Positions 1 to 64,000 of a stretch of DNA of 64,000 nt are shown in pieces; positions within the stretch are counted from its first letter, which is position 1, and each line of letters opens with the position of its first letter. The notes under the pieces are model-generated. The model saw only the letters and a list, made by a program, of their open reading frames with translations. It was not told the origin of the DNA and did no database searches. The translations under genes were made by a program, and so were the position numbers. Source of the stretch: a virus (lineage: Duplodnaviria; Caudoviricetes); the IMG/VR virus record IMGVR_UViG_3300032123_000052, positions 64,001 to 128,000 of that record. The stretch is one strand, 5' to 3'.

Positions 1-113
1 CTCCAGGGGGTGCTCAGCTTTGGTGGTCAGCATACCCTGACGAAACATCAGGTGTAAAGCTCTCATGCCTTATTTCACATATTAAAGTACAACTAAAGAT
101 AGAAAATTATGAG

Positions 114-340
114 TGATTTAGATCCGGATCGCCCAATTCCCGGAAAAGAGCGTAAGCGCCTTTCTGGGAGATGGGTCGACCGGATCTAAATCATGTAAGA
201 ATTTTTATAGCCAAGCATACCAGTGTCGTCACACTCGGACAAAATGACCCACAAGCTGTCAAGCCTGGCGTACGCGTCAGGCGGAGCCAGGCTTGCGTCT
301 TGTGGGTAAATGGTGTCCGAATGTGACTACACGGTATTGG
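114..340. ncRNA. Candidate structured non-coding element: two long imperfect hairpins (114-193, 211-340)
   Basis: TGATTTAGATCCGG (114-127) pairs perfectly with 180-193; second hairpin has CAAGCCTGGC/GCCAGGCTTG (260-269/286-295), ACCCACAAG/CTTGTGGGT (247-255/299-307), TCGGAC/GTCCGA and GTCACA/TGTGAC; no ORF in the track here. Confidence 0.5.
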
Positions 341-399
341 CGTGGCGTCAATATAAATCTTTTTCGCACCGACGAAACGTCGGTATTCATCTTGTACTT

Positions 400-1473
400 T
401 TAATCTTTTTGGCCACTATCAAGCAGCGTTTCAGCCACTTCTTTTTTTATGTCATCAAGAGTTGTCTCTTTGGAATCTGATTTATCTGCATCAGCACCGA
501 AATTAACAGCTATGTCTTTTTGGTCTTCAATGACTAATGGCATTGACTCTTCATATGTGTCGTCATTAACAGTAGTTTCTAATAATGCATTTCCAGCCAT
601 TTCCAACAATGACAAGCTTTCATTCGAGCCTTTTATTTTCGCTTGCTCTGATTTCATTGCCAACCCTCTTTTGATTGGTTCCATAATTTCGTCTTCAAAC
701 GATTTTGTTGATAGCAGCTCTGAGATGAATATATCTCTGCCGCCTGATTTCATTTTCTTATGAACCAAGTATATCTTGATTCCGAAAAATCCATCAAATT
801 TTAGGCTTTTGCCAGCCTCTCTTTCTTTAATAGCGTGTGCTACATTTAATAAATTCCAATACTTCGCAAGTGAAGACTCTATGCCAATTATTGTATTAAT
901 GGACCGTGTCTCGAACCGGTATGGGTTTGGAGCAAGATCGACAACCGGGAAGCATTTTAGCATTCCTAGAGGCTTGCATTTTTTAGATATGAAATCTGGG
1001 CACTTCTCATGTGTGCACCCTTTCTGTCCATCAAATAGCCGATCAATCCATAAACGATCACCGTCTGGTGAAAATGTTAATTGTCGCGCATTTGTGCCTT
1101 GGCCATGACTTTTACACATTAATCCTTCTGATGTTGAAAACATGGCAAGGCAACTATCCCACATTTCTTCTGGAGTTTTATAAAAGCTCACTAGTTCGAT
1201 GCGACGCGGCATTTTGTTATTTAAAGTTTTTTCTAACTTCTTTTGGATAGGTTCGTTTAAAATCCACCTTTTAATGACAACTTGTGTTTCTGTTGCTCCC
1301 GTACGAGTTGTCTCTGTAATTTCCTTTAACATTCTAAAGAAACCAGCAGCTATAGGGTAATTCTTTTTGTTAGGGCCTTCTCCGGGCGCATAACCTGCAG
1401 AAATTTTACCCCTGAATTTTTCAACCATATTGAGAACCCCATCTTGATTATGGGTCAATCCTTTAATCAACAT
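400..1473 (-). CDS. Recombination directionality factor-like (Gp3-like) phage protein
   Basis: GKISAG..P...FFR N-terminus, C-x4-CP-x6-CKPLGML Cys cluster and YRFETRSINT segment resemble the Gp3-like/RDF family; acidic C-terminus. Confidence 0.55.
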   Translation of the reverse strand: MLIKGLTHNQDGVLNMVEKFRGKISAGYAPGEGPNKKNYPIAAGFFRMLKEITETTRTGATETQVVIKRWILNEPIQKKLEKTLNNKMPRRIELVSFYKTPEEMWDSCLAMFSTSEGLMCKSHGQGTNARQLTFSPDGDRLWIDRLFDGQKGCTHEKCPDFISKKCKPLGMLKCFPVVDLAPNPYRFETRSINTIIGIESSLAKYWNLLNVAHAIKEREAGKSLKFDGFFGIKIYLVHKKMKSGGRDIFISELLSTKSFEDEIMEPIKRGLAMKSEQAKIKGSNESLSLLEMAGNALLETTVNDDTYEESMPLVIEDQKDIAVNFGADADKSDSKETTLDDIKKEVAETLLDSGQKD

Positions 1474-1484
1474 GTCCTCCTTAA

Positions 1485-2288
1485 TTAAAAATCTTCTGTT
1501 TGGCTTTGCGGCTTGGTGGCCACATCGCCATTTTCCTGATTGTCAGCGCCAGCTTCGATAACATCATCTTCCGGTTGAATTGTATCATCGCTCATGGCAG
1601 CGTCGGCAATGTTCTCCGCGTCACCATCTGATATAACCGTTCCATCGGGCCGTTGTCCTCCACTTGCAATTTCTTTCAATTGCTTCGGCTGGTTGGTTAC
1701 CGACTTGTCGGTCGGGCTGGCAGGAAAGATTGAATTGACTCTAAGAGATTCCCTGTTGTTATAGTAATCGTCAACAACCTCGACCATTACTTCGGATTTA
1801 AGGTTATGATCCTTCTTGAGTTTATAAGAATCGTCCTCTTTTTCGAATACCGGCAGGCAGTTTTCTATCAGCCACTCAGCTGTTGCTTTGATATCATCTT
1901 TACCATACAAGGCGACAAGCTGAGGTTTTGATATCCTCGCTATAGCTTCAACCGTTTCCGGTTTTGCCCCGGGCGCAGGTGCCAGTGTTATGTTGTGGAA
2001 CATTGATGCCCCTTTTGGAACAAGCTGAGTTCCATCAACGACCCTTAATGAGACAGTAAGCATGAGAGCTTTCTTTTTTGAACTCTCATACATGTTAGGA
2101 AATGATTTGAATTCATTGTCCTTTTGATAGCCAAATGTCGCAACCTTCATACGGTAACGGCCTGAAATTGCTAAATCAACTCTCTGCTGAGAATCAGCTT
2201 TACTGAAACTATCTTCAACAGCGTTTGCACCTTCTTTACCGTGCTTATTAAAGAATTCAAGCACATTCTTCTGACCAGAATCGTCCAT
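1485..2288 (-). CDS. Putative single-stranded DNA-binding protein
   Basis: Lies in the replication cluster; long acidic tail ending QTEDF, like phage SSB tails; GGAGG RBS upstream. Confidence 0.4.
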   Translation of the reverse strand: MDDSGQKNVLEFFNKHGKEGANAVEDSFSKADSQQRVDLAISGRYRMKVATFGYQKDNEFKSFPNMYESSKKKALMLTVSLRVVDGTQLVPKGASMFHNITLAPAPGAKPETVEAIARISKPQLVALYGKDDIKATAEWLIENCLPVFEKEDDSYKLKKDHNLKSEVMVEVVDDYYNNRESLRVNSIFPASPTDKSVTNQPKQLKEIASGGQRPDGTVISDGDAENIADAAMSDDTIQPEDDVIEAGADNQENGDVATKPQSQTEDF

Positions 2289-2320
2289 TAATTCCTCCGA
2301 AAAAGAAATTTAACCACTAC

Positions 2321-2335
2321 ATTATAGTTATTACA
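2321..2335 (-). promoter_or_regulatory. Candidate promoter motif TG[T/A]AATAAC-TAT[A/T][A/T]T (also 27734-27748, 62354-62368)
   Basis: Three near-identical intergenic 15-mers ending in a -10-like hexamer, all on the minus strand. Confidence 0.45.
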
Positions 2336-2355
2336 AAAATAGATTATTAATCACA

Positions 2356-3057
2356 TTAAAATGGAAGGTCATCCTCCATTAACCAGTCTTCGTTACTCAT
2401 TTGTACCGGGTCGCTTTCGACATCATCATATTTGGCGATTTCCCCTTTTACATCTTCTTTTTTTACAATAATACCATCGAGGTATATAATATTAATTGGG
2501 TCAAGAACCCTTTTGTTATGATCTCTGCGCCACATTCCATATTGTATTTTTATCAGATCCATTTCGAGAACAATCTGCACTGGATCAAAAATACTAAATT
2601 TATCAAGCAAATCCTGTGGAACTGGATCTGGGTGGAGCTGTTGATACACCTCTTTGTCTGTCGGCATCAGTTTTTTTATCATAAATCTCTGAAGCCAATC
2701 TCCCCTTTTATTTGCATTTATATCAAATATGGAATGGTTGCACATAAAGGCTTTTAGCCCAAGTGTTTTGTCGATCATTATATCAAGTATTTTTTCTATG
2801 TTACTTTCTATTTTATAAAATGAAATTAAAAAAATACTATACTGCGCTTTAAGGTCATCAGCCTTAACGCATAATTTTTTTCTCAAGAAAAAACCTAAAG
2901 CTTCTTCTACCCTTTTGGCCTCCCAGGTTCCCCAATCAATATCATCCTGTCTGTTGATTCGGTTTGCTATTTTGGATATGCTTCCGGACGCCCTCAAGCA
3001 TTTGAGCGTCTGATTCATTCCCTGGATTTTCGAGTACATCTGAAAGTTTTCTGTCAT
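2356..3057 (-). CDS. Hypothetical protein with SSB-like acidic C-terminal tip (MEDDLPF)
   Basis: 233-aa ORF whose 5' end overlaps the primase-helicase 3' end (start uncertain); ends DDLPF. Confidence 0.6.
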   Translation of the reverse strand: MTENFQMYSKIQGMNQTLKCLRASGSISKIANRINRQDDIDWGTWEAKRVEEALGFFLRKKLCVKADDLKAQYSIFLISFYKIESNIEKILDIMIDKTLGLKAFMCNHSIFDINANKRGDWLQRFMIKKLMPTDKEVYQQLHPDPVPQDLLDKFSIFDPVQIVLEMDLIKIQYGMWRRDHNKRVLDPINIIYLDGIIVKKEDVKGEIAKYDDVESDPVQMSNEDWLMEDDLPF

Positions 3058-6000
3058 TACTTGCCTCTATCATATCTTTTAGCCATTCGTTGAATGCGGC
3101 AGTTTTCCTATACAGGCTTTTAACCCTGATAAGGCATTTTCTTGCCACCAATGTATTTATTAATTTTGGAAGTCCATGGTTAATAGAGACTCTTGTTGTT
3201 CTCATCCTGTCGCTTCTGGCATCTACCATGGCAAGCTGACCTTCCCACACACGTTGTAGATAATCTGCGAATATTTGTTGAATAGTTTTATCTGAAAATT
3301 CATCTTCAAGAAGCAAAGAGCTTGGCTCTATGTACTTGATAATATTTTCCATAAATTCCATGTTGCCAAGTTTTTCTTGGCTCCGTTGTTGCTTTGAGTA
3401 TATATCCAATCCCATATTTCTATGACAATACAGGCGAATTAAAAGATTTACGATAAAATCAACATGTTTTTTTGTAACATATACTTTTTCCCAATCATCC
3501 TCTACGGTTGAATAACACATTACCGCAAGTGATTTTGCCATTCTTGCAACCTTTAATCTGGTTTCCTGGTTGATAAGTTGGGTGCTTGAATGAAACATTG
3601 AAAGTAGTTTTTTTTGACCTTCATTAATATGGGTCTCTATTCCATTTTCATATTCATATTGATTGGCTTTTCTTGACTTCCCCCACATCAACAAATATCT
3701 ACATTGAAAAGAAGTGAATTCGGTTGTCGGCTGCCTATAGCTATCTTCTAATTTTTCAGCATCAACATCATCGGCCTTTACTATCCATGCAATGTCGAAG
3801 CGAGACAATATTTCATCTTTAAGGCACAGGTTTTTAAGAAAACTCATACCGCTTCCAAATGATGCCGCCTTATCACTTGTCCACGCCCTTGCGTTTGACA
3901 GCATTATTTTTGCTGTTCTTGCTGGTGCCTTCTTTTTTATATTAACCATAGATATATCAACAATACCGTCTGATCTTGACCCGGTTAAATCACTGAGCGT
4001 ATCTGGACTCACCATGTTTAGCTCATCAAATATAACACAACCACCATCATTCATAGGCAATTTGCCCCATGACACTGTGGGCTTTCCTCTTATAAATGCT
4101 ATACCGCCCATCAACCCTGGTCGGGTTACTGCGCTTGACCCAGAAATCATTTCACCATATTTATAATAATTCATCAAAAACCTACTGATGAGAGTTTTGC
4201 AACACCTAGTGTCTCCACCGATAAGAACTTCTACCCAGCCCCGTTTGAGATTTGGAAAAAGCTTTTTATTATCTATCTCTGCCGACGAAAAGAATGCAAG
4301 GTCATTTAGCAGAAACATATTTCGCCTTCCGGTAACACCAGCCGCATGAGCAAGCACATCGTACCGCCTGCCAAGACTCATTTCTATTGATTCTTCTGGC
4401 AGTGGTCTAAATATTTTTAACATATCATGAACCTCTTGGTCCATGGTAAAATTCTCAACTGAAGTTGCAATAGGCTCTGTTTTATAGATATATAAAACTG
4501 CGTGCTGCAATTGTGATGATGACGCCTGTACCCCAGTAAACCTGTAAGATTTGTTTACGTATATATCCATATCTCCAAGAATATACGCATCCATTTCTAT
4601 TGCAGTGCTTTCGGCAGACCCGTCAGTTACAACACCGTCGTATTCCGACACATCTCTTACCAACCTAACGCGCAATATCTTTTTAGGAGTTGTGGTTCTT
4701 ATTTTTGCCATCTGGCATGACGGATTTATCCCACACAACTGTTTAAGCACTTTTTCTTTTTGAGCCTTAGTGCACTCAATTAGACTTAACACCTCAGTCG
4801 CTGTAACACTCACACAGCCAGGGTATCCGATATATTCTTTAGGAATATCACCTCTTATGAGAAAAAAGTCTGTATAATCCTTTTCTCTGAATTCTGGTAT
4901 AATAGGAACTTTACATCTTTTGCACGCCCCGTATAGTTTGCAGCTTGGGTCGCCAGTCTGAGGGCAGCTTACAGAAAATTGATCAGGATATTGGTACGCG
5001 CTGTCATTAAATTCACCAACGGCGGCAACTACTTCAAGCTCCCGTGACTCGTCTGATGAATAATACTTAGTCATGCGGCTTTCCTGCAATGTGACTTTGT
5101 AGAGGGTTTTTTGTACCCTGTTAAGATTTTCAGTATATGCATCTGTGTTTTTAATTAATCCCAGAAATTTTTTTACCGCTTCTTCTCCGAATCCGTTTTT
5201 GTGCATGAAATCAGTGAAGTCTGTTTCATCTCGTTTCATTTTCTTCTTGCCTTTTGCATTGACAACTTCATGCTCCAGGGTCGGATCAATCCCGAACGGA
5301 TTGATTGAAGATTGGTCCAGGTTGATTATTTTAATCTGTTTCGCAAATGGATACAGCGATTTCGCCAGCTTCAGCGCTCCTGTTTTTCCAGTATCATCGG
5401 CGTCCAGGCAGATAACAATCTCCTTATCGGTGAAGAGCTGCTTTGCCCTTTCCCGACCAAACACCTTTACTACATCAGTATTTCGCTCTGCCCCCATGGT
5501 TACAGCATTCTTGAAACCAAAACCGATGGCACAGTATGTATCCGGTTCTCCGCCGAAGAAGACGAGGGTGTTGTTGGTGAAATTAACCATCGGCGTAGGG
5601 CATATCTCCCGCCCTTTATGCCTGAACTGCCATTTGAAACGCCTATCCTTATTGAACGGGTCATACACCTTCATATTGAGAAGATCGCCGTCGGCGTTAA
5701 TGATTGGGAAGACGATCCTGCGCCGTTCATCGAGGCCGATACGGAGCGATTTAATCATGGCCTCATCTATTTTCCGGTTATCCTCCAGGTACTTCATTCG
5801 ATCTTCATCTTTCAGGAGTCGGTCAACACAATCATCCAACTCTTTCATTGGAATGGCTGCGGTATCCTTCGCCATAGCAACCAGCTCATCGCGGAGTACG
5901 TAGTTGCCCTGGCCCTTTTCTTTCCTTAACGCTTCGAGTTTAGCATAGAACTTTTTTAAATCCTCATAATACTCAAAACACTTAGGATCATCAAAACTTT

Positions 6001-6367
6001 CTGCGAAAGGAACGGCATAACTTGATTTAGTCATTTCGAGGAAATCAATTATGAAGTCATGGTAGTGGTCACCGTAATGGCCGCCTTTGATATAGTCAGT
6101 CCAGTAGGATTGGAAGTTGCCTTTGATGTCGCAGGTATGGCATCTCCATTGGCCGGTTCTTTCATTTAACGACAAAGAGGCGTGAGAGTCTACACCGCCG
6201 GTGTGGCCAGATTCATTCCAGCAGTGAAAATTCTTGTTACCGCCTTCCCTCCAGCCAAGGCGTTTGTACAAGTCGCGGTACTGACCTTCCATCAGCATGT
6301 CTGCTGAGGCAAATAATGTTTTTAATTGAGCTTTGCTTAGCTTGTACTTGGAAGGCAAATTTATCAA
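2942..6367 (-). CDS. Primase-helicase: Zn-binding domain + TOPRIM + MCM-family AAA+ helicase
   Basis: FHCW..H...WRCHTC Zn finger; TOPRIM-like GEPD and ICLDADDTG; MCM motifs: Walker A variant GGDTRCCKT, Walker B VIFDELN, arginine finger ILSRFDI. Confidence 0.85.
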   Translation of the reverse strand: MINLPSKYKLSKAQLKTLFASADMLMEGQYRDLYKRLGWREGGNKNFHCWNESGHTGGVDSHASLSLNERTGQWRCHTCDIKGNFQSYWTDYIKGGHYGDHYHDFIIDFLEMTKSSYAVPFAESFDDPKCFEYYEDLKKFYAKLEALRKEKGQGNYVLRDELVAMAKDTAAIPMKELDDCVDRLLKDEDRMKYLEDNRKIDEAMIKSLRIGLDERRRIVFPIINADGDLLNMKVYDPFNKDRRFKWQFRHKGREICPTPMVNFTNNTLVFFGGEPDTYCAIGFGFKNAVTMGAERNTDVVKVFGRERAKQLFTDKEIVICLDADDTGKTGALKLAKSLYPFAKQIKIINLDQSSINPFGIDPTLEHEVVNAKGKKKMKRDETDFTDFMHKNGFGEEAVKKFLGLIKNTDAYTENLNRVQKTLYKVTLQESRMTKYYSSDESRELEVVAAVGEFNDSAYQYPDQFSVSCPQTGDPSCKLYGACKRCKVPIIPEFREKDYTDFFLIRGDIPKEYIGYPGCVSVTATEVLSLIECTKAQKEKVLKQLCGINPSCQMAKIRTTTPKKILRVRLVRDVSEYDGVVTDGSAESTAIEMDAYILGDMDIYVNKSYRFTGVQASSSQLQHAVLYIYKTEPIATSVENFTMDQEVHDMLKIFRPLPEESIEMSLGRRYDVLAHAAGVTGRRNMFLLNDLAFFSSAEIDNKKLFPNLKRGWVEVLIGGDTRCCKTLISRFLMNYYKYGEMISGSSAVTRPGLMGGIAFIRGKPTVSWGKLPMNDGGCVIFDELNMVSPDTLSDLTGSRSDGIVDISMVNIKKKAPARTAKIMLSNARAWTSDKAASFGSGMSFLKNLCLKDEILSRFDIAWIVKADDVDAEKLEDSYRQPTTEFTSFQCRYLLMWGKSRKANQYEYENGIETHINEGQKKLLSMFHSSTQLINQETRLKVARMAKSLAVMCYSTVEDDWEKVYVTKKHVDFIVNLLIRLYCHRNMGLDIYSKQQRSQEKLGNMEFMENIIKYIEPSSLLLEDEFSDKTIQQIFADYLQRVWEGQLAMVDARSDRMRTTRVSINHGLPKLINTLVARKCLIRVKSLYRKTAAFNEWLKDMIEASNDRKLSDVLENPGNESDAQMLEGVRKHIQNSKPNQQTG

Positions 6368-6532
6368 CTCCTTGTTTTAAATAATGTTATTTTTTTATTG
6401 TGTAGGCAAATTATATATTATAATTAAGACTGGGGCTGCAGTCTGTTAAGGGTAAAAGTTCTTATAAAAGTCCATTATTTTAATTGATGGAAGCAGTCAC
6501 TTAGAAACTTTTTCCAAATACACAGTTTAAAT

Positions 6533-6579
6533 AAAAAAAAAGAAGCTCTAATCAGGGAAGATAAGAGCTTCTTTTTTTT
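6533..6579. terminator. Bidirectional intrinsic terminator
   Basis: A8-AGAAGCTCT / AGAGCTTC-T8 inverted repeat between 6584..6871 and the primase-helicase. Confidence 0.75.
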
Positions 6580-6583
6580 ATCG

Positions 6584-6871
6584 CTAGTCTTCGGGAGTGA
6601 TGTCGCTGAGGTTTGGCCCGGAATTGCCGTCAAGTGCCTCAGTTTCTTCATCACATTTCTTATCACCAACCCTTTGCTGCTTCATCATGGTTGGTTTAAC
6701 TTCAATGTTGCCACTTCGTTTTTTATCGACTACAAATGTGCCGATACATTGCTCTTTAATAAAAAAACCGACTTCGGAACGATTGCCAAAACCGGGCACC
6801 TCTCTGATGTCCAACTGTATTCCGTTGGACATTACATGTGAGTAGACAGCAGTACCAACTTGATTACTCAT
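6584..6871 (-). CDS. Hypothetical protein
   Basis: 95-aa ORF with upstream GGGTGG RBS-like site, followed by a terminator. Confidence 0.6.
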   Translation of the reverse strand: MSNQVGTAVYSHVMSNGIQLDIREVPGFGNRSEVGFFIKEQCIGTFVVDKKRSGNIEVKPTMMKQQRVGDKKCDEETEALDGNSGPNLSDITPED

Positions 6872-7108
6872 AAGCCACCCTTTTTTAGAGATTAAAAATT
6901 TAACGTACTAAACAAATTAAAGCGTGGAGACATGAATGTCAACACATAAATGTAGTGTTTAAATTTACATAGAGAGAAAAAAAATTTCTTCTCCAGACTA
7001 ATTTAAGCGCTTCGATATCTACCAATTGTACTTACGGTTGATGGTATCCACAAGGCGTTGTGGCACTATATATTGTGGCCCTTTATATAAATCATCCAAC
7101 TTAATATT

Positions 7109-7648
7109 TTACCCTTCTATTTCCAGCCCTAAGAGGCCCATATTTTTTATCATTTTTATTAACACCTCCGCATTCCCTACAGAATCGTCGACGGGATTAT
7201 GGGTATGCTTCGTTTCTCGCATCTTTTTGAACCCACGATTCTTCATATTCAATTTTATACCCCTGAAGATGTCCTGTAGATTTCTCGAGGTCCACCCAAA
7301 CGGATCTTTGCCGAGAAAATGCATGAAGTACCAGTGGGTGAACATGAAATCAAAACCGTTGTTATCGGAAAAGAACATCGGTCTGGTGTTCTCTTTATTA
7401 TTTTCATTTACCCATTCATTAAATAAGCACATTGCTTGGTCCGGGTTGTGATGGAAGTTTTTAGTCTCTTCTCTCGTTTTTCCAATTGATGACAGTGCTG
7501 ATAGATTAAATCTATCTGTCATTGGTTTTATATCGACATAAAAAGTATTATCAAGATTCTCTGTGAGCTTAACAGCACCAATTTCTATCATGCTGTAATC
7601 CCCGGGTATAGGGCCGTCTGTCTCGATATCAACCATAAAGGCACTCAT
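7109..7648 (-). CDS. DEDDh 3'-5' exonuclease (DnaQ/RNase T-like; Rv2179c-like)
   Basis: ExoI VDIETDG, ExoII DNNGFDFMF, ExoIII HNPVDDSVGNA. Confidence 0.85.
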   Translation of the reverse strand: MSAFMVDIETDGPIPGDYSMIEIGAVKLTENLDNTFYVDIKPMTDRFNLSALSSIGKTREETKNFHHNPDQAMCLFNEWVNENNKENTRPMFFSDNNGFDFMFTHWYFMHFLGKDPFGWTSRNLQDIFRGIKLNMKNRGFKKMRETKHTHNPVDDSVGNAEVLIKMIKNMGLLGLEIEG

Positions 7649-7974
7649 TGCTTATTCCTCACACCATCAACAACGGACTTCTTATCTCGCTTCCGCTCTT
7701 CTTCAATTTTTTTACGATCATCACTGTTGACAGCAACAGGGAACAGTTTGTCACATTCATTGCATATAACTTTATTGCAATCATCGTTAATACAAAAGAA
7801 ATGATCACACTCTTTTTTTCCATTTGTGAGCATATCGGTAATATAATCGACACAAACATCTATCCCAATTGCATTATCCAGTTTGGGAACTATTTTATCC
7901 AGCAGCCTTAAGAGTTCAGCCATCTGGATATCACTGGCATTTTCATCATATAATATAATTGCCTTCTTTGACAT
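7645..7974 (-). CDS. Hypothetical protein, possible Zn ribbon
   Basis: 109 aa, CDHFFC..C..CNEC Cys cluster; 4-bp overlap with the exonuclease start. Confidence 0.6.
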   Translation of the reverse strand: MSKKAIILYDENASDIQMAELLRLLDKIVPKLDNAIGIDVCVDYITDMLTNGKKECDHFFCINDDCNKVICNECDKLFPVAVNSDDRKKIEEERKRDKKSVVDGVRNKQ

Positions 7975-8337
7975 TTAATTTTTATTTTCCTTTGGGTAAA
8001 AAGTGAGCCCAGAATTGATAATTTCACTGGTTGCTTTTTTAAATTTCCCCAAACAGTGAACACACATATAGCACTCTGGTTTGATTTCAGGATCAAGCAT
8101 TAAAGATGATTCAAGTACATGTTCACCATTATTGTTTCCGGGGCATTTGTTTTTATTATCGAGCAAATCTATAAAAGTTACACCTATTGGCATAATCTTT
8201 TTAGACAGTTTTTTTGCAACTATTTCAACTGTTTTATACACAGAGGCCCACTCTTCTTTTTTAAGGCTAAGTACCGATTGGATCACTACTGCCGGATTGC
8301 TCATTTTCTCAGCATATTTTAATAATTCATTGCCCAT
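7975..8337 (-). CDS. Hypothetical protein (start revised from 8415 to 8337)
   Basis: GGAGG RBS precedes ATG at 8337; a GAGGGGC/GCCCCTC hairpin (8365-8383) lies in the longer 5' extension; CYMCVHC motif. Confidence 0.55.
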   Translation of the reverse strand: MGNELLKYAEKMSNPAVVIQSVLSLKKEEWASVYKTVEIVAKKLSKKIMPIGVTFIDLLDNKNKCPGNNNGEHVLESSLMLDPEIKPECYMCVHCLGKFKKATSEIINSGLTFYPKENKN

Positions 8338-8457
8338 ATTGCCCTCCGTATAGATAAAAAATGTGAGGGGCAGAGCGCCCCTCACGAACCTCACAAACAT
8401 AAAACCAGTTACCATCTTATACGTAGAAAATAGAATGATAGCATGGTTTCCCCCTTT

Positions 8458-9057
8458 CTATTGAGGATCGGCTAAAATTGCCCCATCCTCCCGAATTGTT
8501 TCTTCATTGGCCGCATCAGGGTTGCGCCATCTGTTTTGGCTTTTTTTCTTGTTCCGCCTGTCTTCGAACCACACTTGCTGTATAACCGCGGAACATACCA
8601 TGGAACCTTTATAATTGGTTACAAGAAATTTTTCCCCACCTTCCATAGTAACAATGATGGAGCATCCGCTTTTTAATACTATTACTGAATCAATGTACCC
8701 CGGCCCTTTGCCAAAATCCACTATATTCAATCTCCCAAATACCTGAAACCACTTGCCCTTAACGTGCCTGGCGGGTTCTGCGCAGGATGTATTTATCCTT
8801 AGCAACACAGAGCTGCTTTGATGGTCGGTATGCATGAGTACATACCTTTCGATGCTTGGCGAGATGCCAGCAAACGCATTTAATATTATGTTGTCTTGCA
8901 CAACTGGAGTGTCGTCCTTGCTAACTTCTAATCTACAAGCTTTACACCTTTCTTCTGGGTTGCTTCCTAACTGTCCCAAAAAAATATGTAGGCCGCCCTG
9001 GGTATTAACCTGTATACCCTCATGAAGTTGGCCGTGGACGAAGGTAAAACATTTCAT
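8458..9057 (-). CDS. Hypothetical protein
   Basis: 199-aa ORF with AAGGAG RBS, divergent from the RNA polymerase gene. Confidence 0.6.
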   Translation of the reverse strand: MKCFTFVHGQLHEGIQVNTQGGLHIFLGQLGSNPEERCKACRLEVSKDDTPVVQDNIILNAFAGISPSIERYVLMHTDHQSSSVLLRINTSCAEPARHVKGKWFQVFGRLNIVDFGKGPGYIDSVIVLKSGCSIIVTMEGGEKFLVTNYKGSMVCSAVIQQVWFEDRRNKKKSQNRWRNPDAANEETIREDGAILADPQ

Positions 9058-9223
9058 ATATGCTCCTTTACACGAAAAGGTTGTGAAAACAGTTAATTGG
9101 GAAATAACATCTTCTGTAATTGTTATGTCAGATTTTTTGCAATAATCACATTAGGCGTTTGTCGCAATCACACATTAATGTTATATTATCTATATACCCT
9201 CGTTTTCATTTTCCTAATCAAGG

Positions 9224-12200
9224 TTGCCGTCGATGCCGACAAAAGAACAGAATGTTCTTCGCAGATTATCAGAGATGGAAGCTGATGCAAGAAATAACAC
9301 ATTGATGAACGTTACTGTGGCAGATACGGTAAAGACAATTCTTCATTCGGTTGAAGATGATGATATTAAATTGAGAGTGAATAAGGTATGGATCGATAAA
9401 AAATATGACAATTCCGATATCTCAGCCCAAAAATCAGTAAGAAACAAAGGCAGAATATGGGCAAATGATCTCAGAGCAGATCTTTCAATAATTGACAAAG
9501 CAACCGGCAAAGTGGTTGATAATGTCCCCAGTATTAAAGTTACTACTATTCCAAAAATCACAGACCGTGGAACCTATCTAATAAAAGGTAATGAATATCA
9601 GTTCACAAAACAATCTCGGCTAAAACCGGGAGTATATACCAAACAGCAAGCAAATGGTGAGATCAGCTCTTTTTTTAATGTTGACAAAACAATTGATTTT
9701 GACAGAGGGTTCAACAATAACTTTAAAATAAATTTCATTCCGGAGCGAAAAACTTTTACTATGGGATATGGTAGTAAGAATATCCCTCTTATAAATGCAC
9801 TCAAGGCCGTTGGTGTCACTAGGAATGAGCTTGTAGAACGATGGGGGGAACAGGTCTATGAGGCTAATGCTAAAGCGTATGATAAGCATGAGACCAGAGA
9901 TCAGAACAAATTATATGAGGCAATTTTCGGAAAGCAACCAGATACAGGGTTAAATCCGGAAAATATCAGAAAAGAAATTAAAGAAAGGCTTTTTGACACC
10001 GGGCTCGATTCTGAAACTACAAAAATTACCCTTGGCAAATCATATAAAAATGTAAATAAAGACGCCTTGCTCGATGCGTCAAAAAAGATTATAGATATCC
10101 ATGCTGGAAAGATAGAAGGTGATGATCGTGAAGCCCTTGTGTTCAAATCTTTCTTCGATGTGGAAGATCATATCAGGGAAAAGCTTGTAAAAAATAGTAA
10201 GAAGATTATAAACAACATAAAGTACAAACTTAAGAAAAATAAAACCATTAATAAATCAATCAGCTCACAAGTCTTTGACCCATTCGTTGTCGGCGTCCTC
10301 ACCAACAGCCAGCTTTCAAATCCACCAAACCAGACCAACCTCATGTCTATTATTGGTGAAAGTAATAAATATACTGTTATGGGGGAGGGTGGCATAGGAA
10401 CCTCAAATGCTATTACAAATGAAACGCGCCAGATTTCTAATAGCGAGGCCGGATATTTTGATCCGCTTCATACTCCAGAAGGCCCTGGGATAGGAATTGC
10501 TGTTCACAATACAATGGATGCTGTTAAGGTCGGAACTGATATTTATTCAAAATATCTCACCACTAATGGTGAGAAGATTTTGTTGAAGCCTACAGAAACA
10601 TGGGACAAGAATATAGCATTTCCTGATGAATATGATTTATCAAAGCAAAAACCGAAAGCAAAATCAAGAAAAGTAAAGGTAATTAGAAAAGGTAAGCTCG
10701 CCGAAATGGCAGCTTCAAAGGTTGATGCTATTATTTCAAGCCCAGTCGGACTATTTGACACTTCAGCTAATTCTATACCATTTCTTAATTCTATTCAAGG
10801 GAACCGTGGCCTTACCGCCTCCAAAATGCAGGAACAGGCACTTCCTTTAAAAGATCGGGAAAAACCCTTGTTTAACATTGTTGATGAGAAGGGTAATAGT
10901 ATAAATAAAATTCTTGCAGGATCAATGGCGTTGCCAAAATCTTCTGTTGATGGCGAGGTGACAAAGGTAACATCTGAAAATATAACTGTTACTGATAAAA
11001 ATGGAGAAAAGCATAGGACGCAACTTTATAATAATTTCTCTATGAATGCAGAAAGCTTTTTGCATAATACCCCAGTTGTAAAAGAGGGTGACTCTATTAA
11101 AAAAGGTGGCCTACTTGCTGATAATAATTTTACAAAAAATGGCCAAGTCGCAATTGGTGCGAATCTCAGGACTGCCTATTTGCCATACAAAGGATATAAC
11201 TACGAAGACTCGGCAATTATGTCGGAAAGCGGCGCTAAAAAACTCACATCTGAGCATATGTACGATTTCAAAACCAAGAGATCATCAAAGGGTGTTTTCT
11301 CAAGAGAAAAGTTCAAAGCGTATTATCCGGAAGAGTTGAGCGCAAAACAGGGTCGCAAACTCGATAAGGATGGCGTGGTTAAAATTGATCAAAAGGTCGA
11401 TCGTGATGATGTATTAATTGCTCATATGGAGCATAAACCACCGACGGCAGATGATATTGCGCTTGGGCGTCTTGACAAACAGCTTAAGAGGGACATGTCG
11501 AACAATGCTCTCAAATGGAATAAGGATGTTGTTGGCACCGTTATAAATGTCGAGAAATCGGGGAACAGCGTCGTCGTCAGTGTTAAAACAGATGAGCAGC
11601 TTAAAGTCGCTGATAAGATATCCGGGCTTCATGGCAACAAGCACATTATATCAAAGATAGTTCCAGATAGTGAAATGCCTTTCAACCCTGAGACTGGTAA
11701 GCATATAGAGCTTACCATGAATCCGATCGGTGTATCAAATAGGATTAACACCTCTCAACTTCTTGAAAATGCTGCTGGCAAAATTGCAGCGAAGACCGGT
11801 GAGCAATACAAGATTCACAATTTTTCAGGTGATGACAACTCTAAAAAAATGATGACTGATCTCAAAAAAGCAGGTCTGTCTGATAAAGACATTCTGGTTG
11901 ACCCGGAAACAGGAAAGCCGCTTCTGAACCCTGTTGCCAATGGTGTGTCAAATATACTCAAGCTGGAACATGTTGTAGACCATAAATTTTCTGCACGATA
12001 CAAAGAAGGGTATGATGCAAATGAGCAACCGGTCACCGGGGGCAAGACTGGTGGTAAGAATCTCGGCCGAATGGAAATGTCTGCAATGCTTGCTCGCGGC
12101 GCCAATGAGAATCTTCGTGAGATGTTTGAAATTAAGGGCCAAAAGAATGATGAATTCTGGAGAGCAATGGAGACAGGCCAGAGCTTGCCACCACCGAAAA

Positions 12201-15200
12201 AAGCGTTCGTCTGGGATAAAATGCTTGCCATGATGGCTGGTGCCGGCATCGATGTCGAGCAGAAAGGTAAGACGTTTGCTTTAAGACCAATGACTGATGC
12301 TGAAATTGTTGAGCGATCCCGGGGCGAGTTAAAACGGCCAGATTTGACATATCGAAAGAAAGATCTTGCCCCTATGAAGGAGGGTTTGTTTGATCCGGTT
12401 AAAGCAGGCGGATTGTTCGGAGATCACTACACTCATTTTAAACTTTCAGAAAAGGTGCTCAATCCTATAACTGCACCTGCAGCAGCTGCACTAATTGGCC
12501 TTCCGGTAAGTAAAATGAATGAAGTCATTTCTGGTAAAAAGTTTGTAAATAAAATAACCGGCGAAATTGTTAAACCAGGTGCACAGAGTGCCATATCGGG
12601 AAGTCCTGCAATAGAACTATTGCTTGGGCGAGTAAAGGTTAACAAAGAATTGGCAAATACTCAAGATATGGCAAAACGTATTACTAATCCATCAGAGTTG
12701 AATAAAGCCCATCGTAAGATCCGGTATCTTAAATCGCTTCAAGAAAACAAAATGAAACCTACCGATTATATGGTGTCCAATATGCTTGTAACACCATCGA
12801 AGTATAGGCCGGTTGTTACTATGGGTACAGACAATACGGTCATTCTTTCGGATATAAATGATTTATATCAACAGACATCACGGACAAGCAGTGCGCTTAA
12901 AGACCTTAAGGAACAAACAAAGGGTATTGGAAGTGAAGATATTGAGAACCTTCAGCTTGCTGAAATCAGGGGTGCACTTTATGCTGATGTGAAGGCTGTT
13001 TCCGGCCTTGCAGAGCCAACTTCATATTTACATAGAGTAAGGAATAAAAAAGGATTCATTACTCAGATAGATGGTGGCAAAACGAAACAAACGAAAGAGG
13101 GATTTTTCCAGGATAAGGTTTTGGAGCGTAGGCAGGATCTTGTCGGCAGATCAACTATTATTCTAAATCCGAAGCTTGGTGGTGACGAAATCGGCATTCC
13201 GAAAGATATGGCTAGTCAGATATTTCAGCCATTTATTATGCAGAAAATGGTAAGTTGGGGATATAAACCATTAGAAGCTCAGAAGCATATAAAAGACAAT
13301 AGTCCGATATTTGATAGGGCAAGGCAGGTGGTGGCTGATGAGAGGTTAGTGATAGCGAATCGCGCCCCGAGCCTTCATCGATGGAATATGACGGCATTTA
13401 AGCCGAAGCTAACTGATGGAAAATCTATAGAAGTACCATCTGTTGTAGTAAGTAAAAATTTTGGAGGAGACATAGATGGCGATACGTTCCAAATTCATAC
13501 CCCAGTAGGTAAAAAAGCTTTAAGAGAAGCTGAGACAATGAAACCTTCGGCATCAATGTTGAAAACAGGGTATGATTCTGTGCTTAACACACCAAGTATG
13601 GAGTTGGTAGCTGGTGCGTGGTTGGCGTCTAAAGGTAAAGGTGGTAAGAGTACCGGTTTCAAATTTAAAAACCTTGACGAAGCTAGATACTCTTTTAATA
13701 ACCACCATTTTACTTATGGCGATACCGTTGAGATTAATAGTACCAAAGCACCATTTGGTATACACGAAATAAACTCAGCTGCACCTGATGATGAAAAGCG
13801 TTGGGGTGTCGAACTTAACACTAATAATGTTGAAAGTTGGATAAAAGATGTCACCAAAAAACATAACGGCAAAATTGCTCTCGGTCTCGCTGATAAAATA
13901 AAAAAGGTTGGAGAAAATTATGTTACGCAGTATGGATTTACACTTGGTGTGTCTGACACTATTGTAGATGATTCAATAAGAAAACCAATTATCCAAGAAG
14001 CAAAAGCAAAAGCAATTCCAGGCCATGATGATAGTGTTGTTAGGGCGTATTTACAGGCAAAAGAAAAGGGACAAAAGGCTCTTAAGAAAAAATATGGAGA
14101 GAACACTATGCTCGGCATCGGAATATCTTCCGGAGCCGGAAAAGGAATTGGGAACATGACGGCAATTACATTTATGCCAGGAATAGTAACCGACGCAAAT
14201 GACAGGCCGATTCCAATTCCTATTGAGAAATCCTATTCTGAGGGTCTTGGTACTTTTGATTATTGGGCCGCTGCTCATGGAGCCAGGGGTGGCAATATCA
14301 AGAAATCGGTATCATCATTCAAACCTGGTTGGTTAACAAAAGACTTAATGAACTCGATTTATGATACCAGAATATACAGCGATGACCCTGTTGACACAGA
14401 TGGCCTTGAATATGATGTAAATGATAAAAAGGCTGTAATGAATAGATATCTTGCCCGCGATGTGAAAGATACTGGTGGAAAAATAGTTGCCAAGAGAAAT
14501 GAGCTGGTTGCCAGTGATGTTATCAACAAAATGAATCAGCATAAAATTAAAAAAGCATATATCCAGTCGCCTCTTACTGACCCAAGCCCTGGTGATGGGT
14601 TTTCAAGCTGGTCATATGGAACAGACTACGAGGGTAATAGGCATAATATCGGCGATAACATAGGTGTCATATCCGCACACACGTTGACCGAGCCGTCTCT
14701 TAATCTTGCAATGAAGGCGTTTCATACTGGTGGTGCGCTTGAGGTCGGGAAGAAATCTGCTGGTACTAAATTTGATGTGCTCGATAGAACACTTCGTTTT
14801 ACTAAAAACATCCCGGACAAAGCAACACTTTCCAGCATGGATGGTTTTGTTAAAACGACTTCAAAGTCTCCTATCGGCGGCTGGGACGTTGTTCTATCTA
14901 ATGGCGCGAAAGATGAGTCAAGGTACGTTGATACAAATAACGATCTTCTTGTAAAAAAAGGCGACAAGGTAAGAAGCGGAGACAAAATATCTTCCGGAAC
15001 TACAAGCGCTCATGATATACTTAAATACAAAGGTATGAAAGAAACGCAGAGGTTCCTTGTAAATCAGATAAGCGAAATCAATGAAGGGAAGCTTGACAGA
15101 AGAGATATTGAAACTATTGTGAGAGGCATTACAAACACTACTAGGGTTATTGATCCTGGATCGAGCAATTATACACCACATGATGTTGCACAATTGTCGT

Positions 15201-15571
15201 CAATAGAGTATTATAATAACAACAATGAAAAGGAAGAAGATATCGAGAACGCAGAAGGGGACCATCTTGCCCAGGATTACGGCAGTTATAAAAAACATCA
15301 GAAAATAGATTTCCAGACAATGAACAATCTTGGCAAACAAGGAAATAAACGTATAAAAGTTTTTAAAGATAGAATTAAACACGAGCCATTCCTGACTCCA
15401 GCAGGTATCAGTGCAAAAGCTCAATCTTCAGAGGATTGGGTTGCGCGACTTGCTCACAATCGGATAAAGAAAGTTCTGGAAGAGGGTACGACCCAGGGAT
15501 GGAAAACCACGATTGACCCTATAAGGGGCCATCCCATTCCGGCCTATGTGACAGGAGAATACTCATGGTAG
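9224..15571 (+). CDS. rpoBC: Single-chain DNA-directed RNA polymerase, fused beta and beta' (ATG at 9233 likely start)
   Basis: beta motifs TPEGPGIG, KMQEQALPL, GYNYEDS, DKISGLHGNK, MNPIGVSNRIN, GGKNLGRME; beta' motifs RRQDLVGRSTI, NRAPSLHR, catalytic GGDIDGD (DIDGD at 13469-13483), AAHGARGG, trigger loop TEPSLNLAMKAFHTGG; junction near 12265. Confidence 0.95.
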   Translation: MPSMPTKEQNVLRRLSEMEADARNNTLMNVTVADTVKTILHSVEDDDIKLRVNKVWIDKKYDNSDISAQKSVRNKGRIWANDLRADLSIIDKATGKVVDNVPSIKVTTIPKITDRGTYLIKGNEYQFTKQSRLKPGVYTKQQANGEISSFFNVDKTIDFDRGFNNNFKINFIPERKTFTMGYGSKNIPLINALKAVGVTRNELVERWGEQVYEANAKAYDKHETRDQNKLYEAIFGKQPDTGLNPENIRKEIKERLFDTGLDSETTKITLGKSYKNVNKDALLDASKKIIDIHAGKIEGDDREALVFKSFFDVEDHIREKLVKNSKKIINNIKYKLKKNKTINKSISSQVFDPFVVGVLTNSQLSNPPNQTNLMSIIGESNKYTVMGEGGIGTSNAITNETRQISNSEAGYFDPLHTPEGPGIGIAVHNTMDAVKVGTDIYSKYLTTNGEKILLKPTETWDKNIAFPDEYDLSKQKPKAKSRKVKVIRKGKLAEMAASKVDAIISSPVGLFDTSANSIPFLNSIQGNRGLTASKMQEQALPLKDREKPLFNIVDEKGNSINKILAGSMALPKSSVDGEVTKVTSENITVTDKNGEKHRTQLYNNFSMNAESFLHNTPVVKEGDSIKKGGLLADNNFTKNGQVAIGANLRTAYLPYKGYNYEDSAIMSESGAKKLTSEHMYDFKTKRSSKGVFSREKFKAYYPEELSAKQGRKLDKDGVVKIDQKVDRDDVLIAHMEHKPPTADDIALGRLDKQLKRDMSNNALKWNKDVVGTVINVEKSGNSVVVSVKTDEQLKVADKISGLHGNKHIISKIVPDSEMPFNPETGKHIELTMNPIGVSNRINTSQLLENAAGKIAAKTGEQYKIHNFSGDDNSKKMMTDLKKAGLSDKDILVDPETGKPLLNPVANGVSNILKLEHVVDHKFSARYKEGYDANEQPVTGGKTGGKNLGRMEMSAMLARGANENLREMFEIKGQKNDEFWRAMETGQSLPPPKKAFVWDKMLAMMAGAGIDVEQKGKTFALRPMTDAEIVERSRGELKRPDLTYRKKDLAPMKEGLFDPVKAGGLFGDHYTHFKLSEKVLNPITAPAAAALIGLPVSKMNEVISGKKFVNKITGEIVKPGAQSAISGSPAIELLLGRVKVNKELANTQDMAKRITNPSELNKAHRKIRYLKSLQENKMKPTDYMVSNMLVTPSKYRPVVTMGTDNTVILSDINDLYQQTSRTSSALKDLKEQTKGIGSEDIENLQLAEIRGALYADVKAVSGLAEPTSYLHRVRNKKGFITQIDGGKTKQTKEGFFQDKVLERRQDLVGRSTIILNPKLGGDEIGIPKDMASQIFQPFIMQKMVSWGYKPLEAQKHIKDNSPIFDRARQVVADERLVIANRAPSLHRWNMTAFKPKLTDGKSIEVPSVVVSKNFGGDIDGDTFQIHTPVGKKALREAETMKPSASMLKTGYDSVLNTPSMELVAGAWLASKGKGGKSTGFKFKNLDEARYSFNNHHFTYGDTVEINSTKAPFGIHEINSAAPDDEKRWGVELNTNNVESWIKDVTKKHNGKIALGLADKIKKVGENYVTQYGFTLGVSDTIVDDSIRKPIIQEAKAKAIPGHDDSVVRAYLQAKEKGQKALKKKYGENTMLGIGISSGAGKGIGNMTAITFMPGIVTDANDRPIPIPIEKSYSEGLGTFDYWAAAHGARGGNIKKSVSSFKPGWLTKDLMNSIYDTRIYSDDPVDTDGLEYDVNDKKAVMNRYLARDVKDTGGKIVAKRNELVASDVINKMNQHKIKKAYIQSPLTDPSPGDGFSSWSYGTDYEGNRHNIGDNIGVISAHTLTEPSLNLAMKAFHTGGALEVGKKSAGTKFDVLDRTLRFTKNIPDKATLSSMDGFVKTTSKSPIGGWDVVLSNGAKDESRYVDTNNDLLVKKGDKVRSGDKISSGTTSAHDILKYKGMKETQRFLVNQISEINEGKLDRRDIETIVRGITNTTRVIDPGSSNYTPHDVAQLSSIEYYNNNNEKEEDIENAEGDHLAQDYGSYKKHQKIDFQTMNNLGKQGNKRIKVFKDRIKHEPFLTPAGISAKAQSSEDWVARLAHNRIKKVLEEGTTQGWKTTIDPIRGHPIPAYVTGEYSW

Positions 15572-16404
15572 AAAAAATATCAATTGACTTATCATCAATT
15601 TTAAAATCCGGCAAGACTGTTGGGGATATTTTAGTTAAGCACCCATATTATACATTTGGTGGTCTTGGTGTCGCACTTGGAACATATGGCGGTATAAAAG
15701 AATATAAAAAAGAGATTGAGTTTAAGGCTCCCAGATTAAAATCGGGAGAAACTAAGAGTGACGATTCTTATAAGATGAGAGTAATAAGAAGTCACAAAAT
15801 ACAGCAGAGAGAATTCGATAAAAGTAAACCTACTAAAATTTTGTCAAAAGTTCTTGCTAATATTGGTCTTGGTTTATACACTGGTTATCAGGCTGAGAAA
15901 ATTAATGAATCTCATGAAGAAGCCTTGAATGAAGCGAGAAGATATACTAAAAGAGCTAGGGAGAATTTTAGGGAGCAGTATACTAAAAGAGCTAGGGAGC
16001 ATTTTAGGGAGCAGACTAGAAGGCGTAGTGAAGAATCTAAAAATACTTTCAGAAGTGGGTATAATAGGAGCCGTAGTACCACCCCAGGTACAAGTTCAAC
16101 AACAAATACCGCTGGTAAAAAGTTTAGCGAAACATTAAAGGGTTTTAAGACAAAGACGGAAGCTACATCGGCGTTTAGAAATGCGGCTAAAAAATACCAT
16201 CCTGACAAGGGCGGTAAGGCTGAAGATTTTTATTCTGTAAAAACAATATGGGACGCATTTAAAAATTCGGCTGGGTTTAATAAGTTATCATATTACAAGG
16301 CGTTCCTTGATGAACTTGAAAAAATATCAGGTTGTAAAATTCCACCACAATACTTATCAAAACAAAAGACAAAACCGAAAAAAGCAAAAAAGAGTCCGAA
16401 TTGA
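15565..16404 (+). CDS. Membrane-associated protein with J-domain (HPD) module and DELEKIS tag
   Basis: Two hydrophobic Gly-rich segments; FRNAAKKYHPDKGG; C-terminal AFLDELEKISG and KPKKAKK; start overlaps the RNAP stop. Confidence 0.7.
   Translation: MVEKISIDLSSILKSGKTVGDILVKHPYYTFGGLGVALGTYGGIKEYKKEIEFKAPRLKSGETKSDDSYKMRVIRSHKIQQREFDKSKPTKILSKVLANIGLGLYTGYQAEKINESHEEALNEARRYTKRARENFREQYTKRAREHFREQTRRRSEESKNTFRSGYNRSRSTTPGTSSTTNTAGKKFSETLKGFKTKTEATSAFRNAAKKYHPDKGGKAEDFYSVKTIWDAFKNSAGFNKLSYYKAFLDELEKISGCKIPPQYLSKQKTKPKKAKKSPN
15943..16014 (+). repeat. Tandem duplication, 2 x 36 bp (YTKRARE[N/H]FREQ)
   Basis: TATACTAAAAGAGCTAGGGAG[A/C]ATTTTAGGGAGCAG repeated with one mismatch. Confidence 0.9.
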
Positions 16405-16436
16405 CCCAGGCGAAAAATATGGTTATAGTTATAGCT

Positions 16437-16475
16437 AAAAAAATAACCGGAAAAGGAATGCAGCTCCTTTCCCGG
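16437..16475 (-). terminator. Intrinsic terminator for the Ntn-hydrolase gene
   Basis: Minus strand CCGGGAAAGGA-loop-TCCTTTTCCGG (one G-U pair) followed by TTATTTTTTT. Confidence 0.7.
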
Positions 16476-16480
16476 CTAAA

Positions 16481-17461
16481 TTACACTTCGTTAAGCAATA
16501 TCTGACCTGTTTTGGGAAGAAGCACCATACTTTGTTTAGTCTCTTCATTCATTACTGGAGGTTTTTTTAATACTGATAATGCAGTTTTTGGGCTATGTAC
16601 ACTCTTCGCTTTCTTAACAATAAACTTCCGCCTTTCTTCGGAATCCATTTCGTAATATTCATCTTCATAACTTTTGTCATCAAGGTCATGATTTGCAATT
16701 GCAAACGGATCCATGTGAAATTCATGCGGATACCATATATGGGTTTGATTAGGATTAAGATCGATAACATAGTGTTCGCTTTTCTTTATACCAGCAAGAT
16801 GAACAAACGCCGGTGCCATCACTCTTTGATTTGATATATAATCCAAGGCATTTTTGCAAGTTCTACATTTTTCAAACGCATCTCTTAATATAAAGGCAAC
16901 CGGCTTTCCACCTACGTCAAAACTATTATCAATGGCGTTCATATTAATTGAGGCGCTAAATCTTCCTTTTGCCACACCTGATATTACCCCCGAAAACCCG
17001 GGCCACGTTATTGTTTTGAAATCACCAGCAAGGGCATTTTTATAATTTAATATTACAGTGCCCTCTTCCAACCTTTCAAGAGGCCAGTCCATATTTCTCA
17101 TATGGATCATACCGTGCATTGTTGTATATTTTACACACGACGTGCACCATGAAAAGTTTATATCTTGTAGGTTAGCAGCCGCGCTAAATACCTCATAAGC
17201 GGCATTAGCAATATACAGCCATTCATCAATGTCTGTAATCATTTGCCAATATTTTATCTCCTTCCTATATTTATTTGGGATGTTGAAGAAGTTAAATTTG
17301 CTTAATATTTTTAATAAAGGCGTTTTAAAAAAACCTCCTGAAGATTTTTTGAAACTGTCTATGAGCATTTCTGACACATTGACCATGTCAGGCCCATCTT
17401 CCATATCTACAAACCTTAATAGATTGTTTTCACTGAGATCTATTTCATATTCTTTTCTCAT
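16481..17461 (-). CDS. Ntn-hydrolase, acid ceramidase/NAAA-like
   Basis: Autoprocessing nucleophile WCTS (Cys106), HMRNMDW, TWPGFSGVISG, FSASIN. Confidence 0.8.
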   Translation of the reverse strand: MRKEYEIDLSENNLLRFVDMEDGPDMVNVSEMLIDSFKKSSGGFFKTPLLKILSKFNFFNIPNKYRKEIKYWQMITDIDEWLYIANAAYEVFSAAANLQDINFSWCTSCVKYTTMHGMIHMRNMDWPLERLEEGTVILNYKNALAGDFKTITWPGFSGVISGVAKGRFSASINMNAIDNSFDVGGKPVAFILRDAFEKCRTCKNALDYISNQRVMAPAFVHLAGIKKSEHYVIDLNPNQTHIWYPHEFHMDPFAIANHDLDDKSYEDEYYEMDSEERRKFIVKKAKSVHSPKTALSVLKKPPVMNEETKQSMVLLPKTGQILLNEV

Positions 17462-17561
17462 AATATTCTCCTTTTATGTTATAATTAATAGTATCATAGC
17501 AGTTATACCATATTATTTGGTTTTTTAACATGAGGAATTTATATTTCTTATGGAGGTATAA

Positions 17562-18665
17562 ATGGCTTGGCCCACAACAAAATCCATTCCCGAGTGGGGA
17601 AAGCGAGATACTGACCCTAAAACTGTTGGTGCAGTTGCAGGGGCTGGTGTTTTTGGTGCAACTCACATTGATTTAAGACCAAAAGTTGATATTAAAAAAG
17701 CTCCATATCTTGGTGAAACATGGGAATCTGCCAAAAAACATATTAAGCCTGGTGACATACTTGTTGGTGGAACAAAAACAGCTCCACAAGCATATGTTAG
17801 TGAATTAAAAGATTTTAGAAAAATATTTAAACGAGCAAGAGCTCAAGGAAAGTCTATAAAAGACGCTGTTAATATAGCCAGAAAACGGGTTGATATAGCA
17901 AGTTTGGCTTCTAAACTAGGCGAACCCACCCTTTCTCATACTGCTGTTTTTGCAACCCCTACAAAAACAGCTTATGGCGGCGGCTGGTATCAGCATGCAT
18001 CTGAAGATATCCCATTAAATAGAAGAGCGCTTGGTATAGAAAGAAGAGCCCATAGGACATCTCATTATGTCATTATGAGACCAAGGGAAGGGATGAGTCC
18101 TTTAAGAGAGATTTATCGCAGGCAAGGTGCTCGAAAAGCAGTTGCCCAAGCAGGTAGAATGGCTGGAGAGGCAAAGGATTATAAAACACTTGGGAGTATT
18201 AAAGAAACTATGCTTGATTGGTTAACACCAAAACTTAGAAGCACTGAAAGAATAAAAAGTAGGGCTTTAAGAGCGGCAGAAATGTGTACTCCTGGAGGGT
18301 GGTGCTCAGTTACCGGCGCCCTCGGAACTGAAAAAACAATAGGTGGTAAGGTTGGAACAAAAGTTCTACCAAAAGATTATTTAAGATCTCATGGCTTTAG
18401 AGTTGTTGGTAAAATTGGAAAAGGACATATGACTTTAGCCCAAAAAGCATTGTTTGCTGCTCCAAGATTAGCTGTAAGAGGAGTGGTGGCCGGTGCGGTC
18501 GGTGTTGGTGCTTATCATACTGCTAAAATGTTTCAAAAAAGAAATCTTACTAGAAGTCTAAAAAATCAACCATTTGAAATAGAAAAAAAATCAGCATATG
18601 AAGAAGCCTACCAGGCGGCATTTAATGATGAGTTAGAAAAAATATCAGGTTGTAAATCTCATTAG
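17562..18665 (+). CDS. Permuted papain-like NlpC/P60 (YiiX/YaeF-like) protein with C-terminal hydrophobic helix and DELEKIS tag
   Basis: KPGDILV ... SHTAVF (His first) ... WCS (Cys last) ... LPKDY order; GGAGG RBS. Confidence 0.65.
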   Translation: MAWPTTKSIPEWGKRDTDPKTVGAVAGAGVFGATHIDLRPKVDIKKAPYLGETWESAKKHIKPGDILVGGTKTAPQAYVSELKDFRKIFKRARAQGKSIKDAVNIARKRVDIASLASKLGEPTLSHTAVFATPTKTAYGGGWYQHASEDIPLNRRALGIERRAHRTSHYVIMRPREGMSPLREIYRRQGARKAVAQAGRMAGEAKDYKTLGSIKETMLDWLTPKLRSTERIKSRALRAAEMCTPGGWCSVTGALGTEKTIGGKVGTKVLPKDYLRSHGFRVVGKIGKGHMTLAQKALFAAPRLAVRGVVAGAVGVGAYHTAKMFQKRNLTRSLKNQPFEIEKKSAYEEAYQAAFNDELEKISGCKSH

Positions 18666-18713
18666 CAAAGTAAGGCCAAAAAAAGCAAAAAAAATGTCTT
18701 ACTAGAGGATTTT

Positions 18714-19238
18714 ATGATTAATCTCGATATTTCTATGGGCGACTACCTTCTCGGAGGTCGCTTCAAAAACCAGCGCATGACGGTTAAAAGTATTGGTACT
18801 GATGAGCTTGGTCAACCGACTGTTAATAAGAAGAAGCTGCTCGCTTTCCGCATAGAAAAAAAGATGCCGGAAGATAAGCATAGTGGAAAGACAAAAAGAG
18901 AAAAAGCTGAAATAAATAAAGAGTCTAGTTTTAAAGATATTTATAGTGCAGCGTTTTATGATGAGATTGATAAGATCGCAAAGTATAACGGTACATATAA
19001 AGATCTCAATAAGCACCGAGTTCCTCTTAAGCCAGAAGAACGGGCTTTGGTTATGGCGAGAAAAGCCGTCTGGCATCATGGTCCAAATGGTGAAGAGACC
19101 CCTGCTGTATGGAAGTCGGTTGATAAGAAGAAAAAGAAAACGTATTACGTAACAAATACCCACAGAGCAATGGGTGTTTTATCATCATTGCCTGCAGCAA
19201 TAAATAGATATCACAAATTTATAAAAGGTACTGCATAA
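18714..19238 (+). CDS. Hypothetical basic protein with internal AFYDEIDKIA tag
   Basis: 174-aa ORF with GAGGA RBS. Confidence 0.7.
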   Translation: MINLDISMGDYLLGGRFKNQRMTVKSIGTDELGQPTVNKKKLLAFRIEKKMPEDKHSGKTKREKAEINKESSFKDIYSAAFYDEIDKIAKYNGTYKDLNKHRVPLKPEERALVMARKAVWHHGPNGEETPAVWKSVDKKKKKTYYVTNTHRAMGVLSSLPAAINRYHKFIKGTA

Positions 19239-19657
19239 TGGAAAAAGTATCACTTAGAAGATTAAGATATGCATTAAGGGGTGATGCGCAAGGGCAGTAT
19301 CTTAAAGCTCTTGGGGTAAGAATTGGGGAGTATGCAGAACGCTATGTTATTAAAGGTATACCAGGTCGAAACGTTACTGATAAAATTTTTGCTATGCCAA
19401 TTGGTTCTACTAGGCGTTATAAAAAATACTTTTTCGATAAAGGTAAATTGTGGAAATCGAAAGGTGTTTTTCAATCGAAAGCCCCTTCATACGGCGATCC
19501 ACGGCGCACTCCTCATGCTGATTTTGATGTTAATCCAATTATAAGCACTAAAGCGCTTAAGGCTATTGCGGCTGCCACTACCGCTGGGGCTTTATCAATT
19601 GGTGCTCTCGGTGTAAAAATATTAAAACGTAATAAGAAAGAAAAGAGCATTGCGTAA
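19238..19657 (+). CDS. Hypothetical basic protein with C-terminal hydrophobic helix
   Basis: TAATG coupling at both ends; N-terminal MEKVS. Confidence 0.65.
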   Translation: MEKVSLRRLRYALRGDAQGQYLKALGVRIGEYAERYVIKGIPGRNVTDKIFAMPIGSTRRYKKYFFDKGKLWKSKGVFQSKAPSYGDPRRTPHADFDVNPIISTKALKAIAAATTAGALSIGALGVKILKRNKKEKSIA

Positions 19658-21033
19658 TGATGGGAAGTCCTACAGATACTGTATCATACACACCGGTACC
19701 GTGTATATGCAGTGGAATAATCACCAGCAAACTAACTGATACTGAAACGTATGAGGTTTCAGTTTATGAGTCTCCTTTAGGAGAGCTCAATGGTCCGGTA
19801 TATTGCACACTGATATACTCCCCAGGCCAGGATGGCGATTACAAGCAGGGTGATCGCGTTAAGCTGATGGTTTGTTTCACATTTGGTGGTGCTGAGAATA
19901 AATTTATTGATGTTGCCACCGGTATGAACAATTATATCATGGGTGTTTTTAATGAGCGGTCGCTTGCAAATATTAAAGTAGAAAATCCTATCACAGCAGA
20001 GGTTGCTGATGCAATCAGATTTGTAAATAAAAAGAGTGGCGCTGGGATTGTAGCAACTGACAACGGACAGCTTGTTATGGCAACTAGTGGTGTTATCAAT
20101 TCATTTCTCAAACCATTTGGTTATGGGGTTCATGAGAATCTCAGCCATACTTTTGCTCAGAATTATCACAGAATAATATCTCACAATCCACCTTTCTATT
20201 TTGCCAGAGAATACTTTGGAATGTATTCTGGCTCTGACATCAATGATAAGGCCAGCAGAATAAGCGAAGAAGATCACCTGATAACTTACAGGCGTTTTGT
20301 TACCCAGACGAGGTCCCCCGATAATTGGGTATCGTCGTGTGAAGGAACATTCGCCCCGTGGGTAGGTGCGAATATAGACAGTGAAGAGATTAATAAGGGT
20401 AAGGATGTCCTGTTCTCAAAAGCAATAAATTTCGGAGATTCGAGAACAACTATTGAGGTCGGTCAGCCTGGAGAATCGTTTGTTAATATCAGGGTAGACG
20501 ATGTTACGATAAGTGAGAAAAATGTTCCAGTATCTCCAGGAGCAACACCAGCTATTATGGGGAACCGGTTTAAAATGCAGATCAGCGACAAGGGCGAGCT
20601 TGACCTTAGAATAGCCGGATCGGGAACTCCGATTAAAAATCTTAATGCGTTCCATATGAGCGTAGATAGTAATGGAAATCTCACCATCCATTCTAAAGGA
20701 AAAATATCATTATCCCATGGCGATAATGACGAAGATAATAATTCAATAGTGATGGACCCGGCCAAGGGGATAGATATCACCGCGCTTAATGGGCTGAGAG
20801 TAAACGGCCAGGAAATTCTATTAAAAGCCTGGATGGACTTCTTCAATAAATACCAGGCACAATGGTGCCAAGTAACCTCAATAGGTGGGCCAGCGCCAAT
20901 CCACCCTGCGATTGTACCGGATTTTACTGCCGGTATACAGAAATTCGGTAAAGACGGTGGGTTTACATCAACTGGCAAAGACGCTCCAGCCAAAGGGGTT
21001 ATACAGGACTCTGATAATTTCGAGTCGGTATAA
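19657..21033 (+). CDS. Putative baseplate central spike (gp5/GpV-like)
   Basis: N-terminal OB-fold-like segment (GDRVKLMV); C-terminal short beta-repeat region (MSVDSNGNLTIHSKGKISL..SIVMDPAKGIDITA); contractile tail genes in the window. Confidence 0.55.
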   Translation: MMGSPTDTVSYTPVPCICSGIITSKLTDTETYEVSVYESPLGELNGPVYCTLIYSPGQDGDYKQGDRVKLMVCFTFGGAENKFIDVATGMNNYIMGVFNERSLANIKVENPITAEVADAIRFVNKKSGAGIVATDNGQLVMATSGVINSFLKPFGYGVHENLSHTFAQNYHRIISHNPPFYFAREYFGMYSGSDINDKASRISEEDHLITYRRFVTQTRSPDNWVSSCEGTFAPWVGANIDSEEINKGKDVLFSKAINFGDSRTTIEVGQPGESFVNIRVDDVTISEKNVPVSPGATPAIMGNRFKMQISDKGELDLRIAGSGTPIKNLNAFHMSVDSNGNLTIHSKGKISLSHGDNDEDNNSIVMDPAKGIDITALNGLRVNGQEILLKAWMDFFNKYQAQWCQVTSIGGPAPIHPAIVPDFTAGIQKFGKDGGFTSTGKDAPAKGVIQDSDNFESV

Positions 21034-21034
21034 T

Positions 21035-21496
21035 TTACTTAAAAAGTTTAATTGAGTTTTTAAATATATTAACTAATTGTGGTGACATATTAAATCTTTT
21101 TGTATTTATTTCTATACTTTTGTTAATATCACCATTATCATGTCTAAGTGAAGAACTTTTCCAGTCAGAAAAAAGCTCTATTAGATCAACAAGGTTCATC
21201 CCATCAATCCCATTTGAAAAATGTTCGGGATGATGACGATTGTTTTTATAATGATGATCAAGGGCGACGCTCATTCCCTTTAGAAACTCTTTATATTCGT
21301 CACTTCCATAAGTACTATTTTTGAGCCTAGGTGTATATTCAACAAATATTGAGAACTCCGGCTCCTCCAGTTTTGAACCATCATGCTCCTTTGCCCTCAT
21401 AATAATCTGCTGCATTATGTTTTCAAGGAACATGCGAACATTGTTGATGTGCTCCTTGGTTTCTTGTCTGGTGTGCTCTTCAGGACTTAACTCCAT
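21035..21496 (-). CDS. HD-like phage protein (DUF5662-like)
   Basis: EHINNV, HDGSKL, HHYKNNRHHPEHF, VDLIELFSDW. Confidence 0.75.
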   Translation of the reverse strand: MELSPEEHTRQETKEHINNVRMFLENIMQQIIMRAKEHDGSKLEEPEFSIFVEYTPRLKNSTYGSDEYKEFLKGMSVALDHHYKNNRHHPEHFSNGIDGMNLVDLIELFSDWKSSSLRHDNGDINKSIEINTKRFNMSPQLVNIFKNSIKLFK

Positions 21497-21665
21497 ACAA
21501 ACCCCTTATCAATAGTTAAAAAAAAATGATGGGAATTGTTGTACCAATTGCTTATTTTTAAAATATAAGTTTTAGGTTTCCGTTATCACAGATATTTTTT
21601 AAGATATATCGAATTGGCAATTTGAAATCCGTTGAATTATATTGTATAATATATCAAAGGTTATC

Positions 21666-21947
21666 ATGCCAATAATTAGACGAACACAATCTGTGCTTGG
21701 TAATTCTATAGTCGGTGATATTGAAAAGTTTCTTAACGACAACGCTGTTGCTATAGAAAATGATACCAACATTACCCCGGAAGATGGGGCAAAGGCTATT
21801 GCCCATGCTATTGCTTATGGAATAGCGAAGGCTTTGGCCGACACTGGTGTCCAATCGGCATTTGCTGCTGGGATATGTCCCCCTGCTGGAGGTCCGGTTG
21901 GCAATCTTATATACACTCCTTTAAGCAATATTGCCGGAGAGTCATAA
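21666..21947 (+). CDS. Small protein, paralog A (start revised to ATG 21666)
   Basis: IEKFL..N, AIAHAIAYG, QSAFAAGICPP, GGPVG shared with the next gene. Confidence 0.65.
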   Translation: MPIIRRTQSVLGNSIVGDIEKFLNDNAVAIENDTNITPEDGAKAIAHAIAYGIAKALADTGVQSAFAAGICPPAGGPVGNLIYTPLSNIAGES

Positions 21948-22252
21948 TGCCACAAAAAAGATTTTCAGTGTCTACACTGGGCAAATACCTTGAACCTAAA
22001 ATAGAAAAGTTCCTGATAGATAATATTAATCATATGAAAAAACAAAACAAATCAGTATATCAGGATGGTTCTGAAATGATTGCTAACGCAATTGCCTATG
22101 GTGTTTCCCTTGCCCTATCAAGTTCTATAATGCAATCAGCCTTTGCTGTTGGAATAGCCCCGCCGCCAGTTCCACCATCAACTGTTACTGTTGGCGGTCC
22201 TCTTGGCCAGTGGATGTATGGAGTCCTGAAACCAAATATAATAGAAACATAA
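21947..22252 (+). CDS. Small protein, paralog B (start revised to ATG 21947)
   Basis: TAATG coupling; IEKFL..N, MIANAIAYG, QSAFAVGIAPP, GGPLG. Confidence 0.65.
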   Translation: MPQKRFSVSTLGKYLEPKIEKFLIDNINHMKKQNKSVYQDGSEMIANAIAYGVSLALSSSIMQSAFAVGIAPPPVPPSTVTVGGPLGQWMYGVLKPNIIET

Positions 22253-22268
22253 AAAAAAGGAAATAAAA

Positions 22269-24473
22269 ATGATTACAGTAAACGAATCCGTTATAGAAAA
22301 GTTGTCATTTGAAAAGGTAGGAGAATATGAGCTACCTAAAAATATTTCCGAATGGGATCAGGAGATACTGGATCAGTTTTTCGAGCAAATAAGTTACCTT
22401 CCGAAAGAATTCGGTGTTGATGTAATAGTTAAAAGCGTCAATGAAAATGAGGGATACGCAAAAGGTAGCGTTGTTGTGTGGTACCAGGAAAAACAGATAA
22501 ATTTTCCTGTTATTGTGAACAATTTTAAATTAAGCCCTTTTGATGTATTTGTACATAAGGATGGTGATAAAACAAAATACGTATCAGCAAATTTGAGAAA
22601 TATAAAAAAGATTCTTTCATCTGAAGAATTGGGCGTCCCAAAAAGAAAATACCCCAAAGGGGCTTTTGAAGCAATCAAGCCGGTTGGCGGCATATATCCA
22701 AAAACGGCTGTTAACGCCAACGATGTTCCAGACTTGGGTGAATATCCTCAATTTGCAAAAATGTCCGCATGGCCACTTTTGGCTCATCAGGACGATATTG
22801 AAAAACTTGCCGTTCAAATGGAGGCTGAGGAAAATGTAGGTAAGAATTTTGTAGACAATACTGGCGACCTCATTGGTAATATTATAGAACTCAATCGGCA
22901 TAACAGAATTGTAGGCGACGATCATAAAGAAGGTATCCTAGATACTTATAAAGTAGTTAAGGCGAAGCGGGTTCTTACCGTTCTTGATTCACAATTCATT
23001 GATGTTAATCAACTCAAACCTATGGTTGCTCCGGTTGTGTGTGAGTTGAGGATGTATGAATACCCGTCTCTTGAAGATTTTATTGAGAATGGGAAGGATA
23101 TGGCTGGAAGATTTTTGGCCACCACAAATGGTAAACCAATTCCCGGAGTGGTCCTTGATACAGTGAGTAGCTATGACCTTAATCGCAGATTTGACATTCT
23201 TGAACCATGCGATCCGAGTGATAGTGAAAACGAAAAAAAGAAAGAGGAAAGAAACAGACGTGATCAGATATTTATTTCTCTTGACGGCAAGTACTATTGT
23301 AAATATGAAGATTATGATCGTACTGGTATAGGGTTTTATGGATCTAACATATTAACTCAAGATGGCGCCATGCAGAAAGCAATTCAATATCTTGCCAAAA
23401 AAACAACTGATGAATTAATTAATATTGATCCAGAGAATCGTAATGACGGTTCGGATAAATCATTCCTTGGAATCCATAGGCACATGGAAAAAATGATGAA
23501 CCAGGGTTCAGAAGATGGCTATTATGGTAAGAAATATGATGGGAATAGTTATGGTGACTTGTTTGTTATATATGGCGCTGACGATGCTTTTGAATGCCTT
23601 TCTTTTAATCGCAAATTCAGAAAATACAAAGTAAACAATTCTCATGTTTATGTATCTAAGGAAGAGGCGATTATCCCTGCAAATGTAGCCAGCGTTCAGA
23701 GGGTCAGAAGTGTTGAAAATCCTGTTTACAAAATGATTTTGGGTAAAGTTAATAAAATTTATCTCATTCCTGAAGGTGCGTTAATTATCAACGCGGCAAT
23801 GATGAAGATTCTTAATAGAGACGATTTCTTACGACCGGCCAAATCGATTCAGAAAACATACGAAGATGCTAATATCAATAAGGTCGCACTGTATGTCAAA
23901 GATGGCGGATACTATATCTCCGGAAAACCATTTGAGCCTCTTCAGAAAGTGGCCCATCTTAACGGAAAACCACTTTCGACTGATCATACTTTTAAAGCTT
24001 TACATATAATGGGTATGAGTAAAGACGCTGCAGCAAAAGCAATGAAGGTGGCTTTGGCAAAATATGCCAGCAGTGAAATACGCAACAAAGCTGTAACCAT
24101 TTATGGTGTCAATAATGATTATATTGATACCAGCGTTATTTCCACTATCGAGAAGATGGCTAAAATCAGGCAGATCATAAAAAATGAGTGCCAGAAAATG
24201 AGAATCGATCTTACTAAAGAAGCCAGCGTCCTTGATGATCCTGAAGCTGTAGATGTCGTATTATCGCTGAACTTCATCAACGAAGACAACCTGAGCGGAT
24301 ATGTTGAAAACGTCCGTGAAATGAAAAAGGTTGCTGGCGACCTTGCTGAACTTCTGGTTGCTTCACGCATGGGATTAAGCACGGTTGATGAAGACGCTGT
24401 GAAAAAGGCGATGGATGGTCTTAATACTGTAATTGTAAATCTTGAAGAGATAAAAATGGCTACTGAAGAGTAG
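22269..24473 (+). CDS. Large hypothetical virion-associated protein
   Basis: 734 aa with AAGGA RBS; multiple K-x-A sites (EKLA, QKVA, EKMA, KEAS, KKVA). Confidence 0.7.
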   Translation: MITVNESVIEKLSFEKVGEYELPKNISEWDQEILDQFFEQISYLPKEFGVDVIVKSVNENEGYAKGSVVVWYQEKQINFPVIVNNFKLSPFDVFVHKDGDKTKYVSANLRNIKKILSSEELGVPKRKYPKGAFEAIKPVGGIYPKTAVNANDVPDLGEYPQFAKMSAWPLLAHQDDIEKLAVQMEAEENVGKNFVDNTGDLIGNIIELNRHNRIVGDDHKEGILDTYKVVKAKRVLTVLDSQFIDVNQLKPMVAPVVCELRMYEYPSLEDFIENGKDMAGRFLATTNGKPIPGVVLDTVSSYDLNRRFDILEPCDPSDSENEKKKEERNRRDQIFISLDGKYYCKYEDYDRTGIGFYGSNILTQDGAMQKAIQYLAKKTTDELINIDPENRNDGSDKSFLGIHRHMEKMMNQGSEDGYYGKKYDGNSYGDLFVIYGADDAFECLSFNRKFRKYKVNNSHVYVSKEEAIIPANVASVQRVRSVENPVYKMILGKVNKIYLIPEGALIINAAMMKILNRDDFLRPAKSIQKTYEDANINKVALYVKDGGYYISGKPFEPLQKVAHLNGKPLSTDHTFKALHIMGMSKDAAAKAMKVALAKYASSEIRNKAVTIYGVNNDYIDTSVISTIEKMAKIRQIIKNECQKMRIDLTKEASVLDDPEAVDVVLSLNFINEDNLSGYVENVREMKKVAGDLAELLVASRMGLSTVDEDAVKKAMDGLNTVIVNLEEIKMATEE

Positions 24474-24495
24474 CTTTATCACACATGTAATAGCT

Positions 24496-24525
24496 AAAAA
24501 AAACTCTCAGGTCGAGTGAGAGTTT
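24496..24525 (-). terminator. Intrinsic terminator closing the RT operon
   Basis: AAACTCTCA/TGAGAGTTT stem (24501-24525); A8 at 24496-24503 reads as a U-tract on the minus strand. Confidence 0.75.
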
Positions 24526-24527
24526 CC

Positions 24528-24771
24528 AATTAACTTATCGTGGAACAGAACCTGACTGGGGTCGGGGGCCAGGCGGGTACTCACATAGCCTGGCCCGCAC
24601 AGATCCGTTGTGGCGTGCACGGCGGATCTGTGACCAGGCGGGAAATTGAATATGCTTCCCACTTTTATCGCCCATGCGAAAAAAGTTGGGATAGCCGTCC
24701 CCGCATTACACACCCTCCGAGGCGAATCGCCCCAGATGAGAGATCAATCTCTCCTTTCACGATAGTTAATT
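24528..24771 (-). ncRNA. Retron-like msr/msd non-coding RNA candidate
   Basis: Inverted repeat 24528-24545/24755-24771; internal stems 24566-24596, 24598-24632, 24657-24691, 24719-24733, 24738-24753; downstream of RT and RNase H, ending 2 nt before a terminator. Confidence 0.7.
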
Positions 24772-24945
24772 ATTTTTATTTTCCGGCAGCTTCTCTTTCT
24801 TGGAGAATATGCTTTTTATGCCGACAATAAATTTAATTGTTTGTGGAAAAATACTCTTCACAAATGATGAAGTAAAATCAACAACAAGGTTGAACTTCGC
24901 TATTATGGCACTGTGTTGCTTGTTGCCACCGCTTTTTTTTTCCAT
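24766..24945 (-). CDS. 59-aa amphipathic peptide (not in the ORF track)
   Basis: AGGAG RBS; MEKKSGGNKQHSAIIAKFNLVVDFTSSFVKSIFPQTIKFIVGIKSIFSKKEKLPENKNN*; stop lies inside the 5' arm of the ncRNA inverted repeat. Confidence 0.6.
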   Translation of the reverse strand: MEKKSGGNKQHSAIIAKFNLVVDFTSSFVKSIFPQTIKFIVGIKSIFSKKEKLPENKNN

Positions 24946-24953
24946 TATTTCTC

Positions 24954-25457
24954 CTATGGAATGGGTTGACCAGCTTTCTTTGCCTGTTTAATTTGATCTT
25001 GAGCTATACCATCAGCCATATTATTAAACTGGCTTCGAGCATGTCCCTTAACCCAATTAAACCGGAATGCTTTAAATTCGGGTGTTAAAGCATCAAGCAT
25101 TTTCCATAAGGAAATATTAAGAACCGGCTTGCCGTTGGATTTTCTCCAACCATTCCCTTTCCATGTAGGAAGATATTCATCATAGTTGTCTGATACATAT
25201 TTAGAATCAGGCCTTATAATACAAGTGTGGTTTTTAGCCTCACCATATTCAGAGTCTAAAAGTTTTTTTAAAGCCTTCATTCCTTGAATAGCAGCTAATA
25301 ATTCCATTTGATTGTTTGTAACGTTGATCCGGTAGCCGCCCCCACGACGCAATATATTATCTCCGGCATTAATTATTACATAACCATACCCACCAGGACA
25401 GTTAGCACCCCTTTGATTTCCAGAGCATCCGCCGTCGGTGTATATCGTGAATTTCAC
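24954..25457 (-). CDS. rnhA: Ribonuclease HI
   Basis: YTDGGC, TNNQMEL, PDSKYV, WVKGH, NNMADGIA: all four acidic catalytic residues present. Confidence 0.95.
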   Translation of the reverse strand: MKFTIYTDGGCSGNQRGANCPGGYGYVIINAGDNILRRGGGYRINVTNNQMELLAAIQGMKALKKLLDSEYGEAKNHTCIIRPDSKYVSDNYDEYLPTWKGNGWRKSNGKPVLNISLWKMLDALTPEFKAFRFNWVKGHARSQFNNMADGIAQDQIKQAKKAGQPIP

Positions 25458-25493
25458 TATTATTTTATCCCTTTTTAGTTAGGTGAAAGATTC

Positions 25494-26564
25494 TTACTTA
25501 CAAAACTCAATAAGTTTAAACTTCTTATTTTCAAATGCAAGAAGTTGCTTCATATACTTTTTACCCTTATCACGATCTATAGACATCAAGAATGACGCCC
25601 ATCCCTTTAGTTTTCTCAAATCACTTTTAGTTGTTTTGTCTGCGTGCTTTACAGTAGCATGGTGCACTTCAGCTCTGAATTTATGCACATCTCTGCGCTG
25701 CACTGACTTTTTAACATTAACTACTACACCGCATATTTTCAGGCGGCCGGCATTTGACTTCCATATTGTTTTCTTTTTATTCGGCGTAAACCCATATGCC
25801 CATAAAAGCTGATATGCTTTCTGTTTTATTTCTTTTTTCAGTTCAAATTTGCTCAATGTTTTACTGCTGAATGCGAGGTCGTCGGCATAACGAGTATACG
25901 CTATATCGGAAGAAGCACAATGTTTTTTCATAGATTGGTCGAACCCACGCATTACTATGTTTGCCAACATAGGAGAGGTTGGGAACCCTTGCGCAGTATA
26001 ACCCTCAAAGGTACACAGTTCTATTATCCTGTTGAATAAAGAAATGTAACCTGTTTCTCTACAATATTCAGGAATATACACTGCTTTGATTTCTTCACAT
26101 CTGAAATCACAATTTTTTGTTTTATTATAATAGAGCGATGGATGACACCTTCCATCTAGCATTCGTTCATAGCGCTTGCAATATCGACAGATGTGTTTAT
26201 TTCCGAAGATGCAATTTTTGAGATGGTCGGTTGATATAGAGTCAAAAAAATCTTTAATATCAATTTTACCAAGACTTTTTGCGCCAACATGCAGCTCCGC
26301 ATTTGTTACAATGCCTTTCTTTGCAACAAATCCATGAGCTGCCGCGTCGGCTTTATATCTTCTGAACACGCGCCAGTAGATACTTTTTTGGATGTATTTT
26401 AATCGGGCGTCTGGGGCTATAATATTTCTTTTACCCCCGCTCTTCTTTGGGATTGAGATGCGTTCAATATGCTCATTCTTAGCAGCGATTATCGCATCAA
26501 CTTCTTCTAGGTCGGCACCTAAAACCTGTTTAATGTCAAAGTTGGATACCTCAGCTTTGAACAT
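25494..26564 (-). CDS. Retron-family reverse transcriptase with Cys-rich insertion (start revised to ATG 26564)
   Basis: RNIIAP, AAHGF, region X NAELH (NAxxH), IDIKDFFDSI, QGFPTSP, YTRYADD, region Y ICGVVVN (VTG variant). Confidence 0.9.
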   Translation of the reverse strand: MFKAEVSNFDIKQVLGADLEEVDAIIAAKNEHIERISIPKKSGGKRNIIAPDARLKYIQKSIYWRVFRRYKADAAAHGFVAKKGIVTNAELHVGAKSLGKIDIKDFFDSISTDHLKNCIFGNKHICRYCKRYERMLDGRCHPSLYYNKTKNCDFRCEEIKAVYIPEYCRETGYISLFNRIIELCTFEGYTAQGFPTSPMLANIVMRGFDQSMKKHCASSDIAYTRYADDLAFSSKTLSKFELKKEIKQKAYQLLWAYGFTPNKKKTIWKSNAGRLKICGVVVNVKKSVQRRDVHKFRAEVHHATVKHADKTTKSDLRKLKGWASFLMSIDRDKGKKYMKQLLAFENKKFKLIEFCK

Positions 26565-27663
26565 CCTCTGTTGAACCCCCTTCCTCTTCTGATGTGACTT
26601 TTTCACGGGCCTCATCTTTTGTTTTAGCTTCACCCGTTTTAATTAATTCATCGGCCTTTTTCTCGACGCCATCTTCCGAATCGACTCCGTATTTTTCCAT
26701 ACTGTCCTCCGGACCATTCAATTGAACACACATATCATCAATGAATCTTTCGACTTCTTTTTCAAGAAATATAGCGCCACCAACTGTCGGATGGCCGCCG
26801 CCACTAATTGGATAATCCAATGCTTGAAGCACTTTCCCAATATGGACTTTGCACGATTCTTTTTGCCATTTATTAAACCCAACATCGGCATGAACCCTAT
26901 TACCACCAAGGTGCACAATTCGAACTGAGTACATCAAATCTGGTTTAATAAGATATTCAGAATATCTTGGGTATGCATACAACCGATTCATTTCAGTAAC
27001 GCCCATAGCACCATTGATAATCATATTCCTCTCAATCGCATGTGCTGAATTTTTTAATTCATCTACAACATGACAATCGACCCCAAGCGTGAATAGGACT
27101 TTATTGATATCAAAATTGTACAGATTGATTAATTCGACCAGCCTGTTATAAGTTGAATCGACAAATATTGAAAGGTGTTCAAGATATGCTTTCAATATCA
27201 TCAGTGGTTCTGTGCTTGAGAATATATAATCGATAGTTTTATATCCGGCACTATCGATCATATCAACCATGTCGACAACATGTTGGTCAACCGCGCCTTT
27301 TAAAAATGGAGTATTTTGAAACCAATTGTATATTACTCTCGCTGCAGATTTAACATTGGGGTTGTAGAAAATCTTTCCGTTATGAACCTCATTGTCTTTC
27401 AAATCTTGGCTGAAATGATGATCAACCCACAGGTCCGCTTTTTCATGGTGTTGATAATCAACAATCACAAGCGATTCGTTATCGGTAATTCTTGTTTTAT
27501 ACACATCTTCGATCAGCGCATTAAACTTATCACCCCTCATTGATGATTTTGCCGGATAAAGCCGATAAACATGGCCACGAAAGAATGCATTCATTATCAT
27601 TGCTGCCGAAACAATTCCGTCAACATCATCATGATAAAAAAGGTGAACTATTTTATGCTTCAT
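26551..27663 (-). CDS. DHH/DHHA1-family phosphoesterase (NrnA/exopolyphosphatase-like) with charged C-terminal tail
   Basis: HDDVDG, VIVD, WVDHH, SAARV, DMIDS, GGGHPTVGG; AAGGAG RBS; 14-bp overlap with the RT start. Confidence 0.8.
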   Translation of the reverse strand: MKHKIVHLFYHDDVDGIVSAAMIMNAFFRGHVYRLYPAKSSMRGDKFNALIEDVYKTRITDNESLVIVDYQHHEKADLWVDHHFSQDLKDNEVHNGKIFYNPNVKSAARVIYNWFQNTPFLKGAVDQHVVDMVDMIDSAGYKTIDYIFSSTEPLMILKAYLEHLSIFVDSTYNRLVELINLYNFDINKVLFTLGVDCHVVDELKNSAHAIERNMIINGAMGVTEMNRLYAYPRYSEYLIKPDLMYSVRIVHLGGNRVHADVGFNKWQKESCKVHIGKVLQALDYPISGGGHPTVGGAIFLEKEVERFIDDMCVQLNGPEDSMEKYGVDSEDGVEKKADELIKTGEAKTKDEAREKVTSEEEGGSTEDVQS

Positions 27664-27686
27664 CTACACTCCTTTAATAAGTGGAT

Positions 27687-27712
27687 AAAAAAAAGATCGG
27701 TTTTCACCGACC
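27687..27712 (-). terminator. Intrinsic terminator directly upstream of the DHH-RT operon
   Basis: Minus strand GGTCGGT-GAAA-ACCGATC followed by T8. Confidence 0.75.
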
Positions 27713-27756
27713 AAAAGTACAATAAACCTAATCAATATAGTTATTACATTTTAATA

Positions 27757-28008
27757 TCAAAAATAACTGTCTCTTTTTTTTTCCAATCGGTGATGAGTCA
27801 TCCTTTTGTCTTCGAGATGGCTCATCCTCATTGTTGATTTTATTATTCTATTTGCGAACGGCTGATCTTGAGGAGCGCTGAGTGATCTACGGTTTTTGTT
27901 TAGAGGCTGCAGATCAGCGTTCTCACGCTCGCTATGCATAGAGCGTGAAACTGAGAGGGCTATTTTTTCAAAATAGTCCTCAAAGTTTTTTACTGATATT
28001 GGTATCAT
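27757..28008 (-). CDS. Small hypothetical protein with FEDYFEKIA tag
   Basis: 83 aa; starts 1 nt after the upstream stop. Confidence 0.55.
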   Translation of the reverse strand: MIPISVKNFEDYFEKIALSVSRSMHSERENADLQPLNKNRRSLSAPQDQPFANRIIKSTMRMSHLEDKRMTHHRLEKKRDSYF

Positions 28009-28009
28009 T

Positions 28010-28666
28010 TTAATAGCGGTAATCTACAATGGTTCTTTTTGTTCGTGATTTTCCAGCGGAATAGCCCCCGCCAGCTAGACCAACTCCACCTACTAATCCC
28101 GCGGCGTACGGATTCGCTTTGGCTGCGCCCATTACACGACTTCCTGCAAGACCAAAATGCGTTGACCTCATACCCGCTGGTACTTTGATACCAGCTATCG
28201 CAGAGCTTCCTGCTGCCTTTAATCCCTTTCCAAGACCAGAGAATTGACCGCGAAGCGTTTTGAGACCTTTCATTCCGAGAGCAGCCAGCGATTTGATTGG
28301 GTAGCCAAGCTTTTCAATTTCATCGAGGAACGCTTCGTTGGCAATATCGGAAGCTGTTTTTTTCATAGGTGTTGACGCAGATGGTTCTGCAGAGGCCATA
28401 TTGTAACCAAGGGCAACGCCTCTCCTGAGATATTGATTGGCAAGTACGGTATTTTCTTTTTTATTAAAAGCTTTGAATGAATCTACTATTGATTTATTTT
28501 CTTTCGTATTAGCTTCAGAAAATGCAATAGCCATTTTGTTGCCCATTCTCTCGGCGCCAGCTTTAGTGCCAAATCGGTGCCCAACTGCTGCGCCACCACC
28601 GGCAAGTGCAACCCCACCCCCAAGAATGCCAAGTAAAGCCTTGGCGGCTATAGCTTCTTTATTCAT
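28010..28666 (-). CDS. Gly/Ala-rich membrane-like protein with KKTAS and AFLDEIEKLG motifs
   Basis: 218 aa, two Gly-rich hydrophobic segments; AAGGA RBS. Confidence 0.7.
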   Translation of the reverse strand: MNKEAIAAKALLGILGGGVALAGGGAAVGHRFGTKAGAERMGNKMAIAFSEANTKENKSIVDSFKAFNKKENTVLANQYLRRGVALGYNMASAEPSASTPMKKTASDIANEAFLDEIEKLGYPIKSLAALGMKGLKTLRGQFSGLGKGLKAAGSSAIAGIKVPAGMRSTHFGLAGSRVMGAAKANPYAAGLVGGVGLAGGGYSAGKSRTKRTIVDYRY

Positions 28667-28816
28667 AAAACTTCCTTTGAAAAAGTTTTCATATCATTAT
28701 ATAATCTATTATAGAATATAAATCACATGTTTAACAAGGGCAAAATTTAATTAATAAATTAGCGATACCATAAAAAATATTATATTTTCCATAATATAAG
28801 GACTTATGGTGATTAA

Positions 28817-29866
28817 ATGGAAAAAATTCCGTTCAAGAAATTTATCATTGCGCTCCTATTCTGTGGCAAAGATGTCAACGGAGTCGTAGATAAATTAAAA
28901 ACATTCCATTATAAAATAATGCCGGAAGAAGTTTCCCGCATATTCGATGAGGTTAGAACTGTCCTCCCAGAAACTATAAGAAACCTCATAAATGCCGCAG
29001 GCGTTCTCAGGCCTGGCGACGAGCAACATGCCGAATGGCTTAAACATTTTGGCATATTCGAAATTTATGATCACATCCTGAGATCTGCAAAAAATATTGA
29101 CAGTCCCCCTAATTACTTCAAATGGTGTGATGATTGTGTGTGGATTCATACTTATCAAGATGTTATGTCAATCGTTAATATTTTCCTCTTCAATGATGAG
29201 CCAGTAGAAACAATATCCGATGTTCTGATTGTCAAATTTAAAAGAAAAGTTGGTGTTGACACTCTTGAATTATATAAAAATATTTTCTGGGACACTATTG
29301 ACTTAACCGCCAAAGATGCGTTAAAATATTGTATTCCATTTAAAAACAACGCTTTGATAATAAGGCAGTTCAGGTCAGGGGCGGGCTCAGAAATAGAAAT
29401 GGCGGGTGGGCCGGCTTCTTATGACGGATGTGAGGTTCCATTTCATTTTCATGATACAGAATATATAAAATGGAAAATAGGATATAAGGTTGAGGCCCCA
29501 AAGCCAAAAGACTTCCTTGAGAAAGTTCAGACTGATAGTATGTATAAATATTATGAAACTATGAATATGACTCAGAGCATTGAGGTTGAAGAAGAAGATG
29601 GCGATAATAACATGGGAGACTTCAGTTCAACCAGAACAAAGCATCGCAATGTTGAAGAGATGAAGGCAAATGCCGCTAAGAAATGGCTTGATATGTATAT
29701 CAAAGCCAAAGAGCACATGCCTGATGACCGAAGTGATTCTGACGACTTCTTTAAGAAAATGAATCAAGTTGAGCTTGAGTTTGGTAATTGTACAGAGCAG
29801 ATTGCCAACATTGAAGATTTGCCGGATGTAATGGGTGATATAGCAGGTGATCAAACAAACCTATGA
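28817..29866 (+). CDS. Hypothetical protein, terminase small subunit candidate
   Basis: 4-bp overlap with terminase large subunit start; position only. Confidence 0.4.
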   Translation: MEKIPFKKFIIALLFCGKDVNGVVDKLKTFHYKIMPEEVSRIFDEVRTVLPETIRNLINAAGVLRPGDEQHAEWLKHFGIFEIYDHILRSAKNIDSPPNYFKWCDDCVWIHTYQDVMSIVNIFLFNDEPVETISDVLIVKFKRKVGVDTLELYKNIFWDTIDLTAKDALKYCIPFKNNALIIRQFRSGAGSEIEMAGGPASYDGCEVPFHFHDTEYIKWKIGYKVEAPKPKDFLEKVQTDSMYKYYETMNMTQSIEVEEEDGDNNMGDFSSTRTKHRNVEEMKANAAKKWLDMYIKAKEHMPDDRSDSDDFFKKMNQVELEFGNCTEQIANIEDLPDVMGDIAGDQTNL

Positions 29867-31533
29867 ACGTAACCCCAATACAATTCGCAATAGGGCTATT
29901 CTATTTAAATAGAATGCCTCTCCAAATGCCTTATGATTCTATGAGGCATCTTTATCCTATTTACAATAAACAATCTAATGCAATGATGTTCAAGTTCGGA
30001 CGCCAAACGCACAAATCAACCACGATTGCATTTAAGTTATCATTACCAGCCATAAAATATCCATCTTACCACGCTCTATATGTCGCTCCGACAGGAAACC
30101 AAGTATCAGTATTCTCTACTGATAAGCTCAACAGTGCGCTACATGAGTCTGATTTGGTGAAAGGCCATTATTTCGACACTAGAACAAAAGACCAGGTCTC
30201 ATATAAGGAAATGAAAAATGGTAGTAAGATCTATCTCCGGTCAGCATTTCATACTGCTGACTCTATTCGTGGTATATCAACTGATTTTTCAGCAATAGAT
30301 GAGATTCAGGACATCGTCAGTGACCATATTCCAGTTATTGAACAATCCATGAGCCATAGTCTGGCGAAGTGGGAGCATTTAGTAAAAAAATATCCTACAC
30401 TCCCTATGCATTTGTTCAATTGTAAATTATATGCCGGTACTCCTAAAACAGTTGAAAATACAATGGAAAGGTATTGGGATGAATCTACCCAGAATGAATG
30501 GGTTGTCAAATGTCAGAATACCGGATGTAAAAAATATAACCTCATCAATGAATACAATATTGGTGATACTTGTCTGATATGTAATAAATGCGGAAAGCCT
30601 ATATATTACCGTGATGGGCAATGGGTCACAATGAACAATGAAAATCCATATATCGATGGATTTAGGCTCCCTCAGATAGTTTTGGATTGGGTAAACAATA
30701 TAAGGAACCCTGAAGCATGGCAGATAAATGTTATACAAACAAGAAAAATATATTCTACCGAAAAATATTTTAATGAAGTTCTTGCATTACCATACGCTGC
30801 GGCAAAACATCCTTTAAGCGTTGTTGAGATCAAAAGGTGCTGCAAGGAATACGAAATGGTAGAAGAAGATTGGGTACAGAGTGATCCACTTTCAAAAAAT
30901 AGTTTAACGTTTGCCGGAATTGATTGGGGGAAAGGCGATACCGCCTCTGGCACATCGTATTCAATGTTGACAATTGGCGCATGGCATCAAGCTAGATTTA
31001 AAGTATTATTTAAAAAGAAATATACTGGTAGATTGTCAGCACCAATACCACAAGTAAAAGATATGATTAGAATAATCAATCGATTCAGATGCGTTCTCAC
31101 TATAGCTGATACAGGAGATGGAAGAACAGCGAACGCACTTATGGTTGATGCTTTAGGGGTACCAAGGTTCGGGGAAATATATGAACACGGTACTTTAAAA
31201 AAGAAAATCAGATGGGATAAAGATAAAGGTTATTATATCATGAATCGTACCCAAGTGATGACTGATATGATAATGGAAATAAAAAGAGATGAGGTTGATT
31301 TTTTTAAGTACGACCAGTTTAAAGAATATCAACCCGATTTCACTGGCATATTTTCAGAATATAGCGAACAATTAAGAATGACAAAATATGATCATAATGT
31401 TCCCGACGATGCCTTCCATTCATATATGTTTAGTAGGGTAGCATGCAAAATACTAAGAGGAGAATATTCAAAATATCTTACTGGTGGCGCTGATCCATTT
31501 GCAGAAGAGGAGCCATCAGCAATATCAATATAG
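29863..31533 (+). CDS. terL: Terminase large subunit (GpA-like)
   Basis: Walker A FGRQTHKST, RGISTD + Walker B AIDEIQD, coupling motif AGTPKT, Zn ribbon CQNTGC/CNKC, nuclease GIDWG and PDDAFHS. Confidence 0.9.
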   Translation: MNVTPIQFAIGLFYLNRMPLQMPYDSMRHLYPIYNKQSNAMMFKFGRQTHKSTTIAFKLSLPAIKYPSYHALYVAPTGNQVSVFSTDKLNSALHESDLVKGHYFDTRTKDQVSYKEMKNGSKIYLRSAFHTADSIRGISTDFSAIDEIQDIVSDHIPVIEQSMSHSLAKWEHLVKKYPTLPMHLFNCKLYAGTPKTVENTMERYWDESTQNEWVVKCQNTGCKKYNLINEYNIGDTCLICNKCGKPIYYRDGQWVTMNNENPYIDGFRLPQIVLDWVNNIRNPEAWQINVIQTRKIYSTEKYFNEVLALPYAAAKHPLSVVEIKRCCKEYEMVEEDWVQSDPLSKNSLTFAGIDWGKGDTASGTSYSMLTIGAWHQARFKVLFKKKYTGRLSAPIPQVKDMIRIINRFRCVLTIADTGDGRTANALMVDALGVPRFGEIYEHGTLKKKIRWDKDKGYYIMNRTQVMTDMIMEIKRDEVDFFKYDQFKEYQPDFTGIFSEYSEQLRMTKYDHNVPDDAFHSYMFSRVACKILRGEYSKYLTGGADPFAEEEPSAISI

Positions 31534-31543
31534 AGGATTTAAT

Positions 31544-31909
31544 ATGATAAAGATCGCTCCATTTAAATCTATGGCACAAATGAAACTTTTCTTCGCAAAA
31601 GAAAATCGTGGGGAGTTTCCAAAAGGAACAGCCAAAAGATGGGCACGCGAAACCACGAATATCAAATCATTGCCTGGGCATGTTAAGGAATCAGAGCTTA
31701 CTGGTTTATTTATTAAGATTGCAAAAAAACTTTTCAGCCCTGTAGATTCGCCACCGCTTCCCGCCAGACTGATTCAACAGGACGTGATCGACATGGCCAA
31801 AGAAGACAAAATGAAAGGTATGACCCCTGTAGAACACCGGAATGAGGTTGCTGCAAGACATACTGGCATAACCAGGAGAAATAGACAAACCGTAAAAACT
31901 TCTTTTTAA
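31544..31909 (+). CDS. Small hypothetical protein (start revised to ATG 31544)
   Basis: GAGGA RBS; PFKSMAQ..FFAK..RGE..W..ET..LP motif; IKIAK site. Confidence 0.6.
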   Translation: MIKIAPFKSMAQMKLFFAKENRGEFPKGTAKRWARETTNIKSLPGHVKESELTGLFIKIAKKLFSPVDSPPLPARLIQQDVIDMAKEDKMKGMTPVEHRNEVAARHTGITRRNRQTVKTSF

Positions 31910-31915
31910 TTACGG

Positions 31916-32317
31916 CTATATCAACCCTCTGTTCTGTGCTGCGTAGGCTTGTTTGTTAATTTCAAAAGTTTGGTCCACCGTGGCCATATTCACCCCATCG
32001 TGGGCGAGTGCCGCGTCGTTGAATATCTCTTCTATTGCAACGTCGAACAAGTCTTCATATTGCTCAACTGATTTTTGATATTCACCAATTTCTGTATTCC
32101 TAAATTCATTAATTAAATTGCGCCTGATTTGTAGCATCGCACTGTGTTCGATACGATTTGTTTTATTTTTTAAAGTGTACTCGAGGCATTTTGCGACATA
32201 TGATTTGAATATAATTGTCAGCAATTCATTCCGATCCTGTTTTGGATCGGCATTGAAGATTGAGCCTTTTAGTTCTTTCTGGAAGTTGAAATTTTCTTTT
32301 CCCATAAAAATAGCCAC
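31916..32317 (-). CDS. Hypothetical protein
   Basis: 133 aa with GGGTG RBS. Confidence 0.6.
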   Translation of the reverse strand: MAIFMGKENFNFQKELKGSIFNADPKQDRNELLTIIFKSYVAKCLEYTLKNKTNRIEHSAMLQIRRNLINEFRNTEIGEYQKSVEQYEDLFDVAIEEIFNDAALAHDGVNMATVDQTFEINKQAYAAQNRGLI

Positions 32318-32441
32318 CCCTTTATGTGATTAATTGTATTATTATATAAGATAACACAGGGATGGCAAATAATCAATAATAGTTGCAAGCTAATGGCTTA
32401 TATGTTATATTTTTGATAGACCCTTCACTTTGGTGATTATA

Positions 32442-33278
32442 ATGAGTTTAATTGATAATATAAAAAATACAGCCCATAAGGCGTCTGAAGATTATTTACT
32501 TACCGGTGTCGATATGAATGATACGATATTAGATTCGTACCATGCCGGAGATGTTTCCAATTTAGAAGTATTAAAACGAATCTGTGAACTTGCTAATCAA
32601 AACGTTTATCTTTCATTGTATCATGATGAGGATACCGACAAGAAAAATATTTCTTTTGTTCTTGCCGATTTTAATAATTTGAAAACTGAAATTTTAAAAA
32701 GTGAGAAAGCTATGGAAAATTATGCAACACCACCTGGCGATTTCCGTTCACTGTTAACGCTCATTGTCGGCAAAGATGCCGGCAATATCCAACAAGCTCC
32801 TAATAATGGAGAAAAGCTTGCTGAATTTCAAAAAGTTGGAAATTATAGAAATGTTTTCGAGGCGTTTATCAGCGATGTTGAGTCGTTACGATACAGCGAA
32901 ATACAAAATGCAGAGAAGGCTTTTTTAAAGATTGCTCACGACACAAAGATTATGGTCTCAAATGGTGAGTCAATTGGTGATATGGCAAAAATATCATCAA
33001 GGTTTGCTAAAGAGGCTGGTCTTGACCCCATGAAAGTTGCCGCTGCTTATAATATAATTCATCAAGATTTGGTTAATGATGGATTCACTGTAAACACCGA
33101 ATTTACAAAAGTATCATCTTATCGCATTAATAGTAATGCAGACATGCTCCAGCCGGTTAATGAATTTATTATGTCATTGGAAAAAATAGCCGCCACCACA
33201 GAGATGGTCCATAATTTAACAAATTCGCTGTCGGCTTTTAATAAGGTTCTTAAAGAAGAGCTTGTTGCCCAGAAATAA
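32442..33278 (+). CDS. Hypothetical head-associated protein rich in K-x-A sites
   Basis: EKLA, LKIA, AKEA, MKVA, EKIA; first gene of the operon leading to the protease. Confidence 0.65.
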   Translation: MSLIDNIKNTAHKASEDYLLTGVDMNDTILDSYHAGDVSNLEVLKRICELANQNVYLSLYHDEDTDKKNISFVLADFNNLKTEILKSEKAMENYATPPGDFRSLLTLIVGKDAGNIQQAPNNGEKLAEFQKVGNYRNVFEAFISDVESLRYSEIQNAEKAFLKIAHDTKIMVSNGESIGDMAKISSRFAKEAGLDPMKVAAAYNIIHQDLVNDGFTVNTEFTKVSSYRINSNADMLQPVNEFIMSLEKIAATTEMVHNLTNSLSAFNKVLKEELVAQK

Positions 33279-33283
33279 TAAAT

Positions 33284-34027
33284 ATGGGAATTAAAGAGAA
33301 CATTGAACTTGATATTGTTGGTAAAGCAATTAAGCCGACAGATAAACCACTCAGTGATGAATTCGCTGACAGGGTTCGATGGAGCGCGCTAAGCTCTCTT
33401 ATCGGTGTGGCTGTTGCTGCATCACCAATGCTCTTTAAAAAAAAGTTCAAAGACGTAAAAATACCTATGGCTGCTTTTGGATTGAGTGGCGTTCCAATGG
33501 GATGGAATCTTCCCCGTGTTCATAATAAATATCTTGAATATATTAAGGGGATAGGTTCTAAATCTGAAGCACAAAAAGCATATACTAAACTTGTTGAAGA
33601 GGAGGTTGATGTAAGAGAAAGGACTCCGATATTATTTGAAAAGACATCCTTTCTCAGTACAGCGACAAGGCTTGGTGGAACAGCTGCAGGAAAAATTGTT
33701 GGAAGGGCCGCTGCTACCGCAAAAGGGACTGGAAAATTTATTGGACAGGGATTAATGCCGATAAAGAAAATTGATACCGGCCTTGTTACAAAAAGAAAAC
33801 TTTTAGGAAGACGCGGAATGCTTCATGCTTATTCAGTAAGAGGGGGCCTTGGGATTGCTGGTGTTGCCGGGGCGGTTGGTGGCACAAGAGCATTTCAATC
33901 CAGGCGCAAACTGTCTGGGCAAAATTATACAACTTTCTTGAGAAATAATGTTCTTGCTGGAAATATAAAACCAGAACAATTGTCTCAAGCAGATTTGGTT
34001 GCGGTGAGACGAATGGGGATGAGATAA
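33284..34027 (+). CDS. Hypothetical membrane-like protein
   Basis: Hydrophobic Gly/Ala segments; FEKTS site. Confidence 0.65.
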   Translation: MGIKENIELDIVGKAIKPTDKPLSDEFADRVRWSALSSLIGVAVAASPMLFKKKFKDVKIPMAAFGLSGVPMGWNLPRVHNKYLEYIKGIGSKSEAQKAYTKLVEEEVDVRERTPILFEKTSFLSTATRLGGTAAGKIVGRAAATAKGTGKFIGQGLMPIKKIDTGLVTKRKLLGRRGMLHAYSVRGGLGIAGVAGAVGGTRAFQSRRKLSGQNYTTFLRNNVLAGNIKPEQLSQADLVAVRRMGMR

Positions 34028-34281
34028 TGAATGCTATATGGAATTCATTTTTTAGGGAAATGGAAAAGGTTGCAATAAGCCCTATGACTGTTGCGATGCA
34101 TAGTATGAATTTATTAAATCTCAAAGATAAAATTAGAGAAGCAAAATCGACAACACAATTAAATCCTATAAGTAGAGATACATCGACTTCTAATTTGAAA
34201 TTAAAATCACCTTACCAATATCAATTTGAAGGTGGTAAAAAAACCGGATTGACCGCAACTACGACTCCTCATACATTTTAA
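34027..34281 (+). CDS. Small protein with SFFREMEKVA tag
   Basis: TAATG coupling; 84 aa. Confidence 0.65.
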   Translation: MNAIWNSFFREMEKVAISPMTVAMHSMNLLNLKDKIREAKSTTQLNPISRDTSTSNLKLKSPYQYQFEGGKKTGLTATTTPHTF

Positions 34282-34292
34282 AGGAGCTTTCG

Positions 34293-34895
34293 ATGGAAGA
34301 TAGAATAAAAACAGCTGCCGACAATATGCTTACAAAGGGAAGTATAACTGATGTAGAGCATGGTGAACTATGTAAAGTCGCATTAAAATTTAAAGATATT
34401 ACAAAGGGCCTTGAGACTCTTGGTGGTAAAAGGCAAAAAATTATAAATCTCCTTGGGGGCCTTGCTTTGCTTGGTGGTGGTGTTTATGCCGGCAAAGAGG
34501 CGGTTATTGATCCTTTGGTCCAAGCAGTCAAAATTAATAAGTCTTTTAAGGCTATGGCACAAAAAGTTCCTCAACTTGCAGACCAGGACCAGAAGCAGAT
34601 GAAAGACTACTTCAACGTTATAAAAACATTTTCACCGAAAGCGGCTTCTAATCCATTAGTTGCAGGCGCCCTGGTTAATAAAATGATGCAATTTGGTGGG
34701 GTAGACCATAAACTGGTTCAGGATATATCGGCAATTCAGGCCGGTCTTCCTCAGCCGAGAGTAGCACCAACCGTTGTTGAAAGTGTAGCAAAGGCAGTTG
34801 GTTCGGCTGCTATTCCAACGGAGAAGACCATATCTGAATTTAATGAATATGGTAATTTACAACCAATGTCGGTAACTACCCAAACAGGAAAATAA
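34293..34895 (+). CDS. Hypothetical membrane-like protein
   Basis: AAGGAG RBS; IKTAA and CKVAL sites; LLGGLALLGGGVYAG helix. Confidence 0.65.
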   Translation: MEDRIKTAADNMLTKGSITDVEHGELCKVALKFKDITKGLETLGGKRQKIINLLGGLALLGGGVYAGKEAVIDPLVQAVKINKSFKAMAQKVPQLADQDQKQMKDYFNVIKTFSPKAASNPLVAGALVNKMMQFGGVDHKLVQDISAIQAGLPQPRVAPTVVESVAKAVGSAAIPTEKTISEFNEYGNLQPMSVTTQTGK

Positions 34896-35189
34896 ATGAT
34901 ACCGCTAAACGGGTTTGAAAAAGATGCCGGGGTAATAAAATTAATCACCAAGTCACCAAAATTTGTCAGATACCCGATTTATACACTCGGTCTTCTTGGT
35001 GCTGGTGCCGCCGCAACTGGTATCGCAAATCGTATACACGATTTATATAATATAACCAGTGAGATACGGAAGCGTAAGATCATGCATAAACAGACTGATT
35101 TGCTGAAGCAGATTGCCAACCATGGTAAAAAAGAAAAAAAAGAATCTTCTGTTCCGAAACAAAAGGTTGTGATAAATCCTTTAACATAA
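34896..35189 (+). CDS. Small hypothetical membrane-like protein
   Basis: FEKDAG site; LGLLGAGAAA helix. Confidence 0.6.
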   Translation: MIPLNGFEKDAGVIKLITKSPKFVRYPIYTLGLLGAGAAATGIANRIHDLYNITSEIRKRKIMHKQTDLLKQIANHGKKEKKESSVPKQKVVINPLT

Positions 35190-35199
35190 GAGGTATAAA

Positions 35200-35646
35200 A
35201 TGAGTATATATCAAGAGATTTACCAGGAAGCTTTTAATGATGAGCTTGAAAAGATAGCGAAAGAAGAAAAAACAGCGCCACAGGCTTATGGAAGTTATTT
35301 TAAATCGGTTATGCCAAGATTTGGCATCGGAAGCGGCATGAAGCATTTTGTAAAAAAAGAAACTGGAAAAGACATTTCAAAAAAAGAGGGTGGTAAGTTG
35401 TATCGCAAACATATTTATAACCCAGGGGTTTTAAAAGGTTTAGTTGGAACAGGTGCTGGTGGTATTGGGGGCGCTGGTGTTGGGGCGCTTATATCTTCTC
35501 TTAGAGGCATGAAAGGAAGATACGCAACGCTTGGGGCTTTAATTGGTGGCGCTACCCTTGGTACTGTTACTTCAGCGATGGGTGCAGCAAAAGGTGCACA
35601 GCAAATTGCAACTGGAAAGGTCCCAATAGAAGAAGAAAAAATCTAA
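35200..35646 (+). CDS. Small Gly-rich protein with YQEAFNDELEKIA tag
   Basis: GAGG RBS; two Gly-rich hydrophobic helices. Confidence 0.65.
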   Translation: MSIYQEIYQEAFNDELEKIAKEEKTAPQAYGSYFKSVMPRFGIGSGMKHFVKKETGKDISKKEGGKLYRKHIYNPGVLKGLVGTGAGGIGGAGVGALISSLRGMKGRYATLGALIGGATLGTVTSAMGAAKGAQQIATGKVPIEEEKI

Positions 35647-35649
35647 ACT

Positions 35650-37440
35650 ATGATTAAATATATCCAATACGATTCGATTGATGAAACCGGTCAGCACATT
35701 ATACCGATAAACTCAATCGAACAGCTTAACAAAACTGCTACGAGCAACTACGCTCCGGAGCTGATGAAGGTTATTCTCAACCTCAATCGGAAGCCAGAGC
35801 GGTACTATGTTGTTATCAATGCTCTTGGGTCATATGAAGTTTGGGGTTCCAATCGTAATGGTGATGCCTTCCCGGAAGCAGGCCTTTCCCACAAATCATT
35901 ACGTACTGATATGAATACCGCAAATGATTATGGGTATAAAACATTTGAATATTATGCAAAATTCTATAAGCACCATGTGAATAAAGATCCAAGTCGTTCT
36001 TTTGGCGAAATAATATTTGCCCACTGGAATCCTGTGCTTCGTCGTGTTGAGTTGATTGCCGCAATCGATGTGGTGAAGGGTGCTGATATAGTAAGGTCTC
36101 TTGAAACTGGCGAGCCTGTAAGTGTTAGTATGGGTTGTCGGGTCCGGTTTGATCGCTGTAGCATTTGTCAACATAAAGCAAAAACCAGGAAGACCTACTG
36201 CAAGCATCTCAAGAATTATATGGGCCAGATAGTTACTCCCGAACTTGCCGCCTTATGGTCCAAAGAGCTTGGGAAAATAATACTTCCTGGTACTATGGTT
36301 TTCGCTTTCAATGATTATCCTCGATTTTTTGATATATCGAAAGTTTTTATAGGTGCCGACCGTACATCGTTTGTTTTGGGTAAGGCTGCATCGGCAGGCC
36401 TAGTTATAGCTTCTGTAGATTTGGCAGACGCATACGGAGTAACCGATGCGATGTTTGATAAGGCTGCCCAAGTTAAAAAAGAGGGTGACATCGATAAAGA
36501 GGTAGGGGCTTTGGGGAAAGATGATATCGATGGTACTATGAAACCTGCTGATAATGTCACTGTTTTCAGAAAAGCCCTCGATGAAAAAATGAATAAAACA
36601 ATAGCTGCCGAACCAAAACTTCCGAACGATCTTCTCGACTCAATGGCGTCAACCCACCCATTAAATAGAATATTATCTACTATATTAGGCCTTGGTATAC
36701 ACCCGAAGCCTGACGAGTTTCAAAGAATCGTTCTGATACGGGCTGGACAAAAGCCACTTGCTGATGAGTTGGAAAAGCAGGGTACTATATTTGACTATAA
36801 GAGCGATGTCGAACCACAAGATATAGATATATCAAATTATTATTATGACGACACTCTCGCTAGATCACTTTCTACTTATATCGAAAAGAGAAGTTGTTTT
36901 CCGACGTTCCTTCAATCAAGGTTGTTGGTGGTTATGGAGAAAACAGCTCAGTTTCCTCCTCCTATTGGAAAAGAAAAAAAGGAATTTAAAATCGGACCAA
37001 AGGTAGCGGTTCTTGTCGGGCTTGCGGCGCTTTATGCTGGATTGAAATTAAAGGCAAAAGGCTACGGGTCGAAACAACTTGCTGAGATTTTTACAAAGAA
37101 ACAATGGCTTCGCTCTATTATCGGTGGCGGGGTAATGTATAAAATATTTGAAGAGATAGGTAAAGCACAACACGAAAATCCGATGCTTGGTCCGGCTGTT
37201 AATTATGAAGGTGCACTCCGTGACACCAATTTTTCTGGCAAAATTGTGAAGCAATCAGCATTAAATGTATTGACCGATGCAATAGTCCTTCCAGGCGCGT
37301 ACATAATAAATTCATATAATCAAGACACATTGTATAAAACCAGTAAACTGTTTTTTCCTGAGCAAAGTATTAATAATAATTTTGCGCTGGATAATATAAA
37401 CTCAGAATTATTGAAAAAAAAGTTGTTTGAAATCAAATAA
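35650..37440 (+). CDS. Prohead maturation protease (HK97/assemblin-like) with long C-terminal extension
   Basis: RNGDAF, KHHVNKD, VELIAAID, VSVSMGC (catalytic Ser candidate), CSIC..C.H; upstream of scaffold-like genes and MCP. Confidence 0.8.
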   Translation: MIKYIQYDSIDETGQHIIPINSIEQLNKTATSNYAPELMKVILNLNRKPERYYVVINALGSYEVWGSNRNGDAFPEAGLSHKSLRTDMNTANDYGYKTFEYYAKFYKHHVNKDPSRSFGEIIFAHWNPVLRRVELIAAIDVVKGADIVRSLETGEPVSVSMGCRVRFDRCSICQHKAKTRKTYCKHLKNYMGQIVTPELAALWSKELGKIILPGTMVFAFNDYPRFFDISKVFIGADRTSFVLGKAASAGLVIASVDLADAYGVTDAMFDKAAQVKKEGDIDKEVGALGKDDIDGTMKPADNVTVFRKALDEKMNKTIAAEPKLPNDLLDSMASTHPLNRILSTILGLGIHPKPDEFQRIVLIRAGQKPLADELEKQGTIFDYKSDVEPQDIDISNYYYDDTLARSLSTYIEKRSCFPTFLQSRLLVVMEKTAQFPPPIGKEKKEFKIGPKVAVLVGLAALYAGLKLKAKGYGSKQLAEIFTKKQWLRSIIGGGVMYKIFEEIGKAQHENPMLGPAVNYEGALRDTNFSGKIVKQSALNVLTDAIVLPGAYIINSYNQDTLYKTSKLFFPEQSINNNFALDNINSELLKKKLFEIK

Positions 37441-37675
37441 AATTATATAATTTAATTATATTCAGCATAGGGAAAAATATTGCATTCGATATATTATAAA
37501 CTTATATTGTTATTAGTAACTGTAATACAGTTTAACGCTGTTGAGCAGATAAATGGTATTGTGGCGTATCATAAGTGAATAAGGGTAATTTAAAAATATC
37601 AAACTTCACTTAAAAAATTGTCACTAAACATGCAATTGAAAATAATCCTATTTGTTTAACCAATGGAGGTTATAC

Positions 37676-38689
37676 ATGAGTCCCAGAGAAAAGACAAGCT
37701 TTGAGGATCATCTCAACATTGTTGAGTCAGGTCAAGACAAAACTGCCTCTGCCCCAAAAGGCGAAGGCACTTTGCTTGACAAACTGGCGAGCGAACTCGG
37801 CATCGGAGAAGAGAAAACTGCAGAAGTAAAAGCTCCCCCTGAAACTGGTGGTGAGAAAGCTGCTCCAAATGGAGCTGGTGCCGGATCTTCTGTAACAGAT
37901 GGAAAAGCACCCGCAGCAGAAGGTGAAGTTCAGCCTGCGGCTTCGAGTGTAGCTGGCGCAGCACCTGCTGTCGTAGCTGCCACTGAAGGTGTTGCTACTC
38001 CTCAAACCGAAATTGCTGGCGGAAACGCCGCTGAAGCCGCAGCCGGAGAACAGCCTGCTGCAACAAAACCAAACGAAGGTCTTGCAATATCCGCTGGCGA
38101 TGGGGTTGTAACTGATGCTAACCAGCTTCATAAGACTCCTGCCGCTGTAATGGAAGCCGCAAAAAATTCTGATGGTACTGTCATGGGCGCAAAGACTGCA
38201 GAGGAAGCAGGGGCTATTGGTAAAAAAATAGCTGAAACTTTCCAGGCGCATCTTGAAAAGACAGCTCAAGACCAGGAATACACTGAGGCTCTTGTTTTAC
38301 TGAAAGAGGGCGGCCTCCTTGAAGGTTATAATATCAAGGATGAGGGCTTAACAAAGGAAGCCGGTGAATCTGTTGACTATCTCCAGAAAATTGCCAACAA
38401 AGAACAGCTTTCCAGAGAAGATATAATCGGTTCAGCATATCAGGCAATTGAAATGCAAAAAGAAGCTGAAGAAGCGGAGGTTCAGGGCCGTGAAGATGCT
38501 CAGAATCTGGTTGCCTCAGTTACCGAGCTGATTGAAAAGAAAGCTGGAGAAGGTGCACCAGCGGCACCAGCAGCACCAGCAGCACCGGCGGCACCTGCCA
38601 CTGATGAGCAGGCAAAGCTGGCAGAGTTAATGAATGATGAAAATGTTGTTAAAGCGGTAAAGACTCTGAAAGAAAAAAATCTTCTCTAA
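37676..38689 (+). CDS. Acidic Ala/Glu-rich scaffold-like protein (start revised to ATG 37676)
   Basis: GGAGG RBS; about 11 K-x-A sites; low-complexity APAAP tract; between protease and MCP. Confidence 0.6.
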   Translation: MSPREKTSFEDHLNIVESGQDKTASAPKGEGTLLDKLASELGIGEEKTAEVKAPPETGGEKAAPNGAGAGSSVTDGKAPAAEGEVQPAASSVAGAAPAVVAATEGVATPQTEIAGGNAAEAAAGEQPAATKPNEGLAISAGDGVVTDANQLHKTPAAVMEAAKNSDGTVMGAKTAEEAGAIGKKIAETFQAHLEKTAQDQEYTEALVLLKEGGLLEGYNIKDEGLTKEAGESVDYLQKIANKEQLSREDIIGSAYQAIEMQKEAEEAEVQGREDAQNLVASVTELIEKKAGEGAPAAPAAPAAPAAPATDEQAKLAELMNDENVVKAVKTLKEKNLL

Positions 38690-38707
38690 AATAGGAGGGG
38701 GTTTTTC

Positions 38708-39208
38708 ATGGTCTTTAAAAATATTGGCCAGTTGATCCTGAGTCATTTGGCTCCGGGTCAGCAGGCTACCGAAAAAACAGCTTCTGAAAGCTATACACCT
38801 GAAGAGGCTAAAAGAATTTCTGAAGGCTTGGCCAAAGTGGCATCATTTCCCTGTAAAGAGGAAGTGTACACTTCGGTGCAGGAGATGATGAAAATAGCTT
38901 CTGAGTGTTTGGCATATATGACGGAATCTCTTAATTCCGCACAAGAGCGAAATACTGGGCTTGAAAAGGCTGCCCAGGTTCGGCTGGTCCTGGACGACTT
39001 GATTCATTCAGGTCTCGTCTCAGACGATAGTGATGCCGAAGAGAAAATTGCCGAATTGATGAAGAAAGATGAAAAAGGTCTGGAAGTCATTAAAGAGGCA
39101 ATTAAACTTGCTCAAAACGGTGAAGGAGAAAGTTTGATTTTCGAAAAAGCTGCAAATGATTCAGCCGAACCAGATAAAAAGGCTGGAATGTTTGACGGCG
39201 TTCTCTAA
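38708..39208 (+). CDS. Helical scaffold-like protein
   Basis: AGGAG RBS; nine K-x-A sites (KTAS, KVAS, KIAS, KAAQ, KIAE, KEAI, KLAQ, KAAN, KKAG). Confidence 0.55.
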   Translation: MVFKNIGQLILSHLAPGQQATEKTASESYTPEEAKRISEGLAKVASFPCKEEVYTSVQEMMKIASECLAYMTESLNSAQERNTGLEKAAQVRLVLDDLIHSGLVSDDSDAEEKIAELMKKDEKGLEVIKEAIKLAQNGEGESLIFEKAANDSAEPDKKAGMFDGVL

Positions 39209-39232
39209 TCACCAATAACAAGGAGTATAACA

Positions 39233-39706
39233 ATGCTTGAGATGTTAACTCTCATGAACAAGGTCGAGCGTGTTTCCCGTAGAATCGATCCTGACAATTT
39301 CGTAGCAGTTCCCGGTATTTGGGCAGAACTTGATACTGATGGTAGTATCAAAAATGTCACAACCGACACGCCAGGGCTTATGAACAAGCTCGTCATTGGC
39401 AACGCCTCCAGCAATGTCTATGAATCACACGATGTGAGTGTTGGTCGTATCACTACCGTCGAATCATACGGCGATCGTTTCAAAGTTGATTCAGAAGGCT
39501 ATTCCGGAACAATTGTTGCCGGTGAGGACTTAATTGTTTCAACAACGTCCGGCACCGAAGGTAAGCTGGTTGGTATTGCGAATCAAGCAGAAGCTACTGG
39601 CAACTATGAAGTTGTTGCTCGTGCAGAAGAGGTGAATGGTACTGCAGGCTATATTGTTTTCAGAACACTTTCACCTGGAACTGTTGCAGCTTACGCAGCA
39701 GCGTAA
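39233..39706 (+). CDS. Putative capsid decoration/cement protein
   Basis: 157-aa beta-rich protein directly upstream of MCP; AAGGAG RBS. Confidence 0.5.
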   Translation: MLEMLTLMNKVERVSRRIDPDNFVAVPGIWAELDTDGSIKNVTTDTPGLMNKLVIGNASSNVYESHDVSVGRITTVESYGDRFKVDSEGYSGTIVAGEDLIVSTTSGTEGKLVGIANQAEATGNYEVVARAEEVNGTAGYIVFRTLSPGTVAAYAAA

Positions 39707-39787
39707 TAGTGGTTGATATTGAAATCCCGGGCCGGGTAACACCGGCCCATTAAAACTATTAAAACTACTCAAAAGTAGGAGCTAATT

Positions 39788-40813
39788 ATGCTTGATCATG
39801 TAACGGCCATGCAAAGTAACGAAAGTTTCCTTGAAAAGGTCAGTACTCTTGAGGGTCAATCACAGCTTTCCGAAGCCGGTCGGCAGTATGTAAAGACCGA
39901 ACTCCAGGAAGCGGCATTTACTCGTGCCATCATACCCCAGGAGCCAATTACTGTGGCGGACTGTCAGAGAAACGTCAATGACAACTCTCTGTATCTGATC
40001 CGTGACATAGAGCCAGATGCAGCTGCTGTCGCAGTTGATAATCTGGGTGAGCCTGACGGAAAGTACGTCAAAGGCGAGCGGTACATCATACCAGTTATCA
40101 ATTTCGTTACCCGGCGTTTCCAGATTACTGTTGAAGACCTTCGGGCCTATCAGTATAAAATCACCAAGCGTATTGAGGATAAGTCAGTTCCTGTTCTCGA
40201 AAAACTTGAAGATACTTATTTTTTACGCCTGGCTGGCGCATCTCTTTCAGTTGCTGCCTCAGGATCTCAGAAAGCTGTTAAGCATTCTGGTTCAACCGCT
40301 TTGACTATTGAAGCTAAAGATATAGTCAACATCAAAAATACTCTTGCATCAGGTGTCAATGGTTCAGACGCAAAGAGAAAAGAAGTGGCATGCCTGTTGA
40401 TGTGTCAGGAAGCCTTCGAAACCGCAGTATTTCTGCCTGGCGCAGGTGACGATTTCGGCAAAGATCGTGTTCTTCATGGCATCACTTCCGATACGCTGTA
40501 CGGAACAAAAGTCGTGAAAACAATCAAAAGCGACCTGTTGCCAATTGGTCACATCTGGGCATTTACCACTCCGGATTTTCTTGGCCATAACTTTGCACTC
40601 GGCGATCCGAGCTTTGAGATCAAATCCAACTTCGGTCTCATTGAATGGCAGACCAAAGAGTCAATTGCCACAGGTATCGGAAACGCTTTGTCAACATGTC
40701 TTCTGGCGCTGCTAGGCTCAGTTAATCCTGGTGGATCAACTGACCTTACTGTTACAACAACTGGCACTGTTGATGCAGATATTACCGCTTACTATGCTGG
40801 GCTGGTAATATAA
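39788..40813 (+). CDS. Major capsid protein (HK97 fold)
   Basis: 341 aa after protease/scaffold/decoration genes; E-loop/spine-like pattern (FTRAIIPQEPIT, GERYIIP, RRFQITVEDL, LEKLEDTYFL); AGGAG RBS; followed by a terminator. Confidence 0.75.
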   Translation: MLDHVTAMQSNESFLEKVSTLEGQSQLSEAGRQYVKTELQEAAFTRAIIPQEPITVADCQRNVNDNSLYLIRDIEPDAAAVAVDNLGEPDGKYVKGERYIIPVINFVTRRFQITVEDLRAYQYKITKRIEDKSVPVLEKLEDTYFLRLAGASLSVAASGSQKAVKHSGSTALTIEAKDIVNIKNTLASGVNGSDAKRKEVACLLMCQEAFETAVFLPGAGDDFGKDRVLHGITSDTLYGTKVVKTIKSDLLPIGHIWAFTTPDFLGHNFALGDPSFEIKSNFGLIEWQTKESIATGIGNALSTCLLALLGSVNPGGSTDLTVTTTGTVDADITAYYAGLVI

Positions 40814-40846
40814 GTCTGAGAAAAGTTTTAATCATAATATTGTCTC

Positions 40847-40882
40847 AAAAGGCCCTGCCCAGGAGTTGGGTTGGGCCTTTTT
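40847..40882 (+). terminator. Intrinsic terminator after MCP
   Basis: AAAAGGCCC-TGCCCA...TGGGT-T-GGGCCTTTTT. Confidence 0.75.
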
Positions 40883-40906
40883 ACATCTTAGCGGAGGGTT
40901 AGGAAA

Positions 40907-41365
40907 ATGAAGTATATTAATATTTCAGATCAACCACGGCGAGTCGTAAGGCACCGTGTTAAAGTTCTGATAAAACCAGGAGATGTTATCAATCTTGAAA
41001 CCACCGACATTAACCATTCAAGCTCTGCATTACGTTTTTTTGAACCATATGTAGAAGGTCAGACGCCTGATGAACGGGCACCTGATAAAAATCAGAAAAC
41101 TGCTGAAAACCAGCAACCTGATGAAGATCAGTGGCAGGGTGAAGATCAGGAGCGAGATCCTGAAAATAAAGAGGAGGCAGAACTAAAAATGCCAGTAGAA
41201 GAGGAGAAGGCTGATGGACAAACTGAAATTCCTAAAAGTGAAGTGATTTTGGATTCCGAAGGAGCTGGCGAACAGGTTGACGCTGAAAATACGAAAGAAG
41301 ACACTGGGGAAAGTGAAAAAGAACAAAAAGTCGAAGAAGCCGAAATAGTAAATAAAGAAGAATAA
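40907..41365 (+). CDS. Hypothetical protein with long acidic tail
   Basis: 152 aa; Glu-rich C-terminal two-thirds. Confidence 0.65.
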   Translation: MKYINISDQPRRVVRHRVKVLIKPGDVINLETTDINHSSSALRFFEPYVEGQTPDERAPDKNQKTAENQQPDEDQWQGEDQERDPENKEEAELKMPVEEEKADGQTEIPKSEVILDSEGAGEQVDAENTKEDTGESEKEQKVEEAEIVNKEE

Positions 41366-41415
41366 TATAAAAAACTAATTCGAAAAATCGTATACTATTA
41401 AAAAGGGAGTAACTC

Positions 41416-41820
41416 ATGGCGTTATATGAGAATGTTGCGAAAGTTCGCAAACTTATAGGTGTGCGCCGCGTTAAGAGATGGATTACGCCTGGCGAACGGG
41501 TTGATCTTGATTCGTCTGATGTGAGGCACCTTAGTGGAAATGCCGCTTTTATGCAGTTGGCTAAAAAAGAAAAACCAAAAGAAAAAAAGCCCGCTGTCAA
41601 AAAAACTACTTCTGATGAAGTTGATAAACAGCAAATGATGATTGATAAAAAAACCCTTATGGAATCTTTGACTGGCATGACCAAGGAACGCATCATTGAA
41701 GTTGCTGAGAGCATAGTTGGTATCGATGTTCTTTCAAGGACAAAGAAAGCGAAACTTATCAAACAGGTCTTGGCGGCTTCTAAGAATAAAGGTTATCGTT
41801 ACGTATTAGAACACTCTTAA
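41416..41820 (+). CDS. Hypothetical protein with C-terminal Rho-N/HeH-like domain
   Basis: LTGMTKERIIEVAE..GIDV..RTKKAKLIKQVL; N-terminus resembles that of 40907..41365. Confidence 0.6.
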   Translation: MALYENVAKVRKLIGVRRVKRWITPGERVDLDSSDVRHLSGNAAFMQLAKKEKPKEKKPAVKKTTSDEVDKQQMMIDKKTLMESLTGMTKERIIEVAESIVGIDVLSRTKKAKLIKQVLAASKNKGYRYVLEHS

Positions 41821-41832
41821 GGAGTATTTACT

Positions 41833-42168
41833 ATGAAATTTATATCGAACAAAGGAAAAATGAAACAGGTTAAATACTCCTCTGGAATGTTGATGGGTAT
41901 TCCTAAGGGCTCTTCTTCATTACCTGATGATTCAGCTCTTGATAAATTAGTAGGTGTCAGTCCAGATCTTTCTTATATTTCAAAAGATGAGTTTTTTAAA
42001 CAAAAGAATATAATTACTACCGAAGAAAAGATCACAATTGCTAAGAAAGAACGGCCACCATTAGAGCCACCAACAAAGAAGGATAAAAAGAAAAAACCTG
42101 TAGAAAAACCAGCAAGCAAATCGGGGGAAAATACAGAGAAGAAAACCGCAGAACCGCAGGGTGAATAA
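41833..42168 (+). CDS. Hypothetical Lys-rich protein
   Basis: AAGGAG RBS; 111 aa. Confidence 0.6.
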   Translation: MKFISNKGKMKQVKYSSGMLMGIPKGSSSLPDDSALDKLVGVSPDLSYISKDEFFKQKNIITTEEKITIAKKERPPLEPPTKKDKKKKPVEKPASKSGENTEKKTAEPQGE

Positions 42169-42647
42169 TGACTTTAGTAGAATATAATACAGCATTAAGG
42201 AATTTTATCAAAGACAAAGAATTGCTTAATAGGCTTCTTAAGTTTGTTATAGAAAATGAAGAAGAAGATCTTGATCTATATATTAATATGGCTCTTGGCT
42301 TTCTTCAATATATACCGCCGTTTCTTGGGAATCCTACTATTGAAGAATTTCCGATGCCAGCGTTGCTCATTCACCAGGCGACTATTGAGTGTTTAATATC
42401 AAATAGCATTGTCCAAGCGCGAAACGATCTCACTTACAACAACGGTGGCGTCACTGCAAAAGTTTCTGATGGTGAAAGATATCTACGGTTATTGCAGCAG
42501 TTATATAGAATGGCTGATTTGGAAATAGCTGCGTATAAACAGTTAAAAATCGCTCAAAATATAGCCGCTGGATATGGTGGAGTTTATTCACCATATTCAA
42601 CGATACACGGAACTCAACAAAGTTTATTACCGAATAGTATTTTTTAA
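42168..42647 (+). CDS. Putative head-tail adaptor/head completion protein
   Basis: 159-aa helical protein downstream of MCP; LTYNNGGVTAKVSD segment typical of adaptors. Confidence 0.5.
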   Translation: MTLVEYNTALRNFIKDKELLNRLLKFVIENEEEDLDLYINMALGFLQYIPPFLGNPTIEEFPMPALLIHQATIECLISNSIVQARNDLTYNNGGVTAKVSDGERYLRLLQQLYRMADLEIAAYKQLKIAQNIAAGYGGVYSPYSTIHGTQQSLLPNSIF

Positions 42648-42661
42648 ACAAAGGAGTCAGA

Positions 42662-43459
42662 ATGAAACCTTTGACTGATGAAGAGATTACTAAATTCGCT
42701 GGGGCAAGTTCAAAATTCAAAGAGCTTCTTCTTAAAGCAGCTGCTCAGAATGAGTCAACTGGATTTAACGAAGCCCCTCCTGTGAATGATGATGGAGAAG
42801 GAAATAATGGCGAATCGCCTAAGAAAAAAGAGGTTAAACCACCTGAACAAGCACCAGCACCACCTGTGGAAGCTGTTTCTCCGGAAGTCGCGCCTGCACC
42901 TGCCGTTGCTGGAAGCCCGGAAGAGGCTGGCGCTCGAGCAGCACAAGCTTTTATCGGGCCTGAAGTAATGGCTGCTGCCGCAAGTGGAGACCCTGGTGCC
43001 GCAGATGTTATAGCAAGAACTGCAGGCGCAATAGCTGCAGCGGTAACCGAGAAGGCATCTATGGCCATGGGTGGCGGGGCGCCGGCAGATGTTCCTCCTG
43101 AAGGAATACTGCCTGAAGGTGAATTGCCAGTTGAAGGCGCTCCTGCAGGAATTGCAGCAGTACCTGCCGGCCCTCCTGGAACAGCGGCACCTGGAACGGC
43201 GGTACCTGCACCAGCTCCAACTCCTGAAGGTGTAGTTGCTGATAGTATAATTCCGCCTCAGAATGCAACACCACCAACACCACCTCAGCCCCCAGCGGGC
43301 GGTATGCCACCGCAAGGTGACAGTAAAGCGCCAAATACAATGGTAGCTCCGCAACCTTCTGGGCAACCTGTTCCTGCAAATGGTGGCCAAGGAGACATGA
43401 CTTATGACGCCCAGACCGTAGCTAAGATGATTCAGTTGGCAAAGGCGGGAAAGATTTAA
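42662..43459 (+). CDS. Pro/Ala-rich low-complexity protein
   Basis: AAGGAG RBS; TKFAG and LKAAA sites. Confidence 0.65.
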   Translation: MKPLTDEEITKFAGASSKFKELLLKAAAQNESTGFNEAPPVNDDGEGNNGESPKKKEVKPPEQAPAPPVEAVSPEVAPAPAVAGSPEEAGARAAQAFIGPEVMAAAASGDPGAADVIARTAGAIAAAVTEKASMAMGGGAPADVPPEGILPEGELPVEGAPAGIAAVPAGPPGTAAPGTAVPAPAPTPEGVVADSIIPPQNATPPTPPQPPAGGMPPQGDSKAPNTMVAPQPSGQPVPANGGQGDMTYDAQTVAKMIQLAKAGKI

Positions 43460-43491
43460 TTGTTGGCGAAAATCAATTATTGCTATATAAT

Positions 43492-43523
43492 AAAGGGGTA
43501 GAAATCTTTTCTGCCCCCTTTTT
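43492..43523 (+). terminator. Intrinsic terminator
   Basis: AAGGGGTAGAAA/TTTCTGCCCC stem followed by CTTTTT. Confidence 0.65.
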
Positions 43524-43587
43524 CATAATTGGTTAATAATGTTTTTTTAACTATATTATAAATATAGCCTTAACTAAGGGATTTATT

Positions 43588-44160
43588 ATGTCGCAAAAGA
43601 TTACCAAAAACTTTTCATTCTATGAATTCAGACCAAAAGGAAAGCCAAAATCATGGTTGCCGACTAATGAATTTACCAAAATGTTAATAACAAACCTTAC
43701 TACGAACTTACAAGTAGTAAGATCAGTACTGCCCAAACGGTGCTGGATGCAAATCACTTCCGGCGTTCGTATGCCGGAAGATTACAAGAGATTGGTAAAG
43801 GTAGGATACAAACCATCTACGACGAGTGATCATAATTTTGGTAACTCCGTTCCTCTGAAAGTTAATTCGAGAAAATATAAAAAATACGGGCCTACATATA
43901 GTTTTTCAGTAGGCGCCGCCGACTGTGTATCACATAATCTGAATGTCCGCGATTTATTTAATATTGCGTGTGAATTAACAAAGGGTAATAAGTGTAGATT
44001 TGGACAAGTGATATATGAAGAGAATCCTAAAACAGGTGCTCAATGGGTGCATTTTGGTGCTGACCCAACTTATTATTTTTCAGAAAAGATTGTTCAATTT
44101 ATTGGACGATATCCTTTTCTGGTTAGCCTGGATGGTGGGAAAAGCTATCAAATCCCTTAA
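43588..44160 (+). CDS. Peptidase M15A-like Zn peptidase (endolysin candidate)
   Basis: ITKNFSFYEF, ITSGVR, SDH, GAAD, WVH (His/Asp/His ligands). Confidence 0.8.
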   Translation: MSQKITKNFSFYEFRPKGKPKSWLPTNEFTKMLITNLTTNLQVVRSVLPKRCWMQITSGVRMPEDYKRLVKVGYKPSTTSDHNFGNSVPLKVNSRKYKKYGPTYSFSVGAADCVSHNLNVRDLFNIACELTKGNKCRFGQVIYEENPKTGAQWVHFGADPTYYFSEKIVQFIGRYPFLVSLDGGKSYQIP

Positions 44161-44169
44161 AGGGTAGAC

Positions 44170-45648
44170 ATGGAATTTGCATTTGTCGAGGTCATAAAGA
44201 CCAAAGAGAATTGGTTCTACATAGAATGGGATATGACCCCTGGGTCGGGCGAGTCTGTTGATGATTATAAATTCCAGATATGGTGGAGTTTTGATCCAGC
44301 GTCAGGTTATGTCGCCGTGTCCGATGAAACTGGCGATCCCATCGAAATAGACGGTGCCGTTGGCCCGCTGTCTTATACTCATGAGCATAATCAGTATAAC
44401 TTCAATAAAGACCGGTATTATCGTGTTCTTGCCATAGATAAATTTCCCCCACCAACTGGTGGGGCAATTGCTGTATTTGGACAAACAGAAGAACTTGACC
44501 CTCTCCTTATTACAACATTTGGATATCTAAACGCCGGCTCATCTGCCGATGGTTTCTTTTCAAATAAAGTCTGGATAGGGATGTACAAAGATGGCGTACA
44601 CGAAACAATAAAACACGCCGAAGACACTTTATACACCATGTATCATGGTGAGCCATGTATGGTCATCAAGCGTAAAAGTTTTGGTGCTCGGTGCCCGGTT
44701 TGCTGGTCGCAGGAACGTAGGCAGGTAACTAAATCTCATTGTGATACCTGCCACGGAACCGGTTTTGTTATCGGTTATTACCAACCAATCCTCATTCAGA
44801 TATCTTTCGATTCAGATCCCAGGAAAGCAGATGGCCAAAAAGAATGGGAGAACGTATATGATTCGAAACGCGCAAGATTGTGCAACTACCCTCTGTTAAG
44901 ACCAAAGGATTTAATCGTCAATATTGATGATTATAAACGATATGTCATCACGCATGTTGAAACAACGAAGATCCCAAGATTAAGTGAGAGTGCTATTGTT
45001 CTTTCAAAACAGAATTATATCCTCAGCCAGTTATTAACCATGGAAGAGCTTAATCCTGACGATAATGAATATTTTATTGATGTAGACAATATACCAGAGG
45101 TTCCACAAGCAGAAGAGGGCAACACCGGTAGCACACAGCCTTATTTTAATGACCATATGCCTGTTACGGTTAGCGCCCCATTGATTATAACGGATGGCCA
45201 GCAACATCTTGAGCTTGATATTAACACTGATGATTTTATAATTCAGGACGGTAAATTAAAACTTAAATACGGCGCTGGTACAATTGGTGTCGATTCATTT
45301 ATATCGGCTGAAATAATATCCACTCCACTAAAAGTATGTGCAATAAATGATGATGGCGAGGTAATAGTTGCTAATTATACAAACGTTAATCATCTTAACA
45401 GAGTGGTAGGAATTAGCCTGAATGTCGCAAGTGTAGGAACTGAAATATTTGTTCAAAAATTGGGAATTCTATCAAATATAGGCTGGAACTGGAACATCGG
45501 AGAAAGTATTTTCTTTGATGCAGCAGGAAACTTAACTCAGACACCACAAACAGAGGGCGTTGGCTTCTTTATGATAATAGCAAAACCATTATTAGAAACG
45601 TCAATCGATATATTGCTTAGAAGCCCGGTGATTAGGGCAATCCCATAG
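44170..45648 (+). CDS. Putative neck/head-closure protein with Zn ribbon
   Basis: N-terminal FN3-like segment; CPVC..CDTCHGTGF; C-terminal small beta domain; position after the head genes. Confidence 0.5.
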   Translation: MEFAFVEVIKTKENWFYIEWDMTPGSGESVDDYKFQIWWSFDPASGYVAVSDETGDPIEIDGAVGPLSYTHEHNQYNFNKDRYYRVLAIDKFPPPTGGAIAVFGQTEELDPLLITTFGYLNAGSSADGFFSNKVWIGMYKDGVHETIKHAEDTLYTMYHGEPCMVIKRKSFGARCPVCWSQERRQVTKSHCDTCHGTGFVIGYYQPILIQISFDSDPRKADGQKEWENVYDSKRARLCNYPLLRPKDLIVNIDDYKRYVITHVETTKIPRLSESAIVLSKQNYILSQLLTMEELNPDDNEYFIDVDNIPEVPQAEEGNTGSTQPYFNDHMPVTVSAPLIITDGQQHLELDINTDDFIIQDGKLKLKYGAGTIGVDSFISAEIISTPLKVCAINDDGEVIVANYTNVNHLNRVVGISLNVASVGTEIFVQKLGILSNIGWNWNIGESIFFDAAGNLTQTPQTEGVGFFMIIAKPLLETSIDILLRSPVIRAIP

Positions 45649-45774
45649 AGAAATCGATTGATAATGGCAAGAAGTTATAAATGGCTAGAAATAATTACAA
45701 TAATCATCCTGTATTAGATTTTGATGCTTAAACAGATGAAGCTATTTATTTAAGGAATATGGACTTTTCAAATT

Positions 45775-46860
45775 ATGTTATACACACAGCAGAGTACAGC
45801 CACAATTGCCAGTGGAAATTCAAGCGTAGATAAGACATTGGCTTCTAATATAACTGATTTGTCAAGAGCATTTCTTTTGATGTGGTCAACAGGTCCTAAT
45901 GATTCTAATTCTATTGCTACAGGATACCTGTGGAATGATGGCGGTACAACTAAAATAAAATTTGAACGATATGGTTCTACTCTTGATTGCAGTATTGGTT
46001 ATATGGTTGTTGAGTGTAGAAATCAAGAGTTTTCGGTACAAAGAGGAGTACAAGCATTTACTACTGCGGAAGTAACTAAAACATTAGATTTCGGTACTGC
46101 TGTAGATACTCAACGATCCCTTGTTATTGTTAACGGTAGAGGAAACATGTCTGCCGGCGATCTTAATTGCCATTGTGCTTATTTCACCGGGGAATTCACG
46201 AACGTAGTAGCTAACTCTACGGATGATATTATATTGACAAGAGGGGCATCTGCAAGTTTAACTGGTACTGCTAGATATGAAGTTGTCGAATGGTCTTCCG
46301 CATCTGGTGTTACTGTGCAAACTGGAGAAAAAGATTGTTCTGGAGATTTATCGTCTGGAGTTACTGATACAATAGACACAGCCGTAACACCTGCAAGAAC
46401 ATGGCTTTATACCACTTACCGACATGCAGTTACAGGTCTTGAACAGACCTCAATTAGAGACGTGTTGACAAACGGGACAACCATTACTTTTGATAGATAT
46501 GATGAAACGTCTTCTTATCAATCATATGGTAGGTGGTGGATTATAGAGTTTCCGGCAAATGGCGTTATAGTAGAGCACTTGACAGATGAAATTGCCAGTG
46601 CGGATGCTACAGAAGATACACCATGTACAGCAATCACCCTGGCAAACTCTTATATATGGGCTGGAAATAATGTTAACGGTACAGGCAATGCCATTCCCAG
46701 AGATAGATTGTATTGGCAATTCACCTCTACAACAAATACAAGAGCAACTCGCGTATATACTGGACAAGCCGCCCAATTAGCTGTACAGACTATAGATACT
46801 TCTGCATGGGATACATCTCCAACAGGTGGTAATCCTTGGTATGCTTATTCACAACAATAA
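45775..46860 (+). CDS. Thr/Ser-rich structural (fibre/appendage-like) protein
   Basis: 361 aa with about three internal repeats (..VVE....F.VQRG / ..VVEW....VTVQTG / ..IIEF....VIVEH). Confidence 0.55.
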   Translation: MLYTQQSTATIASGNSSVDKTLASNITDLSRAFLLMWSTGPNDSNSIATGYLWNDGGTTKIKFERYGSTLDCSIGYMVVECRNQEFSVQRGVQAFTTAEVTKTLDFGTAVDTQRSLVIVNGRGNMSAGDLNCHCAYFTGEFTNVVANSTDDIILTRGASASLTGTARYEVVEWSSASGVTVQTGEKDCSGDLSSGVTDTIDTAVTPARTWLYTTYRHAVTGLEQTSIRDVLTNGTTITFDRYDETSSYQSYGRWWIIEFPANGVIVEHLTDEIASADATEDTPCTAITLANSYIWAGNNVNGTGNAIPRDRLYWQFTSTTNTRATRVYTGQAAQLAVQTIDTSAWDTSPTGGNPWYAYSQQ

Positions 46861-46878
46861 ATTAATAAGAGGTTTATT

Positions 46879-49800
46879 ATGCCAACAATTTGGATGGACG
46901 TAGATGCAGCATTAAGTGAAGTGCCAGTTAATATTCTTGCACTAATTGATGACACTGATTTCAAAACAAGAGAAGAGTCTGTCACTTATAATCAAGCCGG
47001 CATGGATCTTGTATGGAATTTTGTATCTACCGCAGGAGTTTTTACTCAAACTGCTGTTACTCCTACATCAGGTGGTGATTATGATTGGGTAAACCAAGGA
47101 AATGGCATATATACAATAGAAATACCTGCTTCTGGAGGTGCTTCAATAAACAATGATATTGAAGGATTTGGATGGTTTGTTGGATATGTAACTGGTATTT
47201 TACCATGGAGAGGACCAATAGTTGGATTTAGAGCTGCTGCACTAAACAACGCTTTGATTGATGGTGGCGATGTTCTTGATATCAATACTACACAATGGAA
47301 TGGTACAAATGTAGCTACTCCTACTGTAGCTGGTGTTCCTGAAGTTGATGTTACTCACATAGAAGGTGCTTCTCAATCAGCAACAGATCTTAAAGATTTT
47401 GCTGATGCTGGATATGATCCTGCTACTAATAAAGTTCAAGGTGTTGTTTTGGTAGATACTACTACAACCAATACTGATATGGTAGGAACTAATGGTGCCA
47501 ATACAACAATTCCTGACGTAGCCGGTATCGCAGCAACTCTTCATGGAATAACAGATGGTAAAATTGATGATGTACAAACAACTGTAGATGCAATAGAAAC
47601 AGACACTCAAGATCTTCAAACACAAATTGGCACTGCTGGTGTTGGCTTAACTGATTTAGGTGGAATGTCTACTGGAATGAAAGCAGAAGTTAATATAGAA
47701 GCCGACGCTGCCTTAACAGACTATGATCCTCCTACAAGAACTGAAGCTACTGCTGACAAAAATGAAATAATTGTAGAAGTTGATGCTAATGAAACTAAAA
47801 TAGATGCAATACAAACAACTGCTAATGCAATAGAGGTGGACACACAGGATATCCAGAATTCTATTGGTATTGTTGAAGATTTAGGCAATGGTACTACGTT
47901 AGCTAAAAACAATAGAGACATTGCAGGTGCCACATTTATTACAGGTACTGATTCAAATGAAGCAATAAGAGATAGAGGTGATACTGCATGGACCACAGGA
48001 GCTGGTGGTGACGCTACTGAAGCTAAACAAGATTCCATAATTGCCACAATCGGTACTGCTGGTGCTGGATTAAATGATTTAGGTGGAATGTCTACAGCAA
48101 TGAAAGCCGAAGTTAATATAGAGGCTGATGCCGCACTATCTGATTATGATCCTCCTACAAGAACTGAAGCTACTTCGGATAAAGATGAAATAATTGTAGA
48201 AATTGATGCTAATGAAACTAAAATAGATGCTGTACAAACTACTGTTGACAATATTGAAACTGATACACAAGATCTTCAAGGAAGATTACCAGCATCATTA
48301 ATTGCAGGTAGAATTGATGCTGATACGACTGCTATTAGTGGTGATGTAACTGCAGCAAACAATCTTGAATTAGACTATGATGGTACTGGTTATGCAAAAA
48401 CAAATTCAATAATTGGCACAACAACAACAAATACCGATATGGTAGGAACCAATGGTGCAAATACAACGGTTCCTGATATTGCTGGTACTGCTGCTACACT
48501 TCATGGGATAACTGATGGTAAAGTTGATGATGTACAAACTACTGTTGACAATATTGAAACAGACACGCAGGATCTTCAAAGTTCAATTGGTACTGTTGAA
48601 GATTTAGGAAATGGCACTACATTGGCTAAGAATAATAGAGATATTGCAGGCGCCACATTCGCAACTGGTACTGATTCAAATGAATCAATAAGAGATAGGG
48701 GAGACGCTGCATGGTTAACTGGCGGTGGTGGAGCAATATCTCAAATAATTAATCCTAATCAAGTTATTCCTATTTCTATAGACCTTGCAAACACATCAAC
48801 TGTTAGACTTGGATTTATGTTAATAAATGCTGTAGATGATCTTCCAAGCACAGCCGAAATAACTCCTGGAACAATAAGTATTGAAAGAAAAGCTATTGGT
48901 GGAGCTTCATGGAGTGCTATTATAACTGATGCTGCATGTAGTGAACAGGCCGGTATGGTTTATTATGATGAGGTTTTTGATACGGGGGCTGGATATGCAG
49001 AAGGTGATTCAATAAGAATAACCTTTAAATCCCAATCAGTTATAGCAGATGCAAATACATTTGAAATTACTGATAGTAATGGTGTAAGTTTTCAAACATA
49101 TATCAGAGAAACAATGAGAGGCACAAATAGTGCAAATACAACAGTCCCTGATATTGCTGGTACAGCAGCTACTTTACATGGAATTACTGATGGTAAAGTT
49201 GATACAGTTGATACTAAGGTTGATACTATTGACACTGTTGTCGATGCCATTAAAGTTGTTACTGATGTTCTTCCAAACGCAGGTGCGTTGACAGATATTG
49301 ATACTGGAATAAACAACATTGAGGCGAAACTTCCTACTAATTATATTATGGGATCCTCTATACAGGCTGATAAAGATGACGAAATCGACTCAATTAAAAC
49401 AACTGTTGAAGCACTGAACAATATCTCATCTGGTGATGTACAAACAGCTTGTGATACCGCGATTACCGCCAATACTGATATTGACAATATCGATTCTGGT
49501 GTTAATAATATTGAAGCTAAACTTCCTACCAATTATATCATGGGATCGTCTGTACAGACTGACAAAGATGACGAGATTGACGCAATCAAAGTAGTTACTG
49601 ATGTTCTTCCAAACTCAGGCGCACTCACTGATATTGATGCCGGTGTAAATAATATTGAAGCAAAACTTCCAAGCAAAACATATCTCACCGGAACTACAAA
49701 TGCTGATGGTGATGTTCAGCTTGATGAGGCAACTGGCGCATTGCCTGCTGGCGCATTCGCGAACCATCCAACTGTTGGTCTTAATGATGACGCTATCACT

Positions 49801-52800
49801 GCTTCAAAATTCGATGAAACTACTGCATATCCTATTGCCTCTGCTGATTCTGGTTCAACTGCCGTTGCAAGAGTTGGGGCTGATGGCGATACCCTTGAAA
49901 CTCTTTCTGATCAGATTGATGGCGTGCAGACAAGTGTTGACGGTATTCAGAATAATACGAAATTTGTTGCTACAGTTCCAACCAACATGCTGATACCTGA
50001 CTCCGGCGACACGATGTACAAAATTACTGCTCACTTTTATGATTCAGATGGCAATATGGAAGATCCTGACAACGACGAAATTAATATCCTTTATGAAGAT
50101 GTGTCAGGCGCTGATAAAGACGCATTTTTCGACGATGCAGGCGGGTCAACTGGCGCAACTGCTGGCGTAATAGATGTGAATATGTGGCAGATGGTAAGGG
50201 CCAGTACAGGTGTTTATGAGTCATATTATAAACTTCCTAATACCGAGACGCCGGAACAATGGACCGCTTCATTTAAGCTTGAGGAGGCGTCTTCGTTGCT
50301 TAATTATTCTCGCAGCACGAATGTTGTCGAAGAGGCCCCTGGCTCGACCACACTGGCTGACAATACGGTGAATAAAGATATTATCGCCGAAGCCCTGAAA
50401 GAACGTGATGTGTCTGGTGCTGGGGCGGTGTCTGGTTCTATTTACCAAGACATAAATGATAATATCGACACGAATGAAACTAAGATTGACACAATATACA
50501 CAGAAGTTGGTTTAATTAAAACTGCAACAGACGCACTGCCTAATGCTGGGGCCCTGACAGACATCGACACTGGCATTAATAACATTGAGGCGAAACTTCC
50601 AAGTAAATCATATATCGCAGGCACAGCCAATCCTGATGGTGATATCCAACTCGATGAAGCAACTGGTGCTCTTGTAGTTGGTGCTTATGCCAATCATCCT
50701 GATGTCGATTTAAACGCTAATCAAAGCGGTGTGACCGTAGGAACAGTTAATGCTCTTGGTACTCAAGCAAAAGCTGATGTACAAGCAGAATGTGATTCTG
50801 CGATTACAGCAAACACCGATATTAACAATATTGACACCGGCGTTAACAACATCGAAACCAAATTGCCATCAAAGTCATATCTCGCAGGAACGGCAAACTC
50901 AGATGGTGATGTTCAGCTTGATGAAGCAACTGGGGCATTGCCAGCCGGTGCATTTACAAATCATCCTGATGTTGATTTGAATGCTGATCAAAGTGCTATC
51001 ACAATTGGGATTGTAAATGCTCTTGGGGCACAAGCAAAATTAGACGTTAATGCCGAAGCCGATATAGCTCTATCAGATATCGGATTAGACCATTTGATTC
51101 AGGTTGCGGTGGCCGGAACTGACGTTACTGACAATTCGATTATAGCACAAATAGTATCAAAGTCGGCAACAGCTGATTGGGACACCTTTGATAATACAAC
51201 AGATGCACTTGAAGCAATTTCTGATTCTGGTGGCGGTGGACTTACAGCGCAGCAGGTTAGAGACGCTATGAAGCTTGCTCCTACGGTTGGAGCGCCAGAT
51301 GTTGGGTCGGTTGACAATCATTTAGATGATATTCAAGCTGTAACAGACAATCTTCCAAACAGCGGTTCTTTAACCGACATTGATACTGGTGTGAATAATA
51401 TCGAAGCGAAACTTCCAACTAATTATATTATGGGATCGTCTGTGCAGACAGACAAAGACGATGAAATCGATTCGATTAAATCAACTGTTGAAGGCTTAAA
51501 CGACCTGTCTGCAGCCCAAGTAAATGCTGAGGTTGACACTGCGTTATCAGATATCCGTCTTGACGAGCTTATGACATCCGCTATTGCAAGCCAGCCGGTT
51601 GCCGGATCAATATTTGCAGACCTGACTGAGGATGATGGTGGAACCCAGAGATTCAACGCCAACGCCCTTGAGCAGGCGCCAACCGGTGGAACCAATCCAA
51701 ATGTTCTGATTGATACAACAATCAACGTCGTTACAGATCAAACTCATTTTACACTTAACTCAGGATCAAACGATGATGATGCTTATAAAAACCAGGCATT
51801 TGTCGTATATGATGCGAGCGATAGTGACTCCCCGTCTATAAGAGTATGTGCTGGTTACGTTGGTTCTACAAGAACTGTAACTCTTGATTCCGCTCCAGAT
51901 TTTACAATCATAAGTGGCGATGGGGCCAAAGCTTTTGTAACCGCTCCTGGAACATCGGCACCAACTGTTGGTCAAATACGGACTGAGATGGATGACAATT
52001 CGACCAAGCTTATCGCTATTGACACTGGTGTTGATAACATTGAGCTAAAACTGCCAACCAATTATATCATGGGATCAAGCGCTCAAACTGATAAGGATGA
52101 TGAAATCGACGCAATTAAGGCGGTTACTGACTTGCTGCCGAACTCTGGGGCGCTTACTGATATTGATACCGGTATAAATGCTATTGAGGCGAAATTGCCT
52201 ACTGATTATATCATGGGATCATCTGTACAAACAGCCAAAGATGATGAAATCGATTCTATCAAATCTACCGTTGAAGGTTTGAATAACCTGTCTGCTGCTG
52301 AAGTAAATGCAGAAGTAGACACCGCACTGTCTGATATTGGATTGGACCACTTGGTGCAAGTTGCTGTCGCCGGAACAGATATCGTAGACAATTCGATTAT
52401 AGCACAAATTGTATCAAAGAGCGCTACTGCTGACTGGGATACATTTGATAATACGACAGACTCTCTTGAGGCTAATACTGATTCATTGTCTATGGTTGAT
52501 GGAAAAGTTGATACTATAGATACTGTAGTAGATGCGATTAAGGTTGTTGCTGACTTGCTTCCGAATGGTGGAGCGCTTACCGATATTGATACCGGTGTAA
52601 ATAACACAGAAGCGAAGCTACCAACAAATTATATCATGGGGTCTTCTGTGCAGTCTGGAAAAGACGATGAAATAGATTCTATCAAATCAACAGTTGAAGG
52701 TTTGAATGATTTGTCTTCAGTTAATGTGCAGGCTGCTTGTGACGCCGCAATAACGGCCAATACTGATATCAATGATATTGATACTGGTGTTAATAATATA

Positions 52801-53787
52801 GAAGCTAAATTGCCTTCGAAAAGTTATCTGACAGGATCAAATAATACAGATGGTGATATCGAACTTGATGAAGCAACTGGTGCTTTTGCAGCTGGTGCGT
52901 ACACTAATCATCCTGATGTGGACTTAAATTCTGATCAGAGTGCAGTAACAATTGGTACCGTAAATGCCCTTGGTGCTCAAGCAAAACTCGATGTGAATGC
53001 AGAGTGCGATACTGCCCTCAGTGATATCGGTCTTGACCATTTGATCCAAGTTGCTGTAACTGGAGCAGATGTAACGGATGACTCAATCATTGCAAACATA
53101 GTTTCTAAAGCGGCAACCCCTGACTGGGACACTTTCGACAATACCACAGATTCATTAGAAGCGATTGTCGATGGAGGTGGGGCTGGACTTAGCGCTCAGG
53201 AGGTTAGAGATGCAATGAAACTCACTCCGACCGGCGGAGCTCCTGCGTCCGGTTCTGTGGATGAGCACTTAGATACCATTATAACAGATGTCGGAACAGT
53301 CGATACTGTTGTTGACGCTATTAAAGTGGTAACCGATGCTTTGCCGAACTCCGGTGCTTTGACAGATATAGATACTGGAATTAATAATATCGAAGCTAAG
53401 CTACCTACTAATTATATCATGGGATCGTCTGTCCAAGCTAATAAGGATGATGAGATCGATGCTATTAAAGTCCGTATTGAACTTGCGCTTCCTAATGCAG
53501 CCCCGAGTGGGGCTGCTGGCCTACCTACAGTTGATGCATCGAACCATATTGTAGGAGTCCAAGGTTCTAAAAATGTATTTGATGATCTAAATGATATTAA
53601 TAATAGTGACATCCTCGGTATGGCTATTGATGGAACTGCCACATTTGCAATAGCAATGAAACAGATATTGGCTTATTGTGGCAATGATATAACCAGATCT
53701 GGCGACGTATACACTTATAGAAATTATGACGACAATGCTAACACTATGGCAATAACAGGCTCGGATTCAGGAAGAGTTCGTTCATGA
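46879..53787 (+). CDS. Giant Asp/Thr/Ala-rich mosaic-repeat protein (tail fibre/whisker-like)
   Basis: 2302 aa; 11 copies of DIDTG[VI]NNIEAKLP-like module and several other 2-3x modules. Confidence 0.8.
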   Translation: MPTIWMDVDAALSEVPVNILALIDDTDFKTREESVTYNQAGMDLVWNFVSTAGVFTQTAVTPTSGGDYDWVNQGNGIYTIEIPASGGASINNDIEGFGWFVGYVTGILPWRGPIVGFRAAALNNALIDGGDVLDINTTQWNGTNVATPTVAGVPEVDVTHIEGASQSATDLKDFADAGYDPATNKVQGVVLVDTTTTNTDMVGTNGANTTIPDVAGIAATLHGITDGKIDDVQTTVDAIETDTQDLQTQIGTAGVGLTDLGGMSTGMKAEVNIEADAALTDYDPPTRTEATADKNEIIVEVDANETKIDAIQTTANAIEVDTQDIQNSIGIVEDLGNGTTLAKNNRDIAGATFITGTDSNEAIRDRGDTAWTTGAGGDATEAKQDSIIATIGTAGAGLNDLGGMSTAMKAEVNIEADAALSDYDPPTRTEATSDKDEIIVEIDANETKIDAVQTTVDNIETDTQDLQGRLPASLIAGRIDADTTAISGDVTAANNLELDYDGTGYAKTNSIIGTTTTNTDMVGTNGANTTVPDIAGTAATLHGITDGKVDDVQTTVDNIETDTQDLQSSIGTVEDLGNGTTLAKNNRDIAGATFATGTDSNESIRDRGDAAWLTGGGGAISQIINPNQVIPISIDLANTSTVRLGFMLINAVDDLPSTAEITPGTISIERKAIGGASWSAIITDAACSEQAGMVYYDEVFDTGAGYAEGDSIRITFKSQSVIADANTFEITDSNGVSFQTYIRETMRGTNSANTTVPDIAGTAATLHGITDGKVDTVDTKVDTIDTVVDAIKVVTDVLPNAGALTDIDTGINNIEAKLPTNYIMGSSIQADKDDEIDSIKTTVEALNNISSGDVQTACDTAITANTDIDNIDSGVNNIEAKLPTNYIMGSSVQTDKDDEIDAIKVVTDVLPNSGALTDIDAGVNNIEAKLPSKTYLTGTTNADGDVQLDEATGALPAGAFANHPTVGLNDDAITASKFDETTAYPIASADSGSTAVARVGADGDTLETLSDQIDGVQTSVDGIQNNTKFVATVPTNMLIPDSGDTMYKITAHFYDSDGNMEDPDNDEINILYEDVSGADKDAFFDDAGGSTGATAGVIDVNMWQMVRASTGVYESYYKLPNTETPEQWTASFKLEEASSLLNYSRSTNVVEEAPGSTTLADNTVNKDIIAEALKERDVSGAGAVSGSIYQDINDNIDTNETKIDTIYTEVGLIKTATDALPNAGALTDIDTGINNIEAKLPSKSYIAGTANPDGDIQLDEATGALVVGAYANHPDVDLNANQSGVTVGTVNALGTQAKADVQAECDSAITANTDINNIDTGVNNIETKLPSKSYLAGTANSDGDVQLDEATGALPAGAFTNHPDVDLNADQSAITIGIVNALGAQAKLDVNAEADIALSDIGLDHLIQVAVAGTDVTDNSIIAQIVSKSATADWDTFDNTTDALEAISDSGGGGLTAQQVRDAMKLAPTVGAPDVGSVDNHLDDIQAVTDNLPNSGSLTDIDTGVNNIEAKLPTNYIMGSSVQTDKDDEIDSIKSTVEGLNDLSAAQVNAEVDTALSDIRLDELMTSAIASQPVAGSIFADLTEDDGGTQRFNANALEQAPTGGTNPNVLIDTTINVVTDQTHFTLNSGSNDDDAYKNQAFVVYDASDSDSPSIRVCAGYVGSTRTVTLDSAPDFTIISGDGAKAFVTAPGTSAPTVGQIRTEMDDNSTKLIAIDTGVDNIELKLPTNYIMGSSAQTDKDDEIDAIKAVTDLLPNSGALTDIDTGINAIEAKLPTDYIMGSSVQTAKDDEIDSIKSTVEGLNNLSAAEVNAEVDTALSDIGLDHLVQVAVAGTDIVDNSIIAQIVSKSATADWDTFDNTTDSLEANTDSLSMVDGKVDTIDTVVDAIKVVADLLPNGGALTDIDTGVNNTEAKLPTNYIMGSSVQSGKDDEIDSIKSTVEGLNDLSSVNVQAACDAAITANTDINDIDTGVNNIEAKLPSKSYLTGSNNTDGDIELDEATGAFAAGAYTNHPDVDLNSDQSAVTIGTVNALGAQAKLDVNAECDTALSDIGLDHLIQVAVTGADVTDDSIIANIVSKAATPDWDTFDNTTDSLEAIVDGGGAGLSAQEVRDAMKLTPTGGAPASGSVDEHLDTIITDVGTVDTVVDAIKVVTDALPNSGALTDIDTGINNIEAKLPTNYIMGSSVQANKDDEIDAIKVRIELALPNAAPSGAAGLPTVDASNHIVGVQGSKNVFDDLNDINNSDILGMAIDGTATFAIAMKQILAYCGNDITRSGDVYTYRNYDDNANTMAITGSDSGRVRS

Positions 53788-53993
53788 TCATGAATGCTAA
53801 TCAAATATACCAGAAAGCCTTTGATGATGAACTTGAGAAGTTTGGATTCAGGATTCCCAGCCTATCCAAAATAGAAAAAATTATTGATTATGGTAAAAAA
53901 TTAAAACAGCGGTTTGAAGAAAAATACGAATCGCGTAAAAAGAAAAAGCGAAAACATAGACGGGGTTCATCTTTTGTTTTTTTTGGGAAATAA
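53784..53993 (+). CDS. Small basic protein with YQKAFDDELEKFG tag
   Basis: 69 aa; overlaps the upstream stop. Confidence 0.6.
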   Translation: MIMNANQIYQKAFDDELEKFGFRIPSLSKIEKIIDYGKKLKQRFEEKYESRKKKKRKHRRGSSFVFFGK

Positions 53994-53996
53994 TAT

Positions 53997-54218
53997 ATGG
54001 CTCTTTTGGGACCAAGATCAATAATAGTTGGAGGGTGGTTTGGTGCCGATGGTGTGTCTGCGCCAGATATCAATCTCATAACAGATGGTTGGTTTTTACC
54101 ATTACCACCAGTTGAGATAAAAGCTATATATATTAATAGTGATGGTAATTATGAGGAGATTGGTGTTCCATTATTGGGATTACATGAAGACGGTTATTAT
54201 AAAGAGGTTGATCCTTAA
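53997..54218 (+). CDS. Small hypothetical protein
   Basis: 73 aa in the co-oriented cluster. Confidence 0.55.
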   Translation: MALLGPRSIIVGGWFGADGVSAPDINLITDGWFLPLPPVEIKAIYINSDGNYEEIGVPLLGLHEDGYYKEVDP

Positions 54219-54256
54219 ACATCACATTTTCCCTGTTCAAAGGTATGGGAGACATT

Positions 54257-54625
54257 ATGAGCGAATCTGTGGACAGGGAGCTTGGAAAGTTATCTCAACA
54301 GATTGAGAATACAGCCAAAAACCTTGGAGATGTAAAAAACGACCTTACACGCCTATTCGACACTGTTGATGAAGATTCTAAAGGAATTGTCAAGGAAATA
54401 GCGGTATATAAAGTTCAACAAAAAGAAACAATCAGAAGATTCGATGATTTAAAAAAAGAAGTTTCTGATAATAAAAATGCCATAATAAAAGAGCGTGAGG
54501 AGAGGATAACATTTGAAACAGAAACTAAAGCTGGTGTTAAATTTACAAAAAACGCAGCACTCATTCTCGGAACGCTGGCAACACTCATCAGTGCCGCGGC
54601 TGCTTTATTTGTATTGTTAACTTAG
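54257..54625 (+). CDS. Coiled-coil protein with C-terminal transmembrane helix (holin/XhlA-like candidate)
   Basis: Heptad-like N-terminus; ALILGTLATLISAAAALFVLL C-terminus; GGGAG RBS favours ATG 54257 over 54245. Confidence 0.5.
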   Translation: MSESVDRELGKLSQQIENTAKNLGDVKNDLTRLFDTVDEDSKGIVKEIAVYKVQQKETIRRFDDLKKEVSDNKNAIIKEREERITFETETKAGVKFTKNAALILGTLATLISAAAALFVLLT

Positions 54626-54634
54626 GAGTTTAAT

Positions 54635-55075
54635 ATGAAGATAGCAATTATAGTAAATGATGACAAAGCTATATACTATCTACAAGATGCAATAAATAAA
54701 ACAGCCGATTGGGATGTAAGTTTCTTCTCAGACTCTCAAGGATTTGGCATGTTTGACGTATCTTACTTTAATGTTATTATCGCAAGCTACGATCTTCCAT
54801 CTATTAATGGGCAAGATTTGCTTCAAGCAATTCATGAGAAAACATCTGCAGATCTATATCTTCTGTGCGATTCTGTTGATTGTATTTCAAAAACGGATCT
54901 ATCTAGGAATTATATCAAAGGTGTAATAAAGAAAGATGTCTTATCAATAATAAATAAACTGCATTATCTTGAAACAAAATATAGAATTAAAGAAATGATT
55001 TCGACTGAAGAAGAAAAATGGTGTTTTGCCACCAGGAGGATAGAAGCATTGACACTCGCCGTGAATGCAAAATAG
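54635..55075 (+). CDS. CheY-like receiver domain protein, phospho-acceptor Asp absent
   Basis: KIAIIVNDD, VIIASYDLPSINGQDLL. Confidence 0.65.
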   Translation: MKIAIIVNDDKAIYYLQDAINKTADWDVSFFSDSQGFGMFDVSYFNVIIASYDLPSINGQDLLQAIHEKTSADLYLLCDSVDCISKTDLSRNYIKGVIKKDVLSIINKLHYLETKYRIKEMISTEEEKWCFATRRIEALTLAVNAK

Positions 55076-55226
55076 ATAGAATAATGCCTATTTTTGAAAA
55101 CCAAGAAGAGGCAGTTAGTTTCTTATATACTTAAAGTAATGATTTTAGGAGCTTATCTTTTGCCTTTCGAGTCTTTTAGACTTATATTATAAATAGATAA
55201 TGCTCTTTGAAATTGAATGAAAAATT

Positions 55227-56147
55227 ATGGTATCATTTACAAACTTCCCCTTAAAAGCTATCACCGACGGTGTAATAAGTTATACCAAATTCTTATTTCT
55301 TAATGAGAATATCACACCGCCTTCATACCGCTATTCTGAAGATGACAGAGCAAGCCGTTTAAGGATACAGGGGCCGTTTGTTATTGACAATGAAAAACCT
55401 ATGAGTGCCCCTTTTATAGTGGTTGAAAGGGGAACGTTTGTCTTTGCCAATAGTATGATAGATAATTTAAAATCAGCCACACCAAATACCTTCGAGATGA
55501 AGCAGAAGGTTGATATTATGGACGGTTATATAAATATAATCGTCGGCTCCCGATCTGCGGGAGAGGCTTCAAATATAGCAAATTTTTTAGCTATTAATTA
55601 CCAGGCTGACCGTCATGGGATTATAAGTGAATTAAAGTTTGTGCGAAATTTTAATTATGTTGACGTTGGGCCAGAAGTACCGGTTTTTAAAGACTCTGAG
55701 GTAAAAAGATGGGAAGTAACCTTACGAATAATGGTGTCTATGCAGATAGGATGGGCAACAACGATACGCGATCCAGAACCGTGGAATAAAGTATCAATAT
55801 ATGCTGTTAACTCAAATTGGGGAAGCTCCTCAAACACCGGTATAGTAGCAGAAGGTCTTGATACATTAACTGATGCGAATGCAAATTTTGGACTGCTTGA
55901 AACAAGTGATCCGAGACTTATTGAAAAAGAGCTGCAAGAAGGGTATTATTATATTAAGTTCGCTAACGGCGATCAGTTTTATCCAGTTGCAGACATTGTG
56001 GACCCGAACACTTTGCAACTTCTGACGCATGACACAAACGGGGACCCAGTACCATACTCAGCGCCAGAAAGTGCTGTAGATTTAGAATATGAATTGTATT
56101 GGAATTGTGTACATATACGCGGTGATATTCCGAACAATAATACTTAA
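55227..56147 (+). CDS. Putative tail terminator/completion protein
   Basis: Directly upstream of the sheath; APFIVVERG and WEVTLRIMV beta segments. Confidence 0.5.
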   Translation: MVSFTNFPLKAITDGVISYTKFLFLNENITPPSYRYSEDDRASRLRIQGPFVIDNEKPMSAPFIVVERGTFVFANSMIDNLKSATPNTFEMKQKVDIMDGYINIIVGSRSAGEASNIANFLAINYQADRHGIISELKFVRNFNYVDVGPEVPVFKDSEVKRWEVTLRIMVSMQIGWATTIRDPEPWNKVSIYAVNSNWGSSSNTGIVAEGLDTLTDANANFGLLETSDPRLIEKELQEGYYYIKFANGDQFYPVADIVDPNTLQLLTHDTNGDPVPYSAPESAVDLEYELYWNCVHIRGDIPNNNT

Positions 56148-56162
56148 GCAAGGAGATATAAA

Positions 56163-58721
56163 ATGACTGCATATCAAGGACCGCACGTTGCGGTGACACA
56201 GAAATTCGTTACCAGCCCTGGTGCGATTGCCATAGAAGACTTGCCTTCGGTAGCTGTTGGTACTGCCTTCGATGTTTTTGAAAAAGAGCGGATCGGATCA
56301 TCATATGGAATCGTTGACAGAGAACTCGCGTGGGGTGCAAATAAAGTCGTTTACGATAAAGATGTGATTGATCAAAAAGCATATGATTTTTATCCAGCAA
56401 AAGCATTTGCCAACTCTCCGTTCGGGAATGTCGATCTCGAGCTGTTGGATGCTAATCTCTCAAGCACAGGGGTAACGCTTGTAAGGGGCAAGACATATAA
56501 AGTTCCTGATACCGAAAAGGTGGTTGGTGCGTGCGAAGGAATCGTTCCTTACTACAAAAGGATTCTCACGGCTGGCGATGTACAGATACACGCCGCTGAT
56601 CTGAGAACTGTTGTTATTGTCGGCGGAACAGTAGTAACCGCCCAGTTGAAACCTGGCCAAAAAGTGTTTGTTACTATTGATGGTGGGACAAGCTGGACTT
56701 TGGTTGGGACTGTCGGCTCTATTGGAAATGATGAGACAAAAATACGTCTCGCAACTCCTTATGCAACCCCTATTACCACTGGTGATGGAATAGCGGTCGG
56801 AGCAGTTTCTGATACGCTTATTGATATTCCAAATACCATCTATGACGCAACTGCAGATTTTATTACAGCAAAAGTCAGAGTGGGAGATATTGTCTATATA
56901 TCAAGCTTGGCAATTGCTGCCTCTATTGCAAATCCAATCGCTGCCTCTGTCGTGTCAATCATTGACAAAAATACATTGAAATTCAATACTGAAACGCTCG
57001 TTGCGGGCCAGGTTGATTACGATTACCTCAAATATCAAGATTTTGTCGAAACCCCCGGTTCAACCCTTCAGCTTTATACTTATTGGGTTGAACGGTACGC
57101 AGGGTTCTCTCAGAACTACGGCATTAAACTGCTTAATACAGGTGCTGGCGTCGCTGTTGGAAAAACAAGCTCTAGCGTACTGACTGTACCTATTGCCGGA
57201 TTTCCAATTGTAAATGAAGGTGATGTATTCATAATTACTACAGCAAATGTTGCTGCCGGTTCAGAGGAGCGAGATGTAACTCCCGGATTCAGACCTTATC
57301 GAATTCAGACTATTACTACTTCAGGTGTGAATTATGAAATCACAGTTAATGGTACTATTTACCATTCAGGCGTTGCCCCGGAAACGGAATTCTCCGGTGG
57401 TGAGTTTATCAGTGTGTGGGCTCCTAAAGTAGAGACTTCTATTCTTGTCGATTTCCGTGCTGTACGGGAAGAAGAGCTTGGTGTTGTAAAACGCATTACT
57501 AGCCTTGAAGATATTGCAGCCGCCTGGTCAAGAGATGAAGACATCAGTATCCATAATGAACTTGCCTTCATGGCTCAAATTGAATTTGCCCTGAACCGTG
57601 GCAAAGTCATGTACGGTGTAAATGTTGATGCTACCGAAGCCAATTTGTCCGCCCAGTACTCTGCAGCGTTTGAGGAACTTAAGCTGCACGATGTCTATAG
57701 CCATGCTCTCGGAACAGATGATGCTGGCGTTAATGCACTTCTTGGACCGTATGTTGATGGCCAATCTGCACCGTATGAAGGCCACGAAAGAATTGGTGTA
57801 GTTGCCTATGATGAAGATGATATATATCTGCAGGGGGCCGATACAGGGTCTGTTGATATTGCCGGCCTGATAACAATTGACGGTGCTTTCGACCCTATCG
57901 CTGCAGGAGTTACTGTTGACGATGTAGTAAAGATATATGACTCAAGTGGTGATTTTGTAACTGAGGTTCTGGTTACTGAAACGCCAACAGTCGTCACAGA
58001 GGTTCAAACCGACTATGTTGGAGCGATTCTTGCTGCCGGCCACTCATTTAGATTTCAAAGTGGGCGCAAAGATGACCAATCTGTCCGTATCGGCGCTATC
58101 GGTTATGGCAATCGGCGCGTGCAGGTTGTATGGCCCGGGTGGTTTCAGGCTGATTTTGGCGGAGTGACTTATACCCTTCCTCCTTATTATATCACGGCTG
58201 CATTAGCCGGAATGGATGGTGGGATAATTGTTTCACAGTCTTTTACCAATTACACTTTCAGCATACCTGGACTATCTAATATTCAACTTAACACAAATAA
58301 CTACTTCAGAAAACTTCAGCTCGACGAAATAGGTGGTGGTGGTGTTAGTGTTATGATTCAGGATACGCGTGTCAGCCAGACTATCAAATCGAGGCATGAT
58401 CTTACATCCAACATGGATGCCGTTCAATATCGCGAGCATTCAATTACCAAACAGGCTGATGTGTCAGCGAAGACGGTTCGTAATGCAATTAACCCTTATG
58501 TCGGCAAGTATAACATTACTCCTGACCTGTTCAGATTTATAGGCCAGGTATGCGCGGTGGTAAGCACCAAGCTAGTTAAAAAAGGTGTTATTGCTCGTCT
58601 TTCTGTGCTGAAGATTGCTCGCGATGAAGTAATTGATGATAAAATCAACATCACAATGCAGGCGACTGTTTTTATCGCCGGCAATTACTATGACGTAACA
58701 CTGATAATTGTTTCTCGTTAA
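56163..58721 (+). CDS. Contractile tail sheath protein
   Basis: 852 aa; N-terminal YQGPHVAVTQ; C-terminal YITAALAG, RHDLTS, REHSITKQAD; followed by the tube gene. Confidence 0.8.
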   Translation: MTAYQGPHVAVTQKFVTSPGAIAIEDLPSVAVGTAFDVFEKERIGSSYGIVDRELAWGANKVVYDKDVIDQKAYDFYPAKAFANSPFGNVDLELLDANLSSTGVTLVRGKTYKVPDTEKVVGACEGIVPYYKRILTAGDVQIHAADLRTVVIVGGTVVTAQLKPGQKVFVTIDGGTSWTLVGTVGSIGNDETKIRLATPYATPITTGDGIAVGAVSDTLIDIPNTIYDATADFITAKVRVGDIVYISSLAIAASIANPIAASVVSIIDKNTLKFNTETLVAGQVDYDYLKYQDFVETPGSTLQLYTYWVERYAGFSQNYGIKLLNTGAGVAVGKTSSSVLTVPIAGFPIVNEGDVFIITTANVAAGSEERDVTPGFRPYRIQTITTSGVNYEITVNGTIYHSGVAPETEFSGGEFISVWAPKVETSILVDFRAVREEELGVVKRITSLEDIAAAWSRDEDISIHNELAFMAQIEFALNRGKVMYGVNVDATEANLSAQYSAAFEELKLHDVYSHALGTDDAGVNALLGPYVDGQSAPYEGHERIGVVAYDEDDIYLQGADTGSVDIAGLITIDGAFDPIAAGVTVDDVVKIYDSSGDFVTEVLVTETPTVVTEVQTDYVGAILAAGHSFRFQSGRKDDQSVRIGAIGYGNRRVQVVWPGWFQADFGGVTYTLPPYYITAALAGMDGGIIVSQSFTNYTFSIPGLSNIQLNTNNYFRKLQLDEIGGGGVSVMIQDTRVSQTIKSRHDLTSNMDAVQYREHSITKQADVSAKTVRNAINPYVGKYNITPDLFRFIGQVCAVVSTKLVKKGVIARLSVLKIARDEVIDDKINITMQATVFIAGNYYDVTLIIVSR

Positions 58722-58763
58722 ACACTAATCAGTTTAAATGTAGAATATTAAATAAAGGAGGAA

Positions 58764-59582
58764 ATGCATATGCCACCTCTAACAAAAGTGGATCTGCAAG
58801 AGTTGATAGACCAATCAGGCGGTTGGGACTGGGAAGATGCTCACGTATCTCAGGCTTATATTTCCCCTCATGGTATTGACACAAAAGAATCGATTGCAAT
58901 AAATGATATTATTGAATCGGGAACCGTTCTTATCGCCGCAGGTCCGTCCGATCTGGATAAGGCTGTAGAAGATCCTGATGGTTTTAGGGTCGTCCCTATC
59001 GGTCTCATCGAAACGGCACAGATAAGTATGAATAAACCATTGAGTCGGATATTCGAAATCGGCTCAAAACTCAGCTATATTATACCGGGTCGTACCGTTG
59101 GTGGGATAAGTCTAAGCAGGGTATTTTTTGATGGACCAAGTTTACTTAAAGCAATATATATGGGCGAGGTAAAAGCTGACTTTGCCACACAGGATAAAAA
59201 ATTTGCAAAATTTACCTCGAATCCTTATCATGTGGATGGGGAAGAAAAATATCAGAAGTTTGCCAATATCGGTTCGGGAAACTTGGCGATGAACCTTGCC
59301 TCGTCTTTCTTTGAACAACCTATTGGTCTGGCGTTTTATTTCAAAGACCAGCAGGACGATACTGTCGGACAGACCTATTTTGAAGGGTGTCGTGTCAGCA
59401 CGCTCAATCTTGGTATATCAGCTAATATGAATGTGCTTACCGAATCTATCAATATGGAGTTTATTCGCTGCAGGCCAATTAACACTGCTGCCTCGAAAAA
59501 TTACATTAAGGGCGACAATCTGGCTGATCTTAATATTGTCTCTGCGCAGACCAACTGGGATCAAAGCGTTGTCGATGGTTAA
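58764..59582 (+). CDS. Tail tube protein
   Basis: IGLIETAQISMNKPLSRIFEIGS..IIPGRT..ISLSR; follows the sheath; AAGGAGG RBS. Confidence 0.75.
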   Translation: MHMPPLTKVDLQELIDQSGGWDWEDAHVSQAYISPHGIDTKESIAINDIIESGTVLIAAGPSDLDKAVEDPDGFRVVPIGLIETAQISMNKPLSRIFEIGSKLSYIIPGRTVGGISLSRVFFDGPSLLKAIYMGEVKADFATQDKKFAKFTSNPYHVDGEEKYQKFANIGSGNLAMNLASSFFEQPIGLAFYFKDQQDDTVGQTYFEGCRVSTLNLGISANMNVLTESINMEFIRCRPINTAASKNYIKGDNLADLNIVSAQTNWDQSVVDG

Positions 59583-59604
59583 TTGAGAAATTCTTCTAAT
59601 AGCT

Positions 59605-59639
59605 AAAAAAAAAGAGAGCTGATTTCTGCTCTCTTTTTT
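59605..59639. terminator. Bidirectional intrinsic terminator
   Basis: A9-GAGAGC-loop-GCTCTC-T5. Confidence 0.8.
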
Positions 59640-60035
59640 ATTTTCTCTAACTAAAACTAGACCGAGTTTGGCTATTATATTTTGGCGGAGCCGAAATTGC
59701 ATCTCCAGATGCCAAACCGTTCACCACCAGCACTTTTACTGGTGGTCTAAAAAAGTAAAAAATTTTTAACCCTGCTGAAACAGCAGAATATAAAAATTCT
59801 TAGAGAAAAAAAACTCCAACTTAATATCGCTCAGTATTGCATTTGTAATTACCACCACCAGTCACCCCGGGCCCATCCGTTGGAGACACCCCCAACCTTC
59901 CGATAACCATATAATTACCACTCCAGTGGTATTTTATACCTTGACGAAACGTCAAGTGTAAAATCTTGGAGTTAATATCAATCATATCCGTTGCTCATAA
60001 AAGTTAAAGTAAAATAACTGCTTTCATAAATATTA

Positions 60036-60587
60036 TTAACACATTTCGTTCTTTTTTATTTTTAATTTACCCATTTTTACCCACCTACAAATAGTCGTAG
60101 GCTTTACATGGTGTATCTCGGCATACTTTAAAAGTATGCCTGATTTAACTTTTTTCTTTGAACCAATTTTGGGCCCTCTCGTTAAATCCGTCTTAGGTTT
60201 AAACTCATATTCAATAGGCATTATCTCACCGCATTTCGCCCAACCGGGAACCCACCGGAAGGTTTTTCCATTTACTACAGCCAGAGCAGATGTCAGAGAT
60301 ATGTTAAACCCCCTACCCAATTCAGCAGCGCTTACACCATTCTTCAAACTCAATTGCCGGATTTTTTTTACCTGCGATATAGTAAGATTGGAACTTTTTA
60401 AGTATCTCTGCTGCATTTTTTTTGATACTTTTCTTGGAGGAATCAAATCAAAAACATGATGAAGCACACTATTTGGCCGGCAATTGAACTTTCTGGCAAC
60501 ATATAGTACAGCATACCCTTCATCCACAAGACTCCGTATCTGCTGTACCTGTGCCGAAGATAATTTGCTGTGATATTTACTTTTCAT
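60036..60587 (-). CDS. Multi-HTH DNA-binding protein
   Basis: Two KL[ST]..QV..IR.L HTH repeats and a C-terminal MerR/excisionase-like YAEIHHVKPTTICRWVKMGKL. Confidence 0.7.
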   Translation of the reverse strand: MKSKYHSKLSSAQVQQIRSLVDEGYAVLYVARKFNCRPNSVLHHVFDLIPPRKVSKKMQQRYLKSSNLTISQVKKIRQLSLKNGVSAAELGRGFNISLTSALAVVNGKTFRWVPGWAKCGEIMPIEYEFKPKTDLTRGPKIGSKKKVKSGILLKYAEIHHVKPTTICRWVKMGKLKIKKNEMC

Positions 60588-60595
60588 AATTTTTA

Positions 60596-61828
60596 CGCAA
60601 GGAAACCTCGACCCTTGTGGTCGGGGAGGAATTGCGCCCTCCTATTAAATTAAAGTTTGACTATTTCAATACAAATATAGTATATTGTTTACTGTGAAAA
60701 CAATAAGAACTATTAAACTGAAATTCAATGGGAATCATAAAGCCAATCAAGTGCTTCCATGTTGGCTTAACGCCTGTAATTGGCTTTCTAAAATAGTCTT
60801 TGATTCTAAAGAAATTAACTCTAACAGGCTCTCTCAAGCATATTACAAAACTGTCCGTGAAAAATTTAAACTTACTTCCCAATTGACTTGTACCCTTTTT
60901 AGAACTGTTTCTGCAACATATAAAACTCAAAAAACTAATAAAGAATGGAATCTTTGTATTTATAGAAAGAAATCTATTCCCGTTGTTTGGAAAAGAGACT
61001 TTGCTCGAACCAAAAAAAACATCACTCTCTGGGCTGACCCTATTATGTTTCAAGATTCTCGACTTATTCCTGATAATTGGAAAGATTCTAAAATTTTTCT
61101 TAAAAAGGGACAGTGGTTTTTGAATTTGTCTTATGAAATTGACATCCCTGAACCAAAAGATAAAGGAACTATCGTAGGAGTAGATCAAGGAATCAAAAGA
61201 CTGTTTGTAGCTTCTGATTCTCAAAATAATAAATTGTTTTATAAATCAAACTATCTTAACCATAAACTTTCTAATATCCGAAAAGCAAGAGCTAAAGTAC
61301 AAACGGTTGGAACCCGTTCTTCCAGAAAACTTCTTGAAAGAATGTCTGGCCACGAGGCTTCCGTAACCGAACATGCTGTGCATGTTGCTTCTAAAAGACT
61401 TGTAAAATGGGCTTGTAAAGTAGGGGCGCGAAAGATTGTGGTTGAAGATTTGTCTAACATACGAGAGTCCTCTTTGAAAAAGGGAAAACAGCTTCGTAGT
61501 AAAATCAATCGCTGGCCTTATGCCTTGTTTACTTTTTTTATTACATACAAAGCTGCAACGCTGGGTATTACTGTTGAGCGGGTTTCCCCAAAAAACACTT
61601 CTCGCATGTGTAGCAAGTGTGGTCATATTGATGAATCCAATCGAAATGGTTTTTCTTTTAAATGCAAATCATGCGGTTATACCGCAGATGCTGATTATAA
61701 TGCCAGCAAAAATATTGCTGGACGCTATATGTCTATCGGGTTGAACTCGATAGATACAGGGATTAGTAAACACCCTGAAAACCAAATTATCGGTTAAAGC
61801 CCCGACCCTCGTGGTCGGGGTAGTTTAC
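60596..61828 (+). mobile_element. IS200/IS605-family TnpB-only (IS1341-like) element
   Basis: Related subterminal hairpins CCTCGACC/GGTCGGGG (60606-60626) and CCCCGACC/GGTCGGGG (61800-61820, then TAGTTTAC); no tnpA nearby; left boundary uncertain. Confidence 0.75.
60685..61797 (+). CDS. tnpB: RNA-guided endonuclease TnpB
   Basis: RuvC-I VGVDQG, RuvC-II IVVEDL, Zn ribbon CSKC..CKSC, RuvC-III DADYNASKNI. Confidence 0.95.
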   Translation: MFTVKTIRTIKLKFNGNHKANQVLPCWLNACNWLSKIVFDSKEINSNRLSQAYYKTVREKFKLTSQLTCTLFRTVSATYKTQKTNKEWNLCIYRKKSIPVVWKRDFARTKKNITLWADPIMFQDSRLIPDNWKDSKIFLKKGQWFLNLSYEIDIPEPKDKGTIVGVDQGIKRLFVASDSQNNKLFYKSNYLNHKLSNIRKARAKVQTVGTRSSRKLLERMSGHEASVTEHAVHVASKRLVKWACKVGARKIVVEDLSNIRESSLKKGKQLRSKINRWPYALFTFFITYKAATLGITVERVSPKNTSRMCSKCGHIDESNRNGFSFKCKSCGYTADADYNASKNIAGRYMSIGLNSIDTGISKHPENQIIG

Positions 61829-61859
61829 TATTCTTGTTTTATCCATTTAATTTTCTCCA

Positions 61860-62300
61860 ATTGTTTAAGATGAGTTTAGTACTCATGTTATATAGGGAAG
61901 TGTGGAGATTGCTCCCCACACCCCCTTTGCAGTATACGATTCTAGCTGCAACTTACCATTGAGTAATAAAAAGGACTTTTATTTCCCAAGAGCCTTCAAT
62001 TATCGCTGAAGCGGCGATGGAACTTAGAACCATACTTGGAAAAGATTTCTCAAACTAAAGTTCGAGGAGTTCGGCGAGGTTATCGTTCCGCTGGGTTCTT
62101 ACGGCAGCATACGAGACCTGGCATCGAGATCCACGATCGCAACACTTCCCGAGCCGGTCGAGCCGACCACCACCTTATACGAGTCGCGCTTTGATTTACT
62201 CCAGTAAATCAGCGACCAAACCAAGATGTTGACCTTGCAGGTCAACGTCATTGGTTCTGAGTATAAGGTGGTATGAGTAAACGATGTTGAAACAACACCG
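61860..62300. ncRNA. Candidate large structured non-coding RNA
   Basis: 12-bp stem 62169-62180/62261-62272 enclosing hairpins 62192-62211 and 62225-62249; several smaller stems at 61870-62040; no ORF in the track. Confidence 0.45.
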
Positions 62301-62394
62301 CGTTCATATCCTTTGAGAAAAAAGGGGTAAAGAAAATAATTAACCCATTCACCATAATAGTTATTTCAAATTTGTATAAAAAATAACATCAGTA

Positions 62395-62700
62395 TCATAC
62401 CCTTATCTTGTCGTAATATTTCTTTTCCTTTTGCAGACCCTCAATAACACTTTGAACCTTACCGTTATCAAAAATAATAACTGTCGGAAGAAACATAACA
62501 GAATATTGTATTGCTACATCTCTATCTTTAACGAAATCAAGCTCGACAAGCTCAACATCATTAATTTTTTTCATTATTTTTCTGAGAATCGGCTTTACCA
62601 CATTACAGTGGTGGCACAAATCGCTTGAAAAAAAGACAACAGTTCGCCTTTTCTCTATTAGAACCAGTCTTCTAAATGTGCAATTCGCCATTTTCTTCAT
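62395..62700 (-). CDS. trxA: Thioredoxin
   Basis: CHHC active site, VMFLPTVIIF cis-Pro motif; 101 aa. Confidence 0.85.
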   Translation of the reverse strand: MKKMANCTFRRLVLIEKRRTVVFFSSDLCHHCNVVKPILRKIMKKINDVELVELDFVKDRDVAIQYSVMFLPTVIIFDNGKVQSVIEGLQKEKKYYDKIRV

Positions 62701-63083
62701 TGTGTTTCATGAAACACATCGCCAAGAATGCTATCAACCTCTTCCTGAACAGTTTTTGGTGTCCTTCTTGTTCCTGGAAAAAATTCCTTCATATATGTGA
62801 ATCCTTCATGACAATTAGAACATGGCTTCCCGGTGTCAGTCCATGCTTCACAATACCCGCATCCCGATCTCCCAATGCGCTCATCATCTTCGATTTCTTC
62901 TATATCTTCTTGATATATTCTTAAACCACAACTAGTCACTTTTTGTATCGGCATTGTATTTAGTTGATCTGTAAAAAGATTTCTAGTGTCGATTTTAATC
63001 CATTCGCCTTCTATTGATTCAAGCTTTTTTGAATAACTGCCTAAGTACCTTTGGTAGCAATTACTCTTTAATCTTATTCTCAA
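62697..63083 (-). CDS. Hypothetical protein with Zn ribbon
   Basis: CGYC..CSNC; GGAGG RBS. Confidence 0.65.
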   Translation of the reverse strand: MRIRLKSNCYQRYLGSYSKKLESIEGEWIKIDTRNLFTDQLNTMPIQKVTSCGLRIYQEDIEEIEDDERIGRSGCGYCEAWTDTGKPCSNCHEGFTYMKEFFPGTRRTPKTVQEEVDSILGDVFHETQ

Positions 63084-63237
63084 TAGGATCCTCCTTTTTA
63101 TTATTGTAGTACATTTTTCTAATTCTTACCGGCCGTTCCCTGTCACTGTTTAAGGCATTGATGTTGTTTATAAAATGAGTAAATTTTTCTAAAAAGTCGG
63201 TTGGAATAGACAGGACGATATTAATTCTACCATCCAT
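63061..63237 (-). CDS. Small hypothetical protein (58 aa)
   Basis: TGATG coupling to the upstream gene; part of track ORF 63061..63291. Confidence 0.35.
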   Translation of the reverse strand: MDGRINIVLSIPTDFLEKFTHFINNINALNSDRERPVRIRKMYYNNKKEDPIENKIKE

Positions 63238-63932
63238 CAATCGCCTCTGGCGTCGTATATAGGTTCGAACCCCTTTGGCGCATCGTTCCAATTATCCATT
63301 TCGTGTGCAGCTATCATTTGAGGATACTCTCTTTTTACTAGCGCAATATTCTCGGCATCAGCAAGTAATATCATATTAGCCAGATATGTAACAAATGATC
63401 CTGATTTGTTCAAATACCAAAAGAATGATCCATAACCATAATTTCCAGACTTTTCGCTCGACCCTCTATTGCCAAGTGTCAATGGGGCGTCAACAACATC
63501 GCCAGCAAATATAACATCCCAAGATCCAGACACGTTTGATTCAAACAAATGTCGATATATATTCTTCAACCTCGCTTTGTTTTCAACATCAGCATTCATA
63601 ACGACAAATGCCAGCTGGCTGATAAATTTGCTAGGATGGTTTACATACCAGTCAAACGATCCCCTTTTAAACGGATATCCAACATCCTTCGGAAACTTAA
63701 GCGATTGCAACTCTATTTCCCGATTGATGGCCTTTTTGAATGCAACATTACTATAATCATTACCTTCAGTTAATTCCCTTGCATCAAACTGCCATGTTCC
63801 ATCTGGATCATCTGATGTTGTTGTAAACCAGTTGTTAAGCTGTTCGTCATACATATCATCATCATACGCATGGAAGATACATACGCCAAAATATTCCAAA
63901 TATAGCTCAGGTTCTACCCACTTGTATGGCAT
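63237..63932 (-). CDS. Hypothetical protein with duplicated helical module
   Basis: GSFDWYVN..SKFISQLA..ADVEN and GSFFWYLN..GSFVTYLA..ADAEN; GGAGG RBS. Confidence 0.7.
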   Translation of the reverse strand: MPYKWVEPELYLEYFGVCIFHAYDDDMYDEQLNNWFTTTSDDPDGTWQFDARELTEGNDYSNVAFKKAINREIELQSLKFPKDVGYPFKRGSFDWYVNHPSKFISQLAFVVMNADVENKARLKNIYRHLFESNVSGSWDVIFAGDVVDAPLTLGNRGSSEKSGNYGYGSFFWYLNKSGSFVTYLANMILLADAENIALVKREYPQMIAAHEMDNWNDAPKGFEPIYDARGD

Positions 63933-64000
63933 TAACCCTCCTTTATTATTGGTTTAATGTTATGCTTTGATAATAAATTAATCAAACTTTTATATGATAA

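Follow-up and report, generated by a model that had tools for sequence, protein, structure and literature searches.

Within the window, i.e., the 64,000-nucleotide stretch of DNA that was analysed, one long open reading frame raised the question of whether a phage carries the core of a bacterial-type RNA polymerase in a single chain, and with which partners such a core would act. The window belongs to a marine-sediment phage genome of 208,085 bp (CheckV completeness of 100%), in which terminase, portal, and tape measure genes were also present and the polymerase gene occurred as a single copy. A single 2115-aa frame had been reported at 9224–15571 in a preliminary description of the locus, and it was recovered on the plus strand with a translation free of stops.

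9224–15571, plus strand: longest polymerase open reading frame, TTG start, 2115 aa, stop-free translation
9233–15571, plus strand: polymerase gene (P0001) from its likeliest start, ATG (MPTKEQ..), 2112 aa

As judged from the sequence, translation more probably begins with the ATG at 9233 than with the TTG at 9224; this ATG matches the start in the homologues P0002 and P0004, and AAGG lies 9 nt upstream. Residue numbers of the polymerase were counted from nt 9224.

The order of beta followed by beta' in one frame, as first described, was confirmed by Pfam, in which Rpb2_3 and Rpb2_6 (beta) at aa 369–939 preceded Rpb1_1, Rpb1_2, Rpb1_3, and Rpb1_5 (beta') at aa 1137–1983, and by phmmer against the PDB (beta at aa ~55–1040 and beta' at aa ~1094–1999; E of 1e-59 to 1e-74). 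The scores of Rpb2_6 (194.8 bits) and Rpb1_2 (63.6 bits) both exceeded the cut-off. The junction, initially placed near 12265, was located by alignment at nt ~12271/12272, where the end of beta (..AGIDVEQKGK, aa 1016; ..LGINIELEDE in E. coli) continues without a linker into TFALRPMT.., at approximately residue 19 of E. coli beta'. The two modules and their main elements were as follows.

9224–12271, plus strand: beta module, aa 1–1016, with lobes, Rif-pocket region, flap, double-psi barrel with DKISGLHGNKHIISK, and C-terminal clamp part
10295–10387, plus strand: equivalent of rifampicin cluster I, aa 358–388, by alignment to E. coli rpoB
11420–11503, plus strand: beta flap tip region, aa 733–760, aligned to E. 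coli beta 885–915
12272–15568, plus strand: beta' module, aa 1017–2115, starting at about E. coli residue 19
12845–12988, plus strand: beta' clamp helices, the main sigma docking site, aa 1208–1255, by alignment to E. coli
13463–13483, plus strand: catalytic Mg loop GGDIDGD, aa 1414–1420, all three Asp retained
14252–14362, plus strand: bridge helix, aa 1677–1713, by alignment to E. coli
14654–14821, plus strand: trigger loop with both arms and no SI3 insertion, aa ~1811–1866

The universal catalytic elements were all present and in order, namely, both double-psi barrels, the Asp triad, bridge helix, trigger loop, lid, rudder, and switch regions. The motif DKISGLHGNKHIISK of the beta barrel aligned with E. 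coli beta 1060–1080, and GGDIDGD stood in place of NADFDGD with its three Asp, as had been noted before. The trigger loop, the C-terminal arm of which was aligned by eye, carried M, K (for R), and H at the positions of E. coli M932, R933, and H936. In the E. coli alignment, the clamp helices, flap, switch 2, lid, and rudder followed the canonical order of cellular enzymes. The E. coli insertions SI1 and SI2 were missing from the beta module; in the beta' module, the zinc ribbon was deleted and SI3 was absent, while the C-terminal conserved region was retained. In many relatives, an intein of ~515–536 aa directly follows the catalytic loop. The chain had also been called compact; the term holds only in a relative sense, as 24 sampled bacterial beta and beta' pairs total 2280–2749 aa.

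Structure models covered the beta' half and aa 690–1310. The AlphaFold model of the beta' half (mean pLDDT of 86.6, pTM of 0.77) matched 50 bacterial beta' chains in Foldseek with TM of 0.74–0.80, and the closest structures were Firmicute enzymes (TM of 0.79–0.80) such as 7l7b, 8i23, and 6wvj. The view of a recognisably bacterial-type fusion was thereby upheld, and the gene is predicted to give the phage its own catalytic core of an RNA polymerase of the bacterial type, with beta and beta' in a single chain.

The fused polymerase is a member of a very large phage family, which also has split cultured relatives in Arash and Vibrio phages. At least 120 clusters at 90% identity were full-length fusions, 31–91% identical. 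When a 401-aa probe spanning the junction was used, 832 representatives of 50% identity clusters were found at E≤1e-30, and approximately 140 of the best 150 of them spanned the junction in one aligned stretch. In the literature, no paper describing a family of fused beta-beta' phage polymerases was found, and this large family appears to be uncharacterised.

The preliminary description had also proposed an enzyme of one polypeptide, with no alpha, omega, or sigma gene in the window. All three genes are indeed absent there, but a sigma gene was found elsewhere in the genome, ~118 kb downstream of the polymerase gene.

G000:197684–198376, outside the window: sigma-70-family gene P0122, 230 aa

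The assignment of P0122 to the sigma-70 family rests on profile search because none of the Pfam domains on its own reaches the curated threshold (Sigma70_r3, E of 7e-5, 23.3 bits against 25.3; region 2 weak, E of 0.05). The profile of its family matched RpoS and SigA at E of 1e-8 and the sigma chain 8x6g_H over residues 6–228. Regions 2, 3, and 4 were recognised, including the core-binding region 2.2 and the C-terminal helix-turn-helix, and P0122 was homologous to Arash gp10 (E of 5e-20). Sigma co-occurred with the polymerase in all five related genomes, and its divergence followed that of the polymerase (83/86, 67/71, 65/65, 28/30, and 29/29.5%). Moreover, both sigma docking sites, i.e., the flap tip of beta and the clamp helices of beta', were retained in the fused chain. 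When the polymerase and sigma were modelled together, the median ipSAE of three runs was 0.79 (0.00 for the best of three controls), a pass that may partly reflect memory because sigma-core complexes have already been solved; the mark is reached by 58 of 80 solved complexes and by 2 of 110 mismatched pairs. The runs shared at least 55% of contacts, with a partner pLDDT of at least 68. Polymerase residues 1205–1273 (clamp helices) touched sigma residues 39–58 (region 2.1–2.2), and flap residues 741–756 touched sigma region 4. The model thus indicates likeness to known sigma docking rather than proof of binding. The core is a single chain, yet, since the genome encodes a conserved sigma, the complete enzyme probably comprises more than one polypeptide, and this part of the original proposal was not supported. 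Promoters would be found by the phage's own 230-aa sigma, which would bind the clamp helices and flap tip in the bacterial manner, although this sigma might act with the host core as well or instead.

The composition of the chain was unusual, as none of its 2115 residues was cysteine against 1.26% genome-wide. Cysteine counts were 0–6 in the fused family, 9–31 in bacteria, and 14–16 in YerA41-type phage polymerases, and in most members of the fused family the cysteines were exactly the four Zn2 ligands. The bacterial zinc sites (C70/72/85/88 and C814/888/895/898) were both lost from the chain, the first being deleted in the entire fused clade and the second replaced by P, D, S, and S in the sediment phage. 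Other large cysteine-free proteins in this genome were the tape measure protein and the 1108-aa protein that heads the sigma block. The cysteine signal is suggestive but not specific, because the structural proteins of this phage are generally cysteine-poor; likewise, a zinc-free state is not required for the function of the family, because most members keep the second zinc site.

Such a chain could be delivered by the virion. The core and sigma would be packaged inside the capsid and leave it along with the DNA, allowing the first phage genes to be read without the host enzyme. With no cysteine or zinc site left, the chain would be able to pass through the tail and envelope in an unfolded state and regain its fold afterwards, and newly made copies may act later in infection. 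Refolding may be aided by host Hsp70, brought in by a J-domain protein whose homologues are encoded close to the polymerase gene in L010 and L105.

15565–16404, plus strand: J-domain protein gene, 279 aa (..KYHPDKGG..), overlapping the polymerase stop by 7 nt; given as context, its part unproven

In the particle proteome of Arash, gp206 (beta and the N part of beta') ranked first in spectral count, ahead of the capsid protein, and gp216 (C part of beta') and gp10 (sigma) were likewise detected (PMC10585845). In the sediment phage, the sigma gene lies in a block syntenic with the Arash virion genes gp4-gp6-gp8-gp10. A virion-delivered holoenzyme is favoured with moderate confidence because of the family's loss of cysteines and the zinc ribbon and the Arash homologues in virion proteomics. 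Taken as a whole, a phage-owned single-chain core with a phage sigma, delivered by the virion, free of alpha and omega, and insensitive to rifampicin, is the best explanation and a reasonably probable one. That a complete orthogonal holoenzyme (single-chain core and dedicated sigma) is packaged in the capsids of a widespread phage lineage, is threaded into the host in unfolded form, and folds again in the absence of zinc, disulfides, alpha, and omega is offered tentatively, as somewhat short of probable.

Alternatively, the polymerase may never enter the particle; the host would read the gene early, and the single chain with the phage sigma would then run middle and late transcription by a T7-like logic, with cysteine loss caused otherwise. 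Two elements upstream of the gene bear on its expression.

9122–9149, plus strand: upstream element GTTATGTCA-N11-ATAATCAC, a regulator site or promoter part
9159–9187, plus strand: sigma-70-type promoter-like element TTGTCG-17-TATATT, with TGT immediately upstream of the -10 hexamer, ending 36 nt before 9224

The former occurred at the same place in L010–L014 (63–86% protein identity), was degenerate in L015, and had approximately 12 intergenic copies genome-wide; an operator is as likely as a promoter because some copies are palindromic (GTTATA..TATAAC). The latter is of an ordinary sigma-70 type that the host enzyme could read early, and TTGnnn-17/18-(TGn)TATATT was conserved upstream of the polymerase gene in seven phages, which favours a polymerase made after infection. 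The general promoter pattern was enriched 5.8-fold in the intergenic DNA of the sediment phage genome, and the similar sites that also precede structural genes fit the same reading. So does the position of the gene, which adjoins replication genes outside the head module. Two further points speak against virion delivery: the gene does not adjoin the portal gene, as it does in Arash, D69, and L107, and most family members keep the second zinc site. Ribonucleotide reductases and RNA ligases were also detected in the Arash particles, and the authors of that study noted that abundant non-structural proteins may carry over (PMC10585845). However, a role outside the particle has to be set against an Arash homologue with a higher spectral count than the capsid protein, a sigma gene within a conserved block of virion-protein genes, and a family-wide removal of non-zinc cysteines that is unseen in bacterial or YerA41-type enzymes. 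A polymerase that stays out of the particle was consequently regarded as possible but rather unlikely.

The composition of the preferred holoenzyme also needed to be considered. Alpha (PF01000, PF01193) and omega (PF01192) were not found across the complete 208,085-bp genome by a search that detected these families in 14 of 14 reference genomes. Independence from alpha is plausible from the sequence; because the beta and beta' halves are tethered, assembly would be intramolecular and require neither an alpha dimer nor omega. Under either mode of delivery, the chain might still take up the alpha subunit of the host, and perhaps its omega, either to be stabilised or to be regulated via the alpha C-terminal domain, as the chain is near the bacterial fold and retains the conserved C-terminal region of beta'. 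Natural cellular beta-beta' fusions (Helicobacter, Wolbachia), which still use alpha, count in the same direction. Such a hybrid is improbable, however, given a complete genome devoid of both genes. Moreover, a conserved fit to host alpha would be harder to maintain because the hosts are very different (Salmonella, Vibrio, and unknown sediment bacteria) at ~30% identity across the family, and the phiKZ and AR9 polymerases are complexes of phage-encoded pieces only (PMC7598289, PMC7824862). In the rifampicin pocket, classic resistance positions were altered (D516 to N, H526 to E, and S531 to T), and from these known positions the enzyme is probably insensitive to rifampicin.

In the tree, the fused proteins and the Arash and Vibrio D69 enzymes formed one clade apart from 24 bacteria, with SH-aLRT of 100 on both sides and YerA41 and Carin-5 polymerases outside the fused clade. 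The bacteria were mostly Bacillota, Actinomycetota, and Patescibacteria, with Atribacterota, E. coli, and three MAG contigs labelled Bacteroidota/Gammaproteobacteria; cyanobacteria, Thermus, mReC sequences, and cellular rpoB-rpoC fusions (Helicobacter, Wolbachia) were left out. Nesting within a host rpoBC clade, named beforehand as the outcome that would count against the proposal, was not seen among these bacteria. The domain order is that of the rpoBC operon. Nothing was found in favour of a host rpoB-rpoC that was acquired recently or assembled wrongly (an artefactual frameshift, contamination, or a gene in decay); the probability of this reading is negligible, and it was rejected on the hundreds of independent clusters with the same in-frame junction, the separate clade, best identities of just 24–27% among 592 bacterial beta' matches, the fully conserved catalytic residues, and the setting in a complete phage genome that also has terminase, portal, and tape measure genes.

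Sigma-encoding phages are considered to have no polymerase of their own (PMC7824862, PMC13282480), a rule that the fused family contradicts; it also contradicts the pattern of known phage multisubunit polymerases (phiKZ, AR9) as fragmented, sigma-less, and far from bacterial enzymes. If the capsid-packaged orthogonal holoenzyme exists, it would represent another class of virion RNA polymerase, one dependent on sigma, as well as a minimal bacterial polymerase that naturally lacks alpha. Activity of the chain alone or with sigma would provide a natural test of whether alpha and omega serve assembly only. An active enzyme would also offer a two-gene, compact, cysteine-free, and probably rifampicin-insensitive holoenzyme for orthogonal transcription, and a tractable case of delivering a ~240-kDa enzyme through a phage tail. 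The cultured Salmonella and Vibrio relatives make these questions testable now.

Compared with known systems, the chain resembles the bacterial core with sigma-70 in its beta/beta' domain order, catalytic motifs, fold (TM of ~0.8), flap tip, and clamp helices, and the phage resembles bacteria in having a sigma with regions 2, 3, and 4 and sigma-70-like promoter-shaped sites in the genome. It differs in the fused chain, the lack of alpha and omega genes, zinc sites, and cysteine, GGDIDGD instead of NADFDGD, ~25% identity, and a clade of its own. Cellular rpoB-rpoC fusions (Helicobacter, Wolbachia) and an engineered E. coli fusion are joined head-to-tail at adjacent termini, like the phage chain, but they belong to host enzymes that have alpha, omega, and zinc sites and fall inside the bacterial phylogeny.

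With phiKZ and AR9, the sediment phage shares phage-encoded beta/beta' relatives without alpha or omega, one set of which is packaged in the virion in phiKZ/AR9. Transcription by phiKZ and AR9 is rifampicin-resistant. However, their beta and beta' are each split into two to three pieces in two paralogous enzyme sets far more divergent from the bacterial enzyme, whereas the sediment phage has one fused set; no phiKZ or AR9 chain was among the top 50 Foldseek matches of the modelled beta' half. In addition, phiKZ and AR9 are without a sigma factor (PMC7824862), unlike the sediment phage with its sigma-70-family factor.

The mReC phages and YerA41/Cobetia Carin-5 are likewise tailed phages with recognisable cellular-type beta and beta', and Carin-5 has an adjacent sigma gene. 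In mReC, the beta and beta' genes are separate among the rows listed (Weinheimer & Aylward 2020, supplement 5), and the motif is NADxDGD; the sediment phage has a fused gene with GGDIDGD, and the Gp23-type capsid protein (PF07068), an mReC trait, was absent from its genome. In YerA41 and Carin-5, beta' precedes beta and the cysteine content is normal. The crAss-like gp66, YonO, and tape-measure-fused P23-45 enzymes are also single-chain two-barrel phage polymerases, some of them virion-delivered, but they share only barrel motifs with cellular enzymes (PMC7481178, PMC7824862), whereas the fused chain aligns to bacterial beta and beta' along nearly its whole length.

The Arash enzyme (gp206, gp216, and gp10), annotated and detected by MS (PMC10585845) but never studied, and those of Vibrio D69, D148, and D181 belong to the same clade, with a beta-beta' junction identical in place. 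They consist of two genes cut ~92 aa after the Asp triad, while the sediment phage chain is unsplit, and in D148 and D181 the split region is further interrupted by homing endonuclease genes. They are ~30% identical to the sediment phage chain, carry AADYDGD, and keep the four Zn2 cysteines with just one or two others. Like the sediment phage chain, they have lost the zinc ribbon, and their sigma homologue is encoded in a syntenic block of virion genes.

The polymerase gene was located in a virus record of 208,085 bp, which was obtained from a marine sediment metagenome, is rated complete (CheckV) and includes the window as its bases 64001–128000. At 9224–15571 (+), 2115 codons were read without a stop. 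Within them, the beta domains Rpb2_3 and Rpb2_6 (aa 369–939) were followed by the beta' domains Rpb1_1, _2, _3 and _5 (aa 1137–1983) in a Pfam search, and aa ~55–1040 and ~1094–1999 matched solved bacterial beta/beta' chains at E 1e-59 to 1e-74, with Firmicute enzymes as the top matches. This order bore out the earlier claim that beta and then beta' are fused in one reading frame. As the homologues start at MPTKEQ and AAGG lies 9 nt 5' of the ATG at 9233, the true product is probably 2112 aa, beginning at that ATG. The genome carries one copy of the gene, and no near-identical DNA to this phage was found in the phage collection searched. Among listed sequencing runs, this DNA occurred only in DNA runs from marine sediment, probably the source sample, and in no RNA run.

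The polymerase was aligned to E. coli RpoB and RpoC using family members as an aid. The end of beta (..AGIDVEQKGK, aa 1016) joins beta' at approximately E. coli residue 19, and a linker is absent. The following elements were identified, with residues counted from 9224; all were present and well aligned to E. coli.

Beta: Rif-pocket region
Beta, aa 733–760: flap with tip
Beta: catalytic block DKISGLHGNKHIISK
Switch 3
Beta': lid, rudder and switch 2
Beta', aa 1208–1255: clamp helices
Beta', aa 1414–1420: Asp triad GGDIDGD
Beta': F-loop
Beta', aa 1677–1713: bridge helix
Beta': trigger loop, both arms
Beta': C-terminal conserved region

Compared with the E. coli polymerase, the phage chain had none of the insertions SI1, SI2 and SI3, and its beta' part lacked both the zinc ribbon and the initial ~18 residues. 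The loss of the ribbon rests on the E. coli and family alignments, as an automatic listing of deletions against bacteria missed it through alignment scatter. The four ligand positions of the second zinc site were occupied by P, D, S and S. In the rifampicin pocket, the equivalents of D516, H526 and S531 were N, E and T; together with established resistance genetics, these residues predict an enzyme insensitive to rifampicin. The beta' half, modelled from a 45-row family alignment (mean pLDDT 86.6, pTM 0.77), superposed on bacterial beta' chains with TM 0.74–0.80, and no phiKZ or AR9 chain was among its top 50 structural matches. Separately, an intein of ~515–536 aa with a LAGLIDADG domain was present in roughly one in four of the homologues listed (P0003, P0006, P0013 and others), inserted directly behind the third catalytic Asp (..DFDGD|C/S ... 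VQD|TFQIH; equivalent to window ~13484). These inteins end in Asp instead of Asn, with Thr at +1.

A weak Sigma70_r2 signal pointed to a 230-aa gene at G000:197684–198376 of the complete genome (G000), which lies beyond the window, ~118 kb further downstream than the polymerase gene. The window itself has no sigma gene, as the preliminary description stated. The product (P0122), which has a helix-turn-helix at its C-terminus, matched Sigma70_r3 at E 7e-5, just below the curated cut-off. A profile built from 40 members of its family matched RpoS and SigA at E 1e-8 and one sigma chain across residues 6–228, and the protein was homologous to gp10 of Salmonella phage Arash, an annotated sigma factor (E 5e-20). 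The factor was encoded in each of the five related genomes searched, of which three are complete metagenomic ones and two are those of Arash and Vibrio phage D69; the sigma and polymerase identities ran in parallel (83/86, 67/71, 65/65, 28/30 and 29/29.5%). Moreover, 102 sigma clusters at 51–92% identity paralleled the close clade of the polymerase, and several of them are on contigs equal in length to contigs with the polymerase. No second sigma was found in the genome using phmmer with P0122 or the profiles PF04545, PF08281 and PF00940, the PF00940 result being without weight because its control matched nothing anywhere. One close homologue (87% identical) was deposited under a Thorarchaeota MAG, probably by mis-binning.

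The lack of alpha and omega noted earlier was found to extend to the whole genome: profile searches for alpha (PF01000, PF01193) and for omega (PF01192) returned nothing, while the controls were positive in 14/14 reference genomes. A second polymerase was likewise not found in the genome. Two large neighbours were considered as hidden polymerases and rejected, as the 2302-aa protein is a coiled coil and the 2604-aa protein a beta-helix fibre. The protein is a single-chain and probably alpha-independent core. The preliminary interpretation was partly right: its single-polypeptide enzyme was not supported, as the phage has a sigma gene outside the window. Downstream, a 279-aa J-domain protein (..KYHPDKGG..) is encoded at window 15565–16404 (+), overlapping the polymerase stop by 7 nt, and its homologues lie near the polymerase gene in the related phage L010 and three genes off in L105. 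It could, speculatively, recruit host Hsp70. Since the gene is kept only in close relatives and is displaced in L105, it is not a family-wide partner and was rejected as a conserved extra subunit.

The sigma factor was modelled with polymerase residues 690–1310, which comprise the flap, the C-terminal end of beta and the beta' clamp and are contiguous through the fusion. The median ipSAE of three runs was 0.79, compared with 0.00 for the best of three controls. Of the 80 solved complexes used in calibration, 58 reached the pass mark, as did 2 of the 110 mismatched pairs. The runs shared at least 55% of contacts, with a partner pLDDT of at least 68. In the model, sigma 39–58 (region 2.1–2.2) contacts polymerase 1205–1273 (clamp helices), sigma region 4 contacts 741–756 (flap tip), and 1040–1051, the zipper equivalent, is also touched. 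As this is the textbook sigma–core interface and many sigma–core structures have been solved, the model shows that likeness to a sigma–core pair is preserved, short of proof of binding, and binding of the sigma to the host core would also be compatible with it. Most likely, the polymerase works with the phage sigma as a two-protein holoenzyme.

The fused polymerase was not an isolated case. A word-indexed search gave 210 proteins at E≤1e-10, and most of the 120 matches listed were 2000–2140 aa with ~100% query coverage and 31–91% identity. With a 401-aa probe spanning the junction, an exhaustive search of 50%-identity clusters gave 832 representatives at E≤1e-30; approximately 140 of the best 150 span the junction in a single aligned stretch. 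About a dozen of these representatives stop ~92 aa past the Asp triad, and the same split is seen in the only cultured relatives, Arash (gp206, 1525 aa, and gp216, 606 aa) and Vibrio phages D69, D148 and D181, whose polymerases are ~30% identical to the query. The polymerase region of D181 and D148 is broken up, with three pieces that match and a gene between them annotated as a homing endonuclease, which D69 does not have. A maximum-likelihood tree was built from 50 sequences and 1992 columns (LG+C20+F+G4 PMSF). The fused proteins and the Arash-like pair formed one clade opposite 24 bacteria, with SH-aLRT 100 for both groupings in a quick search subject to long branches and composition heterogeneity and a sampling that left out many phyla and the cellular fusions of Helicobacter and Wolbachia. 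The polymerase was outside the sampled bacteria and not nested in a host rpoBC clade. Recent capture of the gene from a host was excluded by this separate clade and by the best bacterial beta' genes being only 24–27% identical (best 80 of 592, confirmed in 185,579 species genomes). As the Arash-like pair is placed among fused lineages, the split form is probably derived from the fused one. Some members are labelled "beta subunit/beta' subunit" in JGI annotation and the Arash paper lists the Arash polymerase and sigma proteins (PMC10585845), and no description of a fused, sigma-associated family was found in full-text literature searches. The family is frequent in metagenomes, can be seen in databases and, as far as could be found, is unstudied.

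The polymerase is plausibly a virion enzyme, and this is the favoured reading. In Arash particles, no protein gave more spectra than gp206 (3516, at 100% coverage), gp216 gave 1210, and gp10 gave 467 with 100% coverage; the authors allow carry-over, and the particle list also holds ribonucleotide reductases and RNA ligases (PMC10585845). The sigma gene ends a block syntenic with Arash gp4 to gp10, and the particle proteome of Arash includes gp4, gp6, gp8 and gp10 (PMC10585845); a Baseplate_J protein follows the block here. The block and further genes of note are as follows.

G000:190269–198376 (window numbering 126269–134376): 1108-aa Cys-free protein, gp6-like protein, gp8-like 988-aa protein, then sigma
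G000:14233–17175, outside the window: tape measure protein (PhageMin_Tail), 980 aa, Cys-free
Window 46879–53787: second giant coiled-coil protein, 2302 aa
G000:47859–49946: portal gene, homologous to Arash gp204 (E 4e-71)
Window 29863–31533 (+): large terminase (phrog_675, E 3e-55)
Window 35650–37440 (+): protein with a head-maturation protease region

None of the 2115 residues of the polymerase is a cysteine, while ~27 would be expected at the genome average of 1.26%, and bacterial beta+beta' pairs have 9–31 (median 16) and YerA41-type phage polymerases 14–16. The sigma factor also has none. Two further large proteins of the genome are Cys-free, namely the tape measure protein and the 1108-aa one heading the sigma block. 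Aligned family sequences have 0–6 cysteines, in most members exactly the four ligands of the second zinc site, and 52 full-length cluster representatives have 0–9 (mode 4). If the chain were to leave the capsid unfolded, cross the oxidising envelope and refold unaided, shedding of cysteines and zinc sites would be expected. Speaking against a virion role are the position of the gene, away from the portal gene here and adjoining it in Arash, D69 and the further relative L107, the second zinc site being kept in most members, and an ordinary promoter-like site before the gene; a virion and a non-virion role would not exclude each other. With the particle data, the syntenic block and the missing cysteines, the virion enzyme was preferred. 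The sites upstream of the gene, with copies elsewhere in the genome, are as follows.

Window 9159–9187, 5' of the polymerase gene: predicted sigma-70-type promoter TTGTCG-17-TATATT, conserved in seven phages
Window 9122–9149, just upstream of this promoter: 28-bp element GTTATACCA-N11-ATAATCAC
G000 66327, 131456, 147038, 147969, 150734, 171659, 190158 and others: copies of the 28-bp element

The pattern TTGnnn-17/18-TATA[AT]T occurred at 41 genome sites, 21 of them in the intergenic 8.8%, and some of the sites precede structural genes and the sigma block. The 28-bp element is in the same place in the related phages L010–L014 (63–86% protein identity), is degenerate in L015, and also lies upstream of the sigma block. 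In the form GTTATACCA-N11-AT(A/T)AT(C/A)AC, it has ~12 intergenic copies, three of which are followed at 75–85 nt by a start codon, namely that of the polymerase gene, of the 1108-aa gene heading the virion block and of G000:171771. As several copies are palindromic (GTTATA..TATAAC), it may be either an operator or a promoter part. De novo k-mer and dyad counts mostly returned the Shine-Dalgarno sequence and AT-rich words; TAACTAT/TGGTATAAC was rejected as an extended -10 element because it is half of the partly palindromic 28-bp element.

The host signals of the genome conflict. A Fib_succ_major protein with a weak match to a T9SS sorting domain (G000:188718–190016) points to the Fibrobacteres–Bacteroidota group, while a Bacteroidota host is made less likely by TTGnnn/TATAAT-type sites and by the strong use of Shine-Dalgarno sequences (AAAGGAGG). 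Elsewhere in the window, a 1141-aa protein (2942–6367, -), which matches Toprim weakly and an MCM-type P-loop significantly, is probably a primase-helicase, and a Gp3-like (recombination directionality factor-like) protein is encoded at 400–1473 (-).

Among known systems, phiKZ-type phages carry two sets of fragmented beta and beta' and lack a sigma, and phages encoding sigma are said to lack polymerases of their own (PMC7824862, PMC13282480, PMC7598289). In the mReC lineage, the beta and beta' genes are separate in every row of supplement 5 examined, whereas they are fused here; the Gp23-type capsid protein of that lineage is absent from this genome. The crAss-like and YonO enzymes, though single chains too, cannot be aligned to cellular subunits. 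Yersinia phage YerA41 (L102) and Cobetia phage Carin-5 (L103) have a different polymerase lineage with the gene order beta' then beta, and their polymerases fell outside the fused clade in the tree. In Carin-5, the gene directly upstream is annotated as a sigma factor. Since this lineage differs and yet has an adjacent sigma, the pairing of a phage's own core with its own sigma may have more than one origin.

Follow-up and report, generated by a model that had tools for sequence, protein, structure and literature searches.

The RNA polymerase encoded by this phage is a bacterial-type enzyme made as a single chain in which the β and β′ subunits are fused, and it contains no cysteine and neither of the two zinc sites of the bacterial β′ subunit. 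From the combined analysis we infer that it is likely to be a virion enzyme, packed together with a sigma factor and ejected with the DNA, and that cysteine and zinc were purged for that route. The window, which is the whole stretch of 64,000 nt that was analysed, corresponds to positions 64,001–128,000 of IMGVR_UViG_3300032123_000052, and all coordinates are positions in it (Table 1). The source genome, 208 kb with 235 ORFs and rated complete by CheckV, is that of an uncultured phage from marine sediment, and its nearest cultured relative is Salmonella phage Arash. It has the genes of a large tailed phage: a TerL (phrog_675, 3e-55), homologues of the portal and TerL of Arash, a tape measure protein and Baseplate_J.

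Table 1. Features of the polymerase region, given as positions in the window.
Feature	Position	Strand	Remarks
Fused β-β′ multisubunit-type RNA polymerase gene	9224..15571	+	2115 aa from TTG 9224; Pfam and PDB matches
Flanks of the deleted β′ clamp zinc ribbon, aa 1054-1074 (GLFDP...HFKL)	12383..12445	+	MAFFT; family profile against PDB β′
Catalytic Mg site NFGGDIDGD, aa 1412-1420	13457..13483	+	Three Asp retained; intein site in homologues
First Zn-II ligand position (E. coli C814), DDPVD, aa 1720-1724	14381..14395	+	Now Pro (MAFFT)
Zn-II knuckle remnant, aa 1781-1801	14564..14626	+	E. coli C888/C895/C898 replaced by P/S/S (MAFFT)
Downstream gene, 279 aa, hydrophobic N-terminal segments, J-domain signature KKYHPDK	15565..16404	+	7-nt overlap with the polymerase gene

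The true start of the polymerase is probably ATG 9233, giving 2112 aa, since the homologues begin with MPTKEQ. The ORF matched the Pfam models Rpb2_6 (PF00562, 3.1e-57), Rpb1_2 (3e-17) and Rpb1_5 (3e-13), and the β core, Rpb2 domains 3 and 6, is present, with both PF04565 (1.2e-07) and PF00562 above their cut-offs. In the PDB both β and β′ chains were matched, the best at 1.5e-74 and the β chains down to 2.9e-71. The two subunits thus form one chain of 240 kDa in a single ORF, and not separate chains on an α dimer. The catalytic centre is intact, its motif aligning in MAFFT with D460/D462/D464 in the NADFDGD loop of E. coli β′. A weak Peptidase_M23 match inside β′ (aa 1869-1924), below the cut-off, was judged to be a fold resemblance of the β′ barrel insert and not a peptidase. 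A search with PF01000 found no α subunit homologue in the genome (the control genomes were matched in 14 of 14 cases), and one with PF00940, run without a positive control and so of little weight, found no T7-like RNA polymerase. One multisubunit polymerase was detected in the genome, and the fused enzyme is its sole recognisable RNA polymerase.

An earlier sequence-only reading of this DNA had noted the absence of cysteine and of both zinc sites, and on all three points our analysis agrees with it. The translation of the 2115 codons holds no cysteine, and there are no TGT or TGC codons in frame, whereas the two remaining frames have 36 and 119 of them. The ORF is the most cysteine-depleted of the 235 in the genome, where the mean is 1.28%, and the binomial probability of a protein of this length lacking cysteine is about 1.6e-12. 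Among the next most depleted are the tape measure protein (PF10145, 980 aa, no cysteine) and ORFs of the baseplate and tail block. The phage's own sigma factor, homologous to Arash Gp10 (E 1.5e-17), has no cysteine either, and the same is true of Gp10.

The zinc sites of bacterial β′ matter for the assembly and regulation of the polymerase. We aligned the enzyme with E. coli β′ and 12 family members in MAFFT, and the segment GLFDPVKAGGLFGDHYTHFKL borders a gap at C70/C72/C85/C88, the ligand-bearing part of the clamp zinc ribbon being gone. The gap is 32 columns in one alignment and 41 in another, so its ends are not exactly fixed. A profile of the family set against PDB β′ chains gave identical anchors, the distance from one to the other being shorter by about 57 residues, and in the alignments and the profile the ribbon is missing from every member of the fused family examined. 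At the second site, Zn-II, the motif around the equivalent of C814 is DDPVD as compared to DCGT in Arash and a distant clade, and the knuckle is reduced to the remnant QSPLTDPSPGDGFSSWSYGTD; the four ligands C814/C888/C895/C898 have become P/P/S/S. An AlphaFold2 model of aa 1560-1860 matches bacterial β′, with a block-mean pLDDT of 81–95 over model residues 141-260.

Homologues were also counted, as the sequence-only reading had proposed. By its sequence the enzyme belongs to the fused β-β′ phage family of Arash, D69 and metagenomic clades, which is probably mReC, and 219 homologues, 31–91% identical to it, align along about 100% of the length. In the 80 close homologues the mature, extein, parts contain 20 cysteines in 163,576 residues (0.012%). 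An intein interrupts the gene in 28 of the 80, at the catalytic site between DxDGD and T, where threonine is the +1 splice nucleophile, and the inteins have 227 cysteines in 14,752 aa (1.54%). This contrast between parts of the same genes indicates that the mature protein, rather than the DNA, is the target of selection against cysteine.

In the tree, which was built without the reference sequences of PMC7481178, the cysteine-free sequences form one branch (48 rows, support 100, stem 0.72) with the polymerase nested inside, and no cultured member of this clade was found among the homologues searched. The neighbouring clades hold exactly the four Zn-II cysteines, with one additional cysteine in only 2 of 22 metagenomic four-cysteine members, and more distant relatives, Arash included, retain exactly these four and have scarcely any besides. 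P0120 and P0112 have lost Zn-II as well, through other substitutions, and the sequences point to at least two losses of this site beyond that of the present clade. Homologues that retain cysteines or zinc sites had been expected to speak against packaging, and in part they do, since the distant ones keep Zn-II.

The genes around the polymerase were also considered. The product of the overlapping downstream gene gives a Pfam DnaJ match (E 3.9e-4) below the cut-off, with the HPD motif visible in the sequence, and on the contig of a distant relative (L025) a DnaJ gene lies two genes downstream of the polymerase gene. It is possible that this J-domain protein is a partner of the polymerase. The homologue of the Arash portal lies about 23 kb upstream, so that the synteny of polymerase and portal known from Arash and D69 fails here, and gene order lends packaging no support. 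The 20 ORFs around the polymerase gene are mostly without annotation in PHROGs and Pfam scans, and the immediate neighbourhood is therefore neutral on this point. In a k-mer promoter search AATAATCA, followed about 30 nt on by TGTTATATT, was seen upstream of both the polymerase gene and the ORF at 32430, which can be taken as hints only; the motif GGTATAACTAT was uninformative within the window, and the search yielded no expression class.

Evidence from particles comes from Arash. In virions purified on sucrose gradients, the two polymerase proteins Gp206 and Gp216 gave 3516 spectra, the most of any protein, and 1210 spectra, respectively, and the sigma factor Gp10 was likewise detected (PMC10585845). 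The list comprises 116 of 272 proteins, ribonucleotide reductase included, which makes carry-over possible, and the authors themselves allow for carry-over of cytoplasmic proteins (PMC10585845). Cysteine suppression is a published hallmark of the ejection proteins of Schitoviridae, and the statement in the sequence-only reading that the N4 virion polymerase is free of cysteine is correct, gp50 having none in 3500 aa (PMC11445570). The N4 RNAPII has 13 cysteines in 673 aa, and in T7 the proteins gp15 and gp16 have none in 2065 residues, as compared to 0.85–2.7% in the T7 enzymes.

Other explanations for the absence of cysteine have to be weighed against packaging. It could be a functionally meaningless outcome of codon usage or base composition, as GC makes up only about 39% of this AT-rich genome and the polymerase is rich in lysine (11%), but neither the genome mean nor the cysteine codons in the other two frames agree with this, the cysteine-free state persists in homologues that are only 53% identical, and the contrast between inteins and exteins already refutes it, so that we give such a bias practically no credence. 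Scarcity of zinc for the host in a marine habitat would explain why both zinc sites are gone from a phage described as coming from marine sediment, the loss of the other cysteines then being incidental. However, a saving of zinc would not account for the absence of all non-ligand cysteines over the 163,576 extein residues, the relatives that retain Zn-II have purged every one of their other cysteines too, and other proteins of the genome keep a CxxC-rich content with up to 5% cysteine; zinc sparing is very improbable.

It is also conceivable that the polymerase is an ordinary intracellular enzyme made after infection, in which the lack of cysteine and zinc protects against oxidative or thiol-reactive stress or against a weapon of the phage directed at the zinc and cysteine sites of the host polymerase. 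A zinc- or thiol-directed shut-off would discriminate between the two, the host-type enzyme having both ribbon and Zn-II and the phage enzyme neither; the intein contrast is compatible with any selection on the mature protein, and the Arash signal could be carry-over. But no shut-off factor was identified in this analysis, and the replication enzymes of the phage, in the same cytoplasm, carry 2–3% cysteine. Furthermore, the tape measure and tail-block proteins of this genome and the ejected proteins of N4 and T7 are equally depleted. Because such extreme depletion is common to the polymerase, the tail proteins and proven ejected proteins, the cause appears to be tied to the particle, and we find the intracellular explanation unlikely.

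That the polymerase travels in the head and is then threaded into the host, as the sequence-only reading proposed, is the best explanation, supported indirectly by the detection in Arash particles, the cysteine-free ejection proteins of N4 and T7 and the cysteine-poor tail proteins. The loss of the zinc sites, on which that reading also relied, is not diagnostic. It is neither required for packaging nor proof of it, since YerA41 keeps both sites, Arash keeps Zn-II and phiKZ keeps 16 cysteines. A cysteine-free composition is typical of injected phage proteins, and infection therefore probably begins with this enzyme and without that of the host.

If the polymerase is packaged, it would be synthesized late, loaded into the capsid together with the cysteine-free sigma factor, and would travel with the DNA through the tail into the host. 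There it would begin transcription of the earliest phage genes with no need for the host polymerase, and freshly made copies would probably carry the programme on. The chain would have to cross the tail and the envelope at least partly unfolded, where thiols would be prone to oxidation or to cross-linking by disulfide enzymes. The time spent outside the cell and the partly unfolded transit of a particle protein would be the reason that selection removed every free thiol. An unfolded zinc site would lose its metal and expose four thiols, which may be why the last zinc site was replaced in this clade. Needing neither zinc nor an α scaffold, the single chain would be able to refold unaided after delivery. 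The ribbon appears to have been lost first and Zn-II later, at least twice or three times, and the J-domain protein, presumably coupled in translation and located in the membrane, might enlist Hsp70 of the host to draw the ejected chain inwards or help it refold, like the import motors of organelles. Taken together, this would make the clade the first two-barrel β/β′ polymerase that works without structural zinc or thiol, a self-refolding chain evolved for passage through the tail, with stepwise and convergent loss of zinc sites and possibly with help from Hsp70; this extended picture as a whole is speculative, and we hold it to be less likely than not.

The bacterial polymerases aligned here have two four-cysteine zinc sites in the large subunit and an entire deep clade has neither, which means that the fold can be stabilized otherwise and makes the cysteine-free clade a natural test case for the role of these sites. 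Purging of cysteine from a mature protein, with normal levels in its own inteins, may serve as a sequence-only marker for injected phage proteins, and it extends the rule of cysteine suppression, previously described for N4-like phages, to polymerases of the cellular type. If packaging is true, widespread large phages would begin infection with a holoenzyme of their own, a single-chain core and sigma, a point that matters for their escape from control by the host. Such a polymerase of the multisubunit type, in a single chain, insensitive to redox and poor in metal cofactors, could also be of use in biochemistry.

Among known systems, Arash (Gp206 and Gp216) and the Vibrio phages D69, D148 and D181 are cultured members of the same fused family. 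The Arash polymerase is about 30% identical to ours over 88% of the length, also lacks the clamp ribbon, has only 5 cysteines in 2131 aa and is accompanied by the homologous sigma factor. The differences are that these four phages retain the Zn-II cysteines lost here, that the Arash-type gene is in two pieces, separated after about aa 1525 by an insertion of other genes or of a homing endonuclease, and is unsplit here, and that it adjoins the portal gene. The 'structural protein' labels for Arash in GenBank disagree with Table 2 of PMC10585845. The phages of PMC7481178, the mReC clade of 97 contigs, from aquatic and other metagenomes, are likewise large, uncultured and tailed, with β and β′ homologues similar enough to the cellular subunits for COG and Pfam models to find them; a term search of the full text showed that cysteine, zinc, inteins and virions are unmentioned, and that 'fused' and 'fusion' are used only for the crAssphage enzyme.

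The virion polymerases of phiKZ and AR9 are borne in the head and injected, and they too are cellular-type β/β′ homologues without an α subunit (PMC7598289). Unlike ours they consist of four or five polypeptides that are not fused, a second, non-virion polymerase exists alongside, and tblastn gave no match between them and our enzyme, the sequences being too divergent. The phiKZ virion enzyme has its 16 cysteines in 2614 aa, per residue only about half as many as its non-virion counterpart, so the cysteine-free rule for virion polymerases is not universal. In YerA41 it is a particle-associated polymerase that keeps both zinc sites, in contrast to the enzyme described here. E. coli RpoB and RpoC share the same domain set and fold, and the DxDGD catalytic loop is kept here, but they are separate chains with both zinc sites and 22 cysteines in the two subunits.

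The class of RNA polymerases that are packaged in the virion and ejected comprises N4 gp50, the phiKZ and AR9 virion enzymes, crAss gp66 and the P23-45 TMP-RNAP. N4 gp50 is a polyvalent protein that includes a polymerase of the T7-like single-subunit type, and is not homologous to the two-barrel cellular-type enzyme of our phage. The likeness lies in a giant chain free of cysteine, which in N4 is packaged, ejected and transcribes the early genes, and for which the same course is proposed here.

The product of the polymerase gene carries the domains Rpb2_3 and Rpb2_6 of beta followed by Rpb1_1, 1_2, 1_3 and 1_5 of beta' in the domain search, and its residues 80-1040 match solved bacterial beta chains and residues 1094-1999 beta' chains in the PDB, with E-values down to 1.5e-74. 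These matches make it a polymerase of the cellular, two-barrel type with beta and beta' in a single chain, and in the alignment with E. coli beta' its catalytic DxDGD loop is intact. The listed start, TTG 9224, is probably wrong; the homologues begin with MPTKEQ, which corresponds to ATG 9233 and has AAGG nine bases 5' of it, so that the true protein would have 2112 aa. Residues 1869-1924 (14828-14995) gave a weak Peptidase_M23 match below the cut-off (E 2.9e-4), precomputed for many homologues too, and are most likely a barrel-type insert of beta' and not a peptidase. The regions upstream of the polymerase gene (9141-9190) and of the ORF at 32430 (32368-32416) both have AATAATCA and, about 30 nt further on, an extended -10-like TGTTATATT, and the two may share a promoter type.

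The virus record, of which the window is bases 64001-128000, is 208,085 bp long and rated complete by CheckV. The core domains of beta and of beta' were each matched once in it, in this gene in both cases. No alpha-subunit homologue was found in the whole genome by a search that matched 14 of 14 control genomes, nor was a T7-like polymerase, in a search run without a positive control. Unless the phage relies on the host polymerase, the enzyme for the first genes must come in with the DNA.

The sequence-only reading had described the polymerase as free of cysteine and stripped of both beta' zinc sites, and it was right on each point. There are 0 cysteines in 2115 aa, and the same DNA has 36 and 119 cysteine codons in two other frames. 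Given the genome mean of 1.28% over 235 ORFs, the binomial probability of this is 1.6e-12, and no other of these ORFs is as depleted. In the alignment with E. coli beta', GLFDP...HFKL (aa 1054-1074) flanks a gap in which the clamp zinc ribbon with C70, C72, C85 and C88 is deleted; the family profile has the same N-terminal anchors as the PDB sequences, and its stretch from one anchor to the next is about 57 residues shorter. At the second site, Zn-II, C814, C888, C895 and C898 are replaced by P, P, S and S. Residues 1560-1860 were modelled with AlphaFold2 using 32 homologues; model residues 141-260, among which the former zinc site lies, reach a block-mean pLDDT of 81-95. In structure the model comes closest to beta' chains of bacteria (E to 3e-17, TM 0.55-0.61 by query). 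The model suggests that the local fold around the former Zn-II survives without the metal.

A search of a large protein collection found 219 homologues. Cysteine is almost absent from the closest of these, but more distant four-Cys clades keep the Zn-II ligands, which by the standard of the sequence-only reading itself speaks in part against packaging. Among the closest 80 (52-91% identity) 70 have no cysteine at all, and together they have 20 in 163,576 extein residues (0.012%). In 28 of the 80, among homologues P0003-P0074, the catalytic loop is interrupted exactly at DxDGD|T, after residue 1420 of the window's polymerase (nt 13483), by an intein of some 525 aa that has a homing-endonuclease domain; the polymerase gene in the window has none. 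The intein begins with Ser or Cys and apparently ends with Asp, not Asn, and Thr must serve as the +1 nucleophile. These inteins have 227 cysteines in 14,752 residues (1.54%), a more than 100-fold difference within the same genes and the same genomes. The purge is therefore the result of selection on the mature protein, and no accident.

A FastTree phylogeny with E. coli as its root places the cysteine-free sequences together in a single clade (48 rows, support 100, stem length 0.72). Members of the clades beside it have exactly four cysteines each, spaced C-x(50-67)-C-x6-C-x2-C, which the alignment identifies as the Zn-II ligands; of the 22 metagenomic sequences of this type in the tree, only 2 have one extra. 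The pattern recurs among cultured relatives, where Gp206 of Salmonella phage Arash has 1 cysteine and Gp216 has the 4 of Zn-II, and Vibrio phage D69 is alike. Zn-II is also gone in two further lineages, P0120 and P0112, with other replacements (A/P/S and S/Y/D), and the zinc ribbon is absent from every aligned family member. This history reads as an early loss of free thiols and zinc ribbon, followed by loss of the last zinc site at least twice and probably three times. The cultured phages have the polymerase gene in two pieces, with the break following about aa 1525 (Arash 130093-141261, D69 143288-150339); between the pieces lie nine genes in Arash, two small ORFs in D69, and in D148 and D181 a homing endonuclease. 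This suggests that a mobile element inserted into a gene that was ancestrally fused.

Proteins ejected by other phages show the same depletion. The T7 core proteins gp15 and gp16 have 0 cysteines in 2065 residues (T7 cytoplasmic enzymes, 0.85-2.7%), and N4 gp51 and gp52 have none; nor has the N4 virion polymerase gp50, in 3500 aa, as the sequence-only reading had stated, while the non-virion RNAPII has 13 in 673. However, the phiKZ virion polymerase has 16 in 2614 (0.61%; its non-virion polymerase, with the CxC...CxxC ribbon kept, 33 in 2850, 1.16%), and the particle-associated polymerase of YerA41 has 16 in 1998 and both zinc sites. Cysteine depletion thus marks ejected proteins well, though not universally, and particle association does not require zinc-site loss. 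Near-total cysteine suppression in the ejection proteins of Schitoviridae is reported in the DEV paper, which cites the idea that transit of the periplasm with its disulfide-forming enzymes is responsible (PMC11445570).

No cultured member of the cysteine-free clade was found, the nearest phage records being about 30% identical. Particles of one relative, Arash, were purified by sucrose gradient and analysed by LC-MS; Gp206, the beta part, had 100% coverage, 128 unique peptides and 3516 spectra, the most of any protein, Gp216 (the rest of beta') had 1210 spectra and the sigma factor Gp10 100% coverage (PMC10585845). The authors proposed early transcription, with the caveat that abundant enzymes, among the 116 of 272 proteins listed, were perhaps mere carry-over (PMC10585845). 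Gp10 has 0 cysteines in 234 aa, and its homologue in our genome, like Gp10 in Arash, lies in the baseplate block. The four ORFs that follow the polymerase in cysteine depletion are listed in the table; three of them, the 1108-aa, coiled-coil and tape measure proteins, may likewise be ejected or belong to the tail channel. The replication enzymes, encoded on the opposite strand, have 2-3% cysteine. By composition the polymerase groups with the particle proteins, above all those leaving the particle.

Polymerase gene, its overlapping neighbour and cysteine-poor proteins of the same genome
Feature	Window	Own genome	Strand	Length (aa)	Cys	Remarks
Fused beta-beta' polymerase	9224-15571		+	2115	0	Contains 12355-14640, singled out by the sequence-only reading
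J-domain-signature protein	15565-16404		+	279		KKYHPDK; two hydrophobic N-terminal stretches; Pfam DnaJ E 3.9e-4, below cut-off
Coiled-coil protein	46879-53787			2302	7	About 29 Cys expected
Tape measure protein		14233-17175		980	0	PF10145
Unannotated protein		190269-193595		1108	0	Heads tail/baseplate block
Sigma-70-like protein		197684-198376 (L018:1435-2127)		230	0	Gp10 homologue, E 1.5e-17; Sigma70_r3 7e-05, below cut-off
Baseplate_J-like protein				1002	3	

The gene with the J-domain signature overlaps the 3' end of the polymerase gene by 7 nt. On the contig of a distant four-Cys relative a DnaJ-family gene lies two genes past the polymerase (L025:17512-18591); on that of another clade member (L024) none turned up within 8 kb. 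It is suggestive that a putative Hsp70 recruiter anchored in the membrane would be encoded next to a protein that may need pulling in and refolding.

We consider it probable that the single-chain core and the phage sigma factor are carried in the virion and injected as a holoenzyme. Such an enzyme would have to withstand the outside world, pass unfolded into the cell and refold unaided, and it is for this that thiols and zinc sites were probably shed. The main rival is that the enzyme works inside the cell and has become insensitive to stress directed at thiols or zinc, or to a shut-off of the host enzyme that the phage itself brings about. This rival accounts for the intein contrast equally well, but leaves unexplained why tape measure and tail proteins were purged and replication enzymes were not, and we find it unlikely. 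Zinc economy could lie behind the loss of the zinc sites but cannot account for that of non-ligand cysteines, which makes it very improbable, and chance or base composition, to which we give next to no weight, is excluded by the other-frame and intein controls.

Virion polymerases as such are already known from N4, phiKZ/AR9, crAss-like phages and P23-45. Cysteine suppression of ejection proteins has been published for N4-like phages (PMC11445570), and a 2020 paper described as mReC a set of large tailed phages, all uncultured, whose beta and beta' genes are of the cellular type (PMC7481178). A full-text term search of the latter found no cysteine, zinc, inteins or virions, and 'fused' or 'fusion' only for crAssphage; a 2020 review of jumbo-phage polymerases mentions neither cysteine nor zinc. 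What appears to be new is the complete cysteine purge in a cellular-type polymerase, the stepwise and convergent loss of both its zinc sites, and the contrast between intein and extein as an internal proof of selection.

Follow-up and report, generated by a model that had tools for sequence, protein, structure and literature searches.

A retron-type reverse transcriptase module conserved across a clade of uncultured large phages, and the set of template-like RNAs on which it most likely acts

Retrons are known as bacterial anti-phage systems in which one reverse transcriptase (RT) is combined with a single template RNA and an effector that is toxic. The locus described here raises the question of what an RT of this kind does when it is encoded by a phage. 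Our window, the 64,000-nucleotide (nt) stretch of DNA that was analyzed (positions 64,001 to 128,000 of the record), is part of a 208,085-bp virus contig, and a large terminase gene adjoins the locus, in agreement with an initial sequence-only reading that had assigned the module to a virus. All on the minus strand, genes for a DHH/DHHA1 phosphoesterase, an RT, and an RNase HI are followed by a 59-amino-acid (aa) open reading frame (ORF) and a structured RNA. The tight, co-oriented packing described in that reading was exact: the DHH and RT genes overlap by 14 bp, a 36-bp gap separates the RT from the RNase HI gene, and 8 bp separate the latter from the small ORF. Both of the terminators said to bound the unit were also recovered. 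The upstream intrinsic terminator (27687..27712, minus strand), a 7-bp stem that includes 4 GC pairs and precedes a T-run, was detected by the terminator scan, which placed its stem at 27712..27695; it closes the preceding genes for proteins of 218 and 83 aa and marks the 5′ boundary of the module. The downstream one (24496..24525, minus strand), a 9-bp perfect inverted repeat followed by T8, was read from the sequence and is absent from the scanner's list; it is kept in relatives and is followed by the clade-wide motif TTTTTAGCTAT. A tRNA scan of the window found none. At the DNA level, the module had no match among 50,697 phage records, and a protein search against phage records recovered only relatives of less than 30% identity. 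Among holders of sequencing data, the sequence matched assembled marine sediment metagenome contigs only, two of which may come from the sample of the record, itself a marine sediment metagenome, and no RNA run was listed.

The RT (356 aa; 26564..25494 from its ATG, minus strand) was classified by PADLOC, NCBIfam, PDB profile, and Foldseek searches and by its motifs. It matched the Pfam RVT_1 model with 70.4 bits, and all of its top PADLOC matches were retron RT models (140-214 bits), among which no single type stands out (XIII, 214 bits; III-A, 205; Ec107-like, 190; II-A, 188). The NCBIfam retron_St85 model gave 207 bits, a score below its cut-off of 235, compared with 59 bits for group II and about 46 bits for Drt2/3. 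A group II intron was rejected on this difference, and no Rfam match was found in the window. The PDB profile search returned the Ec86 RT as the best match (1.4e-37), followed by Kva2, Ec83, Ec78, Ec67, and Eco8, and ranks 1 to 17 of the Foldseek search were all retron RTs. The signatures of retron RTs are NAxxH in region X and VTG in region Y, with the G most conserved (PMC7736814). The corresponding motifs NAELH and ICGVVVN, together with YADD, are present in the phage protein and conserved in 16 relatives; across 16 sequences, YADD, N88/H92, and C278-G279 are invariant, the V-T of VTG being replaced (ICG). Equally invariant is an insertion with four cysteines (C126/C129/C140/C156) between the motif of the first catalytic Asp and the QGxxxSP motif. 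Exactly one RT is found in each of five clade genomes. The retron signatures and the family assignment proposed from the letters were thus confirmed, and by profile, PDB, and fold scores the protein is assigned as a catalytically intact retron-type RT.

The first gene of the module encodes a 370-aa protein (26551..27663, minus strand) whose Pfam DHH match is marginal (28.2 bits) and whose assignment draws also on its fold. Its AF2 model (pLDDT of 91.7) matched PggH best in Foldseek (7d62; 6e-16), followed by the GdpP catalytic domain, PAP phosphatase, and NrnA. Its two-domain fold contains DHH motifs I-IV as well as the GGGH motif of DHHA1, and H11, D13, D15, D69, D81-H82-H83, D137, and G289-G290-H291 are nearly invariant among 36 family members. 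The protein also carries a conserved acidic helical C-terminal tail, and the 37 clusters that make up the family at E < 1e-30 are alike in length and in this tail. Hence, the DHH nuclease of the sequence-only reading stands as to its family, and sequence and fold place it closer to NrnA/PggH than to RecJ-type enzymes; we predict it to be a nanoRNase or a dinucleotide phosphodiesterase. A complex prediction for the RT and the DHH protein scored 0.30, the mark being 0.32, and speaks neither for nor against an association. The RNase HI (167 aa; 24954..25457, minus strand; Pfam RNase_H, 94.6 bits) is intact, as had been claimed: in an alignment with Escherichia coli RNase HI, the catalytic residues D, E, D, H, and D are all conserved. 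The small ORF (59 aa; 24766..24945, minus strand) is weakly conserved and has no Pfam, PHROG, or PADLOC match, with an ORF of 45-76 aa at the same position in all relatives examined and a shared motif, FNxxVDxxSSFxKxIFP, in their alignment.

Do these enzymes belong to the RT at all? The RT and its RNAs alone might form the retron, with the RNase HI as a general replication enzyme acting on Okazaki primers, the DHH protein as a general phosphodiesterase, and the shared operon as a product of chance. The DHH protein would then degrade nanoRNA or cyclic or linear dinucleotides, either for nucleotide salvage or for the destruction of CBASS or type III CRISPR signals. Several observations fit such an explanation. 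The only PF00075 match in the 208-kb genome is the module's own gene, and this lone RNase HI could simply serve replication. The nearest structures of the DHH protein, PggH, GdpP, and NrnA, act on pGpG, c-di-NMPs, and nanoRNA, and a proposed role of DHH phosphodiesterases in jumbo phages is the destruction of defence signals made of cyclic nucleotides (PMC7824862), a task for which no RT is needed. Two distant retron-type RTs of other phages (L003 and L004; 34% and 26% identical) have neither a DHH nor an RNase H neighbor and were therefore left out of the module comparison. Moreover, the entire neighborhood is syntenic across the clade, so that the gene order demonstrates vertical inheritance and not by itself a functional link between RT, DHH protein, and RNase HI; the linkage could be historical. 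On the other hand, the DHH-RT-RNase H order, whose conservation had been named as a check of the earlier reading, holds for each of the 18 assessable relatives, even at an RT identity as low as 38%, and the trio stays contiguous even where the DHH protein has diverged to 25-29% identity. The ORFs overlap or abut in every relative (by 14-56 bp for DHH/RT and, in several, by 1-4 bp for RT/RNase H), which suggests translational coupling of the module genes. In addition, all of the approximately seven DHH family members with a context that was read, including that of the window, adjoin an ORF in the RT position, which is an RT wherever it is identifiable. With these points weighed, we regard roles of the two enzymes independent of the RT as rather doubtful. 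By its gene order, the block is a vertically inherited, fixed core of a deep phage clade and no variable island.

A structured RNA had been noticed at the 3′ end of the module, and folding and covariation both support it. The RNA (24527..24772, minus strand) has a minimum free energy of −110 kcal/mol (z = −5.66 against 200 shuffles). It is closed by a 15-bp terminal stem. Toward its 5′ end are two hairpins, at 24754..24738 and at 24733..24719, the latter with a loop of AUU; the core is variable, and a 3′ tract at about 24569..24543 is conserved. Among eight relatives, compensatory changes were found in 16 of the 23 pairs of the closing stem and the two hairpins, a count reached in none of 500 shuffles, and 91.8% of the cells were paired, compared with 35-52% in slid controls. 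The tract CCCGACCCCAR occurs in 12 of 15 relatives and is missing from the three deepest; in L037, a distant relative, there is just a spacer of 150 nt that lacks it. The stem ends with A-U, A-U, and a G precedes the a2 arm; an extra A stands before the first G here and in some relatives, and the position of the branching G is not fixed. As modeled, this RNA has the architecture of a retron noncoding RNA (ncRNA), with covariation.

The genome contains seven further RNA units of this style, all on the strand of the RT, at three loci 25-37 kb from it, as arrays of four and two and a single unit. A retron ncRNA is defined by terminal inverted repeats that enclose one to three msr hairpins and a long msd stem-loop (PMC7736814). 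In each of the seven units, G directly follows the a1 arm and AG directly precedes the a2 arm; between them lie an msr hairpin, whose three-base loop is rich in U, and long hairpins. The unit folds have closed ends, one msr hairpin, and long hairpins. In the solitary unit (62046..62320, minus strand), the a1 arm ends with AA and is followed by a G, a UUU-loop hairpin, long hairpins, and UUUAG before a2; the related genome G001 has an orthologue of this unit. The tandem pair (59641..59973, minus strand; units at 59973..59812 and 59809..59641) is followed by a terminator and corresponds to an orthologous pair at 51686-52091 of G001. The array of four begins in the window at 1..400 (minus strand; first unit, 400..84) and extends about 600 nt beyond the window start (64400..63396 of the genome); G001 keeps the same four units plus a fifth. 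This array heads a block that encodes an RNase T, a PD-(D/E)XK nuclease, and an SNF2 helicase.

The units were found by a pattern search with shuffled controls, which was used in place of a covariance model because the variable cores prevent a usable MAFFT alignment. Since this search demanded pairing of a1 with a2 and within the hairpin, that pairing is not independent evidence; independent support comes from orthology, from the surplus of units relative to shuffles, from the bias toward one strand, and from the location of the units in intergenic and tandem positions. The strict pattern occurred six times on the RT strand and not once on the other, against a mean of 0.26 in 100 shuffles, and three sister genomes yielded 7, 6, and 7 units, without exception on the strand of the RT. 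The msr hairpin covaries with respect to the orthologous G001 units. Between orthologous units, the scaffolds are 73-94% identical, in contrast to the cores, at 46-72%, compared with 57% for shuffled sequence. A BLAST search of all eight units against the five clade genomes found no second copy of any core, hence neither a target of the kind used by diversity-generating retroelements nor an antisense target in the phage, and a diversity-generating retroelement was rejected on this ground. Rfam searches at gathering and permissive thresholds gave nothing but chance matches to microRNA hairpins on the array. The 6-9 bp stem with a UUU or AUU loop matches the hairpin bound by the Ec86 RT, region Y of which binds an 8-bp stem with a UUU loop (PMC6868368). 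The sequence-only reading had spoken of a reversed RNA position, and the nearest RNA does lie 3′ of the RT, the RNase HI gene, and the small ORF; given the seven additional units, which lie at three other loci and are more canonical, that description is too narrow. Most likely, the RT would work in trans on many templates.

We consider it rather likely, on the strength of these sequence features, that the module is a virus-owned member of the retron family, a core block of uncultured phages of 130-210 kb, in which RT, RNase HI, and DHH protein would together yield about eight small hairpin single-stranded DNAs. The C-terminal region of the RT would bind the short msr hairpin with the three-base U-rich loop that is found in every unit, prime from the 2′-OH of the G right after the a1 arm, and copy the long hairpin region up to the conserved UAG before a2. 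The phage RNase HI would then strip the copied RNA strand, as the host enzyme does for the retrons of E. coli, and the DHH enzyme could clear the resulting short RNA oligonucleotides or otherwise trim the product. Judged by the architecture, one viral RT probably makes a set of distinct small DNAs in this way, one templated in cis and seven in trans.

The likeness to classical retrons (Ec86/Eco1, Ec78/Eco7, Ec83, and Ec67/Eco2; types I-XIII of Mestre et al. 2020, PMC7736814) extends to the family, fold, and signature motifs of the RT and to the ncRNA, with its terminal inverted repeats, one or two msr hairpins, one of which has a three-base loop rich in U, and a long hairpin of msd type; in the seven dispersed units, a candidate branching G also stands at the inner end of a1. 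A requirement for RNase H, whose role in msDNA synthesis is established for classical retrons (PMC6868368), is predicted here. The differences concern the setting and the partners. Classical msr-msd sequences lie upstream of the RT, one per RT, and are cotranscribed with it, whereas here the nearest RNA lies downstream and seven more are in trans; the module also encodes an RNase HI of its own, an NrnA-like DHH enzyme instead of a known effector, and an RT with the four-Cys insertion, and it is a core gene block of a lytic-looking jumbo phage. Could the module nevertheless be a phage-borne defence retron for superinfection exclusion, in which a complex of RT and msDNA restrains an effector until a rival phage disturbs it? 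All characterized retrons act in this way, several of them on prophages (e.g., phiR73 and the Ec67/Ec86 elements; PMC6868368), the hypervariable msd cores would fit an arms race, and the effector could be the DHH enzyme, the small protein, or the nucleases in the block headed by the four-unit array. Yet types I-XIII each have a characteristic effector (ATPase/HNH, Toprim, NDT, PRTase, 2TM, DUF3800, HEPN, protease, TIR, SWIM, and others) and RT clade, and in the PADLOC search neither the DHH protein nor the RNase HI nor the small ORF gave a match; an NrnA-like enzyme is no obvious toxin. Known retrons pair one RT with one ncRNA, and defence cargo is usually patchy and confined to variable islands, whereas this block is fixed in all assessable relatives; accessory anti-defence or exclusion cargo therefore fits less well, and we judge the exclusion function to be improbable. 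Still further down, we think it very unlikely that the RT makes no stable msDNA and that the RNAs are RT-independent small RNAs or RT-bound scaffolds with little or no DNA, as has been reported for type VI retrons: a preprint describes retrons that make little msDNA (10.1101/2025.10.22.683967) and neither kind of RNA here has an Rfam model, but the catalytic YADD does not vary among 16 diverse members, every unit has the a1-G ... AG-a2 layout and an RT-binding type of hairpin, and an adjacent RNase HI makes sense only with RNA:DNA hybrids.

If a virus-owned set of small DNAs is accepted, its fixed core status suggests a function needed in every infection, and the combination of conserved scaffolds with template cores that are unrelated between sister phages suggests that the DNAs meet something fast-evolving, such as host or competitor factors. 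We tentatively propose, as a possibility and not as our expectation, that the small DNAs are obligatory in the infection cycle of the whole jumbo-phage clade and that their cores target fast-evolving factors of the host or of rivals, for example by acting as decoys for defences that sense DNA or are of retron type, or by mimicking the msDNA antitoxins of the host; this would be the first offensive use of a retron by a virus. Retron chemistry would here be on the side of the virus, fixed in a clade, equipped with its own template-removal enzymes, and provided with a natural repertoire of templates. Should the DNAs be made, they would establish small DNAs as the basis of a new class of phage function, be it in counter-defence, regulation, or replication, and the RT would be a compact enzyme acting in trans on modular scaffolds. 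The conserved scaffold (a1 ending in AA, G, a UUU-loop hairpin, and UAG before a2) makes the hypothesis directly testable in vitro.

Our literature search found no published description of such a module and no paper linking retrons with DHH/NrnA enzymes. On retrons encoded by viruses or phages, it yielded no more than a metagenomic survey covering retron-like RTs of viruses and, in one review, the mention of a retron encoded by a prophage. The available part of the survey (PMC13681634) places RTs of the retron-like clades RTC3 and RTC5 on viral contigs, as here, and treats them at survey level, without gene partners, RNAs, or clade-level conservation. Prophage retrons (Ec73 in phiR73; Ec67 and Ec86 in 186-like prophages; PMC6868368) likewise reside inside a phage genome; unlike the clade-fixed block described here, with its different composition, they are standard passenger cassettes of msr-msd, RT, and effector, patchy in distribution and carried by temperate E. 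coli elements. Type VII retrons also link the RT to a protein of RNase H fold, as a partner or a fusion, but their DUF3800 protein resembles RNase H2, has a DEED site, and is considered to be the effector (PMC7736814), whereas here a canonical RNase HI (PF00075) that has the usual catalytic residues is the partner. A phrase search for natural or tandem multi-template retrons returned none. Repeats are noted in a review for Retron-Nex1 (Ne160) of Nannocystis exedens, in which copies of msr-msd accompany one RT (PMC6868368); those copies are read as duplicated or retrotransposed repeats, whereas the units described here are distinct, orthologous between phages, and hypervariable in their cores. 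Engineered retron arrays place several units on one transcript (10.1101/2023.07.17.549397); in contrast to these man-made constructs, the tandem arrays of this phage are natural and, if their DNAs are made, would set a natural precedent for the multiplexed arrays currently engineered for genome editing.

The module lies on the minus strand of a single 208,085-bp virus contig, of which the window comprises bases 64001-128000. A terminator at 27712..27687 forms its 5′ boundary and is followed by a 370-aa DHH-family open reading frame (ORF) (27663..26551; Pfam DHH, a marginal 28 bits), a 356-aa reverse transcriptase (RT) (26564..25494, counted from the ATG; RVT_1, 70 bits), a 167-aa RNase HI (25457..24954; RNase_H, 95 bits), and a 59-aa ORF (24945..24766). 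The 3′ end, down to position 24496, consists of a G+C-rich stretch without an ORF and a second terminator, and the large terminase gene is located just past the module on the opposite strand. The ORF calls and Pfam searches confirmed the gene set proposed by the sequence-only reading, and the spacing given there (a 14-bp overlap, a 36-bp gap, and an 8-bp gap) proved exact; the reading frames of the module genes overlap or abut, which speaks for their co-expression. If the phage transcribes with its own polymerase, scans for sigma-70-type promoters would tell little about transcription of the module. The small ORF could not be assigned to any family, and an ORF of similar size with a weak common motif occupies the same position in all relatives examined.

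The retron signatures previously noticed in the RT (NAxxH and a VTG-like ICG) were upheld by residue conservation and by profile, PDB, and fold searches. In PADLOC, the best 25 of 64 matches were retron RT models without exception, with none of the leading scores (XIII, 214 bits; III-A, 205 bits; Ec107-like, 190 bits; II-A, 188 bits) clearly ahead. NCBIfam returned retron_St85 at 207 bits, which does not reach the cut-off of 235, followed by group II (59 bits) and Drt2/Drt3a (approximately 46 bits). When a profile of 16 family members was compared with the PDB, the Ec86 RT ranked first (1.4e-37), followed by the Kva2, Ec83, Ec78, Ec67, and Eco8 RTs, and the best 17 Foldseek matches of the AF2 model (pLDDT of 79) were all retron RTs. 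Mestre et al. list NAxxH, VTG, and YADD as signatures of retron RTs (PMC7736814); this family keeps YADD invariant, as well as both named residues of NAxxH (N and H) and the C-G of I-C-G, which occupies the VTG position. The RT carries an insertion of about 50 residues (residues ~120-170, window 26050-26205), located between the DIKDFFDSI and QGFPTSP motifs, with four invariant cysteines (C126, C129, C140, and C156) arranged as CxxC followed by two single Cys. All retron profiles break into two stretches at this insertion, which therefore marks the clade; it occurs in no solved retron RT in the PDB comparison and probably forms a zinc-binding module. A search of five further clade records, including three complete genomes, returned exactly one RT in each.

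The RNA next to the RT (24772..24527) folds with a minimum free energy of −110 kcal/mol (z = −5.66). It was aligned with those of seven relatives, in which the RT is 62-85% identical or the DHH protein just 28% identical, and three prominent helices emerged, namely, a closing stem, a GGAGAGA hairpin, and a second hairpin with a three-base loop. The helices comprise 23 pairs, in which 91.8% of cells are paired, and compensatory double changes affect 16 of these pairs; none of 500 shuffles matched any of these measures, and slid controls paired at 35-52%. The earlier claim of a structured RNA at the 3′ end is thus supported by both the fold and covariation across the eight sequences. In every sequence, the closing stem has A-U as each of its two innermost pairs, and the base in front of the 3′ arm is a G. 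The tract CCCCGACCCCAG..GGUUCUGUUCC immediately before this arm is nearly invariant and present in 12 of 15 relatives; the three deepest relatives lack it, as does the distant relative L037.

Seven further RNA units were found outside the module. An ORF-free 1-kb tract on the minus strand (genome positions 64400..63396) consists of four units back to back. A script for the unit pattern recovered these four and added a tandem pair (window positions 59973..59641) and a solitary unit (62320..62046); all seven share the strand of the RT. Each unit contains, in this order, an 8- to 9-nt arm ending in AA (a1), a G, 6 to 10 nt, the msr hairpin (6 to 9 bp with a UUU or AUU loop and a G-C closing pair), one or two long hairpins, UUUAG, and a complementary arm. 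Units of this layout conform to the retron ncRNA as defined in the literature (PMC7736814), and their hairpin corresponds to the one with an 8-bp stem and UUU loop to which region Y of the Ec86 RT binds (PMC6868368). The strict pattern yielded no plus-strand and six minus-strand units in the genome under study (G000), and in its sister genomes seven and none (G001), none and six (G002), one and one (G003), and none and seven (G004), respectively; all units of G000, G001, G002, and G004 are on the RT strand. In 100 shuffles of G000, the mean was 0.26 and the maximum was 2. Because the search itself requires pairing in the hairpin and arms, this pairing is not independent evidence; independent support comes from unit counts well above those of shuffles, from the strand bias and UUUAG context, and from the intergenic and tandem placement and the orthology between genomes. 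Between G000 and G001, whose RTs are 85% identical, the unit scaffolds are 73-94% identical, and the msr hairpin carries compensatory substitutions (e.g., CCGACG/CGUCGG to CUGGUG/CGCCAG). The cores are 46-72% identical, which compared with 57% for shuffled sequence is no more than chance, and each core occurs just once in its genome, without a further copy in any of the five clade genomes.

Two units of G001 (17481-17678 and 114901-115101) have an identical arm and msr hairpin, which implies that units are able to duplicate and move within a genome. The G+C content of clade members ranges from 28% to 40% and the module is retained throughout (G003 and G004); the 28% G+C genome has just two units by the strict pattern, and the consensus there may differ.

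Alignment with E. coli RNase HI revealed every catalytic residue in the phage RNase HI, in line with its description as intact, and the 208-kb genome encodes no second RNase HI. The sequence-only reading had named the DHH protein a nuclease; the family assignment stands, but a nanoRNase-like enzyme fits better. The AF2 model (pLDDT of 91.7) is a two-domain DHH/DHHA1 enzyme that structurally resembles PggH (a pGpG phosphodiesterase), the catalytic domain of GdpP, a PAP phosphatase, and NrnA most closely, with RecJ-type nucleases scoring lower. Across 36 relatives, the metal-binding motifs and the GGGH motif hardly vary. NrnA and PggH lack the conserved, acidic, and helical C-terminal extension (residues ~320-370, window 26551-26700; consensus MEKYxVD...), which could serve for docking.

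The RT family comprises more than 120 clusters at at least 56% identity, many of them on 100- to 190-kb contigs, and the order DHH-RT-RNase H-small ORF is kept in every context read. Via a neighboring 349-aa gene, 31 loci were fetched, 18 of which had enough upstream sequence to assess; all 18 have the DHH-RT-RNase H trio ordered and oriented alike, even where identity falls to 38% for the RT and 26% for the DHH protein. The operon is thus syntenic in relatives, and the module is a vertically inherited core feature of the phage clade, not a mobile island.

We consider it rather probable that the module is a retron working for the phage, in which the RT, the units, the RNase HI, and the NrnA-like enzyme act together. 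The RT would bind the UUU-loop hairpin in each unit, the G after a1 would be the priming site, and the long hairpins would be copied; the phage RNase HI would then clear the template, a task performed by host RNase H for E. coli retrons (PMC6868368), and the NrnA-like enzyme would take away oligoribonucleotides or trim the product. All steps beyond RNA folding are ones that we infer. Alternatively, the RNase HI and DHH protein may be general replication, salvage, or anti-signaling enzymes that merely have the operon in common with the RT; as the whole neighborhood is syntenic, conserved order by itself is no proof of a functional link, and with co-expression suggested by the reading frames we regard this explanation as unlikely, if worth keeping in mind. 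More doubtful still is a classical defence retron serving superinfection exclusion. That the RNAs function without stable DNA synthesis appears very improbable. As to the biological role, the hypervariability of the cores suggests an interface of conflict, and the core status of the module suggests a function used in every infection.

By the RT and RNA features tested here, the module looks retron-like in its working. It departs from classical retrons in lacking a single upstream ncRNA per RT, contains no known effector type, and can be assigned to none of the 13 types of Mestre et al. The prophage retrons phiR73, Ec67, and Ec86 are passenger cassettes (PMC6868368). The partner here is an RNase HI, whereas that of type VII retrons is RNase H2-like (PMC7736814). 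Repeated msr-msd copies occur in Nex1 (PMC6868368), and engineered retron arrays exist (10.1101/2023.07.17.549397). Retron-like RTs in viral contigs are noted in a 2024 survey (PMC13681634); our literature search found no paper on a DHH-RT-RNase HI module or on natural multi-template arrays in phages.

The four-unit array heads a minus-strand block (genome positions 48000-64500; L066) encoding a 690-aa RNase T plus PD-(D/E)XK nuclease, a 598-aa SNF2 helicase, and an Rv2179c-like 3′-5′ exoribonuclease; further along, a Pfam scan of the ORFs tested gave no match. In the phage L004 (4770-9688), a retron-type RT (26% identical) is flanked by a gene for ThiF/E1 and one for an SNF2 helicase. Together with the SNF2 helicase of the array-headed block, this arrangement hints that phage retrons may be linked more widely to SNF2 and Ubl systems. 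The window also contains a 2115-aa ORF at positions 9224-15571. The 11-mer TTTTTAGCTAT follows terminators and is present in seven copies in the genome, compared with 0.45 expected (window positions 24496-24505 and 59600-59612 and five other genome positions); it recurs in four sister genomes and behind the module terminator in relatives and may be a clade-specific transcription signal. Directly after the module terminator, the sister phage G001 carries approximately 110 nt of additional sequence (L001:8085-8165), which includes the T-arm-like GGTTCGAGTCC and might be a tRNA or tRNA-like gene that is absent from G000.

Follow-up and report, generated by a model that had tools for sequence, protein, structure and literature searches.

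A Lys-x-Ala motif of head-assembly proteins as the probable recognition signal of a large family of phage prohead proteases

The window, a 64,000-nt stretch of the genome of an uncultured 208-kb phage, holds a head module in which TerL (29863-31533), a prohead protease, a scaffold-like protein and the major capsid protein (MCP) follow one another in an order that is identical in Salmonella phage Arash and Vibrio phage D181. The genes and proteins considered here, with their content of the motif Lys-x-Ala (K-x-A), are as follows.

22269..24473, + strand: 734-aa protein with no assigned family; 13 K-x-A, 10 of them within residues 538-729
32430..33278, + strand: 282-aa head-module protein (278 aa from the ATG at 32442); 6 K-x-A
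35650..37440, + strand: prohead protease, 596 aa, with a predicted gp21/assemblin-fold core at about residues 31-247 and a C-terminal extension
37652..38689, + strand: scaffold-like Ala/Glu/Lys-rich protein, 345 aa from a TTG or 337 aa from the ATG at 37676; 12 K-x-A
38708..39208, + strand: p166, a 166-aa helical protein; 9 K-x-A
39788..40813, + strand: MCP, 341 aa; 26.7% identity to the annotated Arash MCP (E 4e-20)

All 236 ORFs of the genome were scored for K-x-A against shuffles within each protein, and five were enriched. These were, with figures from 100,000 composition-preserving shuffles, p166 (9 observed vs 1.83 expected, p<=1e-5), the 734-aa protein (13 vs 4.64, p=2.8e-4), the scaffold-like protein (12 vs 5.33, p=2.2e-3), the 282-aa protein (6 vs 1.94, p=7.6e-3) and a 277-aa protein that adjoins the portal gene (genome 45857-46690). 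A second null model, in which residues were shuffled inside 25-residue blocks so that local composition was kept, left the pattern unchanged (p=1.5e-4 for the scaffold-like protein). The K-x-A sites quoted in an earlier, sequence-only reading of this DNA were all present, and the counts were nine in p166, six in the 282-aa protein from either start, 13 in the 734-aa protein and, instead of about 11, 12 in the scaffold-like protein. That reading had claimed that K-x-[A/S/G] saturates head proteins. The claim held for Ala, whereas Ser or Gly at the third position showed no general enrichment (K-x-S 0.90 and K-x-G 0.65 of expectation in the protease family). With K-x-[ASG] the count was 10 vs 9 for K-x-A in p166 and 16 vs 12 in the scaffold-like protein, where about 3.8 extra sites are expected.

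The motif was chosen after it had been noticed, and only p166 survived correction for 236 ORFs, so the other four enriched ORFs failed it individually. The excess might therefore reflect no more than chance in Lys- and Ala-rich proteins, a reading to which we give next to no credence. The shuffles keep composition, globally or locally, and in a scan of all residue pairs at gaps of 0-3 in p166 and the scaffold-like protein K-x-A ranked first of 625 pairs (z 5.8; runner-up 4.2). Other Lys/Ala-rich ORFs were not enriched (28010-28666, 4 vs 3.6; 42662-43459, 2 vs 2.9), and all 236 ORFs together showed no K-x-A excess (322 vs 302). The carriers other than p166 are supported by replication in orthologues: the z-value was at least 3.6 in five of six scaffold orthologues and 1.8 in the remaining one, and 2.2-4.4 in eight of eight loci for the 282-aa protein. 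For the 734-aa protein, which had no match in Pfam, PHROG or Atlas, the two orthologues had 11 K-x-A vs 4.3 expected (G001) and 14 vs 5.0 (G002), with eight sites common to all three proteins. For p166 the z-value was 5.4-8.3 in six of six loci. Replication in orthologues, in Arash and D181 and in independent distant loci refuted the chance reading.

The motif residues appear to be under purifying selection. Motif Lys was invariant at 38 of 54 positions and other Lys of the same proteins at 71 of 170 (Fisher p 2e-4), and the corresponding figures for Ala were 34 of 54 and 61 of 175 (p 2.4e-4). In the scaffold-like protein 7 of 12 motif Lys were invariant vs 1 of 16 other Lys, and K87-A-A89 of p166 was invariant across all nine aligned sequences, Arash and D181 included. 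The fuller context is hydrophobic-x-K-x-A-(S): among 158 sites in 18 proteins, L/I/V/M/F stood at -2 in 115 and E at -1 in 58, and Ser directly followed the motif Ala 46 times vs 11.5 expected. These counts, like those for the protease family and the distant loci below, are pooled over homologous proteins that are not independent, so z-values derived from them overstate significance.

Residues 67-188 of the protease matched phrog_18299 ('head maturation protease', E 3.9e-8); no Pfam family was found at E<=0.01, and a PDB sequence search gave no match. An AF2 model of residues 1-300 had a pLDDT of 88. With VIA-align, its closest structural match was T4 gp21 (5jbl_A, Z 10.6, rmsd 2.8, 130 residues aligned), and the herpesvirus proteases of VZV (1vzv, Z 10.2) and PrV (4v08_A, Z 10.0) also matched, with unrelated MlaD/MCE structures at Z<=7.0. 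Foldseek alone gave weak matches (best E 0.05). As modelled, the protease has the T4 gp21/herpesvirus assemblin fold, in agreement with the HK97-type/assemblin background from which the sequence-only reading had argued. The residues and sites of interest, with their conservation in 137 diverse family members, are these.

35731..35739, + strand: K28-T-A30, site ahead of the protease core; K 128/137, A 129/137
35974..35976, + strand: His109, candidate catalytic histidine (HHVNKDP); 135/137
36127..36129, + strand: Ser160, candidate catalytic serine (VSMG); 137/137
36382..36393, + strand: K245-A-A247-S248, candidate release site (LGKAASA); K 129/137, A 123/137, S 77/137
36460..36468, + strand: K271-A-A273, second site after the core; K 112/137, A 93/137

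D168 (137/137), H108 (121/137) and H186 (128/137) were also conserved, and the protein bears a Cys-x2-Cys...Cys-x-His element. The window protease contains seven K-x-A, among them NKTAT, GKAAS, DKAAQ and EKTAQ as quoted before, which by itself is not significant (4.50 expected, p=0.15). K28-T-A30 adjoins a low-confidence segment of the model (residues 21-28), and K245-A-A247-S248, whose family form is K-[VIL]-A-S, lies directly past the last strand of the fold (241-245, then coil). Across the 137 members, the three near-invariant sites bracket the catalytic core. The residue ahead of the Lys is variable at the best-conserved sites (G/E/Q, D/K/L, E/H/Q).

A search for this protease family returned 2957 cluster representatives at E<=1e-3, and pairs were counted in the 136 members of at least 400 aa out of the best 150. 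K-x-A occurred 1287 times vs 606 expected, with A-x-K (0.91) and R-x-A (0.84) flat. The C-terminal extensions had K-x-A as the first of 1309 pairs (522 vs 302 expected), and the core had 183 vs 164. The Glu motifs [LI]-x-E (757 vs 765, 0.99) and [SAG]-x-E (1173 vs 1198, 0.98) were at expectation. Cultured relatives by sequence (E 8e-13 to 8e-37) were gp19 of Bacillus phage G, gp97 of mycobacteriophage Myrna, which carries the annotation "tape measure", gp222 of Arash and VPHD181_0277 of D181, and the post-core K-x-A sites were common to all four, as was an excess of K-x-A in proteins encoded nearby. Phage G gp19 had 8 K-x-A vs 2.4 expected; in the high-GC Myrna gp97, K-x-A (15 vs 7.4) and R-x-A (16 vs 7.9) were both up.

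The motif is lysine-centred, as is the SUMO consensus, and a ThiF/E1-like gene was present in five of five clade genomes searched (G000, G001, G002, Arash and D181). Hydrophobic-x-K-x-A could thus be an acceptor for lysine modification on head proteins, by a ubiquitin-like conjugation of this phage clade or a cross-link. We consider this very unlikely. A ThiF match was found in neither phage G nor Myrna, yet both retain the protease, the flanking K-x-A and the enrichment. The motif accompanies this family of proteases, and the equally strict Ala and the Ser next to it would have no role in such a modification.

K-x-A was also enriched in Arash gp220 (10 observed vs 3.0 expected), gp223 (8 vs 3.0) and gp225 (7 vs 1.8) and in D181 0275 (11 vs 3.9), 0277 (8 vs 3.0), 0278 (10 vs 2.9) and 0280 (6 vs 1.7). 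Arash gp220 is a weak homologue of the 282-aa protein (pairwise E 2e-5), and the Arash scaffold can no longer be aligned to that of the window, yet has kept the enrichment. In 42 distant metagenomic loci the K-x-A ratio was 2.04 in the protease gene, 2.60, 1.85, 2.14 and 1.64 in the four genes after it, and 2.15 and 1.96 at positions -2 and -3; it was 0.94 at -1 and about 1 at -4 to -6 and +6. A-x-K and R-x-A remained at 0.6-1.2. In these loci only the protease gene and particular neighbours of it carry the enrichment. Separately, some unexpected ORFs reached z>=3 in single relatives (L006 14981-15661, L008 1269-2312, L007 1400-2440, L011 261-1490 and L012 4996-5217).

The proteins that carry K-x-A are all expected to co-assemble, and the motif might instead have a structural or binding function in helical head-assembly proteins, such as a shell or scaffold-helix contact, and be conserved for assembly and left uncut. 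The model of p166 is helical (pLDDT 68), with five of the nine K-x-A sites within confidently predicted helices (residues 62, 87, 113, 129 and 133), and the context, with a hydrophobic residue at -2 and I/V/T at +1, is spaced i, i+3 as in an amphipathic helix. Even so, this reading is improbable in our view. The reversed A-x-K is not enriched (0.91 in the family, 0.6-1.15 in the distant loci), and neither is K-x-A in the helical scaffolds of other phages (T4 gp22, 6 vs 3.4; P22 gp8, 3 vs 3.3; lambda Nu3, 1 vs 0.7). The best-conserved sites lie at domain borders or low-confidence segments of the protease rather than in a helical scaffold, and another lies near the capsid N-terminus. Nor would a binding role call for sites on both sides of the catalytic core in 137 diverse proteases.

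The site near the capsid N-terminus, the EKVS pointed out earlier, was found at residues 14-19 of the MCP.

39827..39844, + strand: F14-L-E-K17-V-S19, candidate N-terminal processing site of the MCP (translation FLEKVSTL)

The pattern F-[LIM]-[EDQ]-K-x-[ASG]-[TS] occurred at residues 12-17 in 110 of 120 MCP homologues. The residue two after the Lys was A in 78, S in 23 and G in 9 of the 110, so that here Ala can give way to Ser or Gly. F14 and K17 are invariant as far as Arash and D181, where the aligned site reads K-I-D or K-L-D, not K-x-A, with a K-E-A ten residues on. In the PDB, the capsid protein chain of phage G begins at residue 1, which is neutral on processing.

We conclude that proteases of this family probably use K-x-A as their cleavage signal. 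Only head-assembly proteins show the enrichment, which is conserved in orthologues and in relatives whose scaffolds no longer align. The motif Lys and Ala are conserved more than other Lys and Ala, with near-invariant sites that flank the core, and across the 42 distant loci the enrichment accompanies the protease gene. The same method recovers the T4 rule [LI]-x-E (gp22, 16 vs 5.8, z 5.0; gp21, 7 vs 2.6, z 3.1), and finds no excess of K-x-A in the scaffolds of T4, P22 and lambda. The proposal of the sequence-only reading that K-x-A is the maturation signal is thus supported by all the comparative tests made, from which we infer cleavage. The cut may fall after the Ala, since Ser is over-represented next to it and the structurally related assemblins have an after-Ala rule; we hold the chances of this placement to be roughly even. 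The recognition signal of the protease would be hydrophobic-x-Lys-x-Ala-(Ser/Ala/Glu). The procapsid would take in the enzyme along with the scaffold-like protein, p166 and the 282-aa protein, and probably the 734-aa and 277-aa proteins as well. There the enzyme would free its own catalytic core through cuts at K28-x-A30, K245-x-A247 and K271-x-A273. It would then chop the helical scaffold proteins at many sites into fragments that can exit the shell, and trim about 19 residues off the capsid protein at F-L-E-K-V-S.

More tentatively, and with somewhat less than even confidence, we suggest that a hydrophobic-x-Lys-x-Ala|Ser rule is used by the whole of this very large family of phage head proteases (2957 clusters, with phage G, cluster C mycobacteriophages, Arash and many jumbo phages), assemblin-like in its cut after Ala, unlike the after-Glu cleavage of all large phages studied. 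Because the signal is statistically so strong, the processed capsid-internal set could be read from sequence, including genes distant from the head module such as those of the 734-aa and 277-aa proteins. A different, sequence-readable rule shared by thousands of family members would make the boundaries of mature capsid, scaffold and internal proteins predictable in many phages that have not been cultured and in several that have, and would help to flag proteins carried as cargo, whether packaged or ejected. Should the cut lie after Ala, substrate specificity would join fold as a link between the capsid proteases of phages and herpesviruses. The rule can be tested directly in cultured relatives with existing methods.

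To our knowledge, few phage head proteases (T4, phiKZ/SPN3US and HK97) have an established cleavage rule. We found no paper stating a Lys-x-Ala rule and, in the papers searched, no cleavage data on the phage G, Myrna, Arash and D181 proteases; the accessible part of the Arash virion proteomics paper yielded no peptide-level data.

Compared with known systems, the protease is closest in fold to T4 gp21 (5jbl_A), which acts at L/I-x-Glu in gp22, gp67, gp68, gp23 and internal proteins. Both systems show the same statistical signature, a three-residue signal with many copies in scaffold or core proteins and in the protease. The available portion of PMC5694885 describes T4, phiKZ and SPN3US head proteases as cutting after Glu, as the sequence-only reading had stated for T4 and phiKZ, and this portion and that of PMC10052503 describe several motif copies in SPN3US/phiKZ propeptides and self-cleavage of the protease. 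The likeness to SPN3US would lie in this self-cleavage and the extra propeptide sites. In contrast to T4 and phiKZ ((S/A/G)-x-Glu), the signal here is Lys-x-Ala and Glu is not required, and the protease is 596 aa long with a long C-terminal extension, the Cys-x2-Cys...Cys-x-His element and no Pfam match. Because [LI]-x-E and [SAG]-x-E are at expectation in the family, this is not the T4/phiKZ rule but a system of the same kind. Herpesvirus assemblin sites end in Ala (PrV YLQA|T and VQA|S, in the part of PMC4498786 available), again as that reading had stated. Assemblin (pUL26/UL80a; R and M sites) resembles the protease in fold, in the order of an N-terminal protease, a conserved site ending in Ala-Ser where the protease domain ends and a C-terminal extension, and in a small Ala followed by Ser at the sites. 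It differs in that here a Lys two before and a hydrophobic residue four before the Ala appear to be required, that there are many sites per protein rather than one or two, that a conserved site also lies ahead of the protease core, and that the scaffold has an ORF of its own downstream (37652-38689) instead of being nested in-frame in the 3' part of the protease gene.

The stretch flagged by the sequence-only reading is a head-assembly module. The viral record is 208,085 bp long and the window covers its bases 64001-128000; two cultured phages with a syntenic head module, Salmonella phage Arash and Vibrio phage D181, were used for comparison.

Genes of the head module and, away from it, of the portal region (window coordinates unless marked as genome)
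29863-31533: large terminase (phrog_675, E 3e-55)
32430-33278: 282-aa protein
33284-35646: five small Gly/Ala-rich ORFs
35650-37440: protease, 596 aa (phrog_18299 'head maturation protease', E 3.9e-8)
37652-38689: scaffold-like protein, Ala/Glu/Lys-rich
38708-39208: 166-aa protein
39233-39706: 157-aa protein
39788-40813: major capsid protein (26.7% identity to the annotated Arash capsid protein, E 4e-20)
genome 45857-46690: 277-aa ORF, K-x-A-rich, about 1.2 kb upstream of the portal gene
genome 47859-49946, outside the window: portal gene (29% identity to Arash gp204, E 3e-69)

More than 45 kb separates the portal gene from the module with the terminase, protease, scaffold and capsid genes. 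The five small ORFs, which are rich in Gly/Ala and hydrophobic stretches, follow the gene of the 282-aa protein and precede that of the protease, and this position is kept in relatives. Elsewhere in the window, a 2115-aa ORF (9224-15571) matches Arash gp206 at 30% identity over about 1500 residues, and its residues 1531-2111 match Arash gp216 at 23%. The two Arash proteins are annotated as RNA polymerase beta and beta', which appear to be fused into a single gene here.

All K-x-A (Lys-x-Ala) sites quoted in the sequence-only reading were found in the translations, and F-L-E-K-V-S was located at residues 14-19 of the capsid protein. Each protein was then compared with 100,000 shuffles of its own sequence.

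K-x-A sites observed and expected in shuffles
166-aa protein: 9 vs 1.83, p <=1e-5
734-aa protein (22269-24473): 13 vs 4.64, p 2.8e-4
Scaffold-like protein: 12 vs 5.33, p 2.2e-3
282-aa protein: 6 vs 1.94, p 7.6e-3
Protease: 7 vs 4.50, p 0.15

The excess in the first four proteins thus persisted against composition-matched shuffles, and the picture was barely altered when the shuffling was confined to 25-residue blocks. There was no genome-wide excess (322 vs 302 in all 236 ORFs), and the top five of the 236 ORFs were these four together with the 277-aa ORF near the portal gene. The five small ORFs of the module were not enriched (0/2.4, 1/0.5, 4/2.2, 1/1.0 and 3/1.7, observed/expected). The 734-aa protein had no match in PHROG, Pfam or Atlas, and resembled neither Arash gp218 nor a 625-aa ORF of a related locus (L008). 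Since the motif had been picked post hoc, all residue pairs with gaps of 0-3 were scanned. K-x-A ranked first of 625 pairs in the scaffold-like and 166-aa proteins (z 5.8; runner-up 4.2), and in the 166-aa protein alone it was the sole outlier. The proposed code, K-x-[A/S/G], held for Ala, but neither Ser nor Gly brought a general gain; K-x-[S/G] was not enriched and was retained solely at the capsid N-terminal site.

To see what a known cleavage rule looks like in the same shuffle test, [LI]-x-E was counted in T4 proteins. It was enriched in the gp22 scaffold (16 vs 5.8, z 5.0), the gp21 protease (7 vs 2.6, z 3.1), gp68 (z 2.5) and gp23 (z 2.3), and was not enriched in the T4 sheath and terminase. 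As the test recovered the known rule of T4, a cleavage code leaves just such a trace. The main rival explanation is that K-x-A is a purely structural helix motif, and several sites do fall where the model of the 166-aa protein (pLDDT 68) predicts helices. However, a helix motif does not account for the reversed pair being unenriched, nor for the scaffolds of other phages, where K-x-A was not enriched (T4 gp22 6/3.4, P22 gp8 3/3.3, lambda Nu3 1/0.7) and is thus not general to helical scaffolds.

Nine related IMG/VR loci carrying the protease at 53-86% identity were analyzed in the same way. The 166-aa orthologue reached z 5.4-8.3 in all six loci that extend to the gene, the 282-aa orthologue z 2.2-4.4 in 8/8 loci, and the scaffold orthologue at least 3.6 in five of six loci and 1.8 in the remaining one. 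Five further ORFs had z of at least 3, each in single loci, and could be additional substrates or noise. In two complete relatives, K-x-A was found 11/4.3 and 14/5.0 times in the 734-aa orthologues and 9/3.0 and 7/1.9 times in the 277-aa orthologues; eight and five sites, respectively, were common to all three genomes, with differing flanking sequence. K87-A-A89 was invariant in all nine sequences of the 166-aa family alignment. Motif lysines were invariant more often than other lysines (38/54 vs 71/170, p 2e-4), as were motif alanines compared to other alanines (34/54 vs 61/175, p 2.4e-4). The only cultured relatives of both the capsid protein and the protease were Arash and the Vibrio phages D181, D148 and D69, all remote, with a protease identity of about 34%. 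Genes syntenic with those of the window's head module were enriched in Arash (gp220 10/3.0, gp222, the protease, 7/3.2, gp223 8/3.0 and gp225 7/1.8) and in D181 (0275 11/3.9, 0277 8/3.0, 0278 10/2.9 and 0280 6/1.7). The Arash scaffold could not be aligned with that of the window (best pairwise E 0.19) yet was enriched, which means that the enrichment has been kept after the sequences ceased to resemble each other. This replication in relatives rules out chance as the source of the K-x-A excess.

The protease was modeled with AlphaFold (residues 1-300, 82 sequences, pLDDT 88). Foldseek returned weak matches (best E 0.05), and a second structural aligner placed T4 gp21 on top (5jbl_A, Z 10.6, rmsd 2.8, 130 residues), followed by the proteases of VZV (Z 10.2) and pseudorabies virus (Z 10.0); unrelated MCE-domain proteins in the same comparison had a Z of 7.0 or less. 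A HMMER search gave 2957 cluster representatives at E<=1e-3. There was no Pfam model for the family, and a characterized member was not found. Among the best 150 representatives, 136 were at least 400 aa long, and these were aligned with the window protease. Ser160 and Asp168 were conserved in 137/137 sequences and His109 in 135/137, and three K-x-A sites were nearly as conserved. The first lies ahead of the core (K28 128/137, A30 129/137) and adjoins residues 21-28, the sole low-confidence segment of the model; the second directly follows the last strand of the fold (K245 129/137, A247 123/137, S248 77/137), and the third is slightly beyond (K271 112/137, A273 93/137). A structural helix motif leaves these conserved sites bordering the core unexplained. 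Over the family, K-x-A was counted 1287 times vs 606 expected, and past residue 280 it ranked first of 1309 pairs (522 vs 302), although counts from homologous sequences are not independent. Inside the core it was at expectation (183 vs 164). Other pairs were not enriched in the family (A-x-K 0.91, R-x-A 0.84, K-x-S 0.90, K-x-G 0.65), nor were the [LI]-x-E of T4 (0.99) and the [SAG]-x-E of phiKZ (0.98).

Two further features of the family concern the active site. Cys170, Cys173, Cys184 and His186 (C-x2-C-x10-C-x-H; window 36157-36210, residues 170-187) were conserved in 137, 136, 136 and 128 of 137 sequences, a pattern resembling a zinc-binding knuckle that has been inserted shortly after the putative catalytic serine of a protease with the gp21/assemblin fold. 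Certain members are about 400 aa longer (L011 8486-11407, in a related locus, and the family proteins P0001 and P0026), and their match is interrupted at about residue 164, immediately past the putative catalytic Ser-Met-Gly-Cys. Pfam gave LAGLIDADG_3 above cut-off and weak intein-splicing matches, which points to an intein that carries a homing endonuclease and interrupts the head protease at its active site in these members. About ten of the best 150 representatives had a split match of the same type.

Scanning IMG/VR with a profile yielded 79 loci, 59 of them no more than 46% identical to the query. Of these distant loci 46 were analyzed, 13 being omitted as short or as apparent duplicates of a listed neighbor, and 42 were usable.

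K-x-A ratio at each gene position, counted from the protease gene, 42 loci
-3: 1.96
-2: 2.15
-1: 0.94
Protease gene: 2.04
+1: 2.60
+2: 1.85
+3: 2.14
+4: 1.64
+5: 1.42
-4 to -6 and +6: 0.91-1.21

A-x-K and R-x-A stayed at 0.62-1.20 at every gene position. The K-x-A code goes with the protease gene in these 42 distant loci. Phage G (gp19 8/2.4, gp21 7/2.8) and Myrna (gp97, 1211 aa, K-x-A 15/7.4 plus R-x-A 16/7.9) carry the enrichment over to cultured Gram-positive phages. Myrna gp97 (L014 8887-12522) is annotated as a 'tape measure', but its N-terminal domain belongs to the head-protease family (E 3e-6) and its gene immediately precedes that of the major head protein; a fusion of protease and scaffold is more likely than a tape measure. 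Another explanation that deserves mention is that K-x-A is a consensus for lysine modification, as a ThiF/E1-like protein is encoded in 5/5 clade genomes searched. However, phage G and Myrna had no ThiF match and yet kept both the protease sites and the enrichment. The ThiF/E1-like gene is located at 51206-51814 of the window's own genome (G000:C1, outside the window), at 176809-177291 in Arash and at 175623-176108 in D181.

To describe the motif more fully, 158 sites were pooled from 18 proteins of six genomes. Position -2 was L/I/V/M/F in 115 sites (40 expected), position -1 was Glu in 58 (17 expected), the middle residue was mainly I, V or T, and the residue past Ala was Ser in 46 (11.5 expected). 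At the best-conserved sites the pre-Lys residue varied (G/E/Q at 244, D/K/L at 270, E/H/Q in the 166-aa family), leaving Lys and Ala as the constants. Because the pre-Lys residue is not fixed there, a T4-like cut after Glu is unlikely, and a hydrophobic-E|K cut was ruled out as the Glu rules were also unenriched. Assemblins cleave after Ala, often ahead of Ser, and free the protease through a site located where its domain ends, as described in sections of PMC4498786. By analogy with the assemblin cut, cleavage after Ala is the likeliest candidate here, with something like an even chance of being correct.

The capsid protein carries a related site, which a structural helix motif would also leave unexplained. 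In 110/120 homologues, F-[LIM]-[EDQ]-K-x-[ASG]-[TS] was found at residues 12-17, with Ala (78), Ser (23) or Gly (9) at K+2, and the E-K-V-S of the window is therefore a variant of the canonical site. The aligned position is K-I-D in Arash and K-L-D in D181, with K-E-A ten residues downstream. K-x-A was depleted in the mature capsid body (0.21; 42 vs 205), but this is uninformative because the ratios of other pairs ranged from 0.03 to 2.66 in that set of 120 close homologues. The natural C-termini of short family members gave no clue to the scissile bond, as 1/150 terminates in K-x-A and the short sequences resemble fragments. Experimental mature termini were not found in the accessible parts of the Arash paper and its feature-table supplement or of the phage G multi-omics paper; chain A of PDB 6wkk begins at residue 1.

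A search of the literature, mostly outside subscription journals, did not find a Lys-x-Ala rule stated for a phage protease. Capsid proteases that read a short signal, of which the protease itself and the scaffold, core and cargo proteins carry many copies, are a known kind of system, with T4 as one example and phiKZ and SPN3US, treated in PMC5694885 and PMC10052503, as others. Compared to these three, the phage of the window differs both in its putative signal, K-x-A, and in its protease family.
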